This document shows, in pieces, positions 1 to 41,577 of a DNA stretch of 41,577 nt. Made by a program: the position numbers and the translations under genes. Numbering within the stretch: position 1 is the stretch's first letter; the number at the start of each line of letters is the position of its first letter. The notes beneath the pieces were generated by a model. The model made no database searches and was not told the origin of the DNA. It worked only from the letters and a program-made list of their open reading frames with translations. This stretch comes from Desulfobacterales bacterium (GTDB lineage: Bacteria; Desulfobacterota; Desulfobacteria; Desulfobacterales; UBA11574). The stretch covers positions 1 through 41,577 of the forward strand of contig JAHECI010000003.1 in assembly GCA_024641825.1 (NCBI GenBank), written 5' to 3'.

Positions 1-429
1 GGCCATATTATCAAATGTACCGAGCTCTTCTTTCCCATGGAGGATATACCTTTCGAATCTGAAGATGTCAGGACCATGGGCCAGGTTCTTGGAACCGCCG
101 ACTTGGTTGCCCAGATGGCAGACAAGAATTACCAGGAAAAATTGCCGCTGCTTTTCCTGGAGTTCCAGGAGGCCGGGATGGAAGGGTTTGAATCCCCCCT
201 GGAGCTTTTCAGGAAAACAGAGGAATTCTATCGCTCGGTAGCACGTAAAAGGATGGCCGGTGTACTGGGAGGGGTTTCTTCCGCAGCGCTCTATCATTTC
301 AGGGAGAGATGGAAAATAGACGACAATCTATATGAGAAATCAATCAAGTACAACATAAGACAGATGAAGGAAACTGTCGTGGAGTCTCTTCTGCAGCTTT
401 CCATCATTTCCGGGGGAGATGGAAAATAG
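1..429 (+). CDS. HD-superfamily phosphohydrolase-like protein, C-terminal part (5' end lies outside the window)
   Basis: Frame 1 is open from nt 1 (GHIIKCTELFFPM...) to TAG at 427-429. The motif LGTADLVAQMADKNYQEKL..LEF matches the segment after the HD motif in HD-domain hydrolases as I remember it. Confidence 0.55.
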   Translation, partial: GHIIKCTELFFPMEDIPFESEDVRTMGQVLGTADLVAQMADKNYQEKLPLLFLEFQEAGMEGFESPLELFRKTEEFYRSVARKRMAGVLGGVSSAALYHFRERWKIDDNLYEKSIKYNIRQMKETVVESLLQLSIISGGDGK

Positions 430-431
430 AC
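276..431 (+). repeat. Imperfect ~46-bp direct repeat, with copies at 276-321 and 386-431 (offset 110 bp), at the 3' end of the HD-domain gene
   Basis: The core ctatcatttcagggagagatggaaaatagac (291-321) matches ccatcatttccgggggagatggaaaatagac (401-431) at 28/31 positions. Similarity continues ~15 nt upstream. The second copy supplies the stop codon. Confidence 0.8.
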
Positions 432-435
432 CCTT

Positions 436-490
436 GGATCCTTGACCCCTGGAATCCTTGGACCCTCTTCTCCAACTAACTTGGAGAAGA
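436..490. repeat. Copy A of a ~55-bp intergenic repeat containing a 9-bp-stem hairpin (467-489)
   Basis: The reverse complement of 436-490 matches 4652-4706 at roughly 85% identity by hand alignment. The hairpin is cttctccaa-ctaac-ttggagaag. Confidence 0.8.
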
Positions 491-509
491 ACCTATATTC
501 CGCATCCAA

Positions 510-1991
510 TCAATTACTGGAAAACATATGCTGTACAGGTTGGATCCCGAAAGTTGCAGGGTGATAGGTCTCGATAATTTCCCTTGCGTAGTTGCCTGTT
601 TCGGTGTCGCGTTCGTCCAGGTTAATTATTTCTCTTTTTTTATAACTGCCTTCCCCCTCTTTTTCCAGTACACAGACCAATGGCCTTTTGGAAAGATTCC
701 TGCTGGGAGAACTGACAACCAAGGCCAGTTCGTCAGTGTCAAGCCTTAACAGGGTGCCGACCGGGTATACCCCAAGAATATTGATGAAAACCTTGATGAG
801 GATGGGATCAAAGTCTTTGCCGGCATGATCAAGCATGTAGCCCAGGGCGCGGTCCGGACTCAGCAGAGATTTCCTGTAGGCCCGCGATGATGTTAACGTA
901 TCATATTTATCTGCAATGGAAATAATCTTTCCAAAAAGGGTTAACGGTTTTTTCCAGTCGGCCCGGGGATAGCCGGACAGGTCATATTTCAGATGGTGCT
1001 CAAAAAGCGGCACCAGGATTCTGGCCTTGCTTTCAGGGGAGGCCTTGAGTTTTAACAACAGTCTGGCGCTGTTCAATGAATGCTCCTCAATCAATTTTAA
1101 CTCACTGTCATCCAGCTTCTCCTTTTTGTGCAGAACTTCGTTGGGGATCTCAATTTTTCCAAGGTCATGAAACAGGGCACAAATGCCAAGACTTGCCAGG
1201 GTACGACGTGAGAGGTTGATACGCCTGCCAAGGCACATGGATAACATGGCAACATTCACCGAATGTGTGAAGATGTAGTCGTCAAATACCCGGAGTGTGC
1301 TGATGGCAGCATAAACTTCATCATCCTCGATAAGATTTGTCACCATGTCTTGGACGACCCGGACGGTTTTCCCTATACCGGCCCCACTCTTCTTGTCTTT
1401 AATCTTCTGGGCAACTTCTTCGAGAGAGGCCTTGGCGTAAGTGTAGTCTTTTCTGGCCCTTTCCCACCGTTCTGCCTTGTCCTTGTAAGAGGATTCCTGG
1501 TCAGCCTGAGGTATTTCCGATTTCTTGATCAGTTCAACCCATTCTATATTTTGTTCAGCAAGGCAGTTTGTGAGCCAGGTGAGAGGCTCCGGCTTTTGCC
1601 CGGATTGTTCCAGCAGGCGTAGGAAAGCCAGGATCTCCTCCCCAGAGACATGCTTGACAGCTTCGAGAAAACGCACTCCTTCCAGACCTCGGGTATCAAA
1701 ATAACGTATAATGTTATCAAAAAGATTCTTTGTGGTTCTGTTGTAAGGGATCTTTTCATCATCAATAAACAGCTGGTCATTGGAGATTTTGAGCGTCAAT
1801 GATTCATTCTCCACGCAGTTGTTTATGGATTCGGAGAATTTCTCAATTCCCCTTATAACCAGCCTATGGTTATCACTGTGAATTCTTGCATTCTGCCTCA
1901 GTTTGTAGAAGTTTAGCAGGAATTCTTCAAGCTGGGAATAGGATCTGTATTTTGCAGAATCAGTCATTGGCGTTTTCTCCAGAGAGAGCAC
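510..1991 (-). CDS. HD-GYP domain phosphodiesterase (c-di-GMP type) with an N-terminal sensory domain
   Basis: 493-aa ORF with motifs ALFHDLGK, EEHS and HHLKYDLSGYPR (HD...HHE..GYP). An alternative start at 1970 (MTDSAKY) is possible. It overlaps the stop of the upstream gene. Confidence 0.85.
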   Translation of the reverse strand: MLSLEKTPMTDSAKYRSYSQLEEFLLNFYKLRQNARIHSDNHRLVIRGIEKFSESINNCVENESLTLKISNDQLFIDDEKIPYNRTTKNLFDNIIRYFDTRGLEGVRFLEAVKHVSGEEILAFLRLLEQSGQKPEPLTWLTNCLAEQNIEWVELIKKSEIPQADQESSYKDKAERWERARKDYTYAKASLEEVAQKIKDKKSGAGIGKTVRVVQDMVTNLIEDDEVYAAISTLRVFDDYIFTHSVNVAMLSMCLGRRINLSRRTLASLGICALFHDLGKIEIPNEVLHKKEKLDDSELKLIEEHSLNSARLLLKLKASPESKARILVPLFEHHLKYDLSGYPRADWKKPLTLFGKIISIADKYDTLTSSRAYRKSLLSPDRALGYMLDHAGKDFDPILIKVFINILGVYPVGTLLRLDTDELALVVSSPSRNLSKRPLVCVLEKEGEGSYKKREIINLDERDTETGNYAREIIETYHPATFGIQPVQHMFSSN

Positions 1992-3731
1992 TTATGGTTT
2001 TTGTTCTATCAAAAGCTTTCCTGATCACCTTGAATCTGCTTTTTGAAGCTTTCTGGAGAACATTCTTTGCTTCCGGAGTATCGAGCAATGCCAGGGCAAT
2101 GGCTGCACCCTCACGGAAAACCAGTTTCCCTGAACCCATAAAACTGATCCATCCCCGGCTAAGGAGTATTTGGCGCAGGAACGGGACAGCCGTGTTTGAA
2201 CCGCAGTGGCCAAGAGTCTTATAACAGGCAAGGATGTGACCTGGATCCTTTTGAGCGGTATTTCCTCTCAAGTAGTTCAATAGCAATTTTTCCAAAACAC
2301 TGGATTTATGTTTTGCAACAGCTGCCAGGATACAGGCGCGTATCTCTTTGCTGGGATCATCAATGAGTGAAAACAACTTTTGTGCGTATTTGGGGTTCCT
2401 TTCAACCAGCTCATTGATCGCATTCCTGCGCACCTTGTTAGAGGGGTGTTCGCACATCTTGAAAAGAATTCCATTGACCCGGTCTCCCTGCAGGCAATTC
2501 AGTATGGCCAGAAGCTTGTCCCCCATCTCCAGGCCATGCTGTTCCGCTATTTTTTCAAGAGGCCCAATGTCACGCCGGCTCAGGTGCACTATCACTTCCG
2601 AAACCAACTGCTGTATCTCGTGCGAACTTCTCTGCATGATGACCGGAACCAGAAAAGGGATAACCTCCGGAGAAAAATAATAAAGTGCCTGTTCAAAAGC
2701 CTCTAACTTTTCAATTTCACTCGTTTGCAGCTGCAAGAGCTTTTCGCTGATGAGTTGAAAAATTTCAGGCTTGGACAGATCGTGGAAAAAACGGTCGATG
2801 AGGGGGATCTTCCAATCCTGTTCAGTTGATATTTCTGGGGAGAGGAGCTTGTGCAGCGACTGAAATAATTTGATCAGCAGATCGAACTTTTCCAGCTCAA
2901 TGGTTTCAAAAGCCACTTCCGAGATGAACCCCAGAACCGCGGTAAATTTTTCCTGTTGGGTCTGGTTTTTAAGAATGACCAGCAATAATTCAAAGAGGTC
3001 ATCTGTAATATCCCAGCTTTCTTCCTCCTTGACCATTTGCTGAAGTATTTTGTAATCGGTATTGGACAGCTCCAGTTGGGCATCACTGATCGATGGATCG
3101 GCAATACTTCCGGCATAAGTGTCCCTACCGTCCGATTCTGGCGGTTGCTGAGACGGGTCCGTTTCATTTTGATCAGCGACTTCTTCCGGCTGAGGCGCGG
3201 GGGGGGGAGTTGGGAAAAATTCATTAATAGCAAGTCCTGCCAGAAAATATCCACCGCCTTGAAATCTATATATTCAAGTTCTTCATCCATCAGAGCAGTG
3301 ACGATATCTCCCTCGGTTTCCTCTGCGAACAACCTGTATTTATAAGCTATTCTGAAAAAGGAGACGATTTCCTCGAGGGGGAGACCCTCTTGAAACTCAA
3401 TCCATTTGATACCATCACGATAGAGCAAGGTGATGATGTCTTCCGAAGGGGCCTCCTGTGAAACTTTATGGATGATTTCAGAATTGCAAAGGAGACTGTC
3501 TTTTTCAACAGTCAGCCGCAGATCTACATGGTTCGTGAAAAAATTGCTGAATGCGGCAAGAAGGTTTTCAATGGATTTTATAGTGGATACATGATCCTCA
3601 GGATACATGCCGTAATTCTTCCACGCCAGGATAAAAATGTTGATTACCTGCCTGGCATCCCGCAATTCCTTGCCCGAAAGGGATGTTGGTTCTGGAATTT
3701 CGTGCTGCTCTTTTGTGCTCATTTTTTCCAC
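1960..3731 (-). pseudogene. HEAT-repeat protein with an N-terminal domain paralogous to that of the HD-GYP protein; split into two ORFs by a frameshift in a C9 tract
   Basis: ORF 2874..3731 (clean N-terminus, junk-like tail after ...NFSQLPPP) and ORF 1960..3036 (HEAT repeats such as HPSNKVRRNAINELV and DPSKEIRACILAAV). The frame of the second ORF stays open upstream to 3273 and reads PTPPPAPQPEEVADQNETDPSQQPPESD... One extra C, or two fewer, in the run at 3199-3207 fuses them into a ~590-aa protein. Confidence 0.65.
3199..3207 (-). repeat. Homopolymer C9 on the coding strand (G9 on the + strand), located at the frameshift point
   Basis: Direct count in the sequence ...ggcgcgggggggggagttggg... 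Confidence 0.95.
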
Positions 3732-4228
3732 TAAATCAAGAGAACAATGGAACGCTTCAAGTTTACATTTCTTAAGAATAGGATGTTGCTTTTTACAAAC
3801 TTAATTTTGGCAAAAGTGTCCTTGTGGGTCAAGCAAAAAACTGTCCCCCCTGTTGGGTAGGCCCAAATGGGATTGAAGCTCCCTGGAGTCCGCCAAAGGG
3901 TTATGGCGGACAGGGAATCTTCGCCCGTAAGGAACTTTACCATTTTTGGGGTTTTTCGACCGTCTCGCTATATATCTGGAATTCTAAAATCAGTTCAATC
4001 GGTTGTGATATCGAATCTTAAAAATGAACGGTTAAGTGATGTATTACCCCTCTTTATAATTCTGTCAAATTAATTTTAGGTCGGGCCACATTAAATGATA
4101 CTATAAATCTTCGGAACTTCCAAATTAGGTGGATATATTATTGAATTTCTCGCTCTTAAATACCTTCCTCCTTTGTTTCTCTGATCCTTAAAATCATCCA
4201 TAGACCATCCTTTTTCAACCAATTCATT

Positions 4229-4423
4229 AGAAGCCATCTCAAAATAAAGATTTTGGTTCAAGATCCCCCGCTGAAATCCAGCGGGATAAAAAGGCGGAGC
4301 CGAGTTTTAACCCGCCCCGTCTGTTGACGGGATCTTCGACACGCATACTTCAAGTATGTCGCGGACTTAAAACAAGGCTCCAACGCCGAGATTGGGCTAA
4401 AAGATTATTTTGAGATAGCTTCT
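4229..4423. mobile_element. MITE-like 195-bp non-autonomous element with ~20-bp terminal inverted repeats, flanking direct repeats and an internally hairpin-rich core
   Basis: The TIRs are (t)agaagccatctcaaaataa at 4228-4247 and the reverse complement of ttattttgagatagcttct(a) at 4406-4424. The flanking 12-mers aaccaattcatt (4217-4228) and aatcaattcatc (4424-4435) share a perfect 8-mer, caattcat. Internal hairpins include cccgctg-aaatc-cagcggg, ccgtc-tgtt-gacgg and catact-tca-agtatg. Confidence 0.55.
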
Positions 4424-4651
4424 AATCAATTCATCTGTAATCGGTTCTGCACCATCGCGAGAAAAAAGATGTTTAAAATCTTTGAATAATTTTTCTCTTT
4501 TTTAACTTTCCTGGAAATCCCTTAACCCTGTCTAACAATCCTTTCGGGTATCTTACATGTAGCCCCTCTAAAATTTTAACTTATTGTTTTGACAATTAAA
4601 AACAACATGGTACACGGGTTCGAGTTCCGCCACCGTTTAAATATTAATGGT

Positions 4652-4706
4652 TCTTCTCCAATTTAGTTGGAGAAGAGGGGCCAAGGATCCAAGGAGTCAA
4701 GGATTC
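4652..4706. repeat. Copy B (inverted orientation) of the ~55-bp intergenic repeat, with a hairpin at 4653-4675
   Basis: tcttctccaatttagttggagaagaggggccaaggatccaaggagtcaaggatt matches the reverse complement of 436-490. Confidence 0.8.
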
Positions 4707-4818
4707 CCCGATGGCGGGATCTTCGTTTCACTCCGATAAGCGGTTTGTTTTCTAAAGACTTTATCAGCGCCCTTAACATTCTTTTTATTTCTGCGGTGAT
4801 TATAAATTATCCAATTAT

Positions 4819-4834
4819 AATACGGTACCGTATT
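4819..4834. promoter_or_regulatory. Perfect 16-bp palindrome AATACGGTACCGTATT plus a nearby half-site (gaatacg, 4839-4845); operator-like
   Basis: Read directly from the sequence. It lies ~230 bp upstream of the STAS gene in a non-coding region. The function is an inference. Confidence 0.3.
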
Positions 4835-5060
4835 TAAGAATACGTGGTCTTAGGTTCTATTGCCCGAATAAAGGCAGCGGCTCTCGGATGGTTTCATTTT
4901 AAGCCTTGGAGTATGAAAAATCGGGTCCTCTGGCTCCGGTTGTTTACTGTGGCATGATTTGTGCTTTGTTTCAGACCGGGGGAGTCGAAAAGTCCGGAGA
5001 CGAACCGGCGCTGTTTGCGACTGAATCAACGGCAACATGAACCAGAACCTGACTTGAAAA

Positions 5061-5318
5061 ATGAGCATGATTCACATTAAAGAAACCATTGTTAATGAAA
5101 ATTCGGTGGCGATTAGGGTGGATGGCGCATTGCACCAGGGATCCATTCCGGTATTGAAAAAGGTCTGCCAGAACTACTTCGGCGGAACTAAGAAAATTAT
5201 ACTGGATCTCAAGGGCGTCACCTATATCACGAGAGAGGGCAGGGATTTTTTGAAAAAGATTCGGCATGAGGTAACCTTTTTGAGCATTCCGCCATTTGTG
5301 GAACTCAATCAGGATTGA
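5061..5318 (+). CDS. Small STAS-domain (anti-sigma-factor-antagonist-like) protein
   Basis: 85-aa ORF. The pattern VAIRVDGALHQGSIPVLKKV...KKIILDLKGVTYITREGRDFLKKI resembles the SpoIIAA/STAS fold signature. Confidence 0.5.
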   Translation: MSMIHIKETIVNENSVAIRVDGALHQGSIPVLKKVCQNYFGGTKKIILDLKGVTYITREGRDFLKKIRHEVTFLSIPPFVELNQD

Positions 5319-5399
5319 TGCCAAACGCCGGAAAAACTTTTCAATGTATCCGTCCGCTTGCGAGATCGTCGCCGGAAGATATCGCGGCCGAGGGACAAG

Positions 5400-8300
5400 T
5401 TATTGATCCGCCAAAGAAAGGCTTCTTTTTTTGGGAATACCTTCAGGGCGCTTGATACCCAGCTTTTTCATTTTAAAGGAAAGGGTGGACGGATGGATAC
5501 TGAGAAGTTCGGCGGCCCCGCCGGGACCGCGCACTTTCCAGCCCGTCCTTTTCACCGCCCATAAGATGTGACGACGCTCATTTTCTTCTAAAGTAGGGTT
5601 GACTTCCGATTCCTGGTCTTGAGGGCGCACGCCCAATTCCGGTATCCTGAGCTGGGGGCCCGAACTTAAAATGGTGCCTCTTTCAATGACGTTTTCCAGT
5701 TCGCGGACATTGCCGGGCCAGTCATAATCCATCAGCTGGTCCATCTTATCTTTGGGGATTCCCTCTATTTTCTTGCCCATCTTTGAGGAAAAAATCCTGA
5801 GAAAATAATAGGATAAAAGCGGAATGTCCTCCTTGCGGTTCCTGAGCGGCGGTACGTATAAGGGAAACACATTGAGGCGATAGTAAAGATCGGCGCGAAA
5901 CCTTTTGGCGTTGATGCCTTTTTCGAGATTCCGGTTGGTGGCCGCGATAAGCCGGAAGTTGGAATGTAAGGTCCGGCTGCCGCCGATGCGCTCGAATTCC
6001 TTGCTTTGCAACACCCGCAGCAAACGGATCTGGACATCCATGGGAAGATCACCAATTTCATCCATAAAAAGCGTCCCGCCGTCGGCCAGTTCAAACCTTC
6101 CGATCCGTTGGTGGGTCGCCCCGGTGAAGGCACCTTTTTCGTGGCCGAAGAGTTCGCTCGGAATAAGGCTTTCCGGAAGTGCATTGCACTGGACGCTGAT
6201 AATCGGTTTCTCATGGCGAAGGCTGTGGCGATGAATGGCTCTGGCCACCAGTTCTTTGCCCACCCCGGTTTCGCCCAAAATCAGGACCGTGGTTTCCGTC
6301 GGCGCAACGTTTTTAACCTGGGCCAGCACATCCCTGATGGCCTTACTTTCCCCGACAATATCCTCGAAATTCAGGCTCTTGAGATGCTGCTCCTGATAGT
6401 AGCGTTTTTCCTCATTGATTTTATGCGTCAGTCTTTGAACTTTTTTATACGCCCTGGCATTGTCCATGGCAAAAGCGGCCAGAGCGGCAAAGTAGGCCAG
6501 AAGCTCCAGATCGGATTCCTTGAAAGCGCTGCTGAAAAGGCGGTTGTCATGGTATAAGACGCCGACAACTTTGTCCCTCAGAATCATGGGTACGCATATT
6601 CGCGAGCGGATCACCCCGTCCGAGGGGTCGTCGGGCTCCTTGGGTTGACTCACTTCCAAAATGCGGCCCTTCCCCGAAGCTGCGACGTCTTCTATCAGCT
6701 TCATGGACGAGGCAAAGCCGGGGTGATAAATTTGGGTTGAGGTGAGGTTCTTGGAGGCTCTGAGCAGAAAGTTCGGAGAGTTCAAGTTCTCCTCCAAAAA
6801 GAAGATGGCGCCTCTTTCTGCTCCCGTGATGCGGTTTACGGTGGAAATGATGTGTTGAACAAGGTCTTTGGGGTTCCTAATCGCAACGACTTCTTGACCC
6901 AGTTTAAGGATCTCTTCGAGAAGGTTTTGATCAGGGTCGTTTTTATCGATAAAGGAACCCAGGTCGTCGGGCATCAGATCCGGATTGATAACCGACATAA
7001 TTTTGAATGCATTATGAATGATTTCTTTGGCTTTCGATTCCTTGCCCATCGATAAATACTGTCTGGCAAGCTCAATCTGAGACCGCGCCAGTTGTATTTG
7101 ATTCCCGGACTTTTCGAGCAGTCTTATGGAGACATTGAGGGTTTTAATCACTTTTTCAGCCGGCTGGCCGTCCCGCTTTTCCTGAAGGGCTTTGTATCTG
7201 TTGGCAACCCCCTTCATGAAAATGTTCTCGCTTTTAACCATTTGGCGGACTTCATTATCGAGGGAAAGTCCGGAAACGCTCGGCAATTCGCCGTTTTCCA
7301 TCGCATAGCAAAGCTTCATCAGGTAAGGGTAGGGTTGTACGATCATCTCCACCTTGCTTCTGAGTTTGAGGAAATCATGCAGGCAGGCGATGGCCGCCTT
7401 GTTGTTTTTGTTTAAAAAATGCGCCCAAGCCAGGAACAGTTTGCCATGGATTACGATAAAGTCGTTGTCCGTCAAACGCGCTTCTTCTATGGCGCTTTCT
7501 ATATATTGAAACGCTTCCGGGGTGCGGCGAATATCCAACATGATTTTACCGATATTGAAACCGGCCCAGGCTGCATTGAATCGATCTCCTTTTTCCAGGC
7601 AATAATTGCGAAGGGCATCCAGCATCCCCAAACCCTGGGTGATTTGGCCGACCAGCCCGTAACAGTAACCCACCAGGGCCGTGGCCAAAACAGGATATTT
7701 GCCTCTGGGATATTGTTCGATGTCCGGCACTAAATTCTCGTAGCCTTCGACGGCTTCGAGGAAACGGCCCTGCCAGTAAAGGAAGAAGGTGCCGAAGGTT
7801 TGAGCCGATCGGAGCAGTTTGGGATCTCCCAATTTTTTGGCCAGAGACCATCCCTGCTGAAAAAACTTCAATGCATTGTGGTATCTCGAGTGAAGCCATT
7901 CCTTTTGAGCCAGGTGCATTTTCAAAATGGCGATGGAGGTTTGTTTGTTCCATTGGTTGGCCTTATCCATGGCCTCCTGCAGGATATCGATGGATAGGGT
8001 GATGTCAGGCTCAGCCGTGGATATCTTGGAGTATTTTATGGCGGCCTCGATAAAGACATGGTCAGTCTCTTCGCTGCGCTGGGAAGAAAGATCTTTGAGG
8101 ACTTTCTGGTAGCATTCAATCGCTTTTTTGTGCTGATACTTCTTAAGGTGGAGGTCCCCGGCTCTGACGATCCAGCGGCATTTTTCGACATCGTTGTCGC
8201 CGACCAGGAGATGGGGGGCCGCTGCCGCCGCTCTGCTGTCATCATCGGGCAATTCCCTAAGGAGCAACCCGGCAATTTTATGGTGCAGGGCCTCCTTTCT

Positions 8301-8576
8301 GCCCGGCTCTAATTGCTTCTGCCATTTGCCTTTGGTTTTATTATTTTTAAAGCGAAAAACTCCCGAACCGCTTTTCTTCAGAACGCCGTCCCGGCAAGCC
8401 TTCTCAAAAGAGGAAAGAATCTGGGAGACCTTTATTTCGGTCAGTTCAACGATCCAGTCGATTGAAAATTCGCCTTCGAACATGGCGGCCAAAACGAGGA
8501 GGTGATCGTATTGATTGGTGGTCAGTTTCGAAAGATGATCTTCGTCTAAATTAAACGGAATTTCCATTAAGCGCAT
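5400..8576 (-). CDS. Sigma-54-dependent transcriptional activator: large helical/TPR-like N-terminal region, GAF domain, AAA+ domain, Fis-type HTH
   Basis: 1058-aa ORF. It carries Walker A GETGVGKE, the GAFTGA loop (GHEKGAFTGA), ELFGHE, a GAF-like segment (ITGAERGAIFFLEE...VPMILRDKVVGVLYHDN) and a C-terminal HTH (AAELLSIHPSTLSFKMKKLGI). Confidence 0.9.
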   Translation of the reverse strand: MRLMEIPFNLDEDHLSKLTTNQYDHLLVLAAMFEGEFSIDWIVELTEIKVSQILSSFEKACRDGVLKKSGSGVFRFKNNKTKGKWQKQLEPGRKEALHHKIAGLLLRELPDDDSRAAAAAPHLLVGDNDVEKCRWIVRAGDLHLKKYQHKKAIECYQKVLKDLSSQRSEETDHVFIEAAIKYSKISTAEPDITLSIDILQEAMDKANQWNKQTSIAILKMHLAQKEWLHSRYHNALKFFQQGWSLAKKLGDPKLLRSAQTFGTFFLYWQGRFLEAVEGYENLVPDIEQYPRGKYPVLATALVGYCYGLVGQITQGLGMLDALRNYCLEKGDRFNAAWAGFNIGKIMLDIRRTPEAFQYIESAIEEARLTDNDFIVIHGKLFLAWAHFLNKNNKAAIACLHDFLKLRSKVEMIVQPYPYLMKLCYAMENGELPSVSGLSLDNEVRQMVKSENIFMKGVANRYKALQEKRDGQPAEKVIKTLNVSIRLLEKSGNQIQLARSQIELARQYLSMGKESKAKEIIHNAFKIMSVINPDLMPDDLGSFIDKNDPDQNLLEEILKLGQEVVAIRNPKDLVQHIISTVNRITGAERGAIFFLEENLNSPNFLLRASKNLTSTQIYHPGFASSMKLIEDVAASGKGRILEVSQPKEPDDPSDGVIRSRICVPMILRDKVVGVLYHDNRLFSSAFKESDLELLAYFAALAAFAMDNARAYKKVQRLTHKINEEKRYYQEQHLKSLNFEDIVGESKAIRDVLAQVKNVAPTETTVLILGETGVGKELVARAIHRHSLRHEKPIISVQCNALPESLIPSELFGHEKGAFTGATHQRIGRFELADGGTLFMDEIGDLPMDVQIRLLRVLQSKEFERIGGSRTLHSNFRLIAATNRNLEKGINAKRFRADLYYRLNVFPLYVPPLRNRKEDIPLLSYYFLRIFSSKMGKKIEGIPKDKMDQLMDYDWPGNVRELENVIERGTILSSGPQLRIPELGVRPQDQESEVNPTLEENERRHILWAVKRTGWKVRGPGGAAELLSIHPSTLSFKMKKLGIKRPEGIPKKRSLSLADQ

Positions 8577-8721
8577 TCCCTATTAAAGCTAAAACAATAA
8601 AAAGCACTCGCTGGATTTTGATCGTGTGGAACTTTTCGAGGGTCCGAGCGAGTGCGGCCTTTTTCTTTATTTTTGCCATCAGCCTATAACCTATCTGCCC
8701 GATGATGTCAATTTAAATGCG

Positions 8722-8752
8722 CAGCATGTTGACGCCTATGTTCAATATGCTG
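8722..8752. promoter_or_regulatory. Imperfect palindrome cagcatgttga-N9-tcaatatgctg; candidate enhancer (UAS) for the adjacent sigma-54 activator
   Basis: The arms match at 9/11 positions. The site is centred ~95 bp upstream of the -24/-12 element. The function is an inference. Confidence 0.35.
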
Positions 8753-8828
8753 TGCATAGGCATGTTTTCGGACGGACGGATCCCGATGCATGCGGCCATT
8801 TCTTTGCCCTTAATGAATGTTTTACCGG

Positions 8829-8844
8829 TGGCACCGATATTGCT
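8829..8844 (+). promoter_or_regulatory. Sigma-54 (-24/-12) promoter TGGCAC-N5-TTGCT
   Basis: tggcac (8829-8834), cgata, ttgc (8840-8843) is an exact match to the consensus TGGCAC-N5-TTGC. It lies between the divergent bEBP gene and the ABC-transporter operon. Confidence 0.8.
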
Positions 8845-8964
8845 TAGGAAGAGTCAATTACCGTTGGGGCCGAAATGGCTAAGGGCTCTGTTGTGACGAT
8901 TCCTTGTCAAAAGATTTATTTCAGACCTGTTGAACAGACCTATTTTTATAGAGGGGGGAAACTG

Positions 8965-9774
8965 ATGCCGGTTTTACTGGAGGTTGATAACGTAGAATGC
9001 GTTTACCAAAAGCACATCCTTGCTGTGAGCGGCGTATCCCTTTTATTAAAAAAATCCCAGATTCTGGCACTGCTGGGAACCAATGGCGCCGGGAAAACAA
9101 CCATTTTGCGCTGCATCATGGGCAAAAGCCTTTTGAAGCCCCTGGAGGGTGAAGTCACCAAGGGCGGCATTCGTTTCGAGGGAGAGCGTTTAGACCTCAA
9201 GACCACCCCGCAGGTCGTCGGGATGGGGATCGCCCTGGTGCCCGAGGGGAGAGGCATTTTTGAAGACATGACCGTCGAGGAAAACCTCCGGGTCGGCGGC
9301 CATAATGTCCACAGCGGCCAAAACCATTCTGTGAGCTACGAAAAAATATATTCATACTTCCCTGTGCTCAAGCAAAGAAAAAGACAAACCGCAGGCTATT
9401 TGTCCGGCGGCGAACAGCAGATGCTTGCCATTGGCCGCGCACTCATGAGTGCGCCCAAGTTGCTGATTCTGGACGAACCATCCTTGGGGTTGTCTCCCAT
9501 GCTGATCGAAAACATTTTTGAAATCATCAAGACCATCAACGCGGAAGAAGGGGTGTCTATTCTTCTGGTCGAGCAAAACGCATCGATCGCTTTAGAGGTC
9601 GCCGACTACAGCTATATCATGGAAAACGGCAGCGTCGTTCTGGATGGTCCACCGGAGACATTGAAAGAAGACCAGCGCGTAAGGGAATTCTACCTTGGCA
9701 TTTCATCATGCGGCCAAAGGAAGTGCTACAGGGATGTGAAAAGTTATAAAAAACGCAAACGATGGTTTTCTTAA
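8965..9774 (+). CDS. Branched-chain-amino-acid-type (LivF-like) ABC transporter ATP-binding protein with a basic C-terminal tail
   Basis: Walker A GTNGAGKTT, signature LSGGEQQMLAIGRAL, Walker B LLILDEPS. I prefer the start at ATG 8965 (RBS gaggggggaa, N-terminus MPVLLEVDNVECVY) over ATG 8875. Confidence 0.85.
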   Translation: MPVLLEVDNVECVYQKHILAVSGVSLLLKKSQILALLGTNGAGKTTILRCIMGKSLLKPLEGEVTKGGIRFEGERLDLKTTPQVVGMGIALVPEGRGIFEDMTVEENLRVGGHNVHSGQNHSVSYEKIYSYFPVLKQRKRQTAGYLSGGEQQMLAIGRALMSAPKLLILDEPSLGLSPMLIENIFEIIKTINAEEGVSILLVEQNASIALEVADYSYIMENGSVVLDGPPETLKEDQRVREFYLGISSCGQRKCYRDVKSYKKRKRWFS

Positions 9775-9784
9775 GAGAGTGAAT

Positions 9785-10555
9785 ATGAAACTTGCGGTCG
9801 ATAATATTTCTTTGAGCTTTTCAGGACTCACCGTTATCAACGATTTCAGTTTGGACATCGACAAGCCCGGCATATATGCGGTCATCGGTCCCAACGGCGC
9901 CGGAAAAACCAGCCTGATTAACTGCATCTTTGGATTTTACAAACCACAGCAAGGCAATATCGTCATCAATGATGTCCGGGTAAACAATTTTCAACCGCAC
10001 CAGATCGCCAAGTTGGGGGTGGCCAGGTTTTTTCAGAACATCGAGTTGTTCAGACATTTGACCGTGTTGGACAATATCCTGCTGGGTCGCCACAATCATT
10101 TAAAATACGGTCTCATGGCCGCCTGCTGGTACTACGGCAAGGCACGAAAAGAAGAGATCAAGCAGCGGGAAGCGGTAGAAGAGATCATCGAATTTTTGGA
10201 AATGGAATCCATTCGCAAAGAACTGGTCGGCAACCTGGCATACGGGCTCAAGAAGAAAGTTGAGTTGGCCCGGGCCTTGGCCATGGGGCCGAAGATCCTT
10301 TTTCTGGACGAGCCCACCAGCGGTATGACCCAGGAGGAAAAGGAAGATATCGTCAGGTTTGTCATCGGCATCGAGCGATCGAAAGGTATTCCCATTGTGA
10401 TCGTAGAGCACGATATGAATGTGGTCATGGATATCTCCGACCGTGTAACGGTCATGAACTTTGGCACCAAAATAGCCGAGGGGACCCCCGAGGAAATTCA
10501 GAAAGATCCCGAGGTCATCAAGGCATATTTGGGTAAAAAGAGGGATTCAATATGA
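9785..10555 (+). CDS. LivG-like ABC transporter ATP-binding protein
   Basis: Walker A GPNGAGKTS, signature-like LAYGLKKKVELARAL, Walker B ILFLDEPTSG, C-terminal DPEVIKAYLG. A GTG at 9779 is an alternative start. Confidence 0.85.
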   Translation: MKLAVDNISLSFSGLTVINDFSLDIDKPGIYAVIGPNGAGKTSLINCIFGFYKPQQGNIVINDVRVNNFQPHQIAKLGVARFFQNIELFRHLTVLDNILLGRHNHLKYGLMAACWYYGKARKEEIKQREAVEEIIEFLEMESIRKELVGNLAYGLKKKVELARALAMGPKILFLDEPTSGMTQEEKEDIVRFVIGIERSKGIPIVIVEHDMNVVMDISDRVTVMNFGTKIAEGTPEEIQKDPEVIKAYLGKKRDSI

Positions 10556-12363
10556 GGTGTGATTCTAACACCATTCCGGGGATGTTTCTAAATGTCGTCA
10601 AGGAGCACGGCACGTCGGTGGCCATGCGGGAAAAGGATTTCGGTATTTGGAATGAGATTACCTGGAATGGTTACCGGAATCAAGTCGAAGCCTTTTTTCA
10701 TGGATTGAAACATCTGGGCTTAAAAAAAGGCGACGTTGTTTGTATCCTGTCCGAGAATAGACCCGAGTGGGTATACACGGACCTTGCCTGTCAGTTCGCG
10801 GGGGCGCTCCCCCTGGGGGTTTACGCCGAAAGTCTCGAGCCCGAGCTGGCGTTTGCCCTCAACCATAATCAAGCACGGTTCATCATTGTCGAGGATCAAG
10901 AGCAAACCGACAAAGTCCTGAACATTCTCGAACAGGTGCCCAGTTTGAAAAAATGCATCGTGATCGAACTGGACGGGATGGAAGATTACGACCACGACAT
11001 CCTGGTCAGTTATGATAAAGTGGCGGAAATCGGCAAACAAAAAGCAGCGGTTTTACCCGAAGAACTCGAACAGGCGGCCGCCGGGATAAAGCCGGGCGAT
11101 ATCGCTTTTCTGTGCCTGACGTCCGGCACGACCAAAAATCCCAAAAGCGTTATCCTCACCCACGAGTGTGTTCTGACCCTTGCCGATTCTCTGATGGAAA
11201 TAGATACCTATGGCCCCACCGACGAAGAGCTTTCGTACCTGCCGCTGCCGTGGATTGTAGAGCGATTTTTTTCGGTCATTTTACATTTGAAGGCGCGTTA
11301 CCGGGTAAATTTTCCGGAGACCATGGAGTTGAATGTCGTTTTTCAGAACATGCGCGAAATTTGTCCGTCTATTTTGATCTGCGCCCCGAGAGTCTGGGAA
11401 AATTTTTGCACCACGGTATACATTAAAAACGACAATGCGAGCTGGTTTAAACGCAAGGTGTTCCAGATTTTCATGCCCATCGCCGAAAAGGTCGGCGAAC
11501 GGGCGCTAAAGAACACCAGGGTCGGGTTCGGACTGGGTCTTTTGTACTTTTTCGCCGAGCTGATGTTGTGCCGCAAGCTAAGAGAACGCCTGGGATTCAG
11601 GCTGCTTCGGTTTGCTTATACGGGCGGCGCGGCCATAGGCCCTGAGGTGTATACTTTCTTTCATGCCATCGGGGTAGATTTGAGGCAGATTTACGGCCAA
11701 ACCGAAATCGGCGGCGTATGCTGCCTTCAGCCCCCCGGGGAAGCGGATCCGGAAACCACGGGCAAACCCCTGCCGGGAATCGATATCGAGATTTCAAAAT
11801 CAGACGAAGTGTGTGTGCATTCCAAATATTTCAAAGGATATTACAACACCCCCGACGCCACCACGGATCTCCACCGCGATGGTTTTCTGCTGACCGGCGA
11901 TCAGGGATATTTCACGGATCATGGTCACCTTGTGGTCATCGATCGTCAGAAGGATATCATCAAAACCCGGTCCGGATATAGCTTTTCGCCTCAGTTGGTA
12001 GAAAACAGGCTTAAATTCTCACCGTATATCCGGGAAGTGATTGTCGTGGGCGAAGGCCGGCCGGAGGTGGTCGCGTTGGTCCAGATTGACATGGAAAATG
12101 TCGGCAACTGGGCCCAGCGTAAAGGCATACCCTACACAACATTTCGAGATTTAGTCTCTAAACCGCAAGTTTTCGAACTGATCGGGCAAGCGGTTTCACG
12201 CACCAATCTGAAGCTCGACGAGGAAGGCCGGATAAAGCGCTACAAGCTTCTGGAAAAAGAACTCGATGCCGATGACGCCGAGGTCACCAGAACCAACAAA
12301 TTGAGGCGCGGTTTTGTCAACGAGAAATATAAAGACGTGATCGAGTCTTTATACAATACCTGA
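10552..12363 (+). CDS. AMP-dependent acyl-CoA synthetase/ligase embedded in the ABC transporter cluster
   Basis: 603-aa ORF with the AMP-binding motif LTSGTTKNPKSV, plus YGQTE and GD.G. Its start overlaps the LivG-like stop (ATGA). Confidence 0.85.
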   Translation: MRCDSNTIPGMFLNVVKEHGTSVAMREKDFGIWNEITWNGYRNQVEAFFHGLKHLGLKKGDVVCILSENRPEWVYTDLACQFAGALPLGVYAESLEPELAFALNHNQARFIIVEDQEQTDKVLNILEQVPSLKKCIVIELDGMEDYDHDILVSYDKVAEIGKQKAAVLPEELEQAAAGIKPGDIAFLCLTSGTTKNPKSVILTHECVLTLADSLMEIDTYGPTDEELSYLPLPWIVERFFSVILHLKARYRVNFPETMELNVVFQNMREICPSILICAPRVWENFCTTVYIKNDNASWFKRKVFQIFMPIAEKVGERALKNTRVGFGLGLLYFFAELMLCRKLRERLGFRLLRFAYTGGAAIGPEVYTFFHAIGVDLRQIYGQTEIGGVCCLQPPGEADPETTGKPLPGIDIEISKSDEVCVHSKYFKGYYNTPDATTDLHRDGFLLTGDQGYFTDHGHLVVIDRQKDIIKTRSGYSFSPQLVENRLKFSPYIREVIVVGEGRPEVVALVQIDMENVGNWAQRKGIPYTTFRDLVSKPQVFELIGQAVSRTNLKLDEEGRIKRYKLLEKELDADDAEVTRTNKLRRGFVNEKYKDVIESLYNT

Positions 12364-12380
12364 AGGGAGGCAAAGGGCCA

Positions 12381-13262
12381 TTGGGCGAAATAGAATATTT
12401 TATCCAGTTGCTGTTGGGCGGCTTGTCAATGGGTTTTATTTACTCCCTGGTGGGTTTGGGGTTCGTAATTATTTTCAAGTCAACGAAAATTCTGAATCTG
12501 GCCCAAGGAGAGATGATGATGGTGGGTGCCTATATAACGCTCTCCTTTCACAAGTTGCTGGGGCTGCCGTTATTATTGTCCTTTGGATTGAGCCTGGTAG
12601 CGGCGTATTTGCTGGGCCTGGCCCTGGAGAGGATTTTTTTGCGCAGGATGATCGGCGAGCCGATTTTTTCCGTCGTCATGCTGACCGTCGGCTTGGGCGT
12701 ATCTCTTCGGGGACTGGTGGGCCTGATCTGGACACAAGAAGAACAGGTGATGACCGTGCCCCTCTTTAGTAAAATTTTAAAGGTCTCGGGTATTAGCATC
12801 AGCTACGGCAACCTCATCGTCATCGCCGTATCCTCTGTGCTGGTTCTGGGCTTCAGCCTTTTTTACAAATACTCCAAGATCGGTATCGGCATGCGCGCCA
12901 CGGCAACCAATCAGGACGCGGCCATGATTATGGGCATCGATGTGCAAAAGGTGTTTTCGCGTTCATGGTCCTACTCGGCGGTTGTCTCTGTGTTTGGGGG
13001 TATCGTTTTGGCCGGAATCACGATCATAACGCCCAATATGGCCAACTTCGGGTTAAAGGCGCTTCCGGCAGTTGTTTTGGGCGGCATCGACAGCATCCTG
13101 GGCGTCATCCTGGGCGGCATCATCGTCGGCGTCAGCGAGAATATTGTGGGGGGATACCTGGGCGGAATGGCTCAGCAGCTGACACCCCATGTCATTCTCT
13201 TTGTCGTGCTGGTCTTCAAGCCCTACGGCCTTTTCGGGACGAAAGAGATAGAGAGGGTTTAA
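12381..13262 (+). CDS. LivH-like ABC transporter permease
   Basis: 293-aa polytopic hydrophobic ORF. The TTG start is preceded by gggagg, and the N-terminus (YFIQLLLGGLSMGFIYSLVGLGF) is typical of LivH-family permeases. Confidence 0.8.
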   Translation: MGEIEYFIQLLLGGLSMGFIYSLVGLGFVIIFKSTKILNLAQGEMMMVGAYITLSFHKLLGLPLLLSFGLSLVAAYLLGLALERIFLRRMIGEPIFSVVMLTVGLGVSLRGLVGLIWTQEEQVMTVPLFSKILKVSGISISYGNLIVIAVSSVLVLGFSLFYKYSKIGIGMRATATNQDAAMIMGIDVQKVFSRSWSYSAVVSVFGGIVLAGITIITPNMANFGLKALPAVVLGGIDSILGVILGGIIVGVSENIVGGYLGGMAQQLTPHVILFVVLVFKPYGLFGTKEIERV

Positions 13263-13264
13263 CA

Positions 13265-14335
13265 ATGAAAGTGCTTTGTTTTATGCCGCGTGTCCGGACA
13301 AGATACTTTAGCCGGAGTTACAGCCATGAGATACAGATCTTCCGGACTCTGTTTCAGAAATTCTGGCTGGGGCTGCTGTTTGTCCTGGTTTTTGCCTTCC
13401 CTTATTTTGCCGACAGATATTCGACCTATATTGCTACGCTCGTTCTGGTGTCCGTAATCGGCAGTATCGGATTGAACATACTGACCGGGTATACCGGCCA
13501 GATATCATTAGGCCACGGCGCTTTTCTCGGCATAGGGGCCTACAGCTATACCATTCTTTTAGGCAAGGCCGCCCTTCCTTTCTGGCTGGCGATTCTGCTT
13601 GCAGGCGGCATCAGCGGCATACTCGGAGTGGTTATCGGGATGCCTGCCCTGCGAATGAAGGGTCTTTATCTGGCCATGGCAACCCTGGCGTTTCATTTCA
13701 TCGTTGAACAGGTCATCATGAATTGGGAAGGGTTGACCGGCGGCTATCAGGGCCTGTCCGTGCCCCAGGCGTCGTTGGGAACCATCAGTTTTGAATCCGA
13801 AATGAGTATATTTTATCTGGTTTTGGTGTTCACTGTCGTCACCGTATTTATTACCGGAAATATCGTGCGAAGCAAGATCGGGCGGGCATTCTCGGCCATC
13901 AGAGACAGAGATCTGGCCGCCGAGGCCATCGGCGTTTCGCTGACAAAGTACAAGATTATGGCCTTTTTCATCAGTTCGGTGTTTACCGGTATTGCCGGGG
14001 CCCTCATGGCCATCAGTTTGGGCCGAATTTCACCGTATGATTTCGCGCTGACGCTGTCCATCGCCTACATCTCTATGATCATCGTGGGTGGTTTAGGCTC
14101 CATCGTGGGCAGCATACTCGGTGCTGTGGCCATTACACTGCTTCCATTTGGCTTAATGGCGGTTTCGGACTCTATCGCAACCTACTATCCGCTATTTTCA
14201 ACCAAATTCGCCGATGTCAAGACCTTTGCCTACGGCATGGTGATTGTCATCTTTTTGATGTGGGAACCGGATGGAATCGCCGGCCGTTGGCGGCGGATAA
14301 AGATCTATTTCGTCAACTGGCCTTTTTCATACTAG
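13265..14335 (+). CDS. LivM-like ABC transporter permease
   Basis: ATG 13265 lies 3 nt after the LivH-like stop. The product is hydrophobic with GYTGQISLGHGAFLGIGAY, typical of LivM. The longer 12965 start overlaps the preceding gene and is rejected. Confidence 0.8.
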   Translation: MKVLCFMPRVRTRYFSRSYSHEIQIFRTLFQKFWLGLLFVLVFAFPYFADRYSTYIATLVLVSVIGSIGLNILTGYTGQISLGHGAFLGIGAYSYTILLGKAALPFWLAILLAGGISGILGVVIGMPALRMKGLYLAMATLAFHFIVEQVIMNWEGLTGGYQGLSVPQASLGTISFESEMSIFYLVLVFTVVTVFITGNIVRSKIGRAFSAIRDRDLAAEAIGVSLTKYKIMAFFISSVFTGIAGALMAISLGRISPYDFALTLSIAYISMIIVGGLGSIVGSILGAVAITLLPFGLMAVSDSIATYYPLFSTKFADVKTFAYGMVIVIFLMWEPDGIAGRWRRIKIYFVNWPFSY

Positions 14336-14388
14336 ACAGGTCCTTTTATTCACTCAAAGCCGTATCATTTAAAAAGGAGGTTTTAGAA

Positions 14389-15636
14389 ATGCGAATGCAG
14401 ACTATCAGAATGAAGACAACAGGGATTGTGCTTGCAGGTGTTTTTATTTCTACGCTCATCTTCACCGGGCCTGCCGTGGCTGACTCCAAGAGGGGTATCA
14501 CCGATACCACCGTAAAAATCGGAATCAATGCCCCGTTGAGCCGTGTCCTCGCGCATGCCGGCAAGGCTTCGGTGGATGCACTCCAGGCCTATTTTAAGTA
14601 CGTTAATGAAAAAGGCGGGGTTCACGGCCGCAAGATTCAACTGGTGGTCAGCGATCACCAGTACGAACCCAGTCAATCCCTGGCGGAATTTAAAAAGATG
14701 GTGACGCGCAATAAAGTCATGGCCCTCATCGGGTGGGGGACGCCGCCGACAACGATTCTGATCGAGCCGGCCATGAAGGAAAAAATGCCGCTGCTTTGCA
14801 TCAGCGGCGGTACGCCCCTGTTCAATCCAGCCAAAAGATATGTCGTTGCCATGATTACGCCTTACAGGCTTCAGGCAGCTGCCGTCGTCACCCATATTGT
14901 CGAAAAACTGGGCGATAAAAACCCCAAGATCGGCCTGTTTTACAATAACGACGACTTCGGTCGGGAAGGGAAGGCCGGCGTTGAAATGGCCGCTAAACAT
15001 TATGGATTCGACATCGTTGCAGAAGCGCCGCACATCACCGGATCGCCGGTAGACAAAGCGGCCGTCACCAACTTCAAAAGCGCGGGGGTCGATTATGTTC
15101 TGGTCGGCGCCCACTCCGGCGATGTTTCCAGCCTGTTGCTGGAGATGAAAAACCAGGGCCTGAACGTTGATGTCTACGGTGTGTTGGCGCCCGCTTCGGA
15201 TCGCAAGATCGTTTTGCAGGCAAAAGAAGCGGCCAAACGCTACTACGCTGTCGATGCCCAGGGACGCTGGAGCGACACCCAGAAACCCGGCATTGCCAAA
15301 ATGATCGAACTTTCGGCCAAGTATGCGCCTGCCGAAGTGTTGGAAACCAAGAGTTATTACTACATACTGGGCTGGTACCCGGCCCTGCTCATCGTCGAAG
15401 CTTTGGAGCGCGCCGGCAGAGACCTGACCGTTGAAAAGTTTCTCGATGCCCTGAATAGCTTTAAAGACTGGGACACCGATGGTGTCGTACCGCCCATAAC
15501 CATCACCCCTGAGCGAAGAGTGGTCGCCCTTGGCGGCATTATTGTAAAAGCCGACCTGGAAAAACAGGATCTGCTGCCGATTTCGGACTGGATCGAAGCG
15601 CCGCCTGAAATCGCTAAAAAGGTGTTGGGACAGTAA
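14389..15636 (+). CDS. Periplasmic substrate-binding protein (type-1 PBP, Liv/amide family) with a signal peptide
   Basis: ATG 14389 is preceded by aaaaaggagg. The signal peptide is MRMQTIRMKTTGIVLAGVFISTLIFTGPAVA. Downstream motifs are KIGINAPLS...GG..GRKI. Confidence 0.8.
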   Translation: MRMQTIRMKTTGIVLAGVFISTLIFTGPAVADSKRGITDTTVKIGINAPLSRVLAHAGKASVDALQAYFKYVNEKGGVHGRKIQLVVSDHQYEPSQSLAEFKKMVTRNKVMALIGWGTPPTTILIEPAMKEKMPLLCISGGTPLFNPAKRYVVAMITPYRLQAAAVVTHIVEKLGDKNPKIGLFYNNDDFGREGKAGVEMAAKHYGFDIVAEAPHITGSPVDKAAVTNFKSAGVDYVLVGAHSGDVSSLLLEMKNQGLNVDVYGVLAPASDRKIVLQAKEAAKRYYAVDAQGRWSDTQKPGIAKMIELSAKYAPAEVLETKSYYYILGWYPALLIVEALERAGRDLTVEKFLDALNSFKDWDTDGVVPPITITPERRVVALGGIIVKADLEKQDLLPISDWIEAPPEIAKKVLGQ

Positions 15637-15653
15637 ACCGTCTGAATGTGATT

Positions 15654-15681
15654 CGGGTGGCGAGGGGGTCCTCGCCGCCCG
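15654..15681 (+). other. GC-rich 12-bp-stem intercistronic hairpin after the binding-protein gene (mRNA stabiliser or partial terminator)
   Basis: cgggtggcgagg-gggt-cctcgccgcccg. No U-tract follows it. Confidence 0.45.
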
Positions 15682-15735
15682 GATCAAGACTGAAATCGAA
15701 AAATCAAACCAGAGAGGGTTAAGGAGAATGCCTTG

Positions 15736-17037
15736 ATGAATGACGGCATCGCATCGAACACAGAATTCCGGCCAAGTCGGTGGGGACGTCTTTCGGCGGA
15801 CGAACACGCCGGCATCCAGATGGAAAAGCTGCGGGATCTTTTGATCTATGCGCATAAAAACAGCCCGTTTTACCGCAGGCGCTTCCATGATGCCGGGTTC
15901 AATCCCGAGCAGGTAAAGGCAACCGAAGATCTTTTGGAAAGGGCCCCTTTTATCAATAAAACCGTTTTAATGGACGAACAGGCCAAAAAACCACCTTTTG
16001 GAGACCTTTTGACCGTTGCCCAAGAAGATCTGGTGCGGTTGTACTACTCGCCCGGACCATTGCTTATCATTTTCAGTCACGCGGACTTGAACGCCTATAT
16101 CCAAAGAGCCGCCAACGGGCTTTACCATGCGGGTGCCAGGGCCGGCGATATCGTGAACATCTCTTTTAACTATAACTGGGTGGGGGCCGGGACACAGCAC
16201 GATGACGCATATCGCAGGATCGGGTGTGCGGTATTGCCGGGGGGCGCCGGCATGAGCGAGACCCATATCGACCTCATGAAGCTGACCCGAACGACCGTTT
16301 TATCGGCCTTTCCCACCTATGCCATCCGTCTGGCCGAAACAGCAAAAAAAATGGGTTTGGATCCTGCACGGGATCTGAATTTGCGTTTGATCATCATCGT
16401 GGGGGAGATACGGTCGGACGAAGATAAAAAGCAGATCGGCGATCTTTTCGGGGCCCAGGTCCGGGAAATGTATGTCGGCAATGAAATGGGATTTGTCGGC
16501 TCGGAATGCCCCCACGGCGGAGGCATGCACCTTTTCAGCGACACCCTGGTAGAGGTCATTGACCCCCGGACCGGCCGTCGGGTCGATCCGGGTCAACCCG
16601 GAGAGATTGTGACCACCGATCTGCACCGGCGGGCCATGCCCATAATCAATTACCGCACCGGCGATATTACCGAAGGGCTGATCTATGAAGAATGCCCGTG
16701 CGGCCTGAAGCGACCCAGGATGAAGAGAATACTGGGACGTGTCGGCGACATCCCCAGAGTAAAAGGCATGTTCATTCCGCCCCGGCGCATCGAGCTGGTT
16801 TTGGGAAAATATCAGGATTTGGGCCGGTACCAGGCCGTTGTGGACAGACCGGAAAAAACGGATCGTTTTACCATCAAGATCGAATGCCCCCCGGCCCGCC
16901 AAAAAGACGATTTTCGAAAAACACTGATTGAAAATTTCAAGGTTTCCCTTGGTATTTTGCCGGAGGTGCAATGGTTGCAGCCCGGTACAATTGCCGAGGA
17001 CGATCGAACACTTATGGATTTACGAAAGATTAACTGA
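15736..17037 (+). CDS. Phenylacetate-CoA ligase (PaaK)/coenzyme F390 synthetase family adenylating enzyme
   Basis: The N-terminus ...QMEKLRDLLIYAHKNSPFYRRRFHDAGFNPEQV...LERAPFINKTVL is typical of PaaK-like ligases. An RBS (aaggag) lies 9 nt upstream of ATG 15736. Confidence 0.8.
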   Translation: MNDGIASNTEFRPSRWGRLSADEHAGIQMEKLRDLLIYAHKNSPFYRRRFHDAGFNPEQVKATEDLLERAPFINKTVLMDEQAKKPPFGDLLTVAQEDLVRLYYSPGPLLIIFSHADLNAYIQRAANGLYHAGARAGDIVNISFNYNWVGAGTQHDDAYRRIGCAVLPGGAGMSETHIDLMKLTRTTVLSAFPTYAIRLAETAKKMGLDPARDLNLRLIIIVGEIRSDEDKKQIGDLFGAQVREMYVGNEMGFVGSECPHGGGMHLFSDTLVEVIDPRTGRRVDPGQPGEIVTTDLHRRAMPIINYRTGDITEGLIYEECPCGLKRPRMKRILGRVGDIPRVKGMFIPPRRIELVLGKYQDLGRYQAVVDRPEKTDRFTIKIECPPARQKDDFRKTLIENFKVSLGILPEVQWLQPGTIAEDDRTLMDLRKIN

Positions 17038-17047
17038 GGATGCCCGG

Positions 17048-17482
17048 ATGAATACTGTGAATGAAATAACAGAATTATTGGACCAAAAACCGGCTGTCTG
17101 GACGGCGGATCCCGGCAAGGCTCCCTGTCTGATCGGGACCCGCTGTAAACGTTGTCGTCACTTCCACTTTCCGCCGATCAATCGCTGTACGCAATGTCTG
17201 AGCATTGAACTGGAGAATGTTCCTTTCGGGAGAAGCGGAACATTATACTCCTATTCGGTAATTCAGATCTCTTCGCTGGGCTTCAAGGCGCCGTATGCCG
17301 TCGGATATATCGATTTGGATGAAGGTGTGCGCCTGTTGGCCCCGATCGTCGAGTGGCAGGACGCCGGGCTGAGCAGCGGGAAAAAAATGGAACTGGTTGT
17401 CGGCAAGGTTAAACAAGACGCCGACGGCAATGATGTTGAGGGGTATATGTACCGACCCCAAAAAAACGATGGAAAAAATTAG
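17048..17482 (+). CDS. DUF35-type Zn-ribbon/OB-fold protein (thiolase partner)
   Basis: CKRCRHFHFPPINRCTQC zinc ribbon followed by an OB-like segment (GTLYSYSVI...VGYIDLDEGVRLLAPI). It sits directly upstream of a thiolase-like gene. Confidence 0.75.
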   Translation: MNTVNEITELLDQKPAVWTADPGKAPCLIGTRCKRCRHFHFPPINRCTQCLSIELENVPFGRSGTLYSYSVIQISSLGFKAPYAVGYIDLDEGVRLLAPIVEWQDAGLSSGKKMELVVGKVKQDADGNDVEGYMYRPQKNDGKN

Positions 17483-17632
17483 GTCTGCGGCCGGAGGCCC
17501 TTTGCCAAAGATGCGGACCGGGCAGATTCGTTTTCTGCCGGGAAGCTCCTTGGGGGCCCTTGGACGAAAATTGGCGAAATTTCATGGCCGAAGATCCGTA
17601 TACATAAATTTATATCCGAATGCGAGGTTACA

Positions 17633-18799
17633 ATGCGGAAAATAGCTATCTGTGGGGCAGGCATGACTCCCTTTGGGAAATTTCCTCATGCCAGTATCAA
17701 AGAAATAGGGCGTCAGGCGGTTTGGAAAGCACTTTTAGATACCCGTCTCAAGCCGTCGGACATCCAGAAAGTATACTGCGGAAATGCGCTGTCAGGGGCG
17801 ATAACCGGTCAGGAAATGATTCTGGGCCATGTTATCATGAGGGCCGCGGGGTTGACCGGAATTCCGATATTGACCATTGAGAACGCCTGCTCGAGCGGTT
17901 CATCGGCATTTACCGAGGCGTGCATGGCGGTGGCCGGTGGGTTTTACGACCGGGTCCTTGTCTTGGGTGTTGAAAAACTTACCGGGAGCAACACCGCCCA
18001 TGTCGTCAAGGCCATGTCCAGCGCAACGGACGTGGAACTGGAGGCTGGATACGGGTTGATTTTCCCAAGTGCATTTGCCCTGCTGGCCCGCAAACATATG
18101 GAAGTTTACGGGAGTACCAGCAGGGACCTGGCCGCCATTTCGGTGAAGAATCACAACAACGGCGCGCTCAACCCCAACGCGCAACACAAGGACAAGTACA
18201 GTATCGACGATATCTTAAATTCCCGAATGATCGCGGATCCCTTGCGGCTGTTGGACTGCTGCCCGATCAGTGACGGGGCGGCGGCCGTCATTATCTGCCC
18301 GGCGGATCAGGCCAAAAAATATACCGACCAGCCGGTGTATGTCGCCGCCAGCGTGATGACGACGGGTCAATACTTGCAAACCAATGACCTCTGCAGCTTT
18401 CCCGTAAACCAACGGGCCGCCCAACAGGCTTACGAAATGGCGGGAATCGGCCCGGAGGATGTCGATCTGGCAGAGGTTCACGATTGTTTTACCGTCGCAG
18501 AACTCCTTCATTATGAAGATCTCGGGTTCTGTGCAAAGGGAGAAGGGCCGAAGCTTGTGCGCGAGGGAGCAACCGAGCTGGGAGGCCGTATTCCCGTAAA
18601 TGTTAGTGGAGGATTATTGGCCAAAGGACACCCTGTCGGTGCCACCGGGGTCGCCCAGTTGGTGGAAATCACCAGTCACCTGCGCGCCAATGCCGGGGAG
18701 CGGCAAGTCCATGGGGCCAAGGTCGGTTTGACCCTGTGTAACGGCGGGTTTATGCAGGGAGAACCCTGTGTTGCGACCGTAAATATCCTCAAGCGTTAA
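17633..18799 (+). CDS. Thiolase-like protein (SCP-x / non-specific lipid-transfer-type thiolase family)
   Basis: 388-aa ORF with ENACSSGSSAF (nucleophile Cys), HDCFT, GHPVGATG and CNGGG. Confidence 0.85.
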   Translation: MRKIAICGAGMTPFGKFPHASIKEIGRQAVWKALLDTRLKPSDIQKVYCGNALSGAITGQEMILGHVIMRAAGLTGIPILTIENACSSGSSAFTEACMAVAGGFYDRVLVLGVEKLTGSNTAHVVKAMSSATDVELEAGYGLIFPSAFALLARKHMEVYGSTSRDLAAISVKNHNNGALNPNAQHKDKYSIDDILNSRMIADPLRLLDCCPISDGAAAVIICPADQAKKYTDQPVYVAASVMTTGQYLQTNDLCSFPVNQRAAQQAYEMAGIGPEDVDLAEVHDCFTVAELLHYEDLGFCAKGEGPKLVREGATELGGRIPVNVSGGLLAKGHPVGATGVAQLVEITSHLRANAGERQVHGAKVGLTLCNGGFMQGEPCVATVNILKR

Positions 18800-18824
18800 A
18801 TTAATTATTTTATAGGAGGAAGAA

Positions 18825-20249
18825 ATGATAGATGAAAAATTAAAAAGCGAACTGGAAACAATTCTTGGCAAAGGACACGTTTCCCTTTCAAAAATGGATC
18901 TGGAGGCCTATGCCTTTGTTCAGGGCACTGGAGCTGACATCATCGGGCATAAGCTTGCGGATGTCGTGGTTTTACCCGCCAACGCCTTGGAAGTGTCTGA
19001 AGTGGTGAAACTGGCCAACCGATATAAATTACCGGTGGTTCCCCAAGGTGCCAGAACCAACAGTTGCGGAATGAATGTGGCCCACAAGGGCGGCATTGTC
19101 ATGGACATGTCTCGACTGAACCAGGAGATGTCCATCGACGAAGACAACATGGTCGTGGTTGCCGATGCCGGATGTTCGGTTTACTGGGTGATGCGCGAGC
19201 TCGACAAGAAAGGCTTGCGGTTTCCGTTCATGCCGCTGTATACGCCCGGGCCCCAGATCGGTTCGGCGGTGGCCTGCAACGTCACCGGTAATTATATGAC
19301 CCGCTACGGTTCCATGGGAGACAACATCGTTGGCCTGGAAGTCGTGATGCCCACCGGGGAGATCATTACCTTTGGTCCCGGTGCAATGGATACCGGCTGG
19401 GGCCACTACCAGAGATATGTGGGCGGCCCGGACCTTATCGGATTGTTCGTAAATGCATCCGGAGCCATGGGTATCGTAACCAAAGTCGCCGTCCGGATCA
19501 AGCCCAAGGTCGAACACGAAAAAATTCTGTGTTACGGCTGGAAGCGGGAACATGCCAAAGAACTGACCGAAGCCATGTACGGGATGCAGCGACGGTTTGT
19601 CTATGACTTTTTCCTGATCAACAAGTGGAACTATCATTCGGCCGAAGTACAGGGCAAGATTGCGCTGCCGGATGACGTGCATTTTATCGCCATGGTCAGC
19701 GTGGACGGTGCCAGTGAAATTGAGTTGAATCTGGAAGTAGAGCGTATCGTGAAGATCGCCGAAGACAACAAAGCCATCGACCTGGCCGACCTGGGCATCC
19801 TGACCATGGGCGCACCGCATTATCGGATATGGCTGAGCGTTTCCAAGTGGATGCAGCGTATCGAAGCCACCTATTTCTGGTGTCCGGTCAAAAAATTTCC
19901 GGAGATCTATGACATATGGGAAGACGTAACGCGCAAATACAATTTTTGGGACGGCGAACATTGCCCGGCCTGGTTTTCTTTCCACGGCCGCAACACCTGC
20001 AACCCGTATCCCATGCTGGCCAAGGCCAATCCCACCGATCCCCATGAGCTGGAACAGATGAAACTGTGGTGGGACGAGCTCAACATCAAACTTTGTGCGG
20101 CCGGATGCGTTCAGTACAATCTCGGCGACGCTTTCCCTGATCAGAATTACGAGGTCCTGGGGGAACAATGGAACCTGACCAGGAAGATAAAGAAGTTCCT
20201 CGATCCCAATATGATTATGAATCCATCAAGGACATACGGAGGCTTATAA
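18825..20249 (+). CDS. FAD-binding (PCMH-type) oxidoreductase, GlcD/D-lactate dehydrogenase family
   Basis: 474-aa ORF with the pattern VVLPANALEVSEVVKLANRYKLPVVPQGARTNSCG of FAD_binding_4 domains. An RBS (aggagg) precedes it. Confidence 0.8.
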   Translation: MIDEKLKSELETILGKGHVSLSKMDLEAYAFVQGTGADIIGHKLADVVVLPANALEVSEVVKLANRYKLPVVPQGARTNSCGMNVAHKGGIVMDMSRLNQEMSIDEDNMVVVADAGCSVYWVMRELDKKGLRFPFMPLYTPGPQIGSAVACNVTGNYMTRYGSMGDNIVGLEVVMPTGEIITFGPGAMDTGWGHYQRYVGGPDLIGLFVNASGAMGIVTKVAVRIKPKVEHEKILCYGWKREHAKELTEAMYGMQRRFVYDFFLINKWNYHSAEVQGKIALPDDVHFIAMVSVDGASEIELNLEVERIVKIAEDNKAIDLADLGILTMGAPHYRIWLSVSKWMQRIEATYFWCPVKKFPEIYDIWEDVTRKYNFWDGEHCPAWFSFHGRNTCNPYPMLAKANPTDPHELEQMKLWWDELNIKLCAAGCVQYNLGDAFPDQNYEVLGEQWNLTRKIKKFLDPNMIMNPSRTYGGL

Positions 20250-21439
20250 TGGATATAAACGCAGTTAAAGACCGAACCCATCGTTGTGTAGGCTGCTCCC
20301 AATGTTTTGGAACCGGCCCCTATTTGCCATTTGCCGACGGTGAACAGACGGTTTCAACCTGGAAGTGCCCGACGTTGGAGTACTATAAGTTTTTTACCAA
20401 TACGGCGCGGGCCAAGGCATTTTTTGCCAGAGAGCTGGTGCATGGAAAACTGGAAATCAATGAAGAACTGGAAAAAATATTTTTTTCCTGTCCGGATTGC
20501 GGATGTTGCGAACTGCTCTGCCCGCCGATTCCGCATATGTTCATCAGCCGGGCCATGAAAGCGGCCTTGTTTCAAAAAGGCCTGATACCCGAAGAATGTG
20601 TCGCCTTGAACGACAACATGCGGGAGAAGAAGAACCTTTTCGGGATTAAGAACGACAATCGGGCCAACTGGGCCAAAGATCTGGATTTGCCCAAGCAAGG
20701 CAAAGTGGTCTATTTTGCCGGATGCTACGGATCTTTCCGGCAGGTGAAGACCGCTTGGGCAACGGTGGCGCTGCTGCGAAAAGGCGGTATCAATCCGGCC
20801 TATTTGGCCGAAGAGGAGCAATGCTGCGGCCTGCATGCCGGTTTTTCGGGAGACATCGAGCTTGAACGGCGTCTGGCCCGGCATAATGTGGAGGCCCTAA
20901 AACGCGCCGGGGCCGAAACCGTGGTTTTTTCCTGTGCCAACTGTTATCGAACATTTTTTACGGATTACAAGGCACTGACCGGAGAAGAACTTCCTTTCAA
21001 GGTGGTCACCGCCGTTGAAATGGTAACTGAATTGATCGCCGCAGGGAAGATCGTATTCAAAAACGGGGAAAACGTTCGCACGACCCTTCACGATCCCTGT
21101 CACTTCGGCAAGCAACACATCGGCCATCGCCGCAACCTTTACGACGAGACCCGACAGATTATCAACAGTCTGCCCAACGTCGAGTTTGCGGAAATGGAAT
21201 ACAACCGACGCTGGTCGGCGTGTTGCGGCGGCGGCAATGATGTGACTTCCTCGGTCACACCGGAATTCACCGATTACCATTCCAGTAAGCGCTGCCGGGA
21301 AGCCCAGGGTGTGGCCGACGTATTGTTGACCCCCTGCGTGCGTTGCGTGAAAAACTTATCTGCGGCCGCTAAAAAACATGACATCGGTGTGGAGGTTAAA
21401 AGCCTGCTGGAGTTTGCGGCCGAAAGGCTTGAAAAGTAA
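20249..21439 (+). CDS. Fe-S protein with two 4Fe-4S motifs and two CCG domains (HdrD/GlcF-like)
   Basis: ATG 20249 overlaps the TAA of the FAD-oxidase gene (taatg). Motifs are CVGCSQC...CP, CPDCGCCELLCP, then FAGCYG...CCG...HDPCH...CCGGG. Confidence 0.8.
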   Translation: MDINAVKDRTHRCVGCSQCFGTGPYLPFADGEQTVSTWKCPTLEYYKFFTNTARAKAFFARELVHGKLEINEELEKIFFSCPDCGCCELLCPPIPHMFISRAMKAALFQKGLIPEECVALNDNMREKKNLFGIKNDNRANWAKDLDLPKQGKVVYFAGCYGSFRQVKTAWATVALLRKGGINPAYLAEEEQCCGLHAGFSGDIELERRLARHNVEALKRAGAETVVFSCANCYRTFFTDYKALTGEELPFKVVTAVEMVTELIAAGKIVFKNGENVRTTLHDPCHFGKQHIGHRRNLYDETRQIINSLPNVEFAEMEYNRRWSACCGGGNDVTSSVTPEFTDYHSSKRCREAQGVADVLLTPCVRCVKNLSAAAKKHDIGVEVKSLLEFAAERLEK

Positions 21440-21486
21440 CGAACAATACGCTAACCATTGGTTCATGGTTGCCAAGAACTGAAAAA

Positions 21487-21527
21487 AGCCCTGCCCGAAC
21501 ATTTATTGACATGTTCGGGTAAGGGCT
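21487..21527 (+). terminator. Stem-loop after the Fe-S gene (weak intrinsic terminator or attenuator)
   Basis: agccct-g-cccgaacat-ttattgac-atgttcggg-ta-agggct, followed by ttggttgggtcttggtttttt. The U-tract is interrupted. Confidence 0.4.
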
Positions 21528-21571
21528 TTGGTTGGGTCTTGGTTTTTTCTTAGCAAAAAAGGAGATGACGT

Positions 21572-23023
21572 ATGGGTATGATGACAGCCGAGCAATATGA
21601 AGAGAGCCTGAGGCGTTTGAACCTGAAAGTCTATATGTTTGGCGAGCGCCTGGAAAACGTGGTCGATCATCCGATTATTCGACCGTCTATGAACGCGGTT
21701 GCCAAGACGTACGAACTGGCACACCAGCCCGAATATGAAGATCTGATGACCGCCCGTTCTCATCTTTCGGGCCGCAAGATCAATCGATTCACCCACATTC
21801 ATCAGAGCCCGGAGGATTTGGTCAAAAAGAGCAAAATGGGCCGGCTCCTCGGGCGTGAGACCGGTTGTTGCTTCCAGCGGTGTGTCGGCATGGACGCTCT
21901 AAACGCGCTCTCCATCGTGACGTTTGATATCGATGCCAAATACGGAACCTCCTATAACCGGCGTTTTTTAAAATACCTCGAATTTGTTCAGGAAAAAGAT
22001 TTCACCTGTGACGGCGCCATGACCGACCCCAAAGGTGACCGAAGCCTGCCGCCGCATCAGCAAACGGATCCTGATCTTTACCTCCACGTGGTGGCGGAGA
22101 ACTCCGACGGGATTGTGGTCAGGGGTGCCAAGGCACATCAGACCGGTGCGGTCAATTCCCATGAAATCATCGTGATGCCGACCCTCGCCCTGAGAAAAGA
22201 GGACGAGGATTACGCGGTTTCCTTTGCGTTGCCCAGCGATGCCCAGGGGATTGTGTACATCGTCGGCCGCCAGCCCGGGGACACCCGCAGAATGGAAGGG
22301 GGGGACATCGACCAGGGGAATTCCTTTTTCGGCGGGCATGAGGCCCTGGTGGTATTTGACGACGTTTTCGTGCCCTGGGATCGGGTCTTTATGTACAAGG
22401 AATACGACTTTGCCGGCCAGCTGGTGGAAACTTTCGCCGCTTACCACCGGCAGAGTTATGCCTGCAAAGTCGGCGTGGGCGACGTCCTCATCGGGGCGGC
22501 CCAGACCATCGCCGAATTCAACCGGGTGGAAAGGGCTTCGCACATCAAAGATAAAATCGTTGAGATGAATCATTTAAACGAGACCCTCTTTTGCGGCTGC
22601 CTTGCCTGTGCATCGGAAGGTCGCCAGGAACCCAGCGGGACCTATCTGGTCGATACGCTCCTCGCCAACGTTCATAAGCACAATGTCACGCGGTTTCCTT
22701 ACGAGATCGCAAGGCTGGTCCAGGACATCGCCGGCGGGCTGATGGTGACCCTGGCGAGTGAAAAAGACTTTAAATCCGAAACCCCCGGAAAATGGCTCAA
22801 AAAATATTTAAAGGCCAACCCCCAGGTCGATACCGAACACCGCATTCGCATCCTACGGCTGATCGAAAACCTGACCCTGGGTAACGCGGCCGTGGGCTAT
22901 CTGACCGAATCCATGCACGGTGCCGGATCTCCCCAGGCCCAGCGCATCATGATAGCGCGCAAGGTCAACATGCCCGAAAAACAGAAGGCCGCCAGAAAAC
23001 TCTGCGGCATTGACCCAAAATAG
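21572..23023 (+). CDS. 4-hydroxybutyryl-CoA dehydratase/vinylacetyl-CoA isomerase (AbfD)-like enzyme of the HpaB superfamily
   Basis: 483-aa ORF. The N-terminus MTAEQYEESLRRLNLKVYMFGERLENVVDHPIIRPSMNAV and the Cys pair in GCCFQRCVGMDA resemble the [4Fe-4S] ligand region of AbfD. An RBS (aaggag) precedes it. Confidence 0.75.
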   Translation: MGMMTAEQYEESLRRLNLKVYMFGERLENVVDHPIIRPSMNAVAKTYELAHQPEYEDLMTARSHLSGRKINRFTHIHQSPEDLVKKSKMGRLLGRETGCCFQRCVGMDALNALSIVTFDIDAKYGTSYNRRFLKYLEFVQEKDFTCDGAMTDPKGDRSLPPHQQTDPDLYLHVVAENSDGIVVRGAKAHQTGAVNSHEIIVMPTLALRKEDEDYAVSFALPSDAQGIVYIVGRQPGDTRRMEGGDIDQGNSFFGGHEALVVFDDVFVPWDRVFMYKEYDFAGQLVETFAAYHRQSYACKVGVGDVLIGAAQTIAEFNRVERASHIKDKIVEMNHLNETLFCGCLACASEGRQEPSGTYLVDTLLANVHKHNVTRFPYEIARLVQDIAGGLMVTLASEKDFKSETPGKWLKKYLKANPQVDTEHRIRILRLIENLTLGNAAVGYLTESMHGAGSPQAQRIMIARKVNMPEKQKAARKLCGIDPK

Positions 23024-23284
23024 GTTTTAACCGTACAGTATTCTGAACTCTTGATCGGGGATTGTTAGCCTCCCAAGATAATTTTTAAAAAAACCGGTTC
23101 CAAAATATAAATCCGTTTCACAACCAACGGAAGTTGTTTTAAAAGGGCTTAATGGGCGATGTCCATCCGGTACTTTTTGCTGTTTTCTTGACAGTCCTGG
23201 AACGGTATGATAGAAAATATCATTGGTTGGAGAAATGTTGATTGATTTATTCAATACCATTAAACCAATTTTCAGGGGGGCATT

Positions 23285-23617
23285 ATGGACAAAAAAGATC
23301 TGAAAAAATTGCTTGCTTCTTTGGGCGTTGCCGGCTTGATCAGCATGGGCGGTATTACGCTTCCCGGAGCCCACGCGGGTAGCGGGTGAGGCGCCAAACC
23401 CAGTGCAGGTGGCACTGAAAAACAAGTCAAGCCTCCGGCCGGAAGTGGCTGAGGCGGTTCCAAAGGTGGCGCAGTTAGCGCTGAAGAGCAACAAAAGATG
23501 GAACAAATGAAGACCGAAGAGCAATCTGCAGAGGAAAAAGCCAAGAAGGCCGCAGAGGAAGAGGCAGAGAAGGTCAAGAAAAAAACCGGAAAAAGCGGCT
23601 GAAGTGGCAACAAATGA
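23285..23617 (+). CDS. Candidate selenocysteine-containing precursor peptide (110 codons; three in-frame UGA at 23387, 23450 and 23600)
   Basis: The single frame from ATG 23285 has no TAA or TAG before the terminal TGA at 23615-23617. The only three internal stops are TGA, in the contexts G-S-G-TGA-G, G-S-G-TGA-G and K-S-G-TGA-S. The N-terminus is signal/leader-like (MDKKDLKKLLASLGVAGLISMGGITLPGAHA). The gene lies directly upstream of a radical SAM/SPASM gene. Confidence 0.6.
23393..23417 (+). other. SECIS-like hairpin candidate downstream of UGA-1
   Basis: Either cagtg-caggtgg-cactg (23401-23417) or the alternative gcca-aa-cc-cagtgca-gg-tggc (23393-23413). A loop G/U lies ~16-22 nt after the UGA. 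This was folded by eye only. Confidence 0.35.
23467..23483 (+). other. SECIS-like hairpin candidate downstream of UGA-2
   Basis: (tg)gcgc-aguua-gcgc(tg); the loop G is ~24 nt after the UGA. Confidence 0.35.
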
Positions 23618-23634
23618 TCATGCAGGGTGCATGA
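23618..23634 (+). other. Perfect 7-bp hairpin tcatgca-ggg-tgcatga downstream of UGA-3 (SECIS-like)
   Basis: It starts 18 nt after the U of TGA 23600 and has a G-only loop. It also directly follows the terminal TGA at 23615-23617. Confidence 0.4.
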
Positions 23635-23661
23635 CGGAAATTATTGACGATCGGAAACCAA

Positions 23662-23700
23662 CAAGGGCCGGCAGCTTCGGATTGCCGGCCCTTGGCATTT
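23662..23700 (+). terminator. Intrinsic terminator/attenuator between the precursor peptide and the radical SAM gene
   Basis: 12-bp stem caagggccggca-gcttcggat-tgccggcccttg, followed by gcatttta. Confidence 0.5.
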
Positions 23701-23737
23701 TATATCGTTCAAACGGATTGAGGTCGGGGGAGTTTAC

Positions 23738-25321
23738 ATGTCCACGCATCGTTTCGAAACAGACTTTCGAAAGCGTTATCCAGTTTGTTTTGAACTCTTA
23801 CCGGATCTTGAAAAATATTTAGAAGGGGATGCGGCATTGTCCGAAGTTCTGGATCGGGATCCCGAAAGGTGCCGGCGTTATCCCTTTATCTTCGATCTGG
23901 CAAGAATCGAAGAATCAAGACATCGTCTCCTGAACTCTCCACCATCCCTGCCGAAAATGGTGACCCATCGCATGGTCAACCCGGCCCTTGAACTGCTGCC
24001 GGTGAGTTGGCAGCACCTGCCGGAATTGTTGTCCAATCCCGCCACAGTCCCGGAATCCGGCGACGGATATGTCCTCGTGTTGATTAGACCCGGAAAAAAG
24101 GGGGTCGAAGTTCGCAACGCCGAAGCCAGGGACCTTTTGGCGCTCAAGATTGTGGCTGAGGAGATCGACTCCCGAAAGGCCGCTTCCGAAGGCAATGTTA
24201 CGGTAGGGGCCATCGACAACGTTCTTTTTCGGGCTGAACAGCTCGGCCTGATCCTGACACCACCACCGGGCATCCGGCGTCCCCCAGAATTCCCGAAAGG
24301 TGAGATGGACGATCCTGTTTTTTTTTCGTCCTCGACCTTTACATTACAGTGGCACATTACCCAGACCTGCGACTTGGACTGCCGCCACTGTTACGATCGC
24401 AGCGATCGCGAAGCCATGACCCTCGAACAGGCACTGGGGGTGCTCGACGACCTTTATGATTTTTGCCGGGGATACCATGTGTTCGGTCAGGTATCCTTTT
24501 CCGGGGGTAATCCCATGCTTTACCCTCACTTTGATCGCTTATACAGCGAAGCGGTCGATCGGGGTTTTATGACGGCCGTTCTTGGTAATCCCATGCCCCG
24601 AAACCGTATCGAACGCATGCTTGCGGTACAAAAACCGGAGTTCTACCAGGTCAGCCTTGAGGGGCTGAAAGCGCATAACGATTTTATAAGAGGCCGCGGC
24701 CACTATGACCGGGTGCTGGATTTTTTAAAGCTATTGGGCGAGCTGGGAGTTTATCGGATGGTGATGCTCACCCTTACCCGGGACAACATGGACCAGGTCC
24801 TAAAGCTGGCGGATCGGCTCAAAGGTCTTACGGATTTGTTCACCTTCAACCGACTGGCGTCGGTGGGCCGGGGGGCTGAACTGTCGGCCGTACCTATTGA
24901 AAGGTTCCCCGATTTGTTAGCCCGGTATATGGATGCTGCTGAAACGAACCCCTGTATGGGATTTAAAGACAACTTGTTTAATCTCTTGCGGTGGCAGCGG
25001 GGGCTTCCCCTTGGCGGCGGCTGTGCAGGTCACGGCTGCGGGGCGGCCTTCAACTTCGTCGCCCTCCTGCCCGACGGCGAAGTACATGCATGCCGAAAAA
25101 TGCCCTCCCTGATCGGCAACATTTATCGGGAGCGCCTGAATGACATCTATCACGGAACCTCTGCCAGCCGCTACCGGGATGGATCGACGTCGTGCAGTGC
25201 CTGCCCTGTTCGTCCGGTTTGCGGGGGTTGTCCGGCGGTCAGTTATGGCTTTGGCCGCGATATCTTCAATGAGCTCGATCCCTATTGTTTCCGAAACCAA
25301 ACGGGAAACACATCCGCTTAA
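23738..25321 (+). CDS. Radical SAM/SPASM-domain peptide-modifying enzyme with a ~195-aa N-terminal extension
   Basis: The CxxxCxxC motif is CDLDCRHC (Cys211/215/218). The C-terminal auxiliary-cluster motifs are GGGCAGHGCGAAF...DGEVHAC and CSACPVRPVCGGC...DPYC. Confidence 0.9.
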   Translation: MSTHRFETDFRKRYPVCFELLPDLEKYLEGDAALSEVLDRDPERCRRYPFIFDLARIEESRHRLLNSPPSLPKMVTHRMVNPALELLPVSWQHLPELLSNPATVPESGDGYVLVLIRPGKKGVEVRNAEARDLLALKIVAEEIDSRKAASEGNVTVGAIDNVLFRAEQLGLILTPPPGIRRPPEFPKGEMDDPVFFSSSTFTLQWHITQTCDLDCRHCYDRSDREAMTLEQALGVLDDLYDFCRGYHVFGQVSFSGGNPMLYPHFDRLYSEAVDRGFMTAVLGNPMPRNRIERMLAVQKPEFYQVSLEGLKAHNDFIRGRGHYDRVLDFLKLLGELGVYRMVMLTLTRDNMDQVLKLADRLKGLTDLFTFNRLASVGRGAELSAVPIERFPDLLARYMDAAETNPCMGFKDNLFNLLRWQRGLPLGGGCAGHGCGAAFNFVALLPDGEVHACRKMPSLIGNIYRERLNDIYHGTSASRYRDGSTSCSACPVRPVCGGCPAVSYGFGRDIFNELDPYCFRNQTGNTSA

Positions 25322-25488
25322 AAACGGAAGCGCGGGACTCCTGCCCCAGGGGCCACCTCATCTCACGCCCATAAAAGGTTATAACGCATCGATATAAATG
25401 TAAGGGGTGACGACGGACGAATATGATCTGTCAACTGTCAAAAAAAGTACTGCGCCTTTCCGAGATATGGTTTAAAAAATCAGACCAC

Positions 25489-26913
25489 TCAGGCGGCCTT
25501 TGAAAGTACTCCGGACGTGGCGGCCGTTGGAAGCGCCGTTGGCAGAATAGACGGCTGGGCACTTTTGAGCAGTTCGCGGGTCAACCAGCCGGATTGGGAA
25601 GCCGTTATCAGTCCCCAGAGGGAAATCCAATACAAGCAGAACAACCAATAAAAGGAATAGGGGATCGCCCAGCGCCAGCCGAACCAACCGCCGTGGCGTT
25701 TCTGATACACCAATGCGGGTAACGCGGCGCTGATAATACATCCCACTGCCAAAATTGCCAGGGTATACATGGGGACCATCAAGAGTTGGGCCACCACAGC
25801 AAACTTGACGGCTTCGCCCAAGGTCATGCGAAATAATTGGGTTGCACTGAACAGGCGGACCCAGGAACCACCGCTATCTGCGGGGCGGAAGCGACGCGTT
25901 ATAAAAGAGAGCATTACCAGGTTTTCACGGACGTTACTGCGCGCCCATCTTAACAGCATCCTGCGCAGACCTGTGAATGTGTTAGGCATCTTAGTCAGGA
26001 CAACGGCTTCCCGCTGATAGACCACGCGATATCCGCAGCCCAGGATCAGGTTGGTCAGCGCACGGTCTTCGCCGATAGCAGCAGGACGGCCCATAAAGGT
26101 TTGATTGCTCCAGTTTGACAGATGGGGGGTAATAACATCCGCCTGATAGGCTGAAAGTGCGCCGGGGGTGCAAAACACACCTCCGTAGACGCTCTGGCCG
26201 GATCGAATGAAATCAAAGGCGCTGGTAAACGAGACTTCCATCATTTTAGGGATGGCACCTTCGGCAAGATTCAGCACGCGAACATTTCCCGCCACTGCGC
26301 CGACACGGGGGTCGCCGGCCAGGGGACTGACCAAATGCCGGAGGGTGTCGGGGAGCACTTCGGAATCCGAATCGATGGTCACATAGACGCGTCCCTTTGC
26401 TTGAGCGAAACCGGCCATCAATGCATGCCTTTTGCCGCGGTTGAATGGCTGACGAATCAACCGCACCCTCCAGGGAAATTCTTTTTTCGCAGTCTCCATC
26501 CACTGCCACGTGTCGTCCTGGGAGCCGTCATCAACACAAATCACCTGCATTTTTTCCATCGGATACTGACTGTTCATAACCGATCGAACGGTGTCCAGAA
26601 CTTGTCGGCCTTCGTTGTAGGCTGGTATAACGACAGTGATGGTCGGCAAGGCACTGTCTGATAGCGGGGCATAGGACCGGTAACGACAGGCAAACCAAAT
26701 ACGCCATGCCAATGTCAATAGGGTCCAGAAGGTTAACCCGGTGGCTAAATAGTTTATCGTCGACCAGGACTGCACAAGCTTCCACGCTTGTGCAGATTTT
26801 AGGGCCTCCATCTGCCACCAGATCACCGCCAGTGATGATATTAGGGTGCAAAGCAGCAGCCAGGGGAAAAAAATATCCGCCTTAAAGCGGTACGAACCTT
26901 TTGGGTTTAACAT
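25489..26913 (-). CDS. Membrane-integrated family-2 glycosyltransferase (processive, NodC/hyaluronan-/PNAG-synthase-like)
   Basis: 474-aa ORF with VVIPAYNEG, VICVDDGSQDDT, DSDS, GEDRALT and the QxxRW-like LLRWARS. Hydrophobic segments flank the catalytic domain at both ends. Confidence 0.8.
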   Translation of the reverse strand: MLNPKGSYRFKADIFFPWLLLCTLISSLAVIWWQMEALKSAQAWKLVQSWSTINYLATGLTFWTLLTLAWRIWFACRYRSYAPLSDSALPTITVVIPAYNEGRQVLDTVRSVMNSQYPMEKMQVICVDDGSQDDTWQWMETAKKEFPWRVRLIRQPFNRGKRHALMAGFAQAKGRVYVTIDSDSEVLPDTLRHLVSPLAGDPRVGAVAGNVRVLNLAEGAIPKMMEVSFTSAFDFIRSGQSVYGGVFCTPGALSAYQADVITPHLSNWSNQTFMGRPAAIGEDRALTNLILGCGYRVVYQREAVVLTKMPNTFTGLRRMLLRWARSNVRENLVMLSFITRRFRPADSGGSWVRLFSATQLFRMTLGEAVKFAVVAQLLMVPMYTLAILAVGCIISAALPALVYQKRHGGWFGWRWAIPYSFYWLFCLYWISLWGLITASQSGWLTRELLKSAQPSILPTALPTAATSGVLSKAA

Positions 26914-27642
26914 ATGTTACCTCTGTTATATTTTTGGGAAAGTGATGATTCTTTCAGTGTCCATTTATAGAGTCCATGGACGACACACAGTAAGATGCCC
27001 CAAAAAACAGCCAATAGTAAGCTTATTTGGACCATTGTCAAGTGCGAAATAGATGGGTTTCGCTGTTTTTTTTGTGGGCATCTCCGATGGTTGTGATGCA
27101 GCTAAATTAATCAATAAATCAAATAGATACACCCTAAGAAGGAACAATTTTGGGATCATAATATAACCGGTGACTCGCCGCTTCTGATAAATCCGGCCTC
27201 TGGGAAGAAATAATATTATACAATTTTTCATTGGATTTCCAAATTTGAACCAAAATTTACGTCCATAAATAACCCAAACAAAGTAATTTTTTTAAGCCAG
27301 GCAAAGTTCTTTTTTAAGCTCCCAGCAGATCTATATTTTACTCTCCGGCTTTTATTCAGGATTTCTATTATTTATGTAAATAAAGTCACAAATTTTATGT
27401 AATTTGCCCCACATTTACATAATTTCCGTCTAAATCAATTAAGCGATTAATATACCTATTTTATACTTTAAAAATACGCATGGTAAATTTAACTATCTGA
27501 TATGCGTATGGAAAATTTTTAACCAACTGAATTTGCATGAATTTTGCATAATAAAAATGATTTGATACGTATATTTAATTTTCCAAAAACCAAAAAACAA
27601 GGTGTCGAGAAACAGGTTCCTAAAGGTTGAAAGGATAATTTT

Positions 27643-28056
27643 ATGATTAAATTGGGGCCGACTTCTGATGAAATGAGAGCCATGTCGGGCGACGACATTT
27701 TTTTATCACGGTTGAAGCTTCTCATTATCATGGGCAAGGCTTATTTAAAAAATTGTCCCATTGGAAACTATCGCAAATCTGCCATCATCGAAAACGCTCA
27801 TCACGTGTTTTATCATTCCCTGCATTTGGCCTGTTTTGAACCTCAGTCGGGGATTACTTCCGATGTTGAGGCAGGAGAGGAACAAGAATTTCATAAAAGA
27901 GTTCAGCTTCTTGCAGTAATGGCTAAAGCAATGGCTGAAAACCGTCTGACAGAGAATCACAGAAAAAAGGCCCTTCAAGACAATTTAGAGAGAATCTGCG
28001 AAATATTGATATTCAGCTTCCACCTAAAAGGTTTTAATTTTCTTAAAGTTGCTTAG
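27643..28056 (+). CDS. Hypothetical protein (137 aa), helical, with no recognisable motif
   Basis: The ORF has a plausible RBS (gaaaggataattttATG) in an AT-rich region. I recognise no family. Confidence 0.4.
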   Translation: MIKLGPTSDEMRAMSGDDIFLSRLKLLIIMGKAYLKNCPIGNYRKSAIIENAHHVFYHSLHLACFEPQSGITSDVEAGEEQEFHKRVQLLAVMAKAMAENRLTENHRKKALQDNLERICEILIFSFHLKGFNFLKVA

Positions 28057-28356
28057 ACAATATGCTGTAAAAATTTTTCAAGAAAGCACCGTACTCCCCC
28101 TAGACTCGATTTCCATTCTGTAACACTTCTTCTGGCGTTGATCTCATTCTCAATTCGTTTCTCCCTGTGTGATAGTTTGTCACTTTGATCATTCTACCGC
28201 TATACGGGAGGTTTTTCCATGGAGAACCCCCTCAAACTCTGCATATTAAGCTCCTGACAGAACGTTGTTTTCTCTGCTGGGAGACTAAAATGCCTATTAA
28301 TAAGGTTATGCTCGGTGAAACTAAAAACAGCAGGTTAGACGGAAAGGAGGATTATT

Positions 28357-28965
28357 ATGTGGAAGAGATTATTCATTCTATCATTATCCATTGGGATGCT
28401 TTTTGCCATTACAGGTTGCAGTTCAGATTCAGATGCGGTTGCCCAGGCCAACGACAAAGAAGTTGATTGGCAAATCGCAGGAACGATCGTCCAGCTCCTG
28501 GATGTAGAATCCCTATTTTTCGGACCTCTTGAGGGAGGCCATTCTTTGATCAACATCTCCGCCAAAGGGTTACCTGATGATGCTGCAATCACTCTCCTGA
28601 GTGTATCAGGACCCTGTGCGGCGGATCCCCCCTTCCCCTGTGAGGAGGGTTATATTCCCGGTGCATGTTTTACCAAGAACGATATGGTCGCAATATTTCC
28701 TGACCAGTCCCTCTTATTCGCATCTATTCATGAGGATGGCGGCGTTTTGTGTTTGAAATTTAATCCAGATACTGGGCTGCCGGAGGATGGGACCTACTTC
28801 AAGATCAGAATGAATATAACTAAAGGCACAGGCAGTTTCGTTGGAGCTTCAGGAGTTCTAACCGGCGAAGGTCACGGTTATTTTATTAACAATCCTCCTG
28901 CCAACGATTTAACTTTAGTCGGCGAGGATGGGAATATGACAGGAACGATTATATTACCCGATTAA
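28357..28965 (+). CDS. Hypothetical lipoprotein (202 aa)
   Basis: RBS ggaaaggagg. The signal peptide carries a lipobox: MWKRLFILSLSIGMLFAITGC. Confidence 0.6.
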   Translation: MWKRLFILSLSIGMLFAITGCSSDSDAVAQANDKEVDWQIAGTIVQLLDVESLFFGPLEGGHSLINISAKGLPDDAAITLLSVSGPCAADPPFPCEEGYIPGACFTKNDMVAIFPDQSLLFASIHEDGGVLCLKFNPDTGLPEDGTYFKIRMNITKGTGSFVGASGVLTGEGHGYFINNPPANDLTLVGEDGNMTGTIILPD

Positions 28966-29123
28966 TGATAGAAATTCCTCGGGGAATATAATGTCCTTTT
29001 CTAAACCTTTTAAATCAGCAATACAAGAAAACCATCGAGGATTACGAAAAAATTTTTAATTTTTAGAACGAGGGTGATCCTGGCATCCTTGAGGTACCCT
29101 TACCCCATCAGATTTTACCTAAA

Positions 29124-29162
29124 AGAAGGCAGAGACTATTCGTCCTGCCTTCTCATTTTTTT
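29124..29162. terminator. Bidirectional intrinsic terminator between the convergent lipoprotein and yciH-like genes
   Basis: agaaggcag-N12-ctgccttct, followed by cattttttt on the + strand and by ctttt on the - strand. Confidence 0.6.
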
Positions 29163-29253
29163 CTTCCGACGCTGCATTGGGACAAACCGAAATATCCGGC
29201 GTATTTCATTTTCCCCTGAAGGGAAGGCCAGGTGCGTATTCTGGTGTTCAAGC

Positions 29254-29619
29254 TTAACCGCCGGAAAGTTTTACGGAATATCCTTGTTGTTTGATCTCTT
29301 TCAGAAGCGTGTCTCTGTGATCTCCTTGGATCATGATTACGCCGTCTTTTACGGTACCGCCGGAACCACAAAGACGTTTCAATGTTTTGGCGACGCGCTG
29401 AAGTTTATTATCGTTGAGCGGGAGACCGAAAACTGCCGTTACTGTTTTCCCCTTCCGGCCTTTGACCTCCCTTCTAATTCTTACAATTCCATCATCTGGG
29501 AATATGGATTGTTTCTCGACGGTTTTTTTCTTTTTGCAGGTGCATTTCGTAGTGGAGTGTCCGCAGGATGGGCAAATTCGACCTGATTCTGTTGAATACA
29601 CTAAACGGTTATTGCCCAT
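29254..29619 (-). CDS. yciH: SUI1/YciH-family translation initiation factor-like protein
   Basis: 121-aa ORF. RLVYSTESGRICP...DGIVRIRREVKGRKGKTVTAVFGL...LKRLCGSGGTVKDGVIMIQGDHRD...GYSVKLSGG aligns closely with E. coli YciH as I remember it. Confidence 0.85.
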   Translation of the reverse strand: MGNNRLVYSTESGRICPSCGHSTTKCTCKKKKTVEKQSIFPDDGIVRIRREVKGRKGKTVTAVFGLPLNDNKLQRVAKTLKRLCGSGGTVKDGVIMIQGDHRDTLLKEIKQQGYSVKLSGG

Positions 29620-29670
29620 TGGCCCGCTCTCCCAATTTACCAGAATATTTTTTTAAATCATTTCCCTGAA

Positions 29671-29709
29671 CAAAAAAAGGGCATCCCTCATATTTTGAAG
29701 AATGCCCTT
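29671..29709 (-). terminator. Intrinsic terminator downstream of the cold-shock gene
   Basis: On the minus strand: aagggcat-N17-atgccctt followed by tttttgtt. Confidence 0.6.
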
Positions 29710-29730
29710 TTGTATCCTAAAAGTGGCTGG

Positions 29731-29931
29731 TTACACCAAGGTTACATTGGTTGCAGACGGACCTTTTGGGCCCTGCTCTATCTCAAAGGTAACCCGATCA
29801 CCTTCATCAAGCGATTTGAAACCGGTTGCATTAATTCCTGAATGATGAACAAATACATCCGGACCATCTTCCTGCTCAATAAAGCCATAGCCTTTACCGC
29901 TATTAAACCATTTTACAATTCCGTTAGTCAT
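29731..29931 (-). CDS. Cold-shock protein (CspA family)
   Basis: 66 aa. [15 protein letters not shown] (RNP1) and DVFVHHS (RNP2). Confidence 0.95.
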
Positions 29932-30172
29932 AGTGACACCCTCCTTTCAAAAAAATTCTCATAGTTCCAGACTGCAGGTTGCCACTCTGACAAACGAATC
30001 TTTCCTTCAGAACGAAACCGGTCCGCCAATTAAGGGCAGACCTTTTAATGATTGCTCTGAAGATAACATCTTTTTTAAAAAAATCAAGCGAATTAATAAA
30101 AAAACTAATTTTCCACCAATTAACATCTTTTCAACCCTTATTACGGGTTGTTGTTTTACCTATCTCCTTCAT

Positions 30173-30487
30173 TTATTTTGAGATGGCTTCTATTCTTGCT
30201 TCCATTCCATTTCTAATCTGGATGGCCGTTGCTTTATCTATTCCAACCATGGCTTTGGATTCGGAAGTTTTATGGACTTTGCCGCAAGCGATCTTTTTTC
30301 CTGAAAATGAGTAAATGCATACGGTAGAACCCATTATAAATCCATCTTTCGTGCCGCCATCAACATAGACGAACCGTTGATTTTTATGAATTTTTTGGAC
30401 CTGTGCCGCTTTTACAATACCTTGAAGAGATGTTAAAGTTATCAACATTATTGCAAGTACAACGAGAATTATTTTCATCCGATGCAC
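30173..30487 (-). CDS. Small secreted hypothetical protein (104 aa)
   Basis: Signal peptide MKIILVVLAIMLITLTSLQGIVKA. I recognise no family. Confidence 0.45.
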   Translation of the reverse strand: MHRMKIILVVLAIMLITLTSLQGIVKAAQVQKIHKNQRFVYVDGGTKDGFIMGSTVCIYSFSGKKIACGKVHKTSESKAMVGIDKATAIQIRNGMEARIEAISK

Positions 30488-30517
30488 AATATCTTCTCCG
30501 AATCGTTAAAAAGATCC

Positions 30518-30661
30518 TTATTCTTTGGGTTTCTTTACATTCTTATGGAGCTTTTTAAGACAAATGTTGTCTTCACGTACAATCGCACAGACTTTCCGGT
30601 TATCGATCTCCCTACAGTTCACGTGATTATACAATGGGCATTCCGGGTATTGTTTTGACAT
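30518..30661 (-). CDS. Unlisted 47-aa Cys-rich small ORF (MSKQYPECPLYNHVNCREIDNRKVCAIVREDNICLKKLHKNVKKPKE)
   Basis: ATG at 30661-30659 is preceded by aaaggaatagaga. The product has four Cys and ends at TAA 30520-30518. It is below the ORF-track length cut-off. Confidence 0.35.
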   Translation of the reverse strand: MSKQYPECPLYNHVNCREIDNRKVCAIVREDNICLKKLHKNVKKPKE

Positions 30662-30814
30662 CTCTATTCCTTTGTCGTCTTTTTGAAAAATCAGCGGATA
30701 TATTCTTAAATATAAAATATATCAAAAGCATATAGGATTTAAGGATGAATGTCAATTTGCACAAATCGCTTTTTTAAGTAAGAATTATATTGAGAAGGGT
30801 GGTGGGGGCAAGGC

Positions 30815-30857
30815 GGGCAGGATGAAACGCAACATCCCCGCCTGGGCGGGGATGTTG
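30815..30857 (+). terminator. Very strong orphan intrinsic terminator (perfect 16-17-bp stem plus U-tract)
   Basis: aacgcaacatccccgcc-tg-ggcggggatgttgcgtt followed by attttct. There is no + strand CDS upstream. Confidence 0.6.
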
Positions 30858-31082
30858 CGTTATTTTCTAAATAGTTTCCATCCATAAATGGCCCTTTTTG
30901 CCCGGATCTGCGTTCTCCGCGGATTTCCGGCTGCGGCATACAGGAGTATGCCTCGCCGAAAACCCTTGTGCGGCCTTGATCCGAACAAAAATTGCTCATT
31001 TATGAATTGGAAACGCACGGTGCCTTTTTAAAATTGTGGATGGGCACTAAATAGTTTCCATTTAACAAGTGTGGATGGACAC
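30856..31082. repeat. Short dispersed direct repeats: ctaaatagtttccat x2 (30856-30870, 31047-31061) and tgtggatgg(g/a)cac x2 (31035-31047, 31070-31082)
   Basis: Read directly: 15/15 and 12/13 identities. Confidence 0.8.
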
Positions 31083-31099
31083 AAAATAGATATTGCTTT

Positions 31100-31795
31100 T
31101 TAATTTAAGATGTAGGTCCGGTAGTCGAGAAGCCGGAAGGAAAGGGCCAAAACACCCGCAATCACGGGATCGTCGTGAATAATGACGAGTTCTTTGCTTT
31201 TGTTCAGTTTTTCAAGGTTCGCAAAGGTCCACAACTCCGCGTAGGGAAGGTTGATGGCATTTTCCACGTGCTCTTTTTCGTATTTGTCGGCCGGCCGGAA
31301 ATCAACCAGGACCGGATTTCTTAGGGCCTTGACCTGATCAAATCCGATGCTCCATTCGGCAGGGTTGTTCTGGTTGGCGAACATGATGTTTTGAAGAAGT
31401 TTGGAATCGGTATCAATGGAGAAGAAAGCGTCCATCCAGCCTTTCGTCCCCACCCGCATCCAATGGACTTTAGTGTAGCCTTGGGTTACCGCCAACCTGG
31501 CGGCGTGATAGGATTTCCATCAATTATTGTCGGCGCAATAGAAGACGATGGGGGTGTCTTTGTCCTCGGGAAGGGCTTCGACGTCGAACTCGGCCTCGGC
31601 CAGATCGAAATCGGTCCGCTTGTGATCTTTTGGGACATCCATGGTGATGTGGGCGGATCCGGCGGCGCGTCTCATGCACCAGTCGGTCATGTGAGTGAAG
31701 GCGGCGATGAGCATGCCTCCCTCGGACTGGATTTTGAGAGCCTCCTGCGGAGAAACGACCGCCACACCTTCGAGTGTTTCTGGTGTCGAACTCAT
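31100..31795 (-). CDS. Tandem rhodanese-domain protein with an in-frame UGA (candidate Sec) in the first active-site loop
   Basis: ORFs 31520..31885 and 31100..31495 are in the same frame and are separated only by TGA (31522-31520): ...PIVFYCADNN-U-WKSYHAARLAVTQGYTKVHWMRVGTKGW... The rhodanese domain is only complete when the TGA is read through. The start is ATG 31795 with RBS aaaggag. A hairpin lies 19 nt after the UGA. Confidence 0.65.
31489..31503 (-). other. SECIS-like hairpin ccgcca-GGU-uggcgg downstream of the rhodanese UGA
   Basis: 6-bp GC-rich stem. The GGU apical loop lies 25-27 nt after the U of the UGA (minus strand). Confidence 0.45.
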
Positions 31796-32062
31796 GTTAT
31801 ACTCCTTTCTATGTGGTTTTATTTTGGTTGGACTACAACCGGTCCCAGAAACAAATACAAAAATTATGCCAACTTTATTAACCAATTGAAAAATAAGGAA
31901 AAACCGAGTTTAGCAACGATTTTACGGCTACCAAAAGTCCGATTCGAGATAGATTTATGTCCAATTTGGAGAGTCGGGGTTCCAAAATGGAGCTCGGGGA
32001 AGGGGGGGCAACCCTCGACGGACAATTGACAAACGGGAACGGATAGTTCTATTCTGGCCCCC

Positions 32063-32884
32063 ATGAATCGAAACGCCACTGACATCTCCCAGAATATATT
32101 CCACGTACAAGTTGCCGGGTGCCGCCTCAGGGTCAAGCGCATTGAACCCTCGGTCCCCGGGGAATCACTTCAAAAACCGACGCTGGTATTTCTGCATGAA
32201 GGACTGGGATGTATCGAACTCTGGCGGGATTTCCCCCATGCCGTTTGTGCGGCCACCGGGTGTGCCGGGGTGGTATATGATCGCAAGGGATACGGCGGAT
32301 CGGATCCCTACGGCGGCCCCTGGCCCCTCGATTACCTTCTCAAAGAATCCAATATTTACCTGCCCGGCCTGCTGGAAAACTGCGACCTTGAGCATGCTGT
32401 TCTGATCGGGCACAGCGACGGGGGTACCATCGCTTTGCTTTCCGCGGCGGGCAACAACACCCGGGTATGCGGGGTCATCACCGAGGCGGCGCACATTTTT
32501 GTGGACACGGTTACCCTGGAAGGCATTCGCAATGCCATCGATGCCTATGAGACTGGGGACTTAAAAACCCGACTGGCACGCTACCACGGCGAAAACACGG
32601 AAAACGTTTTCCAACGCTGGGCAGACCGGTGGCTGTCACCTGATTTTTTCCATTGGAATATCGAAGCCTATCTTCCCAAAATCACCTGCTCCCTGCTGGC
32701 ACTCCAGGGGGAAAACGACGAATATGGCACGGCGGCCCAAATACAGGGAATTGCCGCAGGGGTTTCAGGTCCGGTGAAAGCAAAGCTGCTTCCCGGATGC
32801 GGTCATGTTCCCCACATCCAGGCCCGCAAGGTGGTTTTGAACGAAATGATCCGTTTCATCAATTCCCTTCTTCGCACCTTATAA
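32063..32884 (+). CDS. Alpha/beta-fold hydrolase
   Basis: 273 aa. LVFLHEGLG (oxyanion region), nucleophile elbow GHSDGG, C-terminal GCGHVPH. Confidence 0.8.
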   Translation: MNRNATDISQNIFHVQVAGCRLRVKRIEPSVPGESLQKPTLVFLHEGLGCIELWRDFPHAVCAATGCAGVVYDRKGYGGSDPYGGPWPLDYLLKESNIYLPGLLENCDLEHAVLIGHSDGGTIALLSAAGNNTRVCGVITEAAHIFVDTVTLEGIRNAIDAYETGDLKTRLARYHGENTENVFQRWADRWLSPDFFHWNIEAYLPKITCSLLALQGENDEYGTAAQIQGIAAGVSGPVKAKLLPGCGHVPHIQARKVVLNEMIRFINSLLRTL

Positions 32885-33103
32885 CTCGGGTTTCCCAAAC
32901 AAAAACCCTGCTGCATTCGGAAGGGCTAAATAATAGGATCCTTCAGGGGACCCCCCCATCTGATTATTCTTTGGCTTCGGTGTCTTCCTTTGGGGCAACC
33001 AGTTTTTCCCTGGTGTTGGCAAGAGCAGGCTCTACAAAAACCAAAGGTTTGATAAAAAGCAGAAAAGGGTTGAAGTCTTGGTCGATTAGATTTTGACGGT
33101 CAA

Positions 33104-33727
33104 TTAAGAGACGGGATAATTGCAGTCATCCTCTATGTCAAAATAATAGAGGGTGAAATTGAATTCGATGGTTTTTTCGACGCCGGATAATACTTCTTGT
33201 GCTCTGAGACTAACCTTTACGCTATATTCATATGAAACACCGCCGGCAAAGACAAAATCTAAATAATCTGAATAATTCAATGGATGATATGACGTCGAAA
33301 ATTTATCCTCTAGGTCGATGATCCTAACGGCGATGGTGGTGGTGGTATCCGGCGCGATGGTCCACCCAGAAACAATCTGCTTGGTGGGGAGCGCCGGAGA
33401 ATTTTCAAGGGGAGTAAATTCAACGATGTATTGGGATATTTTAACAGGGGAACCGATGATGGGATTGTCATTTGCAGACGGATACACCTGGGAAGTGAGG
33501 CTGATATTAACATTATCTGATTCATAAGATAGGGAATCACACAATTCATCATCGTTGGTATCTGTGGCGATGGCGGCGTCGGCTTCATAAATATCTTGAC
33601 CTGAAGCAAAAATATATACCCGGGTAAAGTCTTGGGAATCGCCGCCCAAATCATCTCCGCCCCCGCAAGAAATGATCCACCCGCATGCCATGATAATAGA
33701 AAGAACAGATAAAACGATTTTTTTCAT
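33104..33727 (-). CDS. Hypothetical lipoprotein (207 aa)
   Basis: MKKIVLSVLSIIMACGWIISCGGGDD (lipobox). I recognise no family. Confidence 0.55.
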   Translation of the reverse strand: MKKIVLSVLSIIMACGWIISCGGGDDLGGDSQDFTRVYIFASGQDIYEADAAIATDTNDDELCDSLSYESDNVNISLTSQVYPSANDNPIIGSPVKISQYIVEFTPLENSPALPTKQIVSGWTIAPDTTTTIAVRIIDLEDKFSTSYHPLNYSDYLDFVFAGGVSYEYSVKVSLRAQEVLSGVEKTIEFNFTLYYFDIEDDCNYPVS

Positions 33728-34081
33728 AATTTATTTTCCTTGTGAAGAATAATCAGTAAAATTAAATCCTTAGGAAACATTAAATTATTACTTAAAACAA
33801 TATAGAGGAATGGGTATAGTGTGTCAAGAAAATAATAATACCATATATGGTAGAAAATCGGTAATTATCAATGGGCGTATCAAAGTTAAACGATATTTTT
33901 CCGCTTTCTTTAAGAAAAAAAGGGAATGGAAGTTAAAGGGACCCACTTAACTTCGTTGACCGGAAGCAGGGTGGTCTGCAAAAAATGCAGTATGTCTTAA
34001 AAAGATTATTGGGTTCCAAATGGATGAAAAACAATAAACGTAATAGTGACCCTATACGTATTTTAAAGTTGTAGCAAAAGT

Positions 34082-34471
34082 CTATGCATTCTGGGTATCT
34101 TCAAGTTTGCTTTTGTAGGCCGCTGTTATGGTCCGCATGAGGGTTTCCAGGTCCACCGGTTTTTTTAAATATTCAAATACCCCCAAGCGTCGGGCTTCTT
34201 GTTCATCCTTTTTCGATCCATGGGCCGTCAGCATGATGATCTGAACACCGGGGTAAACCTTTTTGGTGCGCCGGAGAACCTCCAGTCCGTCGATACCGGG
34301 CATCTTAAGATCCAGAACCATGACATCGGGAAGGTTTTCGTCCATGATCTCGAGGGCGCTCTCCCCGCTCAATGCAACATCTGATTTTAGATTTCTCATC
34401 TCGATTCGCTCAGCAAGGGTTTTTACGAATTCTTCTTCATCATCGACCAGCAACACCTTCATCTCTTTCAT
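34082..34471 (-). CDS. Stand-alone response-regulator receiver (CheY-like)
   Basis: 129 aa. VLLVDDEEEF, DVMVLDLKMPGIDGLEVL, MLTAHGS, K(105)P. Confidence 0.9.
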   Translation of the reverse strand: MKEMKVLLVDDEEEFVKTLAERIEMRNLKSDVALSGESALEIMDENLPDVMVLDLKMPGIDGLEVLRRTKKVYPGVQIIMLTAHGSKKDEQEARRLGVFEYLKKPVDLETLMRTITAAYKSKLEDTQNA

Positions 34472-34534
34472 TATTTTCTCCTTTATATATTTGAGGGATC
34501 CGGGAGTTTTAATTCTTACTCCTTGAGTACCAGC

Positions 34535-34738
34535 GGAATGGATGATCTTTTTTTAAATCGGATGCTGTTTGAGTGGCTCAGGGATCGTTAGAAAGAACAG
34601 GCGCATGTCGAAATAGTATTTTTAAGGAAATTTTAAAGTTATGCAATGAACCTATTGATATTTCAAAGATAGTTTCCTGTTCTTTCTCTAAGATCCCTTG
34701 CCTCGAGTTCATGCGGTTTAAAAAAAGATTATCCATGG
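34535..34738. repeat. ~200-bp element built of two ~65-nt imperfect inverted arms around an AT-rich 74-nt centre (MITE-like or long-hairpin RNA)
   Basis: The left arm is atggatgatctttttttaaatcggatg...gggatcgttagaaagaacagg. The reverse complement of the right arm is atggataatctttttttaaaccgcatg...gggatcttagagaaagaacagg. Identity is ~80% by hand alignment. Confidence 0.6.
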
Positions 34739-34832
34739 AGCGACTTTATTAAAAAACACCCCGACCCTTTATTTAAGTGTCTGGCACGGCGTAGAATGCA
34801 GAGGAGAACAACGGGAAATCATCGATACGGCA

Positions 34833-35048
34833 CTAGGATTGTTCTTTTAATGTTCGGCGGGTTTCAAGGTCGCATACATCGAACATCTGACCACATCCGC
34901 CACAGATCATTTCACACGCATCGGGTTTTCGTGTTCTTCTGTGTTTCAATACTGCTCGGCATTCCGGGCACCTCAGGTCGGGTTTCTTATCTTGATTCTT
35001 TCCGTTAACGGCATCCATGACAATTTCCACCTCTTTATAAGGGATCAT
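34833..35048 (-). CDS. Small zinc-ribbon protein (71 aa)
   Basis: MIPYKEVEIVMDAV...LRCPECRAV...MICGGCGQMF (CPxC...CGGC). The longer 35231 start overlaps the upstream gene and is rejected. Confidence 0.4.
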   Translation of the reverse strand: MIPYKEVEIVMDAVNGKNQDKKPDLRCPECRAVLKHRRTRKPDACEMICGGCGQMFDVCDLETRRTLKEQS

Positions 35049-35181
35049 GCTGTGCGGCCGGCATTGGGCCATATGACATAAGATACGACACAATGATAAA
35101 ATGGCAAGCGCTAGGGACAAAGCGGTTAACGGGGTGAACCTTGAGCATTTATTTTTTTTGAAATTTCCCGTAATCGGATTT

Positions 35182-36030
35182 TTAAAGCAAATCGGATATT
35201 GAAACCAGTTCCACCCACGGTGCTGTTTCATCCAGTTCTTGTTTGAATTTCCGGAGGGCCGTCAGCGTTGAAAGGTGGGGATGTCCGATTCCGATGGCGG
35301 CTCCGTGTTTCAGGGCGTGTTGTTTTAGGTGCACGAGCTGCCTTCGGACCGCCCGAATATCCGGGACGTGGTCCAGGAAGACATTTCTCGGTGCGGTTCT
35401 CATGTTCAGCCGTCGGGCCATTTTGTAGGCCTGTGAATGCCTGCTCGTCAAACTGTCCACAAAAAAAAGATCCTTTTTTTTGATTATTTTCAGTGCCGGT
35501 ACGACCTTGGTGGAGCAGGAGGTAAATTTTGAGCCCATGTGATTGTTCACCCCCGTTGCTTGGGGAATTTGCGACAGATTTTCTGCAATGGTTTCTTCGA
35601 TTTTACGATTTCCGTATGAGATGTAGACGGCACCCGGTCCCGGGTGGCTTTCGCTGCCGTAGGGTTCCATGGGCTGGTGCAGCATGACTTCATGGCCTTT
35701 TTCGGTTATTTCCTCTGCAAGATCTTTGGAATGTCGCAATTGGGGAAGTATGGAGAATGTCATCGGCATTTTCAAGGACAAAAACGCCTGGGCCCGAGGG
35801 ACGCTATACCCGATGTCGTCAATGATCAAGGCGATCCTCGGGGCCTGGGTTGAAAAAGACATTCCTTGCCCTCGGGGGTGGGCCAGGGTCCAAATGGACT
35901 TTTCATTGGCTTCGGCCATGGAAAAAAAGTTCAGTCCGAACAGGGTGCCGGCGAGGTAGGTCAGGCCATTTACCAAGAAAAATCTTCGATGATTCCGCTG
36001 GGTTTCTTTTTCTTGATGGGTTCCCTTCAT
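35182..36030 (-). CDS. Divergent polysaccharide deacetylase family protein (YibQ-like)
   Basis: IALIIDDIGYS, LKMPMTFSILP, GHEVMLHQPMEP, GVNNHMGSKFT, FFVDSLTS. I prefer the start at ATG 36030 (MKGTHQEK...RRFFLVNGL signal-like). Confidence 0.75.
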   Translation of the reverse strand: MKGTHQEKETQRNHRRFFLVNGLTYLAGTLFGLNFFSMAEANEKSIWTLAHPRGQGMSFSTQAPRIALIIDDIGYSVPRAQAFLSLKMPMTFSILPQLRHSKDLAEEITEKGHEVMLHQPMEPYGSESHPGPGAVYISYGNRKIEETIAENLSQIPQATGVNNHMGSKFTSCSTKVVPALKIIKKKDLFFVDSLTSRHSQAYKMARRLNMRTAPRNVFLDHVPDIRAVRRQLVHLKQHALKHGAAIGIGHPHLSTLTALRKFKQELDETAPWVELVSISDLL

Positions 36031-36213
36031 GATAGGTGTTGGATACAACTTATTGCGATAAAGGTCAAGGGAAAACACAACATATTGTGAATTACGAAAA
36101 AGGTTCAAATTCAAAACCTTGGAGGGTGTTTGCCGAAGAAAGGATTTTTGAACCCAACCGGGTAGGGTGTATTTCGTGGCCCGGCCGGGCATTCGGTCCG
36201 ACGGTTCAGGGCA

Positions 36214-36475
36214 AACGCATTTGAATCCCTATAGAGAGAAAACGCTCCACGACGGCGCATATCTCTTTCCAACCGACTGAAACTTGTGCCTAAGCACCCG
36301 TAAGCCCAAGCCGTGCCGGAGTTACAAAGAAGAGTTCATCAATAAAATATTCGATGGATGTTTTAAATACTAATTTTATTCGGCTCGGTCTAACGCGTGC
36401 TAAAGCCCTTCAAACAGCCAGTCGGTTTCCAAGAGAAATACGCCGTCGCTTCGCTGTGCCGAAATCAAATGCGTT
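36214..36475. repeat. ~260-bp long imperfect inverted repeat in the divergent intergenic region
   Basis: aacgcatttgaat (36214-36226) with cgacggcgcatatctctttccaaccgactg (36250-36279) pairs against cagtcggtttccaagagaaatacgccgtcg (36419-36448) with aatcaaatgcgtt (36463-36475). Confidence 0.55.
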
Positions 36476-36655
36476 CAACCTGTCCGGTGGCTGGTTCAGT
36501 CTTTACAATAAAGTTACGGGGTGATATACACGCGGTTGCTTTTACCCGGGTTTAAGATGGATACACCCCGACAAGCGATTCATATTCCCCCTAAATGAAC
36601 GTAAACAAAAGGGGAAGAATGTTAGATCTGTTAAATAAGGGAATCGTTAAAATCG

Positions 36656-37282
36656 ATGTTCTATCGCATTGACAATTTTGTCATCCGCTCCCCTTGGAGC
36701 TTCAGAAAGCCCAAAGCGGGGGAGGACTGCCTGGTCCTGAAATCCGGCCGATCGTTCCCTCCGACACATCCCTCCACCCGGGCAGCGCTGACCCTTTTAA
36801 ACCGGTTACCGATTAAAAAAGAAGCCAAAATCCTGGACATCGGATGCGGATCAGGCATCCTCGGGCTTTCAGCGGCCCTTAAAAATAAAGGCCGTGTACT
36901 GGGATGCGACATCTGTCCAAGGGCCATACAGGCCACTGAACACAATGTGCGCCTGAACCGGATGGAAGACAGGTTCCATTTTTTTCAGGGATCGACGGAA
37001 GCAGTGACCGGACCATTCGACTTGATTCTTGCCAACCTCCATGCCGTCATTCATAGGGAATTGTTCGATCACTATCGGCGTCTGTTACCCCGTGAGGGAG
37101 ATTTGCTCGTGGTGTCCGGTTTCTTCGACGTTCATGCCGGGGAGGTACAGAAGGCGCTGACCCAGCGGGGGTTTAAAGTCATAGAAAGGGTGCAGGTGTA
37201 TGCTTCTGCCCCGGTGCTGGCAGAAGCACTTTCTGACACTTGGGTGGGATTTGGCTTCAAAAGGGTTGCAGGCCTCCCATGA
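36656..37282 (+). CDS. Class I SAM-dependent methyltransferase (PrmA-like catalytic domain)
   Basis: ILDIGCGSGILGLSAA (motif I), VLGCDICPRAI, FDLILANL. Confidence 0.7.
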   Translation: MFYRIDNFVIRSPWSFRKPKAGEDCLVLKSGRSFPPTHPSTRAALTLLNRLPIKKEAKILDIGCGSGILGLSAALKNKGRVLGCDICPRAIQATEHNVRLNRMEDRFHFFQGSTEAVTGPFDLILANLHAVIHRELFDHYRRLLPREGDLLVVSGFFDVHAGEVQKALTQRGFKVIERVQVYASAPVLAEALSDTWVGFGFKRVAGLP

Positions 37283-37328
37283 CGGACAAGGTCTAACCCT
37301 AATTGATCGCAAACAAACTGGGAAAATA

Positions 37329-37826
37329 TTAGATGTTGACGATCTGTGTCTTTATGGAATTGCCCCGGATGTGAAGCAAGGCGAGGGACGCTGGAAAATT
37401 ACGGCGCGGCTGTGCGGCACTGCCGGGGTTCAAAAAGAGCACGCCCCTATTTTCAGCAACAGAAGGACAGTGTAAATGGCCATGGATGACGGCGTCAAAG
37501 CCCGACTCCGAAGGGGCAATATCGAGTCTGTGAATATCGTGAATGACATACAGGAGAACATCAGCGACTTCGACGGCCTCTGTTTCGGGGAGTTCCCTTA
37601 GAGAATCGCCCCCGTCCATGTTGCCCCGGACCGCCACCACCGGAGCGATGGATTGAAGTTTGTCAAGAACCTCGTTGTTGCCGACGTCTCCGGCATGAAT
37701 GATGAGGTCGACGCCTTTAAGGGCCTTGACGGCGGTTGTGGGAAGAAGACCATGGGTGTCTGAAATAACCCCTACGACAACATTCCCCTTGTTTTCGAAA
37801 TTGACCGGCATGAGCGCCTTTGCCAC
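37329..37826 (-). CDS. YfcE/MJ0936-family metallophosphoesterase
   Basis: VISDTHG, IHAGDVG, VRGNMD, VIHGHLH. Confidence 0.85.
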   Translation of the reverse strand: MAKALMPVNFENKGNVVVGVISDTHGLLPTTAVKALKGVDLIIHAGDVGNNEVLDKLQSIAPVVAVRGNMDGGDSLRELPETEAVEVADVLLYVIHDIHRLDIAPSESGFDAVIHGHLHCPSVAENRGVLFLNPGSAAQPRRNFPASLALLHIRGNSIKTQIVNI

Positions 37827-37897
37827 CCGGCATGTGTAATCGTGAGGCCAGGTGATTCCAGATAAAGATTTGATCCAACCACAGGGATCGACAGGGT

Positions 37898-38452
37898 CTA
37901 ATCTGAAGGTTCAATAAAATTCCCTTTTTCATCCATATACTCTTCTTCGACGAGCTGACGTTCAACGTTTTTTATTATATCCATAAGAATATCTTTGCTC
38001 CATTGTTCACCGATGGCCATACCTTCCTGGACAAGAACCGGCTGAAGCGATAAAATTTTTTTTCCGACGGGACTTTCATGGAATTCTATTAATGCGAGTA
38101 TTTCCGGGTGGGTAAAATATTTGTCGTACAGGGGCACAAATCGATCGAAAAACCCCCCCGGAGCCCAGAGGTTCAATCGAATTTCTTCCATGCACTTTTC
38201 TTTTATTATGGAAACGAGATCCGGCGGCAACCCCGGATACTTTTCACGGGTTAAGGACAGGTATTGCGAAAGTGTATATTGGGACAACATATTCACCTGT
38301 GCGGTCATCCCCGATATCTTTATGAGTCTGTAAATGTCTTCTTTTTTAGCCGGATCGATGAGGGAAGGGGCTCCATACACCTTCGGGATGAAAAGAAACA
38401 GTGAAACCATCCATAGGGCGGAGAGAAAGCCATATTTTTTTATTCTTTGCAC
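37898..38452 (-). CDS. DUF2059-family periplasmic protein
   Basis: Signal peptide, then YDKYFTHPEILALIEFHESPVGKKIL, the DUF2059 signature as I remember it. Confidence 0.6.
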   Translation of the reverse strand: MQRIKKYGFLSALWMVSLFLFIPKVYGAPSLIDPAKKEDIYRLIKISGMTAQVNMLSQYTLSQYLSLTREKYPGLPPDLVSIIKEKCMEEIRLNLWAPGGFFDRFVPLYDKYFTHPEILALIEFHESPVGKKILSLQPVLVQEGMAIGEQWSKDILMDIIKNVERQLVEEEYMDEKGNFIEPSD

Positions 38453-38535
38453 CGAATCTTTTCCTTTTTCTCTGAGGGCTCCAAATCTGCCTGCCCGTTG
38501 ACATGCTTGCCCATTCCCTCCACCGTGTCAAGGGG

Positions 38536-41500
38536 TTATTGGCTCTTCTCCTTATCCGGAGGCACGGGCGTTTGATTCAGAAACACAGGCTCGATTATTT
38601 TGACCGGAAGATGGAGCGTCCGTTTCATAATTCCCAACAGCCCAGAACCCACAGCTGTGGGTGAGACCGGCGTTACCTGTGGATTGTTCAGATCTCCCGA
38701 TATTCGAACCGGAATGGAGATCAAGGAACCCCCGAGGATATAGTTCACCCCCGGCAGATAGTTGACGAAAAAATCGACGGTTTTTAAAGGTGCCACCAAG
38801 GCTGTAATATCCAATTTTTTGTTGAAATAGTCAACATATCCATGACAGACGATCCCCATGGACATCCCGTCGATGACCATTTCGGTTAAATTTAGAACGC
38901 TATTTTGAACGTCTCCTTTGATTTGGATGGAATGGTAGCCAAACCCTTCTGCAGAAAGATCCGGCATCTTCCCCTTAAACATTTCAGTGAACTGGACAAG
39001 ATTGGAGATATCTATCAGCACGCTGTAAAATCGGCCCGCGTAGACCCGGCCTTCGGTGGCATCTAATTCTATATGTCCTTCTATGGATTGAATCAGTTGT
39101 TCATTCTGTCCCTGGGCCGTCAGTTCTCCATCAAGATTGAAGTTGCCCTCCACATTTGCGGCCTTGTCCAGCAAGCAGGAAATGAGGGATTTGAGTTTTT
39201 GTTCCCGTGCAGACGGTTTCACATGGACGCCGATCTCCCCGGGCGATATTTTCAACGTACCGGGGGTGGACAGGGTGCATAACCTCGCATTTTTGAGGGC
39301 AACATCTGCAGACCGTTCGTTGAAGGTGATGTCGGCCTGGAAGGGGTTCCAGGTAAACCCCTTATAGGTCAGGTGTTCTGTTTTTAGTTTCAATACACCG
39401 CGTATGGGGTTTGTCCAGACTTTTTCGCCCGCCGGATCGGAATTTTTTTTACGGTATTTATCCATGGCCTGGCCGAGTTTGTCCAGATCTAATGCTTGGG
39501 AGTAGAGTTCCATATCCACGTCGGGCTCATGGGCCGACAAATTCACATTTCCTTTGAGCTCAAACGGGTTGTCCGCCCACGAGAGCCTCGCGGATTCAAC
39601 CTGAAGGTGATCGTTTATGGTTTTAAGAGAAAGGTCGTTGACCATCAAGGGCGATGCGGATGTCCCTGGAAAGAGAAGATTGGTTGCCTGAACGTGTCCC
39701 TGTAAGGTGGAATTAAGGGGTCGATCCAGAAGCACCCGGGCCTGGAAATTTCCGTTGATCCAACCCTTTAGAATTTGATTTTCCGTGACGATGCCATCCA
39801 GAGTCGATTTATGTAAATTCCCGGCAAAGAAAATGTCCGCCATCCGGTTTTTTTGAACCAATTTTAGGGTTGCCCGGTCGTCTTGGTTCTGGATAACGAG
39901 GGTTTTAATGTCCAATTCATGGGGATTTGCATGAATATCCGTTGAAACCTTGATGTTTGGGTGGAATACCAGGTCTCCTGAAAAACCGGTTTCAAGAGCA
40001 TGGTTCCAGGTCAGATGCGCCCTGGAAACCGATATGGGTGGTTTCAAGTGGAGATAGGTGGGCAGTTTTAAAAGACCTGATATCCATCGGACCGAATCCG
40101 GCCCAAGGTCTCCTTGAAACTTGAGATCCGCCTGGCTTAAATTCTTCAGGTAATTCTTTAAATCCCCCGACACCTTCATTGATGCGTCCAGGAGGCGGGC
40201 ATGAGAATCGGAAATTGAAATATTCTCGGCAGTCGAGTTGAAAAATCCTTTGGTGACTTCCAATACCCCTGGAAACAGGGATGAATTTAAAGCCAAATTC
40301 CGGGCCTCACCTGAAATTTGGAATTGATAATCTTCCGGTTCAAAAAGCTTGCCCTGATATTGTATGGAAGACACTGCAATGACACCGTGGACACCCTCCA
40401 GGTCATAGAGGTTCTCGGAGATTATTTTAGAGGATTTCAGCCATGGGTATATCTCCGTTAAATCGATGACTGCTTTTCCGGAGGTAATTTTCAGTTCCGG
40501 TGCTTGATCCCAGGATGTCTGACTCGAAAGCGCCGTAAACGAAGATTTCCCCATTTTTCCGCTCAGGTTATTTACGCCGGTGGTGATTCCTTTGTAAAAA
40601 TATTGACCGCTGTCAATTTTCAATGGATGCGGCAATCGCCGGTAATTTGCAGACAGGTTAAATTGAGATACTTCCACCCTTGCATCTATGGAATCGATGC
40701 TGTCTCCAAGATAGAGTCTTCCCCTGGCCCTTCCTTTAGGATTCTCTACCAAGGCCAATTCCCTGAGAAAGGCGTCGTTTTTCACCACGCGATTCAAAAT
40801 CGGAGGGAGCTGTGCCAGGTCTGCATCCACCGTTATATCGAGATTAAAAAGAGCATCTTTGTCTTTAAGGCCCAACTTCAAACTTCCATCGAGACATTGG
40901 GAGGACGCCAGTTGTGCTTTAAGATTTACACCGTTTAAGACACCTTCGGAAATCGTTACATTCCCCTCGACGCCCTCCAGATCCAGGGCCACGCCGGGAA
41001 CAAAAATCCTGCCGTCCAGAATGCCGCCGTCAAGGGTCATGTTCTTCAGCGATCCCAAATCCGCCAGAGAACTTGCATGGTTGGTATAATTGATGGCGGG
41101 AACTTTGCCGCCTTTAATGATCTTAAAAATATCCTGCACAACGGGGCTTTTTCCAAACAGCTCCAGGGCGACCTCCCGGGTGGACGGAACGTCTACGTTG
41201 GTGCCCGTAATCTTTAGATCGATTTTACCTGGGGCCGACGAAGACCACGGCGAGAAATCCAATCTCCCCGTTACATCCAGCTTCGGGTCGCCGAGGTTGA
41301 GTTCGTCGAGGCTGAAGATTAATTTATTTTCATTCAGATCGACGCCGCCTTTGAACCGTTTGATTTTCAGGGCGCACTCATTTTCCCCCGGATGTATTGC
41401 CAGATCGAAGGCGGAACAATTCAAGTCTCCCTGGATGGATTTTAGGCGGTCTGTTTTGAAATTGATATTCAGATTCACCGGGGAGGCGTGGACTTCATGA

Positions 41501-41577
41501 TGGAGAAGTGAGGTAAGACGTTGGCTTAAAAATTGAGAATGGATCTGGGTTAACCTGATGCTGCCGCGGCTTTTGAA
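38536..41577 (-). CDS. AsmA/YhdP-like large envelope-biogenesis protein, 5'-truncated by the window edge
   Basis: More than 1010 codons are open to nt 41577; the frame has no stop upstream of the GTG at 41478. The product is beta-rich and repetitive. The C-terminus ...VRISGDLNNPQVTPVSP resembles the AsmA-like C-terminal region. Confidence 0.6.
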   Translation of the reverse strand, partial: FKSRGSIRLTQIHSQFLSQRLTSLLHHEVHASPVNLNINFKTDRLKSIQGDLNCSAFDLAIHPGENECALKIKRFKGGVDLNENKLIFSLDELNLGDPKLDVTGRLDFSPWSSSAPGKIDLKITGTNVDVPSTREVALELFGKSPVVQDIFKIIKGGKVPAINYTNHASSLADLGSLKNMTLDGGILDGRIFVPGVALDLEGVEGNVTISEGVLNGVNLKAQLASSQCLDGSLKLGLKDKDALFNLDITVDADLAQLPPILNRVVKNDAFLRELALVENPKGRARGRLYLGDSIDSIDARVEVSQFNLSANYRRLPHPLKIDSGQYFYKGITTGVNNLSGKMGKSSFTALSSQTSWDQAPELKITSGKAVIDLTEIYPWLKSSKIISENLYDLEGVHGVIAVSSIQYQGKLFEPEDYQFQISGEARNLALNSSLFPGVLEVTKGFFNSTAENISISDSHARLLDASMKVSGDLKNYLKNLSQADLKFQGDLGPDSVRWISGLLKLPTYLHLKPPISVSRAHLTWNHALETGFSGDLVFHPNIKVSTDIHANPHELDIKTLVIQNQDDRATLKLVQKNRMADIFFAGNLHKSTLDGIVTENQILKGWINGNFQARVLLDRPLNSTLQGHVQATNLLFPGTSASPLMVNDLSLKTINDHLQVESARLSWADNPFELKGNVNLSAHEPDVDMELYSQALDLDKLGQAMDKYRKKNSDPAGEKVWTNPIRGVLKLKTEHLTYKGFTWNPFQADITFNERSADVALKNARLCTLSTPGTLKISPGEIGVHVKPSAREQKLKSLISCLLDKAANVEGNFNLDGELTAQGQNEQLIQSIEGHIELDATEGRVYAGRFYSVLIDISNLVQFTEMFKGKMPDLSAEGFGYHSIQIKGDVQNSVLNLTEMVIDGMSMGIVCHGYVDYFNKKLDITALVAPLKTVDFFVNYLPGVNYILGGSLISIPVRISGDLNNPQVTPVSPTAVGSGLLGIMKRTLHLPVKIIEPVFLNQTPVPPDKEKSQ

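What the first reader, a model, noticed from the sequence alone, without database searches (positions are those of the whole stretch)
23285..25321. Hidden peptide gene with three Ser-Gly-UGA motifs directly upstream of a radical SAM/SPASM enzyme: candidate multi-selenocysteine RiPP system
No ORF is called on the + strand at 23285-23617 because TGA interrupts it. Reading from ATG 23285 in one frame gives 110 codons with no TAA or TAG. The only three internal stops are TGA, and all three share one local context: GGT AGC GGG TGA GGC, GGA AGT GGC TGA GGC and AAA AGC GGC TGA AGT. With U for TGA the translation is MDKKDLKKLLASLGVAGLISMGGITLPGAHAGSG-U-GAKPSAGGTEKQVKPPAGSG-U-GGSKGGAVSAEEQQKMEQMKTEEQSAEEKAKKAAEEEAEKVKKKTGKSG-U-SGNK. 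The N-terminus looks like a signal or leader peptide: a Lys-rich n-region, a hydrophobic core, then AHA. The gene for a 527-aa enzyme starts 120 nt downstream. It has the CxxxCxxC radical SAM motif (CDLDCRHC) and a C-terminal SPASM-type Cys cluster, the architecture of peptide-maturing rSAM enzymes. A second gene in this window, the rhodanese at 31100-31795, also needs UGA read-through, which argues that the host decodes UGA as Sec. From memory, an in-silico survey of radical SAM families proposed a 'selenobiotic' peptide/maturase pair (SbtA/SbtM). I cannot verify membership here, and to my knowledge no such system has been characterised biochemically. A precursor with three repeated SGU motifs would be unusual even within that idea.
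Basis: partly seen in the sequence, partly recalled or inferred. Interest (0 to 1): 0.95.

Follow-up and report, generated by a model that had tools for sequence, protein, structure and literature searches.

The report
Known SbtA/SbtM selenocysteine peptide-maturase pair
This is a real but already catalogued two-gene system: a small secreted-looking peptide with three selenocysteine codons, next to the radical SAM enzyme SbtM that turns such residues into selenium-containing oxazole rings.

Summary
Window 23285-23617 (+) is a 110-codon frame broken only by three TGA codons, each after Ser-Gly. A 527-aa radical SAM/SPASM gene starts 120 nt downstream.

Both genes belong to curated families. The enzyme scores 647.5 bits on NCBIfam TIGR04082, SbtM (cut-off 350). 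The peptide leader scores 46-49 bits on TIGR04081, SbtA (cut-off 30.5).

Reading UGA as selenocysteine is well supported:
- 64 related loci keep the frame past the first TGA.
- 175 of 176 predicted Sec codons are followed by a covarying hairpin 21-29 nt downstream, with a G in the first two loop bases.
- Close relatives that lost the middle TGA also lost its hairpin.
- TGA ends 6 of 22 other genes in the window.
- A rhodanese gene in the window shows a Cys/Sec match with a homologue.

SbtM was characterised in vitro in 2021 as forming thio(seleno)oxazoles. Three Sec codons is the commonest layout among relatives (36 of 65).

New but modest points:
- The leader looks like an export signal peptide.
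- No transporter or protease gene is conserved nearby.
- The SbtM N-terminal module folds like TglI, the peptide-binding partner of MNIO enzymes.

The product and its biological role remain unknown.

The parts
23188..23215 (+). Candidate sigma-70 promoter of sbtA: -35 TTGACA (23188-23193), 17-nt spacer, TG-extended -10 TAGAAA (23210-23215)
   Evidence: Read from the sequence. TTGACA-N17-TGATAGAAA is kept in 11 close relatives, all Desulfobacteraceae-type. The tool's stricter consensus scan did not list it. Inferred, not tested.
23207..23223 (.). Inverted repeat ATGATA-gaaaa-TATCAT overlapping the -10 box; possible repressor operator
   Evidence: GATA-containing inverted repeats occur upstream of sbtA in 21 of 65 loci, against 6.3 +/- 2.4 in shuffles. 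The register differs between clades, so this remains a lead only.
23285..23617 (+). sbtA: 110-codon precursor with Sec at residues 35, 56 and 106; the stop is TGA at 23615-23617
   Evidence: Translation. TIGR04081 scores 46.3-49.1 bits against a cut-off of 30.5. The frame is conserved in 64 relatives.
23285..23377 (+). Leader or signal-peptide-like region, residues 1-31 (MDKKDLKK / LLASLGVAGLISMGG / ITLPGAHA)
   Evidence: This is the region covered by the TIGR04081 model. Across the 65 peptides the n-region averages 3.5 K/R, the best 12-residue hydrophobic stretch has mean KD 2.1, and the c-region reads LPGAHA. Three homologues have a lipobox Cys at this spot instead.
23387..23389 (+). Sec codon 1 (GSG-U-G)
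   Evidence: conserved in all 64 relatives.
23401..23417 (+). SECIS-type hairpin 1: CAGUGC-AGGUG-GCACUG; the loop starts at +21 from the U of UGA
   Evidence: 26.5 bits.
23450..23452 (+). Sec codon 2 (GSG-U-G)
   Evidence: Four close relatives have lost it.
23467..23483 (+). SECIS-type hairpin 2: UGGCGC-AGUUA-GCGCUG; the loop starts at +24
   Evidence: 21 bits. The hairpin has decayed in exactly those relatives that lost the UGA: best -2.2 to -3.2 kcal/mol, against -7.1 to -10.5 where the UGA is kept.
23600..23602 (+). Sec codon 3 (KSG-U-SGNK-stop)
   Evidence: A C-terminal SGU[GS] site is seen in most relatives.
23618..23634 (+). SECIS-type hairpin 3: UCAUGCA-GGG-UGCAUGA; the loop starts at +26. 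It lies in the 3' UTR and begins directly after the true stop codon
   Evidence: 20.4 bits. The stop UGA at 23615 has no room for a hairpin at the spacing seen at Sec sites.
23662..23704 (+). Intrinsic terminator or attenuator between sbtA and sbtM (13-bp G+C-rich stem plus a T tract)
   Evidence: Fold z-score -3.75, with 0 of 200 shuffles as stable. Top terminator-like site.
23738..25321 (+). sbtM: 527-aa thio(seleno)oxazole-forming radical SAM/SPASM maturase
   Evidence: TIGR04082 scores 647.5 bits against a cut-off of 350, E 1.5e-194. Pfam Radical_SAM covers residues 207-360 and SPASM 434-490. AlphaFold2 model pLDDT 89.8. Nearest solved folds are CteB, SkfB and SuiB.
23738..24247 (+). SbtM N-terminal module (residues ~1-170): a helical domain followed by an RRE-like domain of three strands and three helices; presumed SbtA-binding module
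   Evidence: No Pfam or PDB sequence hit. The AlphaFold2 model has pLDDT 87. Foldseek best match is 8hci_A/8hi7_A of the TglHI holoenzyme, E 5e-6, TM 0.60 over 202 columns. I take chain A to be TglI (helical NTD plus RRE CTD; PMC10880893), because no TIM-barrel protein appears among the other hits.
24368..24391 (+). CxxxCxxC radical SAM cluster motif (C211, C215, C218)
   Evidence: Sequence. All three Cys are invariant in 63 homologues.
25037..25288 (+). SPASM domain with auxiliary-cluster cysteines (residues 434-517)
   Evidence: PF13186 and TIGR04085. C429, C434, C452, C486, C489, C495, C498 and C517 are invariant.

Best explanation
The locus is an SbtA/SbtM cassette, a two-gene RiPP system of sulfate-reducing Desulfobacterota. 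The host here is a Desulfobacterales relative.

Shown here by computation:
- sbtA (23285-23617) encodes a 110-residue precursor.
- Its three in-frame UGA codons each sit in an S-G-UGA context.
- Each is followed about 20 nt downstream by a small hairpin of 6-7 bp with an A/C-G-G/U-type loop, the layout of a bacterial SECIS element.

Inferred from the known bacterial Sec pathway: SelB carrying Sec-tRNA(Sec) binds each hairpin in turn and inserts selenocysteine at residues 35, 56 and 106. The true stop UGA at 23615 is not recoded, because the third hairpin begins immediately after it.

Taken from published work on an orthologue (PMC9204691): SbtM uses its radical SAM [4Fe-4S] cluster and two SPASM auxiliary clusters to abstract hydrogen from the Cys/Sec beta-carbon. 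It does this in two SAM-dependent oxidations. The Gly-Sec unit cyclises to a 5-seleno-oxazole, with a loss of 4 Da per site. The predicted product here carries three such rings.

Inferred here:
- The SbtM N-terminal helical-plus-RRE module binds the conserved leader.
- The leader doubles as a Sec-translocon signal peptide and is cut after AHA (residue 31).
- This releases a 79-residue Lys/Glu/Gly-rich selenoprotein outside the cytoplasm.
- By analogy with thiooxazole-bearing bufferins, it most plausibly binds a soft metal.

The terminator between the two genes would keep precursor transcripts in excess over maturase transcripts.
For: Family membership:
- TIGR04082 scores 647.5 bits against a cut-off of 350. 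TIGR04081 scores 46-49 bits against 30.5.
- Radical_SAM and SPASM domains are present.
- The closest homologues are named SbtM or 'selenobiotic family peptide radical SAM maturase' by their sources.
- 535 species genomes encode a relative of SbtM.

Coding past the first UGA:
- 64 related loci (51-94% SbtM identity) keep the frame, the SG-UGA motifs and the KSGU[GS]xxK C-terminus.
- Cys replaces Sec at some sites: SGC in L015 and L073, and a C-terminal IEGC in many Desulfobulbaceae.

SECIS elements:
- 175 of 176 predicted Sec codons have a hairpin whose loop starts at +21 to +29, with a G in the first two loop bases in all cases.
- Mean hairpin energy is -9.35 kcal/mol, against -4.63 at other codons and -2.5 in shuffles.
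- 96.8% of cells are paired. There are 178 double-sided compensatory cells against 47.8 in shuffles (0 of 500 shuffles reach this). G-U pairs place the structure on the + strand RNA.
- Loss of the middle UGA in L001, L004, L005 and L007 coincides with loss of its hairpin.

Host decoding:
- TGA ends 6 of 22 family-supported genes in the window.
- The rhodanese UGA has a hairpin with the same loop type at +26, and a full-length homologue has Cys at that exact position.
- Thermodesulfobacteriota are among the most selenoprotein-rich bacteria (PMC13188914).

Chemistry: PMC9204691 and PMC11002830.

Export and function:
- The leader has the n-h-c layout of a signal peptide, and three homologues have a lipobox there.
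- No transporter or protease gene is conserved next to the pair.
- Bufferins set the precedent for a signal-peptide RiPP whose thiooxazoles bind copper.

Leader binding: fold match to TglI.
Against: - Sec insertion, ring formation, signal-peptide cleavage and metal binding have not been observed for this locus. According to the papers I could read, the mature product has not been seen for any native SbtA either.
- No selA/B/C/D gene or tRNA-Sec lies in the window, and the rest of the genome is not available.
- Each window hairpin taken alone is not unusually stable (z-scores +0.31, -0.60, +0.31). The case rests on comparison across loci.
- The hairpins used for the covariation count were pre-selected by a hairpin finder, which inflates the percentage paired.
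- The covariance model built from SbtA hairpins does not retrieve the rhodanese hairpin.
- The leader is far more conserved than ordinary signal peptides, so it may be mainly a recognition sequence.
- The published in-vitro work used a minimal synthetic peptide, so the role I assign to the leader and the N-terminal module is inference.
- That PDB chain A of 8hci is TglI is argued here, not verified.
Confidence: 0.9

Rival explanations
1. The UGAs are ordinary stops. Translation ends at 23387, giving only a 34-residue peptide (the leader), and the downstream 'frame' is untranslated RNA.
For: TGA is a normal stop codon in this genome. Each hairpin taken alone is not unusually stable. Bacterial Sec insertion is generally inefficient (my own knowledge), so some termination at each UGA is likely in any case.
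Against: The frame, the SG-UGA motifs and the C-terminal KSGU motif persist over 64 loci, with insertions and deletions that preserve the frame. Hairpins sit at a fixed distance after 175 of 176 such UGAs and are lost together with the UGA. A 34-residue product would contain none of the Gly-Cys/Sec sites that SbtM modifies.
Confidence: 0.03
2. UGA is read through as a standard amino acid (Gly, Trp or Cys), either by a reassigned genetic code or by near-cognate suppression, not as selenocysteine.
For: The context is glycine-rich (SG-UGA-G), so UGA read as Gly (genetic code 25) would give a plausible-looking sequence.
Against: 6 of 22 family-supported genes end in TGA, and long ORFs match full-length profiles under table 11, so TGA is not a general sense codon. 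The relatives are all Desulfobacterota. SECIS-type hairpins covary with the UGAs. Cys, not Gly or Trp, is what replaces UGA at equivalent sites, and Cys is the residue SbtM modifies.
Confidence: 0.03
3. The real gene is one of the antisense ORFs (23272-23613 or 23027-23524, minus strand), or the region is non-coding.
For: Both minus-strand ORFs are open (113 and 165 aa). An antisense ORF recurs in 44 loci.
Against: Neither has any family hit, and their translations are low-complexity. The antisense frame shares its wobble position with sbtA, the classic shadow frame. The + strand matches a curated family above its cut-off. G-U pairs in the hairpins work only on the + strand RNA.
Confidence: 0.01
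4. Same genes and chemistry, but a different biological role. The mature peptide would be a secreted antimicrobial (the 'selenobiotic' or 'selenobacteriocin' idea), or a redox-active extracytoplasmic selenoprotein, rather than a metal binder.
For: The family was originally named on the bacteriocin idea and is still listed as 'selenobacteriocin' (PMC13188914). Selenols are strongly redox-active. Published work states that the product and its function are unknown.
Against: No immunity, ABC-exporter or protease gene is conserved beside the pair. The core is long (79 residues), highly charged and variable outside the Sec sites, unlike typical bacteriocins. The only thiooxazole peptides whose function is covered in the papers I read, the bufferins, bind copper.
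Confidence: 0.3

Closest known systems
SbtA/SbtM thio(seleno)oxazole RiPP system (NCBIfam TIGR04081/TIGR04082; predicted by Haft & Basu 2011; SbtM characterised in vitro by Lewis et al. 2021, Biochemistry 60:3347)
   Same: Both HMMs score above their curated cut-offs. The gene order is the same: peptide, then maturase. The Gly-Sec motif is followed by SECIS-type hairpins. The enzyme has CxxxCxxC plus SPASM. The taxonomic range is the same (Geobacter and Desulfobacterota).
   Different: Nothing essential differs. The 2026 selenoproteome review lists the family with 2 Sec and motif SGUG. This copy has 3 Sec (SGUG, SGUG, SGUS), which my sample shows is the commonest layout in Desulfobacterales and Desulfobulbales.
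Bufferins (BufA with MNIO BufB and DUF2063-RRE partner BufC)
   Same: The precursor carries a Sec-pathway signal peptide and is large for a RiPP. Cys is converted to a 5-thiooxazole. There is no dedicated exporter. If the fold match holds, the peptide-recruiting module is an MNIO-partner-type helical domain plus RRE.
   Different: The catalyst is an O2-dependent multinuclear iron enzyme, not a radical SAM enzyme. It acts on Cys, not Sec. No MNIO, DUF2063 or DoxX gene is present here. SbtA is not a member of this family; the resemblance is functional.
CteB/SCIFF, SuiB and SkfB radical SAM/SPASM RiPP maturases (PDB 5wgg, 5v1t, 6efn)
   Same: Best sequence and fold matches among solved structures. 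All share an N-terminal peptide-binding domain, a radical SAM barrel and a SPASM domain with two auxiliary clusters.
   Different: Those enzymes make thioether or C-C cross-links. SbtM oxidises the Cys/Sec side chain and forms an oxazole. Sequence identity is only 16-21%.
Anaerobic sulfatase-maturing enzyme (anSME)
   Same: According to PMC9204691, the first SbtM step resembles anSME chemistry: radical oxidation of a Cys beta-carbon to a thioaldehyde-like species by a SPASM enzyme.
   Different: anSME stops at formylglycine on a folded sulfatase. SbtM goes on to cyclise and oxidise a second time.
TglI, partner of the MNIO TglH (PDB 8hci/8hi7)
   Same: It is the only significant structural match to SbtM residues 1-198: a helical N-terminal domain followed by a three-strand, three-helix RRE.
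   Different: TglI is a separate subunit that docks on a TIM-barrel iron enzyme. Here the module is fused to a radical SAM enzyme. No sequence similarity is detectable.

Membership tests
SbtM (TIGR04082, thio(seleno)oxazole modification radical SAM maturase) | Scores above the curated equivalog cut-off over the full length | tested here: met
   647.5 bits against a cut-off of 350, E 1.5e-194, residues 29-518 on profile positions 23-516 of 516.
SbtM (TIGR04082) | CxxxCxxC radical SAM motif plus a C-terminal SPASM Cys cluster | tested here: met
   C211/C215/C218. PF04055 scores 50 bits, PF13186 31.8 bits and TIGR04085 41.6 bits. The Cys residues are invariant in 63 homologues.
SbtM (TIGR04082) | Encoded next to an SbtA precursor gene | tested here: met
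   sbtA ends 120 nt upstream on the same strand. The same arrangement holds in at least 64 of 80 related loci.
SbtM (TIGR04082) | Converts Gly-Cys/Sec to a thio(seleno)oxazole (-4 Da, absorbance near 304-313 nm) | not testable with these tools
   Known only for the characterised orthologue (PMC9204691).
SbtA (TIGR04081, thio(seleno)oxazole RiPP precursor) | N-terminal leader matches the family model above its cut-off | tested here: met
   46.3 bits for the full peptide and 49.1 bits for residues 1-34, against a cut-off of 30.5; profile positions 1-27 of 27.
SbtA (TIGR04081) | In-frame UGA in an S/G-G-U-G context | tested here: met
   GSGUG, GSGUG and KSGUS. The motif SGUG is listed for the family in PMC13188914.
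SbtA (TIGR04081) | Selenocysteine is actually incorporated at the UGA codons | not testable with these tools
   Needs 75Se labelling or mass spectrometry.
Bacterial SECIS element | Stem-loop a fixed short distance after the UGA, with a conserved G in the apical loop (criteria recalled from bSECISearch, Zhang & Gladyshev 2005) | tested here: met
   Loop starts in the window are at +21, +24 and +26. Across relatives, 175 of 176 sites have such a hairpin and all have a G in the first two loop bases. Covariation is 0 of 500 shuffles. The hairpin is lost together with the UGA.
Bacterial SECIS element | Bound by SelB | not testable with these tools
   No selB gene in the window. Rfam has no matching model.
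Sec-pathway signal peptide | Positive n-region, hydrophobic h-region of 10-15 residues, and a c-region with small residues at -3 and -1 | tested here: inconclusive
   The layout fits (MDKKDLKK / LLASLGVAGLISMGG / ITLPGAHA-G), and three homologues carry a lipobox at that spot. No trained predictor was available, and cleavage and export are untested.
Bufferin / MNIO RiPP systems | An MNIO (DUF692) enzyme gene with a DUF2063-type partner gene beside the precursor | tested here: not met
   No such family appears among the ORFs of the window. Only the fold of the SbtM N-terminal module resembles an MNIO partner.

The most novel reading that the evidence does not exclude
SbtA would not be a bacteriocin. 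It would be the anaerobic, selenium-based counterpart of the bufferins: a small protein exported through the general Sec translocon, carrying three 5-seleno-oxazoles that chelate a soft metal outside the cytoplasm. Its radical SAM maturase would have recruited the same helical-plus-RRE recognition module that MNIO enzymes use as a separate partner. That would mean two unrelated oxidative catalysts converged on the same heterocycle using a shared substrate-binding module.
Probability: 0.3. Interest if true: 0.7.

Novelty: already known. Interest (0 to 1): 0.3.

Why it matters
The locus is a clean natural example of three selenocysteine insertions within 330 nt, each with its own SECIS element, one of them lying beyond the stop codon. 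As a kind of system it is already catalogued, and its enzyme chemistry is published. What remains open for the whole family is the mature product and its biological role. The signal-peptide-like leader, the lack of a dedicated exporter and the TglI-like recognition module together give a concrete, testable hypothesis: an exported seleno-oxazole metal binder. That hypothesis would link this family to the bufferin and methanobactin field.

Tried and rejected
- Rfam found nothing relevant, at gathering threshold on the whole window or at E<=10 on 23150-23760.
- ARAGORN found no tRNA-Sec in the window.
- No selA, selB or selD appeared among the ORFs scanned.
- The primary papers (Lewis 2021, PMC8935624; Haft & Basu 2011, PMC3133131) are not held. 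I relied on the senior author's perspective article and on two reviews.
- A search for a conserved third gene gave only antisense shadow ORFs and housekeeping synteny specific to one lineage: RsmE, Dtd, DHFR and an M16 peptidase fragment.
- The antisense ORFs have no family hits.
- Pfam and PDB sequence searches on the SbtM N-terminal 198 residues found nothing. Only the fold search did.
- The covariance model built from SbtA hairpins did not find the rhodanese hairpin, so it is not a general SECIS detector for this host.
- The inverted repeat at the promoter looks loosely like a Fur-family box by eye, but its register shifts between clades. I do not assign a regulator.
- A further literature search for SbtA function returned only unrelated 'SbtA' bicarbonate transporters.
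Full report
**Observation**

From ATG 23285 a single + strand frame runs 110 codons to TGA 23615-23617. Its only internal stops are TGA at 23387, 23450 and 23600, each preceded by Ser-Gly. No + strand ORF of 60 aa or more is listed there. A 527-aa ORF (23738-25321) starts 120 nt downstream. It carries CDLDCRHC (C211/C215/C218), a Pfam Radical_SAM domain (residues 207-360) and a SPASM domain (434-490).

**What it is**

Both genes belong to curated NCBIfam equivalog families.
- The enzyme scores 647.5 bits on TIGR04082, 'thio(seleno)oxazole modification radical SAM maturase SbtM' (cut-off 350, E 1.5e-194).
- Residues 1-27 of the peptide score 46-49 bits on TIGR04081, 'SbtA family thio(seleno)oxazole RiPP natural product precursor' (cut-off 30.5).

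The nearest database proteins are 56-94% identical. They come from Desulfobacterales and Desulfobulbales metagenome bins, and many are already named SbtM or 'selenobiotic family peptide radical SAM maturase'. A scan of one genome per species found 535 stretches encoding a relative. The best 80 loci are all Desulfobacterota.

**Is the frame translated through the UGAs?**

In the 80 loci I looked upstream of sbtM with TGA translated as U. A strict leader pattern recovered an SbtA gene in 64 of them. Several of the rest are cut by contig ends or have slightly different leaders that are visible by eye.

All 64 share the leader M-x-KKDLKKLLAxLGVAGLIS-GG-x-LPGAHA. All continue in frame through the first TGA, and most end in KSGU[GS]xxK. 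Insertions and deletions preserve the frame.

Some sites show Cys where others have Sec:
- L015 has SGC where L013 and L074 have SGU.
- L073 has an extra SGC repeat.
- Many Desulfobulbaceae peptides end in IEGC instead of the C-terminal SGU.

Counting Sec codons over the window and the 64 relatives gives 1 Sec in 2 peptides, 2 in 21, 3 in 36 and 4 in 6. Three Sec codons is therefore the modal layout, not an oddity.

**SECIS elements**

Each window UGA is followed by a small hairpin:

| Hairpin | Coordinates | Stem-loop-stem | Loop start |
|---|---|---|---|
| 1 | 23401-23417 | CAGUGC-AGGUG-GCACUG | +21 |
| 2 | 23467-23483 | UGGCGC-AGUUA-GCGCUG | +24 |
| 3 | 23618-23634 | UCAUGCA-GGG-UGCAUGA | +26 |

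Taken singly they are not unusually stable (z-scores +0.31, -0.60 and +0.31). The comparative signal is strong.
- 175 of 176 predicted Sec codons in the 65 genes have such a hairpin, with the loop starting at +21 to +29.
- All have a G in the first two loop bases.
- Mean energy is -9.35 kcal/mol, against -4.63 at other codon positions of the same genes and -2.5 for shuffled downstream sequence.

On 130 distinct hairpins aligned on the loop, 96.8% of cells pair. There are 178 compensatory double changes against 47.8 in column shuffles (0 of 500 shuffles reach this), and sliding the 3' partner abolishes pairing. One caveat: the hairpins were picked by a hairpin finder, which inflates the percentage paired.

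One covarying pair joins a synonymous Ser third-codon position (U/C) to a Thr/Ala first-codon position (A/G). The amino acid changes while the base pair is kept. This points to RNA structure as the selected feature. It also means the recurrent S-A-G-G-T and A-V-S-A stretches after each Sec are partly an imprint of the SECIS. G-U pairs place the structure on the + strand transcript.

The cleanest test is a natural experiment. Four close relatives (L001, L004, L005, L007) have replaced or deleted the middle UGA. In exactly those four the hairpin has decayed, to a best energy of -2.2 to -3.2 kcal/mol. The five sequences that keep the UGA keep a hairpin of -7.1 to -10.5 kcal/mol.

The true stop UGA (23615) lies directly in front of hairpin 3. 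It therefore lacks the spacing seen at every Sec site.

**Does the host decode UGA as Sec?**

TGA is an ordinary stop here. It ends 6 of 22 family-supported genes, which excludes a reassigned genetic code.

The rhodanese gene at 31100-31795 (-) has one in-frame TGA (31522-31520) in the motif YCADNN-U-WKSYH. It is followed by the hairpin GCCGCCA-GGU-UGGCGGU with the loop at +26. Its only full-length database homologue (P0121, 51% identical) has Cys at exactly that position. The other homologues are annotated only as C-terminal halves that begin just after the TGA, as expected when gene callers split a selenoprotein gene.

No tRNA-Sec or sel gene lies in the window, and the rest of the genome is out of reach. 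The machinery is therefore inferred from these two genes and from the taxon, which is among the most selenoprotein-rich (PMC13188914).

**How it works**

The enzyme chemistry is published for an orthologue. According to the senior author's account (PMC9204691) and a review (PMC11002830):
- SbtM removes 4 Da from a minimal peptide within the Gly-Cys (or Gly-Sec) motif.
- A 304-nm chromophore appears, red-shifted by 9 nm with Se.
- Deuterium moves from the Cys beta-carbon to 5'-deoxyadenosine.
- NMR indicates an oxazole that keeps a free thiol or selenol.
- The protein holds enough Fe/S for three [4Fe-4S] clusters.
- The working model is two successive SAM-dependent oxidations, passing through a thio/selenoaldehyde and an oxazoline.

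The same source says the precursor is longer than first thought, has 'at least two' Sec, and that the final product and its function are unknown.

Applied to this locus, I expect three seleno-oxazoles, at Gly34-Sec35, Gly55-Sec56 and Gly105-Sec106.

1. *N-terminal module of SbtM.* The first ~170 residues have no Pfam or PDB sequence match. They model confidently (pLDDT 87-90) as six helices followed by three strands and three helices. The only significant structural neighbour of residues 1-198 is chain A of the TglHI holoenzyme (8hci/8hi7; E 5e-6, TM 0.60 over 202 columns). TglI is described as a helical N-terminal domain of novel fold plus a C-terminal RRE that binds the leader (PMC10880893), and it is grouped with the DUF2063-like partners of MNIO enzymes (PMC12452194). 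I take chain A to be TglI because no TIM-barrel protein appears among the other hits, but I could not verify the chain assignment. The whole enzyme is closest to CteB, SkfB and SuiB.

2. *The leader resembles an export signal.* It has the layout of a Sec-pathway signal peptide: 3.5 K/R on average in the n-region, a 12-residue hydrophobic core with mean KD 2.1, then LPGAHA. Three homologues carry a lipobox Cys at that point (ISAC, LPGC, LTGC).

3. *No dedicated exporter.* No transporter, protease or immunity gene is conserved beside the pair. The flanking genes in the window are a catabolic operon and a divergent glycosyltransferase.

Together these suggest modification in the cytoplasm, export through the general Sec translocon, and cleavage after AHA. 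That would release a 79-residue, Lys/Glu/Gly-rich selenoprotein.

The precedent is the bufferins. [quoted passage not shown] I rate a metal-binding role as the most likely function, but only at about 0.3. The bacteriocin and redox alternatives are not excluded.

**Expression signals**

- A perfect -35 (TTGACA, 23188-23193) sits 17 nt before TGATAGAAA. This arrangement is conserved in 11 close relatives.
- It is overlapped by an inverted repeat, ATGATA-N5-TATCAT (23207-23223). Comparable GATA-containing repeats occur upstream of sbtA in 21 of 65 loci, against 6.3 +/- 2.4 in shuffles. Their register varies between clades.
- A strong intrinsic terminator (23662-23694, z-score -3.75) separates sbtA from sbtM. 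This is consistent with excess precursor transcript and read-through expression of the enzyme.

**Verdict**

The finding is real and correctly interpreted, but it is a member of a known, curated and biochemically characterised family. Two-, three- and four-Sec precursors are all common among its relatives. The value of this instance lies in its clean comparative evidence for three SECIS elements, and in the export/metal-binder hypothesis, which remains to be tested.

Noticed in passing
window 31100-31795 (-), TGA at 31522-31520: Two-domain rhodanese-like gene with one in-frame UGA in the motif YCADNN-U-WKSYH, followed by a SECIS-type hairpin (GCCGCCA-GGU-UGGCGGU, loop at +26). The full-length homologue P0121 has Cys at that position. 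Other homologues are annotated only as halves that start after the TGA. It scores below the cut-offs of the known rhodanese selenoprotein models (TsoB, LYCAU), so it may be a distinct CxxxxU form.
   Followed up: partly
L001, L004, L005, L007 compared with window 23450-23483: Close relatives that lost the middle Sec codon (changed to Ser or Pro, or deleted) have also lost the downstream hairpin, through changes such as GCGCUG to GCACUG or GUACUG. This is a natural knock-out that ties the hairpin to the UGA.
   Followed up: yes
L013 and L074 (SGUGASGUG); L015 (SGUGASGCG): Some SbtA genes have two UGA codons only 12 nt apart and a single hairpin. The first UGA then lies about 39 nt from the loop. 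L015 has Cys at the second position. Whether one SECIS serves both codons is unclear.
   Followed up: no
L047, L055, L077 (SbtA leaders): Three homologues have a lipobox-like Cys (ISAC, LPGC, LTGC) where the others have the AHA site. This suggests membrane-anchored lipoprotein versions of the same selenopeptide.
   Followed up: partly
window 23738-24247 (SbtM residues 1-170): The N-terminal module has no sequence-level family. [quoted passage not shown] This links radical SAM and MNIO peptide-modifying systems at the level of the recognition module.
   Followed up: partly
window 23188-23284: Conserved promoter (TTGACA-N17-TGATAGAAA) with an overlapping inverted repeat (ATGATA-N5-TATCAT, 23207-23223). 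Conserved 5'-UTR blocks (GTTGATTGATT and TTCAATACCATTA) are shared with close relatives. This may be an operator for an unidentified regulator.
   Followed up: partly
window 23662-23704: Very stable intrinsic terminator between the precursor and maturase genes (z-score -3.75), implying attenuated read-through into sbtM.
   Followed up: partly
window 5400-23023: Unrelated catabolic cluster upstream: a sigma-54 activator (5400-8576, minus strand), a Liv-type ABC transporter, acyl-CoA and phenylacetate-type CoA ligases, a BbsA/BbsB-like thiolase pair, GlcD-like and HdrD/GlpC-like proteins, and an HpaB-family protein scoring below its cut-off (possibly a 4-hydroxybutyryl-CoA-dehydratase type).
   Followed up: no
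window 27643-29586 and 33104-33727: Several ORFs of 137-207 aa with no hit in NCBIfam or Pfam.
   Followed up: no

What the first reader, a model, noticed from the sequence alone, without database searches (positions are those of the whole stretch)
31100..31795. Tandem rhodanese protein that is only intact if an active-site-loop UGA is read as selenocysteine (C-x4-U)
The two ORFs in the track (31520..31885 and 31100..31495) share a frame and are separated by a single TGA. The second 'start' is just an in-frame TTG. Read-through gives ...EDKDTPIVFYCADNN-U-WKSYHAARLAVTQGYTKVHWMRVGTKGW... This reconstitutes a complete rhodanese domain in which the UGA sits 5 residues after the canonical catalytic Cys position, inside a loop 2 residues longer than usual. 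A GC-rich hairpin with a GGU loop follows 19 nt downstream. The second rhodanese domain has lost its catalytic Cys (VIIHDDPV). Sec-containing rhodanese-related sulfurtransferases have been predicted in marine and deltaproteobacterial selenoproteomes (my recollection of published selenoproteome surveys). A Cys/Sec pair in one loop suggests selenenylsulfide or persulfide chemistry. The gene also provides independent evidence for Sec decoding that supports the peptide finding.
Basis: partly seen in the sequence, partly recalled or inferred. Interest (0 to 1): 0.7.

Follow-up and report, generated by a model that had tools for sequence, protein, structure and literature searches.

The report
Selenocysteine-containing tandem rhodanese gene (Cys-x4-Sec)
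Two adjacent "genes" on the minus strand are really one 231-residue double-rhodanese protein whose internal UGA almost certainly encodes selenocysteine next to the catalytic cysteine; public records split this family in two, and I could not match it to any selenoprotein family in the catalogues I could read.

Summary

- **Gene:** window 31795→31100 (minus strand) is one gene with a single in-frame TGA at 31520-31522. The TGA lies 5 residues after the canonical rhodanese Cys, in a loop 2 residues longer than usual.
- **Conservation of the TGA:** 75 of 76 homologous loci have TGA at this column and one has TGT (Cys). All named genomes are Desulfobacterota MAGs; the rest are metagenome contigs. 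None has TAA or TAG there, whereas the real terminal stop is TAA or TAG and never TGA.
- **Cys in distant relatives:** more distant relatives, with the motif Y-C-x4-C-W-K-S-Y, have Cys at both columns without exception.
- **SECIS-like hairpin:** a 7-bp hairpin with a GGN loop lies 22 nt after the UGA. It meets the published bacterial SECIS constraints, is paired in all 34 distinct sequences, shows two compensatory pair changes at synonymous sites, and is missing from the Cys form.
- **Fold:** the Cys homologue models as two complete rhodanese domains (pLDDT 92.7). The second domain has Asp in place of Cys.
- **Independent Sec evidence:** the same window carries an SbtA/SbtM seleno-oxazole locus.
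- **Relation to known families:** no curated selenoprotein model reaches its cutoff. The closest is the rhodanese domain of TsoB (U-x4-U). Two homologues are themselves U-x4-U.
- **Function:** a Cys/Sec redox pair acting in sulfane-sulfur chemistry is inferred, not shown.

The parts
31100..31795 (-). Complete selenoprotein CDS: 231 codons plus TAA, with codon 92 = UGA (Sec). The product is about 26 kDa, has no signal peptide, and starts MSSTPETLEGV.
   Evidence: The same start is used in orthologues.
31863..31892 (-). Sigma-70-like promoter match: TTTTCA, 18-nt spacer, (TG)CATAAT. It lies upstream of the ATG and inside the spurious TTG-extended ORF.
   Evidence: consensus match only.
31802..31807 (-). 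Shine-Dalgarno sequence AAGGAG, 6 nt before the ATG at 31795.
   Evidence: Sequence.
31421..31762 (-). Rhodanese domain 1 (about residues 12-125). It carries the expanded active-site loop C87-A-D-N-N-U92-W-K-S and the family motifs THMTDW and HITMDVPKDHKR.
   Evidence: Pfam, PDB alignments, AF2 model of the Cys orthologue, alignment A2.
31535..31537 (-). TGC codon for Cys87, at the canonical rhodanese catalytic position. It is invariant in the family; two homologues have TGA here.
31520..31522 (-). In-frame UGA, predicted selenocysteine 92.
   Evidence: TGA in 75 of 76 loci and TGT in 1. Among distinct complete genes it is TGA in 52 of 52, while their terminal stops are TAA (42) or TAG (11).
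31488..31504 (-). bSECIS-like hairpin GCCGCCA-GGU-UGGCGGU: 7 bp, 3-nt loop starting GG, loop 22 nt after the UGA, -10.6 kcal/mol.
   Evidence: The constraints it meets are quoted.
31103..31354 (-). Rhodanese domain 2 (about residues 148-231), catalytically inactive. D208 (codon 31172-31174) sits where the Cys would be.
   Evidence: Pfam, column count, AF2 model.

Best explanation
Window 31795→31100 (minus strand) is a single gene for a cytoplasmic two-domain rhodanese selenoprotein.

Decoding. SelB and Sec-tRNA(Sec) would decode the UGA at codon 92 as selenocysteine. They would be recruited by the in-frame hairpin whose GGU loop begins 22 nt downstream of the UGA.

Architecture. Domain 1 keeps the canonical catalytic Cys87. 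It holds Sec92 five residues later in an active-site loop that is two residues longer than in standard sulfurtransferases. Domain 2 is an inactive rhodanese module with Asp in place of Cys. This order (active N-terminal domain, inactive C-terminal domain) is the reverse of classical tandem rhodaneses.

Inferred mechanism, not shown. Cys87 and Sec92 form a redox pair. Cys87 takes up a sulfane sulfur, or a related chalcogen, as a persulfide. Sec92 then acts as a built-in resolving or attacking nucleophile, giving a Cys-S-Se-Sec selenenylsulfide. A thiol reductant such as thioredoxin reduces that bond again. The ancestral state is the C-x4-C-W dithiol of the wider family. Sec replaced the distal Cys in Desulfobacterota, and in two lineages the proximal Cys as well.

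The confidence given (0.85) applies to the statement that this is one gene whose UGA encodes Sec. I put the specific chemistry at about 0.4-0.5.
For: Shown here:
1. Conserved TGA. 75 of 76 homologous loci have TGA at the column and 1 has TGT; protein identity to the window across these loci is 51-96%.
2. Stop-codon control. In 53 distinct complete genes the internal codon is TGA 52 times and TGT once. The true stop is TAA 42 times and TAG 11 times, never TGA. TGA is an ordinary stop in 7 of 27 other window genes, so this is not a recoded genetic code.
3. Cys/Sec pair. P0001 has FCADIYCFKS. The wider C-x4-C-W family has Cys at both columns, 41 of 41 and 36 of 36.
4. SECIS hairpin. All cells are paired in 34 distinct sequences. 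Two pairs show double compensatory changes (C-G to U-A in 14 sequences and in 1 sequence). No shuffle out of 500 reached the observed covariation score, and the slid controls collapse.
5. Synonymous-site constraint. Codon A98 (GCT in 18 sequences, GCC in 34) shows the same 18/34 split as codon A102 (GCA in 18, GCG in 34), and one search shows these are the same 14 of 34 distinct hairpin sequences changing together. R100 is AGG in 52 of 52.
6. The hairpin meets all four bSECIS constraints quoted from PMC13188914. It is absent from the Cys form.
7. The N-terminal ORF alone is an incomplete rhodanese domain. The Cys orthologue models as two full rhodanese domains, with pLDDT 92.7 and tandem rhodaneses as the top PDB matches.
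8. The same window carries SbtM (TIGR04082, 647 bits) and an SbtA precursor (TIGR04081, 46-49 bits) with in-frame UGAs. This is independent evidence for Sec use in this genome.
9. Probing the NCBIfam TsoB model costs 5.3 bits for C87A and 5.3 bits for C92A. The known U-x4-U selenoprotein therefore most likely aligns with this C-x4-U.
Against: - No selA, selB, selC or selD gene and no tRNA-Sec is in the 41.6-kb window.
- Rfam has no match to the hairpin.
- The 3-nt loop is at the lower limit of the bSECIS model.
- There is no experimental evidence of any kind: no 75Se labelling and no peptide.
- The chemistry is pure inference. I could not measure the Cys-Cys distance in the model.
- Gene neighbourhood is not conserved, so it gives no functional anchor.
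Confidence: 0.85

Rival explanations
1. Two real, separate genes: a 91-aa N-terminal protein that ends at the TGA, followed by a 131-aa rhodanese protein that starts at the TTG. This is how public records annotate the locus.
For: Gene callers and GenBank/IMG split the locus this way in dozens of records: a 91-aa 'hypothetical protein' plus a 131-aa 'rhodanese-like domain-containing protein'.
Against: - The 91-aa product stops in the middle of the active-site loop and fails the Pfam threshold.
- The downstream 'start' varies among homologues (TTG, ATG or GTG at different codons) and has no SD sequence.
- The 8 codons between the TGA and the TTG are nearly invariant in frame.
- The stop is never TAA or TAG in 52 distinct genes, although the true stop is always TAA or TAG.
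- A Cys orthologue is continuous.
Confidence: 0.03
2. The UGA is read through, but with a standard amino acid (Trp, Cys or Gly, by near-cognate or reassigned decoding) and not with Sec.
For: Read-through without Sec would also keep the frame open. Cys fits the column chemically.
Against: - TGA terminates 7 of 27 other genes in the window, so there is no global reassignment.
- A conserved, covarying hairpin with a GG loop at bSECIS spacing is specific to Sec insertion, and it disappears in the TGT form.
- The lineages are Desulfobacterota, known heavy Sec users (PMC1976440).
- An SbtA/SbtM seleno-oxazole locus lies in the same window.
Confidence: 0.05
3. A pseudogene, or a sequencing or assembly error that created a premature stop.
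For: The records are MAG and metagenome assemblies, which can carry errors.
Against: The identical TGA appears in 75 independent loci from many samples and lineages. There are no other frame disruptions, and protein conservation is strong on both sides of the TGA.
Confidence: 0.01
4. The gene is a genuine selenoprotein, but the chemistry differs from sulfane-sulfur transfer. It could be an oxyanion reductase (arsenate, selenite or tellurite) in the manner of Cdc25/Acr2-type expanded loops. It could be a selenium carrier. It could be a dedicated thiol/selenol oxidoreductase for a partner, such as the corrinoid methyltransferase system found next to it in some genomes.
For: - The loop is longer than the 6-residue sulfurtransferase loop. 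From established knowledge of rhodanese/Cdc25 loops, loop length tunes substrate.
- A subset of loci (L007, L017, L020, L027, L059) has URO-D, B12-binding and DctP genes adjacent.
- Rhodanese can carry selenium in vitro (Ogasawara 2001, cited in PMC5877670).
Against: - There is no Arg at the end of the loop as in CX5R phosphatases and arsenate reductases; the sequence is C-A-D-N-N-U-W-K-S.
- The neighbourhood association covers only a minority of loci and is absent from the window.
Confidence: 0.3

Closest known systems
TsoB, rhodanese/DsbD fusion-like selenoprotein (NCBIfam NF045694; 'rhodanese form 5', motif UxxxxU; Haft & Tolstoy 2025 as listed in PMC13188914)
   Same: It is the best NCBIfam match over the loop region (50 bits; residues 73-142 match model positions 102-171). 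The model penalises C87A and C92A equally, by 5.3 bits each, so its two chalcogen columns have the same x4 spacing and position. Two homologues of the window gene (L017, L076) are themselves U-x4-U.
   Different: - The score is far below the cutoff (50 against 805).
- There is no DsbD-like membrane part. The window protein is 231 aa, against a 572-position model.
- The window protein has a second, inactive rhodanese domain.
- The window gene has Cys, not Sec, at the first column.
- W93 is not favoured by the TsoB model.
- No Tso operon neighbours are present.
- I could not obtain the TsoB sequence itself.
Rhodanese-related (seleno)protein, LYCAU type (NF041203; 'form 3', CxU, with a UxU variant in Olavius symbionts, PMC1976440)
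   Same: It is a rhodanese domain that retains the canonical Cys and has a second chalcogen (Sec) inside the active-site loop. It occurs in Deltaproteobacteria, and a variant with the Cys also replaced by Sec exists.
   Different: - Sec is at +2, not +5. The model loses score for C87A and gains 1.2 bits for C92A.
- The score is 28.5 against a cutoff of 115.
- It is a single domain.
PQQ-dependent catabolism-associated CXXCW motif protein (TIGR03865), and the unnamed periplasmic Y-C-x4-C-W-K-S-Y-K rhodaneses, including ~305-aa tandem forms in Campylobacterota (P0095, P0186)
   Same: They share the clade-specific loop with two invariant Cys followed by W-K-S-Y. The Campylobacterota proteins also share the architecture of an active domain followed by an inactive domain.
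   Different: - They are Cys-only and carry signal peptides.
- The window protein scores 50.6 against a cutoff of 128 on TIGR03865.
- There is no PQQ dehydrogenase context in the window.
- Their function is also unknown.
Classical tandem rhodaneses (bovine TST, SseA/3-MST, COG2897) and the Sec forms in which U replaces the catalytic Cys (UxxG, 'forms 2 and 4')
   Same: They have two rhodanese domains, one active and one inactive, and give Foldseek hits at E 1e-6 to 1e-10.
   Different: - The domain order is reversed; here the N-terminal domain is the active one.
- The inter-domain geometry differs (TM about 0.37).
- Here Sec is an additional residue and does not replace the catalytic Cys.

Membership tests
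Bacterial selenoprotein gene (generic criteria) | In-frame UGA conserved at the same column in orthologues. | tested here: met
   75 of 76 loci have TGA. It is never TAA or TAG, while terminal stops are TAA or TAG only.
Bacterial selenoprotein gene (generic criteria) | Cys-containing homologues align Cys with the UGA (Cys/Sec pair). | tested here: met
   P0001 has TGT at the column. In the wider family, 36 of 36 sequences have Cys.
Bacterial selenoprotein gene (generic criteria) | bSECIS stem-loop: 3-9 nt loop, 4-16 bp stem, G in the first two loop positions, 16-37 nt from the UGA, energy at or below -7.5 kcal/mol (PMC13188914). | tested here: met
   3-nt GGU loop, 7 bp, 22 nt spacing, -10.6 kcal/mol. 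Covariation. bSECISearch itself was not available.
Bacterial selenoprotein gene (generic criteria) | Sec machinery (selA, selB, selC, selD) in the same genome. | not testable with these tools
   None is in the window. Indirect support comes from an SbtA/SbtM seleno-oxazole locus with in-frame UGAs in the window.
Bacterial selenoprotein gene (generic criteria) | Selenium demonstrated in the protein (75Se labelling or mass spectrometry). | not testable with these tools
   This needs an experiment.
Rhodanese homology domain (PF00581) | Profile score above the gathering threshold. | tested here: met
   63.9 bits against 22.2, with two stretches.
Rhodanese homology domain (PF00581) | Catalytic Cys at the start of a 6-residue active-site loop (sulfurtransferase type). 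| tested here: not met
   The Cys is present at the canonical position, but the loop is 2 residues longer; the alignment to YOR285W puts the extra residues at U-W.
NF041203 rhodanese_LYCAU (seleno)protein | Score at or above the curated cutoff, with Sec at +2 (CxU). | tested here: not met
   28.5 against 115. C92A does not lower the score.
NF045694 TsoB | Score at or above the curated cutoff, with a rhodanese plus DsbD-like fusion. | tested here: not met
   50 against 805, matching only model positions 102-171 of 572.
NF045694 TsoB | Two chalcogen residues spaced x4 in the rhodanese loop. | tested here: met
   There are equal 5.3-bit losses for C87A and for C92A. The window gene has C-x4-U, and L017 and L076 have U-x4-U. 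The alignment was inferred by probing, not seen directly.
TIGR03865 PQQ_CXXCW | Score at or above the curated cutoff, with a PQQ-dehydrogenase neighbourhood. | tested here: not met
   50.6 against 128. The neighbours are an alpha/beta hydrolase, SUI1 and CspA-like genes.
Classical tandem rhodanese (TST/MST, COG2897) | Inactive N-terminal domain plus an active C-terminal domain with Cys. | tested here: not met
   The order is reversed: C87/U92 lie in domain 1, and D208 is at the Cys column of domain 2.
[quoted passage not shown] | Sequence homology and the same Sec column. | not tested
   The motif UxxS is compatible with U-W-K-S, but the sequence could not be retrieved. No Geobacter protein appeared in either word-indexed protein search.

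The most novel reading that the evidence does not exclude
This would be a selenoprotein family missing from the published catalogues. It would be a sixth form of Sec-rhodanese, in which Sec does not replace the catalytic Cys. Instead Sec occupies a second, clade-specific position of an enlarged active-site loop (C-x4-U-W-K-S). The family has cytoplasmic and secreted versions and shows independent transitions to a Sec-Sec pair (U-x4-U). On this reading the C-x4-C-W rhodanese clade, including TsoB and the PQQ-associated proteins, is a dithiol/selenol redox-enzyme family and not a set of simple sulfurtransferases.
Probability: 0.55. Interest if true: 0.5.

Novelty: new variant of a known kind. 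Interest (0 to 1): 0.45.

Why it matters
1. Annotation. In the roughly 30 public gene calls I inspected (GenBank, IMG, ENA), each is a 91-aa 'hypothetical' N-terminal piece or a ~131-aa 'rhodanese-like' C-terminal piece. In the loci where both calls were visible they are adjacent, and none spans the TGA. A dedicated model would repair these records.

2. Biochemistry. The family gives a natural series: C-x4-C, C-x4-U and U-x4-U in one loop of one fold. That makes it a clean system for asking what Sec contributes to persulfide and selenenylsulfide chemistry.

3. Function of a wider clade. It links TsoB and the PQQ-associated 'CXXCW' proteins to a wider rhodanese clade with two conserved chalcogens. 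The function of that clade is unknown.

4. This genome. Together with the SbtA/SbtM locus, it shows that the window's organism decodes UGA as Sec.

Tried and rejected
- **Rfam.** The gathering-threshold scan of the whole window found nothing. The permissive scan of the hairpin region gave no SECIS family match, only a chance hit at E 9.8.
- **tRNA scan.** No tRNA-Sec is in the window.
- **Single-sequence AF2.** The model of P0001 was useless (pLDDT 35). It was redone with an alignment.
- **Exact look-ups with 'U'.** Sequences containing U are not accepted.
- **Conserved gene neighbourhood.** None exists across the family. Only close relatives share the alpha/beta hydrolase, and a subset shares URO-D, B12-binding and DctP genes.
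- **A second small stem that includes the UGA (UGAUGG/CUAUCA).** It is broken in L017, L057 and L076 and its sequence is constrained by the coding sequence, so I judged it coincidental.
- **ExtH of Geobacter.** The paper I read describes ExtH only as a rhodanese-like protein and assigns the cluster's Sec residue to ExtKL, so I did not pursue ExtH as a candidate known relative.
- **The TTG at 31885 as start, which would give a lipoprotein-like extension.** I rejected it for four reasons. Orthologues start at the ATG. The SD sequence precedes the ATG. The promoter-like site lies inside the extension. The lipobox is poor.
- **Literature.** The TsoB paper (Haft & Tolstoy 2025) and Kryukov & Gladyshev 2004 are not held. 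No paper in the library mentions a CxxxxU motif.

Full report
**1. The observation**

On the minus strand, the ORFs 31520..31885 and 31100..31495 share a frame. They are separated by one TGA (31520-31522) and eight sense codons. The credible start is the ATG at 31795. AAGGAG lies 6 nt upstream of it, and a sigma-70-like match lies at 31892-31863. Orthologues start at the same place.

Read-through gives a 231-residue protein:
- MSSTPETLEGV...PIVFYC(87)ADNN-U(92)-WKSYHAARLAV...VIIHD(208)DPV...YILN.

Pfam finds two rhodanese stretches in the read-through protein (63.9 bits). The 91-aa N-terminal ORF alone is sub-threshold at 16.7 bits against 22.2. It stops in the middle of the active-site loop.

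Alignments to solved rhodaneses (YOR285W, PspE) put C87 on the catalytic Cys.

**2. Is the UGA a stop?**

A protein search returned one full-length homologue and seven C-terminal halves. The full-length one, P0001, is 51% identical and has Cys at the UGA column (FCADIYCFKS).

The DNA shows why only halves were returned. Fetching it showed that each split homologue has an in-frame TGA at the same column. Scans of one genome per species and of JGI metagenomes brought the total to 76 loci. Every locus with an organism name is a Desulfobacterota MAG: Desulfobacterales, Desulfobacteraceae, Syntrophobacteraceae or Desulfobaccales.

Codon counts:
- The column is TGA in 75 loci and TGT in 1.
- Among 53 distinct complete genes, the internal codon is TGA 52 times and TGT once.
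- The true terminal stop in those genes is TAA 42 times and TAG 11 times, never TGA.

A genuine stop would drift among the three stop codons over 57-96% protein identity. This one does not.

TGA ends 7 of 27 other genes in the window, so the genetic code is standard. The eight codons after the UGA (WKSYHAAR) are nearly invariant in frame; the only change is H97 to Q in two sequences.

**3. SECIS**

Starting 15 nt after the UGA lies the hairpin GCCGCCA-GGU-UGGCGGU (31488-31504, minus strand). It has 7 bp, its loop begins 22 nt after the UGA, and its energy is -10.6 kcal/mol.

The bSECIS model quoted in PMC13188914 has four constraints:
- a loop of 3-9 nt;
- a stem of 4-16 bp;
- a G in the first two loop positions;
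- 16-37 nt of spacing from the UGA and an energy at or below -7.5 kcal/mol.

All are met.

Across 34 distinct Sec-type sequences, every cell of the 7 pairs is a standard pair. Two pairs show double compensatory changes, C-G to U-A in 14 sequences and in 1 sequence. No shuffle out of 500 reached the observed covariation score, and sliding the partners destroys pairing.

The covarying bases are third codon positions:
- A98 is GCT in 18 sequences and GCC in 34; A102 is GCA in 18 and GCG in 34.
- The loop-forming Arg codon is AGG in 52 of 52 sequences, although AGG is only 15% of Arg codons in the window.

The Cys orthologue has no hairpin at these columns, at -3.3 kcal/mol with a different fold. 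Rfam has no model that matches.

**4. Wider family**

A full HMMER search of 1.8 billion representatives found the true family only as fragments, such as P0014, a 91-aa piece ending ...FYCADNK. The more distant relatives are mostly secreted single-domain rhodaneses with the loop Y-C-N-G-x-x-C-W-K-S-Y-K. Campylobacterota also have ~305-aa tandem forms with the same architecture of an active domain followed by an inactive one.

In the alignment used for modelling, both Cys columns are invariant (41 of 41 and 36 of 36). The catalytic-equivalent column of domain 2 is never Cys.

A sister group with a signal peptide is also a TGA form with the same hairpin (L079: TYCASSN-U-WKSYHAARLAV).

Two independent homologues have TGA at both columns:
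- L017: Y-U-A-D-D-G-U-W.
- L076: F-U-A-D-D-K-U-W.

In these, the first UGA lies 37 nt from the loop, just inside the model's limit.

**5. Structure**

AF2 on the Cys orthologue with a 48-sequence alignment gives pLDDT 92.7 and two alpha/beta rhodanese domains. Foldseek's best PDB matches are tandem rhodaneses: 6mxv, 1yt8, SseA, 3-MST and TST. The global TM score is only about 0.37, which indicates a different domain arrangement. Single-domain rhodaneses (YgaP, GlpE) match one domain at TM about 0.74. I could not access coordinates to measure the Cys-Cys distance.

**6. Comparison with known Sec-rhodaneses**

A 2026 review lists five Sec-rhodanese forms (PMC13188914):

| Form | Motif | Note |
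|---|---|---|
| 1 | UxxS | |
| 2 | UxxG | |
| 3 | CxU | NF041203 |
| 4 | UxxG | |
| 5 | UxxxxU | TsoB, NF045694 |

The Olavius study added a UxU variant of form 3 (PMC1976440).

The window protein reaches no curated cutoff:

| Model | Score (bits) | Cutoff (bits) |
|---|---|---|
| TsoB (NF045694) | 50 | 805 |
| TIGR03865 'CXXCW' | 50.6 | 128 |
| LYCAU (NF041203) | 28.5 | 115 |

I probed the models with point variants of the loop:
- TsoB loses 5.3 bits for C87A and 5.3 bits for C92A. Its U-x4-U therefore most likely sits on these two columns.
- TIGR03865 loses about 5.4 bits for each Cys and 7.4 bits for W93A.
- LYCAU loses score only for C87A. Its Sec is at a different position.

I could not retrieve the form 1 sequence (WP_010941598.1). 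Its motif UxxS is compatible with U-W-K-S, so prior cataloguing cannot be excluded. I estimate about a 25% chance that form 1 is this family.

Public records call the pieces 'hypothetical protein', 'rhodanese-related sulfurtransferase' or 'rhodanese-like domain-containing protein'. No held paper mentions a CxxxxU motif.

**7. Context and Sec competence**

The neighbours in the window are an alpha/beta hydrolase (divergent orientation), SUI1 and a CspA-like gene. There is no Sec machinery and no tRNA-Sec.

Neighbourhood is not conserved across the family. A subset of loci has URO-D, corrinoid-binding and DctP genes adjacent.

The window does contain SbtM (TIGR04082, 647 bits, at 23738-25321). 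Just upstream is an SbtA-family precursor (TIGR04081, 46-49 bits, at 23285-23617) with three in-frame UGAs, each after S-G. A GGG-loop hairpin lies 22 nt after the last UGA. This is independent evidence that the organism decodes UGA as Sec.

**8. Mechanism**

Shown:
- one gene;
- a conserved Sec codon with a SECIS-like element;
- a Cys/Sec pair of columns in an enlarged rhodanese loop;
- an inactive second domain.

Inferred:
- Cys87 and Sec92 act as a redox pair.
- Cys87 forms a persulfide.
- Sec92 attacks it, giving a selenenylsulfide.
- An external thiol system reduces that bond again.

Alternatives such as oxyanion reduction, selenium carriage or a dedicated partner reductase cannot be excluded.

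**9. Verdict**

The gene is a Sec-containing rhodanese of a type closest to TsoB's rhodanese domain, but with a different architecture, and public gene calls split it in two. This is a sound but moderate novelty. It is a new variant within a known kind (Sec-rhodaneses), not a new principle.

Noticed in passing
window 23285-23617 (+) and 23738-25321 (+): This is an SbtA/SbtM thio(seleno)oxazole RiPP locus. The maturase matches TIGR04082 at 647 bits. The precursor leader matches TIGR04081 at 46-49 bits. The precursor reads MDKKDL...AHAGSG-U-GAKPS...PPAGSG-U-GGSKG...KTGKSG-U-SGNK*, with three in-frame TGAs (23387-89, 23450-52, 23600-02), each after S-G. A TCATGCA-GGG-TGCATGA hairpin has its loop 22 nt after the last UGA. 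I do not know whether three Sec codons in one SbtA precursor is usual.
   Followed up: partly
L017 2823-2840 (CAZRES010000088.1) and L076 3243-3260 (Ga0123353_10015426): Two homologues from different subclades have TGA at both the canonical Cys column and the Sec column (U-x4-U). The genes are otherwise intact. The single hairpin would lie 37 nt from the first UGA. P0198, a close relative of L076, has Cys at the first column, so these look like independent Cys-to-Sec changes.
   Followed up: partly
L079 5001-5774 (Ga0187366_1058709); also the fragments P0038, P0191, P0193, P0196: A sister family has an N-terminal signal peptide, the same TGA column (TYCASSN-U-WKSYHAARLAV), the same hairpin sequence and the same inactive second domain. 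It is a secreted version of the selenoprotein.
   Followed up: partly
L007 811-2694; L017 3365-6890; also L020, L027, L059: In a subset of loci the gene sits next to a URO-D-family (MtaA-like) methyltransferase, a corrinoid B12-binding protein and a TRAP DctP solute-binding protein. This hints at a link to corrinoid-dependent methyl transfer. The association is absent from the window.
   Followed up: partly
public records of the family (e.g. MBW2226254.1, MBW1748190.1, MDX2497200.1, HOV87648.1): Every public gene call I saw for the family is only a piece of it: a 91-aa 'hypothetical protein' or 'rhodanese-related sulfurtransferase' for the N-terminal part, or a ~131-aa 'rhodanese-like domain-containing protein' for the C-terminal part. 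One 90%-identity cluster of the N-terminal fragment alone has 71 member sequences.
   Followed up: yes
window 30826-30861: A strong 16-bp GC-rich inverted repeat (AACGCAACATCCCCGCC TGGG CGGGGATGTTGCGTT) lies about 240 nt downstream of the gene's stop. It is terminator-like on the + strand. Whether it ends the rhodanese transcript is unknown.
   Followed up: no
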